Shown here: one piece after another, positions 1-13,760 of the stretch
How the letters are laid out: each line of letters starts with the position of its first letter
How positions within the stretch are numbered: the first letter of the stretch is position 1
Assembly (NCBI GenBank): GCA_019057795.1
Contig: JAHLWS010000044.1
Span: 1-13,760, forward strand
Length of the DNA stretch: 13,760 nucleotides
From: Promethearchaeota archaeon
Lineage (GTDB): Archaea > Asgardarchaeota > Lokiarchaeia > Sigyniarchaeales > SOKP01
Reading direction: 5' to 3'
The notes under the pieces: generated by a model
The model's input: the letters and a program-made list of their open reading frames with translations, nothing else
Database searches by the model: none
Told to the model about the DNA's origin: nothing
Translations under genes and position numbers: made by a program

Positions 1-99
1 AATTATTTAATGAAGGATGAAAAAAAGGAAAAAATAGGATATAAAATACCTGAAGGCAAGCGAATTTTCGTTCAAACCGTTCTAAGCGGCTACGAGTAA
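1..99 (+). CDS. 3' end of an upstream gene (partial, product unknown)
   Basis: Frame 1 is open from base 1 to TAA at 97-99: NYLMKDEKKEKIGYKIPEGKRIFVQTVLSGYE*. Protein-like composition, same orientation as the next gene. Confidence 0.55.
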   Translation, partial: NYLMKDEKKEKIGYKIPEGKRIFVQTVLSGYE

Positions 100-237
100 A
101 AACTTAAATTCAATGATCACCTAAAAGGACTTATACCCAAACATTAATGATTTGTTTATAAAATAATGCTATTAATATTTGGAAATATTTTTAAATTTTA
201 TTTTATAGCATAATATGATAAAAATCCCATTATGTAG

Positions 238-2379
238 ATGATAAATATGAAAATAAGTAAAAGGGATGATAGATTTGACCTCACATTTAAATCATTAATG
301 AAATTTGGAAGGCCTGTAATTGAAAAATTAGATTATAAGAAAAAAAGAAAAAAAGATATAACTTCTGACATTTATATTGATTTAGAAGGTGATCCACAAA
401 TAATTTTAAATAGTGTGCTTGATTCTTCTTTTGGAATTTTAGAAGGTTATAAAGGAACTGGGAAATCAACTATTTTTTTAGTAGCTATTGATAAATTGGA
501 AAGAAGGGATGATATTGTTACAGCCTATTCAAATTTACAATCATGCTTTGAGAATGAAGAAGTTATAGAAAATGTAGATTCAGAATTATTTATTAGGAGT
601 GTATTGAATGATATTAAAAATTCTTTAGTTGAAAATAAAAAGCTTGTTAAAATAAAGGAAAAAATAGAAAAAATTTTTAAAGCTGCTTTAAATGAAACAA
701 TTTTACTAAAAGAAAGCCAGGAAAGTTACATTGAAACTGAAGATATTTCCAATTCAAGAAAAAAGGAAAAAAAGGTTGGCGGAACTCTCTCAACTAAGCG
801 TATTGGTATTGATACGGGTATTTTAAAAATAGATCAGTCTCAAAGTTCGAAAAAGATTCAAACCTCTGGAACAGGTACTCGTAAATCTACCTTCAAAATT
901 ACTAAAACTATGAAAAATTTACAGATATTATTAAAGCAAGAAAAAATAGAGTCCTTATATTTATTCTTAGATGATTTTTCTGAATTAATAGATGATTATC
1001 AGAGAATCGCCATTAATCATTTTATTGGTCCTTTAGTAAAATCTTACAACGAGTTTGTTTCTATAAAGATTGCGGTTTACCCAAATCATTATGATGTGGG
1101 AGATTTAGATCGTACAAAGATGGTTAAAATAATTTTAGATCCATTAAGAAGATGGGAGTATTTGAAGATTAATGATTTGGAAAAAAAAATGACGCTTTAC
1201 ACAAAAAACATTTTAATTACCAGATTAAATAAATTTTTTGATGAGGATGTTGATATAACTAGCATTTTTGATATCAATATTTCGGGAAAAAAGAATTTAG
1301 ATTTTTATTTTGATTTATTAACAAAAGCTTCAGGATTTAATTTAAGAAATCTAGGTTATATTCTTCACTTTTGTTACATACAATATTTGAGTAGAAATAA
1401 AGAAATTACCGTAAATAGTATTGAATCTGCCGCTCAAACTTATTATAATGAGCATTTGGAACCTGAATTTGAAAATCCAAGATTACTAGAAGGGATAATC
1501 GATTTAGAAGATCATTTTAAAGATTTAAATTTTCAGATTTTTTTTAAGAAAAAATTAATAGAATTAGCAAAGAAAAAAAAGGATGAATTAAGAGAGACAT
1601 TTAAAAATGGTAGCTTAGATAACAAAACATTAGTTAAAGCAATTGAAAATAATCGAAGCAAAAATGTTTATTATATTCCAACTAGTCATTTTTGGGTAGA
1701 TGAATCTACATCGAAATATCTAATATATTTGGAAATGAATTTTATTGTAATTAAGTATGCAAGATTAGTTGACAAAAGTGGTAAAATAGGACATGTTTTT
1801 TGTTTAAATTATGGTTTATGTCAAAACTTTAATATTGACTATGGTAAATTAGATATGGATAAATATTGGCAACAAAGACAATTTAACTATACAGAAGATA
1901 TTTATGAAATATTTAAGAGTTCCCATATTAGAAAATGTTCAAAATGTAAGTTCATTTATACTGAACAACAATATCAAATGTTACTAAAAGATAAAGAAGA
2001 ATATAATCAAGATGCAATTTATTGTAAAAAATGTCATGAACCTAACACTATTCTAGTCAAAAAATCTATTCCTGATGAAACTATAAAATTTCATCAATTA
2101 TTGGAAAATTATGACCTTAGAGGAATCGATATAATCACACTAATTAAACTAAAAGTACTAAATAATTTTTATAATAAAAATGTAAATTACATCAAAGCTC
2201 AAGAAATTGCATCACTTATGGATACTGATGTAAAAAAAATAACTCCCGGTTTAGGAAAGATGGAAAGAAAAGATTATATTAATGCTAAACGAGTGAAAGG
2301 GAAAGTAAATAAATATTTAATAACCAAAAAGGGAATAAAAATTCTACAAGATTATTTTTCAATTAAAATTAATTCTTAA
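238..2379 (+). CDS. P-loop NTPase (ORC/CDC6- or KAP/STAND-like) with C-terminal Zn-ribbon and winged helix-turn-helix
   Basis: 713-aa ORF. Walker A GYKGTGKST (nt 445-471), Walker B LYLFLDDFSE, sensor-2-like GFNLRNLG, CSKC...CKKC pair, and a terminal MarR-like wHTH (IKAQEIASLMDTDVKKITPGLGKMERKDYI...KYLITKKG). The start may be the ATG at 247. Confidence 0.8.
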   Translation: MINMKISKRDDRFDLTFKSLMKFGRPVIEKLDYKKKRKKDITSDIYIDLEGDPQIILNSVLDSSFGILEGYKGTGKSTIFLVAIDKLERRDDIVTAYSNLQSCFENEEVIENVDSELFIRSVLNDIKNSLVENKKLVKIKEKIEKIFKAALNETILLKESQESYIETEDISNSRKKEKKVGGTLSTKRIGIDTGILKIDQSQSSKKIQTSGTGTRKSTFKITKTMKNLQILLKQEKIESLYLFLDDFSELIDDYQRIAINHFIGPLVKSYNEFVSIKIAVYPNHYDVGDLDRTKMVKIILDPLRRWEYLKINDLEKKMTLYTKNILITRLNKFFDEDVDITSIFDINISGKKNLDFYFDLLTKASGFNLRNLGYILHFCYIQYLSRNKEITVNSIESAAQTYYNEHLEPEFENPRLLEGIIDLEDHFKDLNFQIFFKKKLIELAKKKKDELRETFKNGSLDNKTLVKAIENNRSKNVYYIPTSHFWVDESTSKYLIYLEMNFIVIKYARLVDKSGKIGHVFCLNYGLCQNFNIDYGKLDMDKYWQQRQFNYTEDIYEIFKSSHIRKCSKCKFIYTEQQYQMLLKDKEEYNQDAIYCKKCHEPNTILVKKSIPDETIKFHQLLENYDLRGIDIITLIKLKVLNNFYNKNVNYIKAQEIASLMDTDVKKITPGLGKMERKDYINAKRVKGKVNKYLITKKGIKILQDYFSIKINS

Positions 2380-2380
2380 T

Positions 2381-2391
2381 CTTTTTTTATT
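2381..2391 (+). terminator. Possible archaeal oligo-T terminator
   Basis: T7 run (2382-2388) immediately after the TAA of the 713-aa gene, in a convergent intergenic region. The AT-rich background weakens this. Confidence 0.35.
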
Positions 2392-2575
2392 AATCTAATC
2401 CATCCCTAAAAAGGAATATTGATTTAATTTCTAAAAATCACATTCTAAATTTTCGGATTTGTTATTATAATCTTTTATATATTATCATTTTAGTATCTTA
2501 ATCTAAACTTCTCTACAGTAACTAATTTATATAACATTTCTGTTTTAGATTTAGTTTTGAAAAATCTTTTTTTAA

Positions 2576-4798
2576 CTAATATGTTAAACTCCAACCCTGA
2601 GGGCTCTTTCGAGAATATAAAATCATTTTTTTTTCCTTAAGATTACTTATTGAATTTTTAATTACATTCTGACTTGTTGCTATATGAATAATTGCGTCAA
2701 TAATTAACTGCTGACTTCTTATTAGCTTTTTTTCTTCAAGTAATCTGATTATATGGGATTCTAATTTAGAGGGGTTGCTGATTTTTTCTTCTGGCGTTTT
2801 TGGTCTTGTAGGTTGCAAAGTTTTTTGCCTTGCAGGAGGTGTTTTTGGTTTTGGTTCTTTTTCTACTACTTTCTCGCTCAAATCTATTTGTCTTATGTAT
2901 TCAAAAAACTCTGGTAAATTTATTCCAATTTTGCTTAGTATTTGGATATAGGAATTATAATTCATAATTTTTTCATGGAAAAACAGTTCTGAAAACTCTG
3001 TCATTAATAATAGTAAGTAATATGACTCTTCATTAGATAAATTTGTAACGCGACCTATTTGTGGACCGTATTTTAGGAGCGTCTCGACAATTTTATCATC
3101 TAGTGGTGATAATGTTACAAATGATAAGTGGTGTGTTTTTTTATTTTCTAAAAGTGCAATTGAACCTTCCACTTCTTTCAATTTAACTTTATTTGAGGGA
3201 TAATATGCTTTAACTTGAAGTTCAGCTTTTCGAATATTTTGTACGGATTCATTTCCAAATAAAGTAATATAAATATCTGGTTTTGCTTTTTTACCGTGGT
3301 TAGTTCTAATCGATGGTTCATGTTCAACTTTGTAAATAAGATTACCAAAAGGGGAATTTTCTTTTATTTCATTAAAGGCTCTAAATAAACCATATTCAAT
3401 ATCGCGCGATAATTGATTACGATTTGTGTAATTAGATAAGAAGTTGTCTAAAAAATTCATCTCGTTCTCAAATAGATAAATAGATTCCATTTTAGGGCGC
3501 ATAAAAAAGATAGAGTCTTTAGTATCCTTAAGATACGTAATAACCTTGTCCAATTTGAATTTTTCTACAATTTTATTCAATTTTTTCAATGAATCTCTTA
3601 AATTTCTATCATTAATTTCATAAAGGTATTGAAAAGCTCTAAGACTAAATGGAAAGTGAACATCTGCCCCCCTTGGTTTGAATTGAGTAGTTATTGATTT
3701 CCAGAACTCTATTAAAAACTTGTTCATGATTCTAGACGCGTCTTTTTCGCTTAAATTTATTAATGATATCTCGTCAAATTTAAAACCTGCTAACATATTT
3801 AATTCTGAAGTATTCAAGGTTTTATTGAAGAATTCCCAAAAATCGGTTGAGCCAATAGTTAATAACAAACAGTTGTTTATTGTATTTCTAAATTTTAATA
3901 AGATTCTAAATAAATTCTTGCAGGAATCTCTAATTTCAGGTAAATTTTCTAAATTATCAATTATTATTAGAAGGCACGATTTATTAGAAAGGAAAGTCAT
4001 GACAGAAATTAAATTTTCAAGTAAATTGATTGCTTCATCATCATTTTGCAAATTTTTTCCCATTATTTCATCATGAGCGGTTAAACGGAATTTAGTGTTA
4101 TCAGAGACTAAATCAATCAGAGTTTCAATGTAATCTATCGGTAAATTCATGGCATCATTGTTTAAGATTATGAAATCGAAATCTCTTATAAAATATTTTA
4201 AATCTCTAGCTAAATTGGGGGAGTTTTCTTTTAGTTTCATAATTAATTCAGTATGATCCGAGCATTTAGAAATAATTTTCCAAGCTGATGAAAATTTCTT
4301 GATAAAATTATCTCTAATTAAACTATCTTGTTCAAAAAAAGTACATAATTTTAATAAAAATTGAAAACCAAGTAGATACGGATACTGCCCAGGAGCCTTT
4401 CCCAAATCCTTTAATATTTTTTGGTATATGTTAATAATGTTCAAGAATTTAGCATCAGAGGGGCATTCAATATACGCACATTCAAGATAATCAATTTCTA
4501 GATCACGGGATTTTTTATTCTTTGCACTATCATAAACATATAAAGCTATAGTAGTTTTCCCTGTACCACCACTTCCATTAAGAGGAATCCAAGCTGATTT
4601 ATGATTAAAACCTGTAGCAACTTTTTCAATTCCATTTTTAATAATACCGATTTCTTCGTCTCGTCCCAAACAGAATTTTGGTAAGTCATCTCTTGAACAG
4701 ACGGGATTTCTGGGGAAAGGGTTTGGATTACTTAATAATTCGCGTTCTATTAAGTTTCTATAACGCTCATTTTCTGGGTCAATGAAATTGTAACTCAA
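2576..4798 (-). CDS. Cdc6/ORC-like AAA+ ATPase fused to a PD-(D/E)xK-type nuclease domain and C-terminal wHTH
   Basis: 740 aa, TTG start with GAGGA upstream. N-terminal NPF...GRDEEI, Walker A GSGGTGKTT, Walker B LLIIIDNLE, PFS...RNLRDSLK lid. Then E...KPDIYITL...AELQVK (nt ~3209-3280), a Pro/Lys-rich linker and a terminal wHTH-like domain ending in GWSL. Confidence 0.75.
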   Translation of the reverse strand: MSYNFIDPENERYRNLIERELLSNPNPFPRNPVCSRDDLPKFCLGRDEEIGIIKNGIEKVATGFNHKSAWIPLNGSGGTGKTTIALYVYDSAKNKKSRDLEIDYLECAYIECPSDAKFLNIINIYQKILKDLGKAPGQYPYLLGFQFLLKLCTFFEQDSLIRDNFIKKFSSAWKIISKCSDHTELIMKLKENSPNLARDLKYFIRDFDFIILNNDAMNLPIDYIETLIDLVSDNTKFRLTAHDEIMGKNLQNDDEAINLLENLISVMTFLSNKSCLLIIIDNLENLPEIRDSCKNLFRILLKFRNTINNCLLLTIGSTDFWEFFNKTLNTSELNMLAGFKFDEISLINLSEKDASRIMNKFLIEFWKSITTQFKPRGADVHFPFSLRAFQYLYEINDRNLRDSLKKLNKIVEKFKLDKVITYLKDTKDSIFFMRPKMESIYLFENEMNFLDNFLSNYTNRNQLSRDIEYGLFRAFNEIKENSPFGNLIYKVEHEPSIRTNHGKKAKPDIYITLFGNESVQNIRKAELQVKAYYPSNKVKLKEVEGSIALLENKKTHHLSFVTLSPLDDKIVETLLKYGPQIGRVTNLSNEESYYLLLLMTEFSELFFHEKIMNYNSYIQILSKIGINLPEFFEYIRQIDLSEKVVEKEPKPKTPPARQKTLQPTRPKTPEEKISNPSKLESHIIRLLEEKKLIRSQQLIIDAIIHIATSQNVIKNSISNLKEKKMILYSRKSPQGWSLTY

Positions 4799-4806
4799 TT
4801 TTTAAA

Positions 4807-4811
4807 TCCTC
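4807..4811 (-). promoter_or_regulatory. Shine-Dalgarno-like GAGGA for the 740-aa ATPase
   Basis: GAGGA on the - strand 8 nt upstream of the TTG at 4798, inside a 19-bp gap after the preceding gene's stop. Confidence 0.55.
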
Positions 4812-4817
4812 AAAATT

Positions 4818-5369
4818 TTATGTTTTTATAAATAAATAATAGAATTTCTTGCCAGTAGGACTCAATAGGTGGTAATCATTAGGATTTCCCCCTGGTTGCA
4901 AGTCGATAATTTGTTTTCGATATAATCGTAACATACCCTCTTCAAATTCTTTTATTAAAACATTATAGTTTGTTTGAAAAATGTTTTTTAGATCTTTTAA
5001 TGCAATATTTCCTTTTATTTGTTGAAAGTGTGATCTCTGATTAACAATTTTTATAATTTCCTGTTCTAATTCTTTATCACTCTTGAATTTGCCAGCTTTT
5101 TTTTCAGAAATTACTGATTTAAAGCTTACACCATCAATCTTCAATAGGTCTTCTATTTTTGAAATTCTTTTTTCGAGGTTAAAAACTATATTTCTAAGCT
5201 CAATATTCTCTCTTTTTTCACTTGGTATAATCGGTGAAATCCTAACTTCAGAACTTTTACTAGATTTTGTTGTTATTTTTTTTAATTTTCCTTGGTGAAA
5301 TTTTGAATTTATATGACGACTTGAATTAGGATTTTTAAGTTCTTTACCACATATTTTACATTTTGGCAT
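4818..5369 (-). CDS. C2H2 zinc finger / coiled-coil / winged-helix protein
   Basis: 183 aa. N-terminal CKIC-x11-H-INSKF-H, a basic Ser-rich linker, a heptad segment LRNIVFNLEKRISKIEDLL, and a C-terminal wHTH-like segment (IALKDLKNIF...EFEEGMLRLYRKQIIDLQPG...GKKFYYL). Confidence 0.75.
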   Translation of the reverse strand: MPKCKICGKELKNPNSSRHINSKFHQGKLKKITTKSSKSSEVRISPIIPSEKRENIELRNIVFNLEKRISKIEDLLKIDGVSFKSVISEKKAGKFKSDKELEQEIIKIVNQRSHFQQIKGNIALKDLKNIFQTNYNVLIKEFEEGMLRLYRKQIIDLQPGGNPNDYHLLSPTGKKFYYLFIKT

Positions 5370-5603
5370 ATAATTTGTCTTTCCCCCTTAATTATAATCT
5401 AGTTTTCTAAAAGTCTATTTTATAAATAAATTATCATAAAAAATGACACTTCAATAATTGGTTTTAATTTATTTAAATATTGTTTTATTTATTTGATTGA
5501 CAAGAGAATTACTGTTGAATTAGCAAATGGAGCCTGAAATCAAATTCGAGTTAAGTGAAATTCAAAATATTGAGAAAGTTATTAGAGCCCAAGTAGTAAA
5601 ATT

Positions 5604-7325
5604 TTAAAAATTCTCTTTTAAAAATTCATTAGGGTAGTTCAACGCGGTAAAAAATAAGGGCGTACCCGAAAAAGACAGAGGTGAAATTGGACCAATAGCC
5701 ATAAAAGGATATTCTCTCTTTCCTAGGCTACTTTGGGGGTCATTGAAATTTTGATATAGTTTTATGGCTTCTGTAGCCCCACCGATGATCTCCCACAAAG
5801 CTTGTCGCTCAATTCCCCATGCTAACCCAAATCCAAAAATGAAAATTCTAATTTGGTTTAAAATCTCTCTGTGAAGGCTTGAGAGTGTTTGACTGATAAA
5901 CATCCAACCTAAACCATATTTTCTAGTAGTTCTTACGGCATCTATAAAGATTGATTTTAGTGATTCAATATCTTCATCATCTGATTTTTCTCTAGGTGCT
6001 AATCTATGAGCCTCATCAATAACTACGAGAGAATTTAATTTTCCTCCTTCTTTAAATCTCTCTGCAGCTTGTTCATTGATTTTAATTAACATTTGTTTTA
6101 TTGCTATTAGTTGGATTTTTTCATTCCAAATTATATCTTTGGGTTTTTCTCTAGATGATAAATCAATTATAACTAATGCTCCTTTTTTAGAAATATTTTT
6201 GAAAAGCTCAGATAATAGAATACTTTTTTCTCGATATTTAAATAGGCTAGTAATCCCATTCCAAATAGAAAACATTTCATTTGCATCAAGATTGTGCCAG
6301 GAACTTTTTACTCTTTCTTTTGGAGATTTTGTCCCAATTGTTTTCTTTAAAAACGCTTCTGTTGGTATTTGCTTCCATATTCTGTTAAAAGCTACTCTTT
6401 TATAATAATTCCAATGTTTTATTTCTTCATCTAAAGTACCATTTGCTTTTAATATAGAAACAAATTCATTCACAAATCTTACTTTATGATCATTGAACCA
6501 AATAGAGAGTTTATCAAAAAAATTAGTTGCAGATAATAATCTTGTAAATAGAATTTCGCTATAGTTGAATTGGATATTTTGTAATGTTAATATTTTTATG
6601 TCACGCTTCAAATTTTCTTTTATTATTGCTTTTAAATCTGGATTTGAACTGAATTCTATAGAAAATTCTCCTTGAGGGTCTAATATGTAAATAGACATAC
6701 CTTTATGACGAAGATATCCTGTTATCATCATTTTCGCTAGAACAGATTTACCAGATCCTGTTTTTCCGAAAATTCCTATATGATAAGCTTCTCCTACTCC
6801 ATGCTTTTCTGGACCAAAATGCTTTAACCACATAGGTAAATTGAAATCTGTTCCATAAGTTTTACCTAAATAAAATAATTCATCTTGATAATCTGCCAAT
6901 AAGGCATTCATTATTTTATCATCAAATAATTTTATACGAGTACCCGTCGATGGAACTGTTCCAAAAAGGCTAGGTTGAACTGAGTTATCATGTACAGAAA
7001 AAACAGAACTTATGATCATTTTAGCCATATGAATATCTTGTTTTTCTGTAATGGGATCAACTCGTCCTCTTTGTCTTATTATCCCCCTCATAGTAGGATC
7101 TTGGGTCCATATATTTTGCATCATTATTTCAGTAATTTGACCCAATGCGTAATGCTCTTTACCATCTTGGTAATAATTAAAAATACTAAATTTTCCCACT
7201 AAGCCTTTATTTACAGCTGTTCCTAAAATATCTACTGCTAGCTCGTTAGTGGATGAAGGGGAACCAATAACTCCTATATTTTCTTCCTGATCAAAAATCT
7301 CTTTAATATTAGTTAATATTTTCAC
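5604..7325 (-). CDS. herA: HerA-family helicase/translocase (HAS barrel + FtsK/HerA ATPase)
   Basis: N-terminal HAS-barrel-like IGVIGSPSST...LGQITEI, HIGIFGKTGSGKS Walker A, ILDPQGEF, VVIDEAHRLAP Walker B, RKYGLG and FISQ motifs. The probable start is the GTG at 7325, one base after the nurA stop; the ORF track extends it to 7364 by overlapping nurA. Confidence 0.9.
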   Translation of the reverse strand: MKILTNIKEIFDQEENIGVIGSPSSTNELAVDILGTAVNKGLVGKFSIFNYYQDGKEHYALGQITEIMMQNIWTQDPTMRGIIRQRGRVDPITEKQDIHMAKMIISSVFSVHDNSVQPSLFGTVPSTGTRIKLFDDKIMNALLADYQDELFYLGKTYGTDFNLPMWLKHFGPEKHGVGEAYHIGIFGKTGSGKSVLAKMMITGYLRHKGMSIYILDPQGEFSIEFSSNPDLKAIIKENLKRDIKILTLQNIQFNYSEILFTRLLSATNFFDKLSIWFNDHKVRFVNEFVSILKANGTLDEEIKHWNYYKRVAFNRIWKQIPTEAFLKKTIGTKSPKERVKSSWHNLDANEMFSIWNGITSLFKYREKSILLSELFKNISKKGALVIIDLSSREKPKDIIWNEKIQLIAIKQMLIKINEQAAERFKEGGKLNSLVVIDEAHRLAPREKSDDEDIESLKSIFIDAVRTTRKYGLGWMFISQTLSSLHREILNQIRIFIFGFGLAWGIERQALWEIIGGATEAIKLYQNFNDPQSSLGKREYPFMAIGPISPLSFSGTPLFFTALNYPNEFLKENF

Positions 7326-7326
7326 C

Positions 7327-8466
7327 TTATTTTCCCCACTCGGTTCTATAACCATGCATAGCAAAATATAAATCTGAATACTTTCCCTCCCAGTTTTGGC
7401 TCATTTCCTGCGTGGTTGTTTTTCTTATCGCAGGTAAAGCAGTTCTCAAATGTTTTACCATTCTATCAGCTAAATACAACGGAAATGGTTCCATAAGCCC
7501 TGGAACGCTACATTGTGACTTTACAGATTCTAAGAGAACAGATAATCTATTTCTACTATTCGCTACACGGGAGGAGACCTCTAATCTTAGGGCAGGGATA
7601 TGATCATATGGCCGATAATAAAAAATACATATTTCATTTAAATAATGAATGACATTTTTAATTAAAGGCTCAGAATTAGATGGAGCTTTTTCAATATACC
7701 ATCTTTGGGTGCCCATTTCAGCGGGAATTGGTCCCACAACCTCGCCAGGTTTTAAGACGAAAGAGAGGAGCCCACGATCTTCGTAATTGCTATTCAATTT
7801 TAAAATGTTATGTGTAATTTATTGCCTTGTGGTATATTTTGGAACTGCTACAAAAATTTGGTCAGTTTTTTTTGAAAGTACAATTTTGATATAAGCTGCT
7901 AATGCAAGTTTCAATCTTTTACTAAAATCTGTCTTCAATTCTTCTGGCGCTTCATAAAGTGTATTAAGTGCTTGGTTAATATATACTAAAGGTGTTACAA
8001 AGGAACCATCAAAGAAAACTACATTATGGGGTGCCTTTACTGCAAGGGATAATTCCATACACATCATAATGGCACTAGTTATGAAATTTGTAGCATTGTT
8101 ATGTTTAATTGTAAGAATTTTTGAATAATGTCGTGGTTTTGGCCAGTGTCTAACTTCAGTGGGTGGTGCTAACCCTTCAACAGCTACACTAGCAGCGGCT
8201 ACAATATCCGTTGAGAGAAGTTTCTCTATAGAAAATGAACCATCTACAGCGCAACAAGTAGGATATGTTGGGGGGTGCATTATATCTGAATCTTTTACCA
8301 ATAACTTTTTTTCTTTCAATTTTTTTCTAATATCCTTTTTAATGTTATAGAGATCATGAAACGACTTTGAAAGCTTCAAGCCTATATCACCGCATTGATC
8401 TAGCATATCAACTACTAATGCTTCAGGCAATTCGTTAAAAGGATTTTCAGATATAATTTCAACCAT
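7327..8466 (-). pseudogene. nurA: NurA-family 5'-3' nuclease interrupted by one in-frame TAA at 7819-7821
   Basis: The two track ORFs (7819-8523 and 7327-7797) are in the same frame: ...VPKYTTRQ*ITHNILKLNSNYEDRGLL... The NurA motifs AVDGS and FFDGS precede the stop and EPFPLYLADRMVK follows it. Likely ATG at 8466, giving 379 codons. Lies directly upstream of herA. Confidence 0.85.
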
Positions 8467-8599
8467 GATAATGTAAAAAAGAATTTTTACTTTTTTGTGT
8501 ATTTTCGAGCTTACCCTTAACAACTATATGTAGGTATATAATATTGAATAATATCAATATATGTTAAGGATTTAACTTCCTACTAAAGTCATCAATTGA

Positions 8600-8788
8600 G
8601 TTTCTATAATTTGGTTTATTGCTGATTTCCATCTTTCACATAAAAACATCATAAAATATTGCAATCGACCTTTTAAGAATATTGAGGAGGTGGACAATCC
8701 AATAATAAGGAATCTTAAAGAATCGGTTAAATCAGATGATATTCTATATTTCCTTGGCGATCCTTTTTATAATAAAAACAGCAATTAA
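8600..8788 (+). pseudogene. N-terminal fragment of a calcineurin-like metallophosphoesterase
   Basis: Manual translation: VSIIWFIADFHLSHKNIIKYCNRPFKNIEEVDNPIIRNLKESVKSDDILYFLGDPFYNKNSN*. It contains motif I (DxH) and the start of motif II (LGD), with the typical HxNIIKYCNRPF segment. No ATG, and the GNH and later motifs are absent. Confidence 0.8.
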
Positions 8789-8830
8789 ACTAATCATTCC
8801 CAATAGAATGATAACATTATATCCTGGAAT
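8744..8830 (-). other. Loki-CTERM-like C-terminal sorting signal
   Basis: IPGY motif, hydrophobic helix and basic residues (KR) at the extreme C-terminus. This is the tripartite layout of archaeosortase-type signals. Confidence 0.7.
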
Positions 8831-11155
8831 CCCTTCTGGTGGAGGGTTTGTTGTAGGAATATCTTTTATTACGATTACTTCGTCAAAACTTATATTTCCC
8901 AGAGTATCATTAGCATAGAATCTAATAGTAACATATCCATTTGGCAATTGATTCCATAAGGTTAGATCTATCACTCCGATCAATTCAGTTATAAATATTT
9001 TATTTGTTCCACCATCGAAAGTGTACCAGATTTTATCTAAATTTGCTTCTGTGATTGTCATTTCATAAGCGGGGGGTATTTCAAATACTTCATCTTGTAT
9101 AGGTGTAATAATACTGATTTGGGGCGCATCAACATCTTTTTCTACGATTATACTTTCTTGAAAGATATCACCTGCGGTACTATTAACGGAAAATGTTAAA
9201 GTAATCAATCCGCTTAGCTGCAAATCCCACGCTCCTTGATTAATCGTGTCATTATTAGAAAATGTGAAATTAGTTAATCCATCATCGATAGAATACCATA
9301 TTGTGTCTACACTTATATTGTAAATTTCCACGTTGAAAGCAGGAGCGTTAAATCCAAAGAGCCCATTTTCCAGCGGGAGATTAATAGATATTTCTGGATA
9401 CGCTTGTTTACTGATATTAATGAGTTGACTGCCAATATTTCCTAGGCTATCATTTGCATAGAATGTGAGAATTACAGGACCATTTTGGATTGTATTCCAG
9501 GCATCTTGGTCGATTGTATTATTATTCGTAAAGATATATTTATATATTCCCGTATTAATTGTATACCACATTAAATCAAGGTGATGATCTTGAATAAGGA
9601 CATTAAATGACGGTGAATTACCCCCGTATGATGAATTAGGAAGCGGATTGTTTACAGTTATGTTTGGAGGCGTGGTATCTTTTATAATTATAACCTCATC
9701 ATGGGCAAGATTCCCTGCTGAATCGTTTACATAAAATCTTAAGATGACATTGCCATCAAAACAATTATCCCAAGCAGTTTGATTAATCATGCCTGTCGTT
9801 TCAGTAAAGCTGTAATTATTTCCTCCATTTAATGAATACCAAGTTGAATGTAGATTTCCATCATTCACTGAGACATTAAAGTTTGGTGATAAATTGCCAA
9901 AAAGTTGATTTTGGTTCGGAATTTCAATAGCTATACTTGGTAAAATGAGATTTTTATAAATTATTACGCTTGCAGAGGATAAATGTCCAACAGTATCGTT
10001 TGCGAAGAACGTTAAAGTAATCGTTCCATTTTCACATGCGTCCCACACAGTTTGATTGATTGTACCTGTCGTTTCAGTAAGGCTGTAATTATTTCCTCCA
10101 TTTAATGAATACCAAGTTGAATGTAGATTTCCATCATTCACTGAGACATCAAAGTCTGGTGCCGAGCTACCAAAAAGTTGATATTGGAATGGATTGGTAA
10201 TGGATATATCTGGCTCAATGATATCTTTATATATAGTGACTTCAGCAGATCCTATATTGCCTAAGGTATCATTTGCGTAAAATCTTAGGATAATGGTTCC
10301 ATTTTCACATGTGTCCCACGCAGTTTGATTGATTATTCCTGTATTTCCTGAAAAAGTATAATTTGTTCCTCCATTTAAGGAATACCAAGATGAATTTAAT
10401 TCGGGTGTAGTGATGGATATGTTATAATTTATAGTCGACTCACTAAATACGTTATTAGTTTCGGGTGAAATAATTATAATTTCTGGTAGATTCAAATCAT
10501 TTCTATATTTTACTAAGCTCATTTTATCTCCTCCAAATGGAGCACCATACCGTAGCGAACCCATGAGATATACATTCCCCCATGAATCAAGTGCGATACC
10601 CTCGGCGAAATCACTATAAAGAGTGCCCCAAGAATCCATAAATTTTAAAACCCCCGAATTATCATATACTAATAAAAGATAATTCATCCAACCGAATTGA
10701 TTAAATTGGCTATAACCTGCAATATATACATTTGAATCCGAATCTAGGATAATTTTACGCCCTCTCGATTGACTATAAGGTCCTTTCCAATCTACTATCC
10801 ATTGACGTACACCAGAACTGTCATATTTTGCAATGACTATCTCATCATAACCATTAGAATCTTCTGAAAATTCAACTACATACACATTATAATCAGAATC
10901 CACAGCCAGATCATTAAATGAACCCCAATCGGCTATCCATTGAAGGTCCCCGGAGCTATTCCATTTTGTAAGACTACTTCCAGCAACATACACATTATCT
11001 AAATTATCGACCGCGACACCTTTCCCTCGGCTACCTCCAAATGTGCGATTCCATTGATATTGTCCTAAAGAGTTATATTTTACTAGGAAAGGTTGCCAAC
11101 TTCCCGTAAAACTATTTGTATATCCTGTTATATAGACATTATCTTTACTATCCAT
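8744..11155 (-). CDS. SBBP repeat / Ig-like repeat surface protein, C-terminal part with sorting signal
   Basis: 803 aa. Five more SBBP repeats, six ~91-aa P-x-I-x-I-x-x-P...WYSLNGG...FYANDTLGN repeats with many N-x-S/T sequons, and the tail PPPEGIPGYNVIILLGMISLIAVFIIKR. Confidence 0.8.
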   Translation of the reverse strand: MDSKDNVYITGYTNSFTGSWQPFLVKYNSLGQYQWNRTFGGSRGKGVAVDNLDNVYVAGSSLTKWNSSGDLQWIADWGSFNDLAVDSDYNVYVVEFSEDSNGYDEIVIAKYDSSGVRQWIVDWKGPYSQSRGRKIILDSDSNVYIAGYSQFNQFGWMNYLLLVYDNSGVLKFMDSWGTLYSDFAEGIALDSWGNVYLMGSLRYGAPFGGDKMSLVKYRNDLNLPEIIIISPETNNVFSESTINYNISITTPELNSSWYSLNGGTNYTFSGNTGIINQTAWDTCENGTIILRFYANDTLGNIGSAEVTIYKDIIEPDISITNPFQYQLFGSSAPDFDVSVNDGNLHSTWYSLNGGNNYSLTETTGTINQTVWDACENGTITLTFFANDTVGHLSSASVIIYKNLILPSIAIEIPNQNQLFGNLSPNFNVSVNDGNLHSTWYSLNGGNNYSFTETTGMINQTAWDNCFDGNVILRFYVNDSAGNLAHDEVIIIKDTTPPNITVNNPLPNSSYGGNSPSFNVLIQDHHLDLMWYTINTGIYKYIFTNNNTIDQDAWNTIQNGPVILTFYANDSLGNIGSQLINISKQAYPEISINLPLENGLFGFNAPAFNVEIYNISVDTIWYSIDDGLTNFTFSNNDTINQGAWDLQLSGLITLTFSVNSTAGDIFQESIIVEKDVDAPQISIITPIQDEVFEIPPAYEMTITEANLDKIWYTFDGGTNKIFITELIGVIDLTLWNQLPNGYVTIRFYANDTLGNISFDEVIVIKDIPTTNPPPEGIPGYNVIILLGMISLIAVFIIKRIAKEI
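8860..10486 (-). repeat. Six tandem Ig-like domain repeats, 273-bp period among the first three
   Basis: 9809-9876 is identical to 10082-10149 (68 nt). 10023-10061 matches 10296-10334 at 37/39. Both offsets are 273 nt. Confidence 0.85.
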
Positions 11156-11180
11156 AACAATATCAAGGCCATATTCAGTA

Positions 11181-12764
11181 TCATCTCCTCCCCCAAGTAA
11201 TATTCCATATTAGAGTTCCAAATTTATTAAATTTAGCTATAAACGCGTCGAATAATGTAGCCCCAAAACTGGACGTATATCCTCCGATTAACACATTCCC
11301 TTCTGAATCTAGGGTTAATCCCGCACACCAATCCGCTCCACTCGCACCCCATGTAAAATTTAAAACTTGTTCTTTATTTCTATCGTATTTTAACACTGAG
11401 ACATCTATTATTTCCGTGTAATAATCTCTAAAACTTGAGGCAATGTACATGTTATCTAAAGAATCTATATGAATCAGTTCACCTTCATATCTTCCTCCAT
11501 TATTCACCGTTGAATTCCAAACTTGAACTCCAAGATTATCGAATTTTGCCCATAAGGTAGCATATTCGGAATCAATTAATGTCCAAATATTTCCGGTTAA
11601 ATCTAATTGTACTAATTTACCCGCGTCCGGTTTCCCTTCTCCATGAGTTATACTCCATGCTAATCCACCTGTATTATTAATTTTTAAAAGACACGCATCT
11701 CCTTCGCTTGATCCGTAGCTTAAAGTTTGACCTAACACATAGGAATTATTGAGAGAGTCGACCACAATATCTTTTCCTAAATCATTTGCAATACCCCCCC
11801 AAGTTAGGTTCCATTGTTGATTTCCGGAGGAATTATACTTAACGGCAAAAAGATCATTCCCCTGACCTGCCTTATCTAAATATCCCGTTAAATAAATATT
11901 TTCAAATGAATCTAGTGTAATCCCGTTGCAACTATCCGTTGATCCGCCATCCCAGACTTTACTCCAACCTAAATTACCGAGTGTATCGTATTTTAATAGT
12001 ATAACATTACCTCCAGAATCTCCACCGATATATATATTATTATTAGAATCAATTTTAATCCCGCTACAATAATCGGCTCCTGTAGTGCCCCAAGTTTGAT
12101 CCCATTGATATACACCATTGTTATTGAACTTGACCATACAAAAGTCATAATCTCCTGCTCCATAACTCCTTGTATGACCTGCGATATAGATATTCTCCTC
12201 AGAGTCTAATGCTATTCCATATGCATAATCACGATCGGTGCCCCCCCAAAGAACATGCCATTGATATGTACCTTCACTATCAAATTTCATTAAACTCATG
12301 TTATAATCCCATTCAACAACATTCCAAACAGCACCCGCTAGATAAATATTATTTTCAGAATCAAGAGTGATAGCATAGCAATAATCCAATACATCATCAT
12401 TACCCCAAGTTTTATCCCAAATTAAATTGCCTGATTGATCATATTTCTGAAGGATAATGTCTATCATATTCCATGATCCTATTGGTGCTTTATCAAAATT
12501 ATCCCTATACCCCGCTACATAGAGCTTTCCTGATGCGTCTCTTGCTATTCCGGTGTAAACTACGGGTGTTGGGTTTCCCAATGTCATATTCCAATCATAA
12601 GAAAACGACATATCTCCAGAAGATAAATCAGGCACGATAGGATCATTAATTTCCTGAGGAGAGTAATTAAAATCTAAAATAAATGAAAATGTGAAAACCA
12701 AAATGAATAGTACAATAATCAAAATTGAGGATTTTTTAATGATTTTTTGAATAATTGAACCCAC
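11181..12764 (-). CDS. SBBP repeat-containing protein, N-terminal part
   Basis: 527 aa, GTG start. Hydrophobic N-terminal segment (ILIIVLFILVFTFSFIL) and nine DSxxNxYxxG-type repeats with WxxTWGG motifs. Confidence 0.8.
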   Translation of the reverse strand: MGSIIQKIIKKSSILIIVLFILVFTFSFILDFNYSPQEINDPIVPDLSSGDMSFSYDWNMTLGNPTPVVYTGIARDASGKLYVAGYRDNFDKAPIGSWNMIDIILQKYDQSGNLIWDKTWGNDDVLDYCYAITLDSENNIYLAGAVWNVVEWDYNMSLMKFDSEGTYQWHVLWGGTDRDYAYGIALDSEENIYIAGHTRSYGAGDYDFCMVKFNNNGVYQWDQTWGTTGADYCSGIKIDSNNNIYIGGDSGGNVILLKYDTLGNLGWSKVWDGGSTDSCNGITLDSFENIYLTGYLDKAGQGNDLFAVKYNSSGNQQWNLTWGGIANDLGKDIVVDSLNNSYVLGQTLSYGSSEGDACLLKINNTGGLAWSITHGEGKPDAGKLVQLDLTGNIWTLIDSEYATLWAKFDNLGVQVWNSTVNNGGRYEGELIHIDSLDNMYIASSFRDYYTEIIDVSVLKYDRNKEQVLNFTWGASGADWCAGLTLDSEGNVLIGGYTSSFGATLFDAFIAKFNKFGTLIWNITWGRR

Positions 12765-13022
12765 CTTTTTGTCGATAATATTATAAAATAGCTTATACCA
12801 TTATAAATATTTTGGCACTAGACTTAAATGATATTATAATAAATCGAGGACTTGCTATGGCTCGATCCCAACTTTATAAGTTATGCCTATCAACTTCTGC
12901 AACATTCACAGGTTGTTATGAGCAGGCAAGCACGATGGAGGTATTCAATACATTTAATTCCTAGTAATTTTAATGATATCTCGAGAAACTTCTTTAATAA
13001 TAGTAGCGAATACGGGTAGAGT

Positions 13023-13223
13023 TTATTCAGTGGTAATTATAACACTATTTCGGATAATCAGCCATTCACCTCCTTTCTTTTTCAATACTCCGGTTAATCT
13101 TTCTTGTAGACTCAATTTTCGGCCCCCGATTGTCAAATTGACAGTTAATTCTGCTACAAGTCATGCAATTTATCCATGATAATATATTTTCTTCCAATCA
13201 AATGTGATGGAGATTTCTTTTAG
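13023..13223 (-). pseudogene. NTF2/SnoaL-like (DUF4440-type) gene remnant, C-terminal half
   Basis: Manual translation: LKEISITFDWKKIYYHG*IA*LVAELTVNLTIGGRKLSLQERLTGVLKKKGGEWLIIRNSVIITTE*. It fits the G-x-x-A-W...R-x-T-x-V-L-x-K-x-x-G-x-W-x-I pattern, with stops at 13170-13172 and 13161-13163. Confidence 0.65.
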
Positions 13224-13404
13224 ATAAAGTACGAGTTATTGATGGAGTCGATTCACAAATGCATGTGAGTATTACTTTAGACGTTTTTAAATGGGTTAAT
13301 TCAATAAAATTATGAATATTTCTTTTTTTCCATGTATTTATAATATTCCTCCTTGTCACTAAAGGAAGTTTCGTCAACTTCTTACTCGCTATGGTAAGCC
13401 ATAG

Positions 13405-13760
13405 CGATTATATTATAATGAGTGTATCAAAAAGAGGTTCTATTGTCGATATTCAATATATTACTTATCCGAAAGAACTTGTACGAATCCCGATTGTGAA
13501 TTACACGCTAACCCCTTAAATCCTACGCCTCTCAACGTTCTTCCCTTTAAGCAATTTTCCCTGGGTATTTGGAAGTGGATTGCTCAAGAAGCTAAGCTTT
13601 ACAAGCAAAAACCTGCTCAAATTTGCGAGCGAATTTACGATCAATTCAATGTGAAAATCTCAGAAAGCACGATTCGAAAATATATTAACGAAATTGACGC
13701 ATTTCTTTCAAACCAAATAGACAAACGTACGGTCCAAATACTTAAAGCACAAGGAAAGAT
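13405..13760 (+). mobile_element. Probable IS transposase, N-terminal region (degenerate 5' end, runs off the window)
   Basis: The frame is open from 13405 to the edge: ...ERTCTNPDCELHANPLNPTPLNVLPFKQFSLGIWKWIAQEAKLYKQKPAQICERIYDQFNVKISESTIRKYINEID... It has a CxxxxC knuckle and an HTH of the 'ISESTIR' type common in IS transposases. In-frame TAG (13402) and TAA (13360) lie upstream. The DDE domain is not within the window. Confidence 0.65.

What the first reader, a model, noticed from the sequence alone, without database searches (positions are those of the whole stretch)
2576..8466. Candidate novel system: stand-alone NurA-HerA followed by a ZnF-wHTH protein and an AAA+ ATPase-nuclease
Seen: four co-oriented genes (nurA-like, herA, ZnF-coiled coil-wHTH, Cdc6-like ATPase + PD-(D/E)xK + wHTH), so two nucleases and two ATPases. 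Established: the canonical archaeal nurA-herA pair sits with mre11-rad50 for end resection, while HerA also partners with effectors in antiviral systems (Sir2-HerA, DUF4297-HerA). Here no rad50 or intact mre11 is adjacent, and the flanks hold pseudogenes and an IS. Inference: an accessory defence or foreign-DNA-degradation module. Caveat: the 234-bp gap after herA means it may be two independent two-gene modules.
Basis: partly seen in the sequence, partly recalled or inferred. Interest (0 to 1): 0.75.

Follow-up and report, generated by a model that had tools for sequence, protein, structure and literature searches.

The report
Asgard NurA-HerA plus ORC-like nuclease cassette
A Loki-type Asgard archaeon carries an extra, horizontally moving DNA-shredding pair (NurA nuclease, here broken by one stop codon, and the HerA motor) beside an Asgard-only pair, a small DNA-binding protein and an ORC-like ATPase with a built-in restriction-type nuclease. 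The same four genes recur together elsewhere, so this is probably an untested anti-virus/plasmid system of a kind so far predicted only from sequence.

Summary
Four co-oriented minus-strand genes fill 2576-8466: a NurA-family nuclease cut by one in-frame TAA (7821-7819), HerA, a 183-aa C2H2 zinc-finger/coiled-coil protein (ZnFp), and a 740-aa protein (ATPnuc) made of an Orc1/Cdc6-like AAA+ ATPase, an Mrr-like PD-(D/E)xK nuclease and a C-terminal winged helix.

The cassette is accessory. The genome has a canonical herA-nurA-mre11-rad50 operon on another contig. This nurA-herA type is in only 20 of 400 genomes of the phylum, yet has 35-79% identical copies across distant archaea and bacteria.

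ZnFp-ATPnuc is the constant unit: 44 of 50 loci, found almost only in Asgard archaea and often beside known defence genes. NurA-HerA lies next to it in about 10 loci, involving two NurA-HerA lineages and at least four ATPnuc clades. One locus is a tight four-gene operon; one metagenome contig is 91% identical across exactly these four genes, with nurA intact. Both pairs also occur alone.

The closest published description is the computationally predicted "Orc/CDC6-coupled HerA/FtsK capture systems" (PMC10853773). I rate it a new variant of a predicted kind, with nurA dead in this copy. The scan has met related DruA-NurA-HerA and Orc/Cdc6-HerA cassettes before on other DNA.

The parts
7327..8466 (-). 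nurA-like gene (NurA family), a pseudogene here: 215 codons, an in-frame TAA, then 163 codons
   Evidence: Read-through translation. The intact 379-aa ortholog hits Pfam NurA at 21.1 bits against a cut-off of 21. A 12-sequence alignment has invariant D75, E138, D153-G154, K210, E242, Y283, E296, E326, Y331 and D334. 928 homologs were found, many carrying PF09376 and named NurA.
7819..7821 (-). In-frame TAA nonsense codon (Glu216 in orthologs)
   Evidence: GAA at the same codon in L031. The position is variable (E/L/N/K) in the alignment. nurA is intact in the 91%-identical contig L207.
5604..7325 (-). herA (HerA/FtsK-superfamily hexameric translocase ATPase, 573 aa), starting 1 nt after the nurA stop
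   Evidence: Pfam DUF87 at 1.3e-16 and PADLOC HerA models. Walker A GKTGSGKS and Walker B VVIDEAH are intact. A profile search of the PDB gives defence-type HerAs first (9c1m 2e-13, TdpA 4e-10), ahead of S. solfataricus HerA (4e-6). HerA lies immediately downstream of nurA in 76 of 80 loci.
5370..5603 (-). 234-bp AT-rich spacer with a conserved CAATATTTAAAT box (5482..5471); possible internal promoter
   Evidence: The same 12-mer lies in the 127-bp spacer of the G018 ortholog, 82-100 nt before the ZnFp start codon. Promoter function is inferred only.
4818..5369 (-). ZnFp: small partner protein with an N-terminal C2H2-type zinc finger, a basic linker, a coiled coil and a conserved C-terminal domain (probably a winged helix)
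   Evidence: 16-sequence alignment. ZnFp directly precedes ATPnuc in 44 of 50 loci. In other members the N-terminus is a SAP domain instead (Pfam SAP 1e-5). There is a weak MCM winged-helix hit in one member. The Atlas places it in a Promethearchaeota-only cluster without Pfam families.
3485..4798 (-). ATPnuc residues 1-438: Orc1/Cdc6-like (initiator-clade) AAA+ ATPase with an N-terminal invariant P27-F28 motif, Walker A GSGGTGKT, Walker B IIID(281) and R304
   Evidence: Model m32a4bc82a0f9, pLDDT 82.7. VIA-align Z is 16.6 (7jgr_G Cdc6), 15.9 (1w5s), 15.2 (2qby_B and BrxC 9zdx), followed by TnsC and MuB. Foldseek gives ORC/Cdc6 and RdrA. Pfam AAA_16 is weak in 13 of 13 members.
2879..3487 (-). 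ATPnuc residues 438-640: Mrr-like PD-(D/E)xK (restriction endonuclease fold) domain with catalytic residues conserved
   Evidence: E468, P507-D508 and V529-K530 (ExQVK) are invariant. Domain model pLDDT is 92.8. Foldseek gives AspBHI 1.5e-4, AF1548 and MspJI; VIA-align gives VC1899 Z 9.2, AF1548 8.0, Can2 8.0 and McrC 7.9. Pfam Mrr_cat_2 and Mrr_cat are weak in 5 of 13 members.
2576..2878 (-). ATPnuc residues 641-740: Pro/Lys-rich variable linker and C-terminal winged-helix-like domain
   Evidence: Helices 678-722 and strands 728-739 in the model, with low pLDDT. Pfam HTH_45 hits 4 of 13 members. The tail resembles the tail of a 560-aa protein conserved in the genus.

Best explanation
The 5.9-kb block is an accessory, horizontally exchanged cassette that most likely acts against invading DNA. 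It has two cooperating modules.

Module A (ZnFp + ATPnuc) is the constant, almost Asgard-only core. It pairs a small DNA-binding adaptor (zinc finger or SAP domain, coiled coil, winged helix) with an ORC/Cdc6-type AAA+ switch that carries its own Mrr-type nuclease and a winged helix. By analogy with ORC/Cdc6, TnsC, MuB and BrxC, I infer that it assembles on target DNA in an ATP-dependent way, and that its nuclease makes the first cut.

Module B (NurA + HerA) is a facultative add-on, captured several times from two lineages. By analogy with the characterised HerA-NurA complexes, I infer that the HerA hexamer threads DNA ends into the NurA dimer, which degrades them processively. That would turn a single cut into destruction of the invader.

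Shown: gene content, domain identities, conservation of catalytic residues, recurrence of the linkage, accessory status and defence-gene neighbourhoods. Inferred: the physical interaction, the target, the order of events and the defence phenotype.

In this window nurA is cut at codon 216 of 379. The break removes invariant E242, Y283, E296, E326, Y331 and D334, so module B is probably inactive here, while herA, ZnFp and ATPnuc are intact.
For: Accessory status:
- A canonical herA-nurA-mre11-rad50 operon lies on C47.
- This NurA type is in 20 of 400 phylum genomes and 3 of 41 genus genomes, yet is 71-79% identical between different Asgard families and 35-58% identical in Methanosarcinales, Bathyarchaeota, Chloroflexota, Bacillota and others.

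Linkage:
- ZnFp precedes ATPnuc in 44 of 50 loci.
- NurA-HerA lies upstream, in the same order and strand, in the window, G018, G223:C5 and G008:C21. In G198:C147 it does too, with DruA in between.
- The same order is seen in metagenome contigs L200, L207 and L208. L209 and L211 are adjacent but inverted.
- In G008 the four genes are separated by 3, 7 and 20 nt.
- L207 is 91.4% identical to window 2562-8471, that is, exactly the four genes.
- The four linked ATPnuc genes sit in four different clades of the ATPnuc tree.
- Two distinct NurA-HerA lineages are involved.
- All 6 genomes with the second lineage also carry ATPnuc (hypergeometric 2e-6, kin not independent).

Defence context:
- Neighbours of ZnFp-ATPnuc pairs are PDC-S11, AriA/OLD, GajB, NERD-UvrD, a retron-type PRTase and pAgo.
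- NurA-HerA relatives sit with DruA in 48 of 79 loci.

Template:
- The same logic (Orc/CDC6 AAA+ with an inserted REase fold and a C-terminal wHTH, a HerA/FtsK motor, a nuclease and a wHTH protein, with HerA 'captured' from several sources) was predicted as a counter-invader class in PMC10853773.
- The HerA profile scores defence-type HerAs and TdpA above repair HerAs.
Against: - No experiment exists for any member, and no interaction was tested. Co-folding was not available.
- About 85% of ATPnuc loci have no NurA-HerA nearby, and most NurA-HerA loci have no ATPnuc. Each module can evidently work alone.
- Two adjacent cases are inverted (L209, L211), and in G198 a DruA gene lies between the modules. 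This fits neighbouring systems as well as one system.
- In the window and in G018 a 127-234-bp spacer with a conserved TATA-like box separates the pairs.
- The published template describes the inserted REase as inactive and the motor's nuclease as a REase. Here the inserted REase looks active and the motor's nuclease is NurA.
- nurA is broken here, and independently in G099 (TGA).
- Defence-island association is guilt by association. PADLOC has no model for NurA, ZnFp or ATPnuc.
Confidence: 0.52

Rival explanations
1. Two independent two-gene defence-like modules happen to sit side by side in a variable, defence-rich region. NurA-HerA is one stand-alone DNA-degrading system, a relative of the DruA-NurA-HerA cassettes. 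ZnFp-ATPnuc is another stand-alone ATPase-nuclease system. There is no physical or functional coupling between them.
For: - Both pairs are mostly found apart.
- A spacer with a conserved promoter-like box separates them in the window and G018.
- Inverted arrangements occur in L209 and L211.
- In G198, DruA lies between them, so NurA-HerA-DruA may be complete by itself.
- ZnFp-ATPnuc also neighbours many other defence genes.
- ATPnuc has its own apparently active nuclease.
Against: - The adjacency recurs about 10 times, with two NurA-HerA lineages and at least four ATPnuc clades.
- Most of the closest NurA relatives with enough flank have a ZnFp-ATPnuc neighbour (L200, L207, L208, L209, L211, the window and G018, against L204, L068, L069 and L081).
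- G008 has a tight four-gene operon with 3-20-nt gaps.
- The 91%-identical block shared with L207 ends exactly at the four genes.
- The same three-part logic is a recurrent predicted system in bacteria.
Confidence: 0.3
2. The cassette is the DNA-processing, replication or partition gear of an integrated plasmid or virus. On this reading the ORC/Cdc6-like protein is a replication initiator or nickase, and HerA is a DNA pump for transfer or packaging.
For: - The AAA+ fold is Orc1/Cdc6-like, with a C-terminal wHTH.
- HerA/FtsK ATPases serve in conjugation and packaging (established knowledge; PMC10853773).
- ParA-type ATPases follow NurA-HerA in several loci.
- The contig is short and ends in repeats.
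- Distribution is patchy and many copies sit on short contigs.
Against: - No integrase, capsid, primase, polymerase or conjugation gene was seen in the window or in the linked loci examined.
- Only one distant NurA relative (25% identity) and no close ATPnuc relative were found in 2.9 million viral contigs.
- Nuclease catalytic residues are conserved in all members.
- Neighbours are defence genes, not mobile-element backbone genes.
Confidence: 0.08
3. The pair is a second, redundant DNA double-strand-break end-resection machine (a NurA-HerA paralog), and the downstream genes are unrelated.
For: - The NurA and HerA families are the archaeal resection enzymes.
- The same subfamily is fused into nurA-herA-mre11-rad50 operons in 10 Nitrososphaeraceae loci.
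- NCBI annotation names the relatives 'DNA double-strand break repair nuclease NurA'.
Against: - No mre11 or rad50 lies here, and the canonical operon is present elsewhere in the genome.
- The pair is absent from most genomes of the genus.
- Transfer between phyla is evident.
- The usual partner is DruA.
- The gene is a pseudogene here and in G099.
Confidence: 0.07

Closest known systems
Orc/CDC6-coupled 'HerA/FtsK capture systems' (Nucleic Acids Res 2024, PMC10853773, section 22; comparative-genomic prediction only)
   Same: - An Orc/CDC6-type AAA+ ATPase has a restriction-endonuclease-fold domain inserted between the ATPase and its C-terminal wHTH.
- A HerA/FtsK motor lies in the same neighbourhood.
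- There is a nuclease and a separate, fast-evolving wHTH-containing small protein.
- The motor is acquired repeatedly from different sources, and the neighbourhoods are mobile.
   Different: - The paper describes the inserted REase as inactive; here E468, D508 and QxK530 are invariant.
- The motor's nuclease is a separate NurA (RNase H-like fold), not a REase or a 3'-5' exonuclease fusion. NurA is not mentioned in that paper.
- The small partner has a C2H2 zinc finger or SAP domain plus a coiled coil, not 2-4 DndG-like wHTH domains.
- The HerA linkage is facultative, seen in about 15% of loci.
- The family is nearly restricted to Lokiarchaeia-type Asgard archaea. Sequence homology to the bacterial Orc/CDC6 proteins of that paper could not be tested, because none of its sequences or accessions could be retrieved with these tools.
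DruA-NurA-HerA three-gene cassettes
   Same: The same NurA and HerA subfamily and the same nurA-then-herA order with near-abutting genes. They show the same patchy, cross-domain spread. DruA lies within 5 kb in 48 of 79 loci.
   Different: There is no DruA in the window or anywhere in this genome. In the Lokiarchaeial clade the neighbour is ZnFp-ATPnuc (or ParA plus a NucS-like nuclease) instead.
Canonical archaeal HerA-NurA end-resection complex with Mre11-Rad50 (for example S. solfataricus 4d2i, T. kodakarensis 9x1l; PMC12977600)
   Same: The protein families are the same, and presumably so is the hexamer-dimer, ATP-driven DNA-end degradation.
   Different: There is no mre11 or rad50 here. 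The gene order is nurA-herA. The pair is accessory and horizontally transferred, and the genome has the canonical operon on C47. The sequence match to repair HerAs (E 4e-6, 2e-5) is weaker than to defence HerAs.
HerA-based anti-phage systems: Sir2-HerA, DUF4297-HerA (PMC11514289, PMC11472057, PMC11291478) and TdpAB of TdpABC (PDB 8wet TdpA)
   Same: A HerA-type hexameric ATPase is paired with an effector in a defence role. These HerAs are the best PDB sequence matches of the window's HerA profile.
   Different: The effector here is NurA, with no Sir2, DUF4297 or phosphorothioation gene. That TdpB is NurA-like rests on my memory and on earlier scan notes, and was not checked here.
BREX BrxC and archaeal PF01637 ATPases (PAB2304, SSO1545)
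   Same: Initiator-clade, ORC-like AAA+ fold. BrxC scores Z 15.2, PAB2304 12.9 and SSO1545 12.3.
   Different: No BREX genes are present. The Mrr-like nuclease insertion and the ZnFp partner are specific to this family.

Membership tests
NurA (Pfam PF09376) | Profile match at or above the curated cut-off | tested here: met
   The intact ortholog L031:165-1304 scores 21.1 bits against a cut-off of 21, which is borderline. The type-2 NurA of G008 scores 24.7 bits. Many of the 928 homologs carry precomputed PF09376. The two window fragments alone do not match.
NurA (Pfam PF09376) | Conserved acidic catalytic residues of the RNase H-like fold (D, E, D and a C-terminal D/H) | tested here: met
   D75, E138, D153 and D334 are invariant in 12 sequences and are encoded in the window. 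They are split by the TAA, so no single polypeptide carries them all. No structure model was made of NurA.
NurA-HerA pair | Adjacent, co-transcribed nurA and herA | tested here: met
   The herA GTG lies 1 nt after the nurA stop. HerA is directly downstream in 76 of 80 genome loci.
HerA (Pfam PF01935 DUF87; FtsK/HerA superfamily) | Profile match above the cut-off, with intact Walker A and B | tested here: met
   61.9 bits against a cut-off of 23.2. GKTGSGKS and VVIDEAH are conserved.
Canonical archaeal herA-nurA-mre11-rad50 repair operon | Linkage to mre11 and rad50; single, vertically inherited copy | tested here: not met
   No mre11 or rad50 lies in the window. The canonical operon is on C47: 2415-4163, 4399-5391, 5431-6735 and 6739-8832. 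This type is present in 20 of 400 genomes of the phylum.
Orc/CDC6-coupled HerA/FtsK capture systems (PMC10853773) | Orc/CDC6-family AAA+ ATPase | tested here: met
   Z is 16.6, 15.9 and 15.2 to Cdc6/Orc1 structures over residues 19-437. The Foldseek top hits are ORC/Cdc6. This shows fold-level similarity; sequence-level orthology to the paper's proteins was not testable.
Orc/CDC6-coupled HerA/FtsK capture systems (PMC10853773) | REase-fold domain inserted between the AAA+ core and the C-terminal wHTH (described as inactive) | tested here: met
   The position and fold are met. The 'inactive' part is not met: E468, D508 and K530 are invariant.
Orc/CDC6-coupled HerA/FtsK capture systems (PMC10853773) | HerA/FtsK motor in the same operon or neighbourhood | tested here: met
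   Met in this window and about 9 other loci. It is absent from about 85% of ATPnuc loci, so the linkage is facultative.
Orc/CDC6-coupled HerA/FtsK capture systems (PMC10853773) | Separate active REase nuclease (one of two families, one shared with AbiJ) | tested here: not met
   The separate nuclease is NurA, which has a different fold. No further REase gene lies in the cassette.
Orc/CDC6-coupled HerA/FtsK capture systems (PMC10853773) | Small, fast-evolving wHTH protein | tested here: inconclusive
   ZnFp is small and fast-evolving, at 12-55% identity. Its C-terminal wHTH rests only on a weak MCM winged-helix hit in one member.
DruA-NurA-HerA cassette / Druantia | DruA (PF14236) next to nurA-herA; DruE for Druantia | tested here: not met
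   There is no DruA in the window or the genome. DruA is present in relatives.
Sir2-HerA / DUF4297-HerA | Sir2 or DUF4297 effector gene adjacent to herA | tested here: not met
   Pfam and PADLOC scans of all window proteins show neither.
Mrr-type PD-(D/E)xK nucleases | alpha-beta-beta-beta-alpha-beta core with D...(E/Q)xK motif | tested here: met
   Secondary structure H-E-E-E-H-E. P507-D508 and E526-x-Q528-V-K530 are conserved. The best fold matches are Mrr-like domains of AspBHI, MspJI and AF1548. Pfam Mrr_cat and Mrr_cat_2 hits stay below cut-off.

The most novel reading that the evidence does not exclude
ZnFp-ATPnuc is a previously unnamed immune module almost restricted to Asgard archaea. 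In it an ORC/Cdc6-type ATP switch with its own Mrr-type nuclease, guided by an adaptor carrying eukaryote-typical DNA/RNA-binding modules (U1/matrin-like C2H2 finger or SAP), marks and cuts invading nucleic acid. It then hands the ends to a repeatedly captured NurA-HerA shredder. This would be a two-stage 'cut then shred' immunity, and the first defence role shown for a bona fide NurA-HerA pair in archaea.
Probability: 0.35. Interest if true: 0.72.

Novelty: new variant of a known kind. Interest (0 to 1): 0.55.

Why it matters
Four reasons.

1. The predicted but untested class of Orc/Cdc6-HerA "capture" defence systems would extend to Asgard archaea, the closest prokaryotic relatives of eukaryotes. 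NurA would be added to the list of nucleases coupled to captured HerA motors.

2. NurA-HerA is usually read as a repair machine. Here it is a mobile effector module that pairs with interchangeable partners: DruA in many bacteria and archaea, Mre11-Rad50 in Nitrososphaeraceae, and ZnFp-ATPnuc or ParA plus a nuclease in Lokiarchaeia. This warns against annotating every NurA-HerA as "double-strand break repair".

3. The adaptor family swaps a C2H2 zinc finger for a SAP domain. Both are typical of eukaryotic nuclear proteins, which is of interest for the origin of such domains.

4. Intact versions exist: the tight four-gene operon in G008 and contig L207. They give a compact, directly testable system.

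Tried and rejected
- Pfam and PADLOC on the two nurA fragments gave nothing. Only the intact ortholog identifies the family.
- A profile of the NurA alignment against PDB sequences gave only a marginal P. furiosus NurA hit (E 0.28).
- A single-sequence HerA search against the PDB gave nothing. The profile search worked.
- A profile of the nuclease domain against PDB sequences gave nothing meaningful. Fold searches were needed.
- The search for related loci with the single ATPnuc protein, with the ATPnuc alignment (no conserved stretch) and with the Caldisericum relative P0178 found nothing in genome contigs.
Contexts of database hits such as the Lokiarchaeum and Methanosarcinales proteins had to come from other tools.
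- Recoding or an alternative genetic code for the TAA is rejected. It is a single event, TAA also ends nurA itself, and close relatives have a sense codon there.
- No tRNA or Rfam RNA lies in the window.
- Viral origin: one distant NurA hit and no close ATPnuc hit in viral contigs.
- DruA was sought in the genome and not found. The family search rang in no control genome, so the tblastn result is the one to trust.
- The supplement of PMC10853773 held as text had no Asgard, NurA or Orc entries.
- L202's 708-aa gene after a ZnF protein is not an ATPnuc member and was not counted.
- The careful tree search did not finish. The quick IQ-TREE tree was used.

Full report
**What is there.** The window is a whole 13,760-bp contig (C44) of a 4.95-Mb, roughly 31% G+C genome in 87 contigs. 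Earlier scan notes, and the record titles of its closest relatives, place it in the Loki-type Asgard archaea (Promethearchaeia). Five reading frames on the minus strand make up four genes between 8466 and 2576.

- The first two frames are one gene. Reading 8523..7327 through gives a single in-frame TAA at 7821-7819.
- In a same-genus genome (G018, L031) the orthologous gene is intact (379 aa) and has GAA at that codon.
- That ortholog reaches Pfam NurA (21.1 bits, cut-off 21).
- An alignment of 12 relatives keeps the acidic residues expected of NurA: D75, E138, D153, D334.
- A profile search of 5.8 billion proteins finds 928 relatives. Many carry PF09376 and are named NurA in Promethearchaeota, Thor-, Hod- and Helarchaeota and Methanosarcinales.
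- herA starts at GTG 7325, 1 nt after the nurA stop, and is a clear DUF87/HerA protein with intact Walker motifs.

After a 234-bp spacer come ZnFp (183 aa) and, 19 nt later, ATPnuc (740 aa).

**The two downstream proteins.** ATPnuc has only weak P-loop hits in Pfam, NCBIfam and PADLOC.

- An AlphaFold model built on 13 homologs (pLDDT 82.7) matches Cdc6/Orc1 best over residues 16-438 (Z 16.6, 15.9, 15.2). BrxC, TnsC, MuB and the archaeal PF01637 ATPases follow (Foldseek agrees).
- Residues 438-640, modelled alone (pLDDT 92.8), have the restriction-endonuclease core. Their best matches are almost all PD-(D/E)xK nucleases: AspBHI, MspJI, AF1548, VC1899, Can2, McrC and LlaBIII.
- The family alignment has invariant E468, P507-D508 and (E)xQ-V-K530, an Mrr-type motif.
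- A Pro/Lys-rich linker and a winged-helix-like tail follow.

ZnFp begins with CX2CX12HX5H. Its relatives share a coiled coil and a conserved C-terminal domain of about 80 aa. The N-terminus, however, is either this zinc finger or a SAP domain (Pfam SAP 1e-5), or is missing. The wHTH assignment of the C-terminus is weak, resting on one MCM-WH hit.

**Is the nurA-herA pair the housekeeping repair copy? No.**

- Contig C47 carries herA (2415-4163), nurA (4399-5391), mre11 (5431-6735) and rad50 (6739-8832).
- The window's NurA type is found in only 20 of 400 genomes of the phylum and 3 of 41 of the genus. Yet copies in different families are 71-79% identical.
- In one-genome-per-species contigs it occurs at 35-58% identity in Halobacteria, Methanosarcinales, Methanomicrobiales, Bathyarchaeota, Nitrososphaeraceae, Chloroflexota, Bacillota, Desulfobacterales, Verrucomicrobiota, Poribacteria and others. 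HerA is directly downstream in 76 of 80 loci.

Clustering the neighbours of those loci gave two informative partners:

- DruA (PF14236, E 1e-106) lies within 5 kb in 48 of 79 loci.
- Mre11 plus Rad50 lie directly downstream in 10 Nitrososphaeraceae loci.

So this NurA-HerA subfamily is a mobile two-gene module that joins different partners. The scan has already flagged DruA-NurA-HerA cassettes on other DNA many times. I found no paper naming them. This genome has no DruA.

**Is the four-gene linkage real?** ATPnuc relatives occur in 46 of 400 phylum genomes. These are mainly Lokiarchaeia families, 5 of 41 in the genus, and several copies carry internal stops. Named examples are Lokiarchaeota and Hodarchaeota proteins and DSAG12_00610 of Prometheoarchaeum syntrophicum. 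A few distant bacterial relatives also exist, in Caldisericum and Chloroflexota.

- In 50 ATPnuc loci a ZnFp gene lies directly upstream in 44. This pair is the constant unit.
- NurA-HerA lies upstream, same order and strand, in five of them.
  - The window, G018 (55-79% identical proteins) and G223:C5 (NurA/HerA 57-63% identical, ATPnuc only about 25%) carry the window's NurA-HerA type.
  - G008:C21 and G198:C147 carry a second, very different NurA-HerA lineage. Its NurA scores 24.7 bits on Pfam NurA and its HerA 61 bits on DUF87.
- In G008 the four genes are separated by 3, 7 and 20 nt, and the next gene is the PADLOC candidate PDC-S11 (E 2e-40).
- In G198 a DruA gene on the other strand lies between the pairs.
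- A scan of metagenome contigs with the NurA profile added more cases.
  - L207 is 91.4% identical in DNA to window 2562-8471, that is, exactly the four genes, and has nurA intact.
  - L200 and L208 have the same order with ATPnuc proteins only 24% identical to the window's.
  - L209 (ATPnuc 50% identical) and L211 have the pair adjacent but inverted.
- In a quick maximum-likelihood tree of 43 ATPnuc proteins, the four linked genes fall in four different well-supported clades. The label needs four changes.
- All six genomes with the second NurA lineage also have ATPnuc. Relatives are not independent, so the small p-value overstates this.

The linkage is therefore recurrent and repeatedly re-made. 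It is also facultative and, in some cases, not operonic.

**Defence context.** Genes next to ZnFp-ATPnuc pairs in other genomes match known or candidate defence proteins: AriA/OLD-type ATPase (5e-45), GajB-type UvrD helicase (3e-38), NERD-UvrD (4e-70, next to this genome's second ZnFp-ATPnuc pair on C79), a retron-type PRTase (3e-48, in P. syntrophicum), pAgo (2e-29) and PDC-S11. A TnpB/Cas12-like gene is also a neighbour in one locus. The HerA profile matches defence-associated HerAs in the PDB (9c1m 2e-13, 8wiv, TdpA 8wet 4e-10, 8ziq, 8xau) better than repair HerAs (4d2i 4e-6, 9x1l 2e-5). Viral contigs hold almost nothing similar.

**What it most resembles.** PMC10853773 (NAR 2024) predicts, from genome comparison only, "HerA/FtsK capture systems". 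There a specific Orc/CDC6 AAA+ ATPase has a REase-fold domain inserted before its C-terminal wHTH. It is coupled to a HerA/FtsK motor taken from various sources, to an active nuclease, and often to a fast-evolving wHTH protein.

The window's four genes map onto this template one to one: ATPnuc, HerA, NurA and ZnFp. The repeated capture of two NurA-HerA lineages mirrors the paper's central observation. The differences are listed under Closest known systems:

- an apparently active inserted REase;
- NurA instead of a REase as the motor's nuclease;
- a zinc-finger/SAP adaptor;
- facultative linkage;
- near-restriction to Asgard archaea.

The scan has met bacterial versions of this class many times. 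It has not met this ATPnuc family outside this window.

**Mechanism.** Inferred, not shown: ZnFp and the wHTH of ATPnuc bind target nucleic acid. ATP-dependent assembly of the ORC-like ATPase licenses the Mrr-type nuclease to cut. HerA-NurA then loads on the ends and degrades the DNA processively.

The residue after the Walker B aspartate is not a conserved glutamate in this family. This suggests a slow, switch-like ATPase.

In this window nurA is truncated after 215 residues, so the shredder is probably off. herA, ZnFp and ATPnuc are full length with motifs intact. A second, independent nonsense (TGA) is seen in the Thorarchaeota copy. This fits the frequent decay of costly defence genes, but is also expected for any dispensable gene.

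**Other details.**

- The spacer between herA and ZnFp contains CAATATTTAAAT in both the window (5482..5471) and G018, 82-100 nt before the start codon. It may be a promoter.
- Against L207, the window's NurA is only 77-83% identical while HerA, ZnFp and ATPnuc are 92-95%. Against G034, NurA is 89-96% identical and HerA 79%. This indicates recombination near the nurA/herA junction.
- Both contig ends are repeated elsewhere in the genome. This explains the short contig and fits a variable region.

**Verdict.** I put about 0.5 on a functionally coupled system, 0.3 on two neighbouring independent modules, and the rest on mobile-element or repair roles.

Noticed in passing
window 238-2379 (+): A 713-aa orphan protein has a P-loop (GYKGTGKST), a C-terminal CxxC...CxxC zinc ribbon and a probable winged helix. 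It is convergent with ATPnuc. It has no Pfam, NCBIfam or PADLOC family, no paralog in the genome, and is not part of the block shared with L207. It may be another defence-type ATPase.
   Followed up: partly
window 8744-11155 and 11181-12764 (-): Two large secreted or anchored proteins with SBBP beta-propeller repeats and Ig-like repeats lie upstream of nurA. The same upstream context is seen in metagenome contig L203 (88% identical to window 6652-9596).
   Followed up: partly
window 1-141 and 13407-13760: The contig ends are repeats. Bases 1-141 are identical to C82:1-141. Bases 13479-13760 are 94% identical to the start of C57. Bases 13651-13757 are 99% identical to C16:8962-9068. The stretch 12765-13760 has no long ORF. 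This may be a small repeated element or an assembly-graph branch.
   Followed up: partly
Genome-contig loci L087-L151 (for example L110:8839-10008): DruA (PF14236, E 1e-106) lies beside NurA-HerA in 48 of 79 loci across many bacterial and archaeal phyla. A few loci also have a DruE-like DEAD/MZB helicase (L142:934-6045). I found no paper naming this triad.
   Followed up: partly
L152-L162 (Nitrososphaeraceae): The same NurA-HerA subfamily forms nurA-herA-mre11-rad50 operons in 10 Nitrososphaeraceae loci. One subfamily therefore spans both repair-type and defence-type contexts.
   Followed up: no
L069:141-2156, L070:11132-13145, L072, L204, L219, L221: An alternative neighbour of Lokiarchaeial NurA-HerA is a ParA/MinD-type ATPase (305 aa), a protein of about 190 aa, and a 155-aa NucS-C/PD-(D/E)xK nuclease.
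   Followed up: no
L196:3831-6551 (G038:C207): A 906-aa protein appears to be a NurA-HerA fusion of the second lineage.
   Followed up: no
A3 alignment; for example L035:11067-11657, L033:8477-9142: The ZnFp family swaps its N-terminal module between a U1/matrin-like C2H2 finger and a SAP domain. Both domain types are mostly known from eukaryotic nuclear proteins.
   Followed up: partly
G000:C79:10492-13578 (L036:7993-11079): The genome has a second ZnFp-ATPnuc pair (SAP-type partner of 205 aa plus an 815-aa ATPnuc) without NurA-HerA. It sits next to a NERD-UvrD protein (PADLOC C3a187, 4e-70).
   Followed up: partly
window 7327-8466 against L207 and L069: The cassette is a mosaic. The window's NurA is 77-83% identical to L207, while HerA, ZnFp and ATPnuc are 92-95%. 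NurA is 89-96% identical to G034, whose HerA is only 79%. There is a recombination breakpoint near the nurA/herA junction.
   Followed up: partly
L193:6617-9710 (G202:C87): The second-lineage NurA-HerA is followed there by an HNH-domain protein (414 aa) and a DUF4407-like coiled-coil protein (554 aa), with an SMC/JetC/LmuB-like ATPase nearby. This is another candidate partner set.
   Followed up: no
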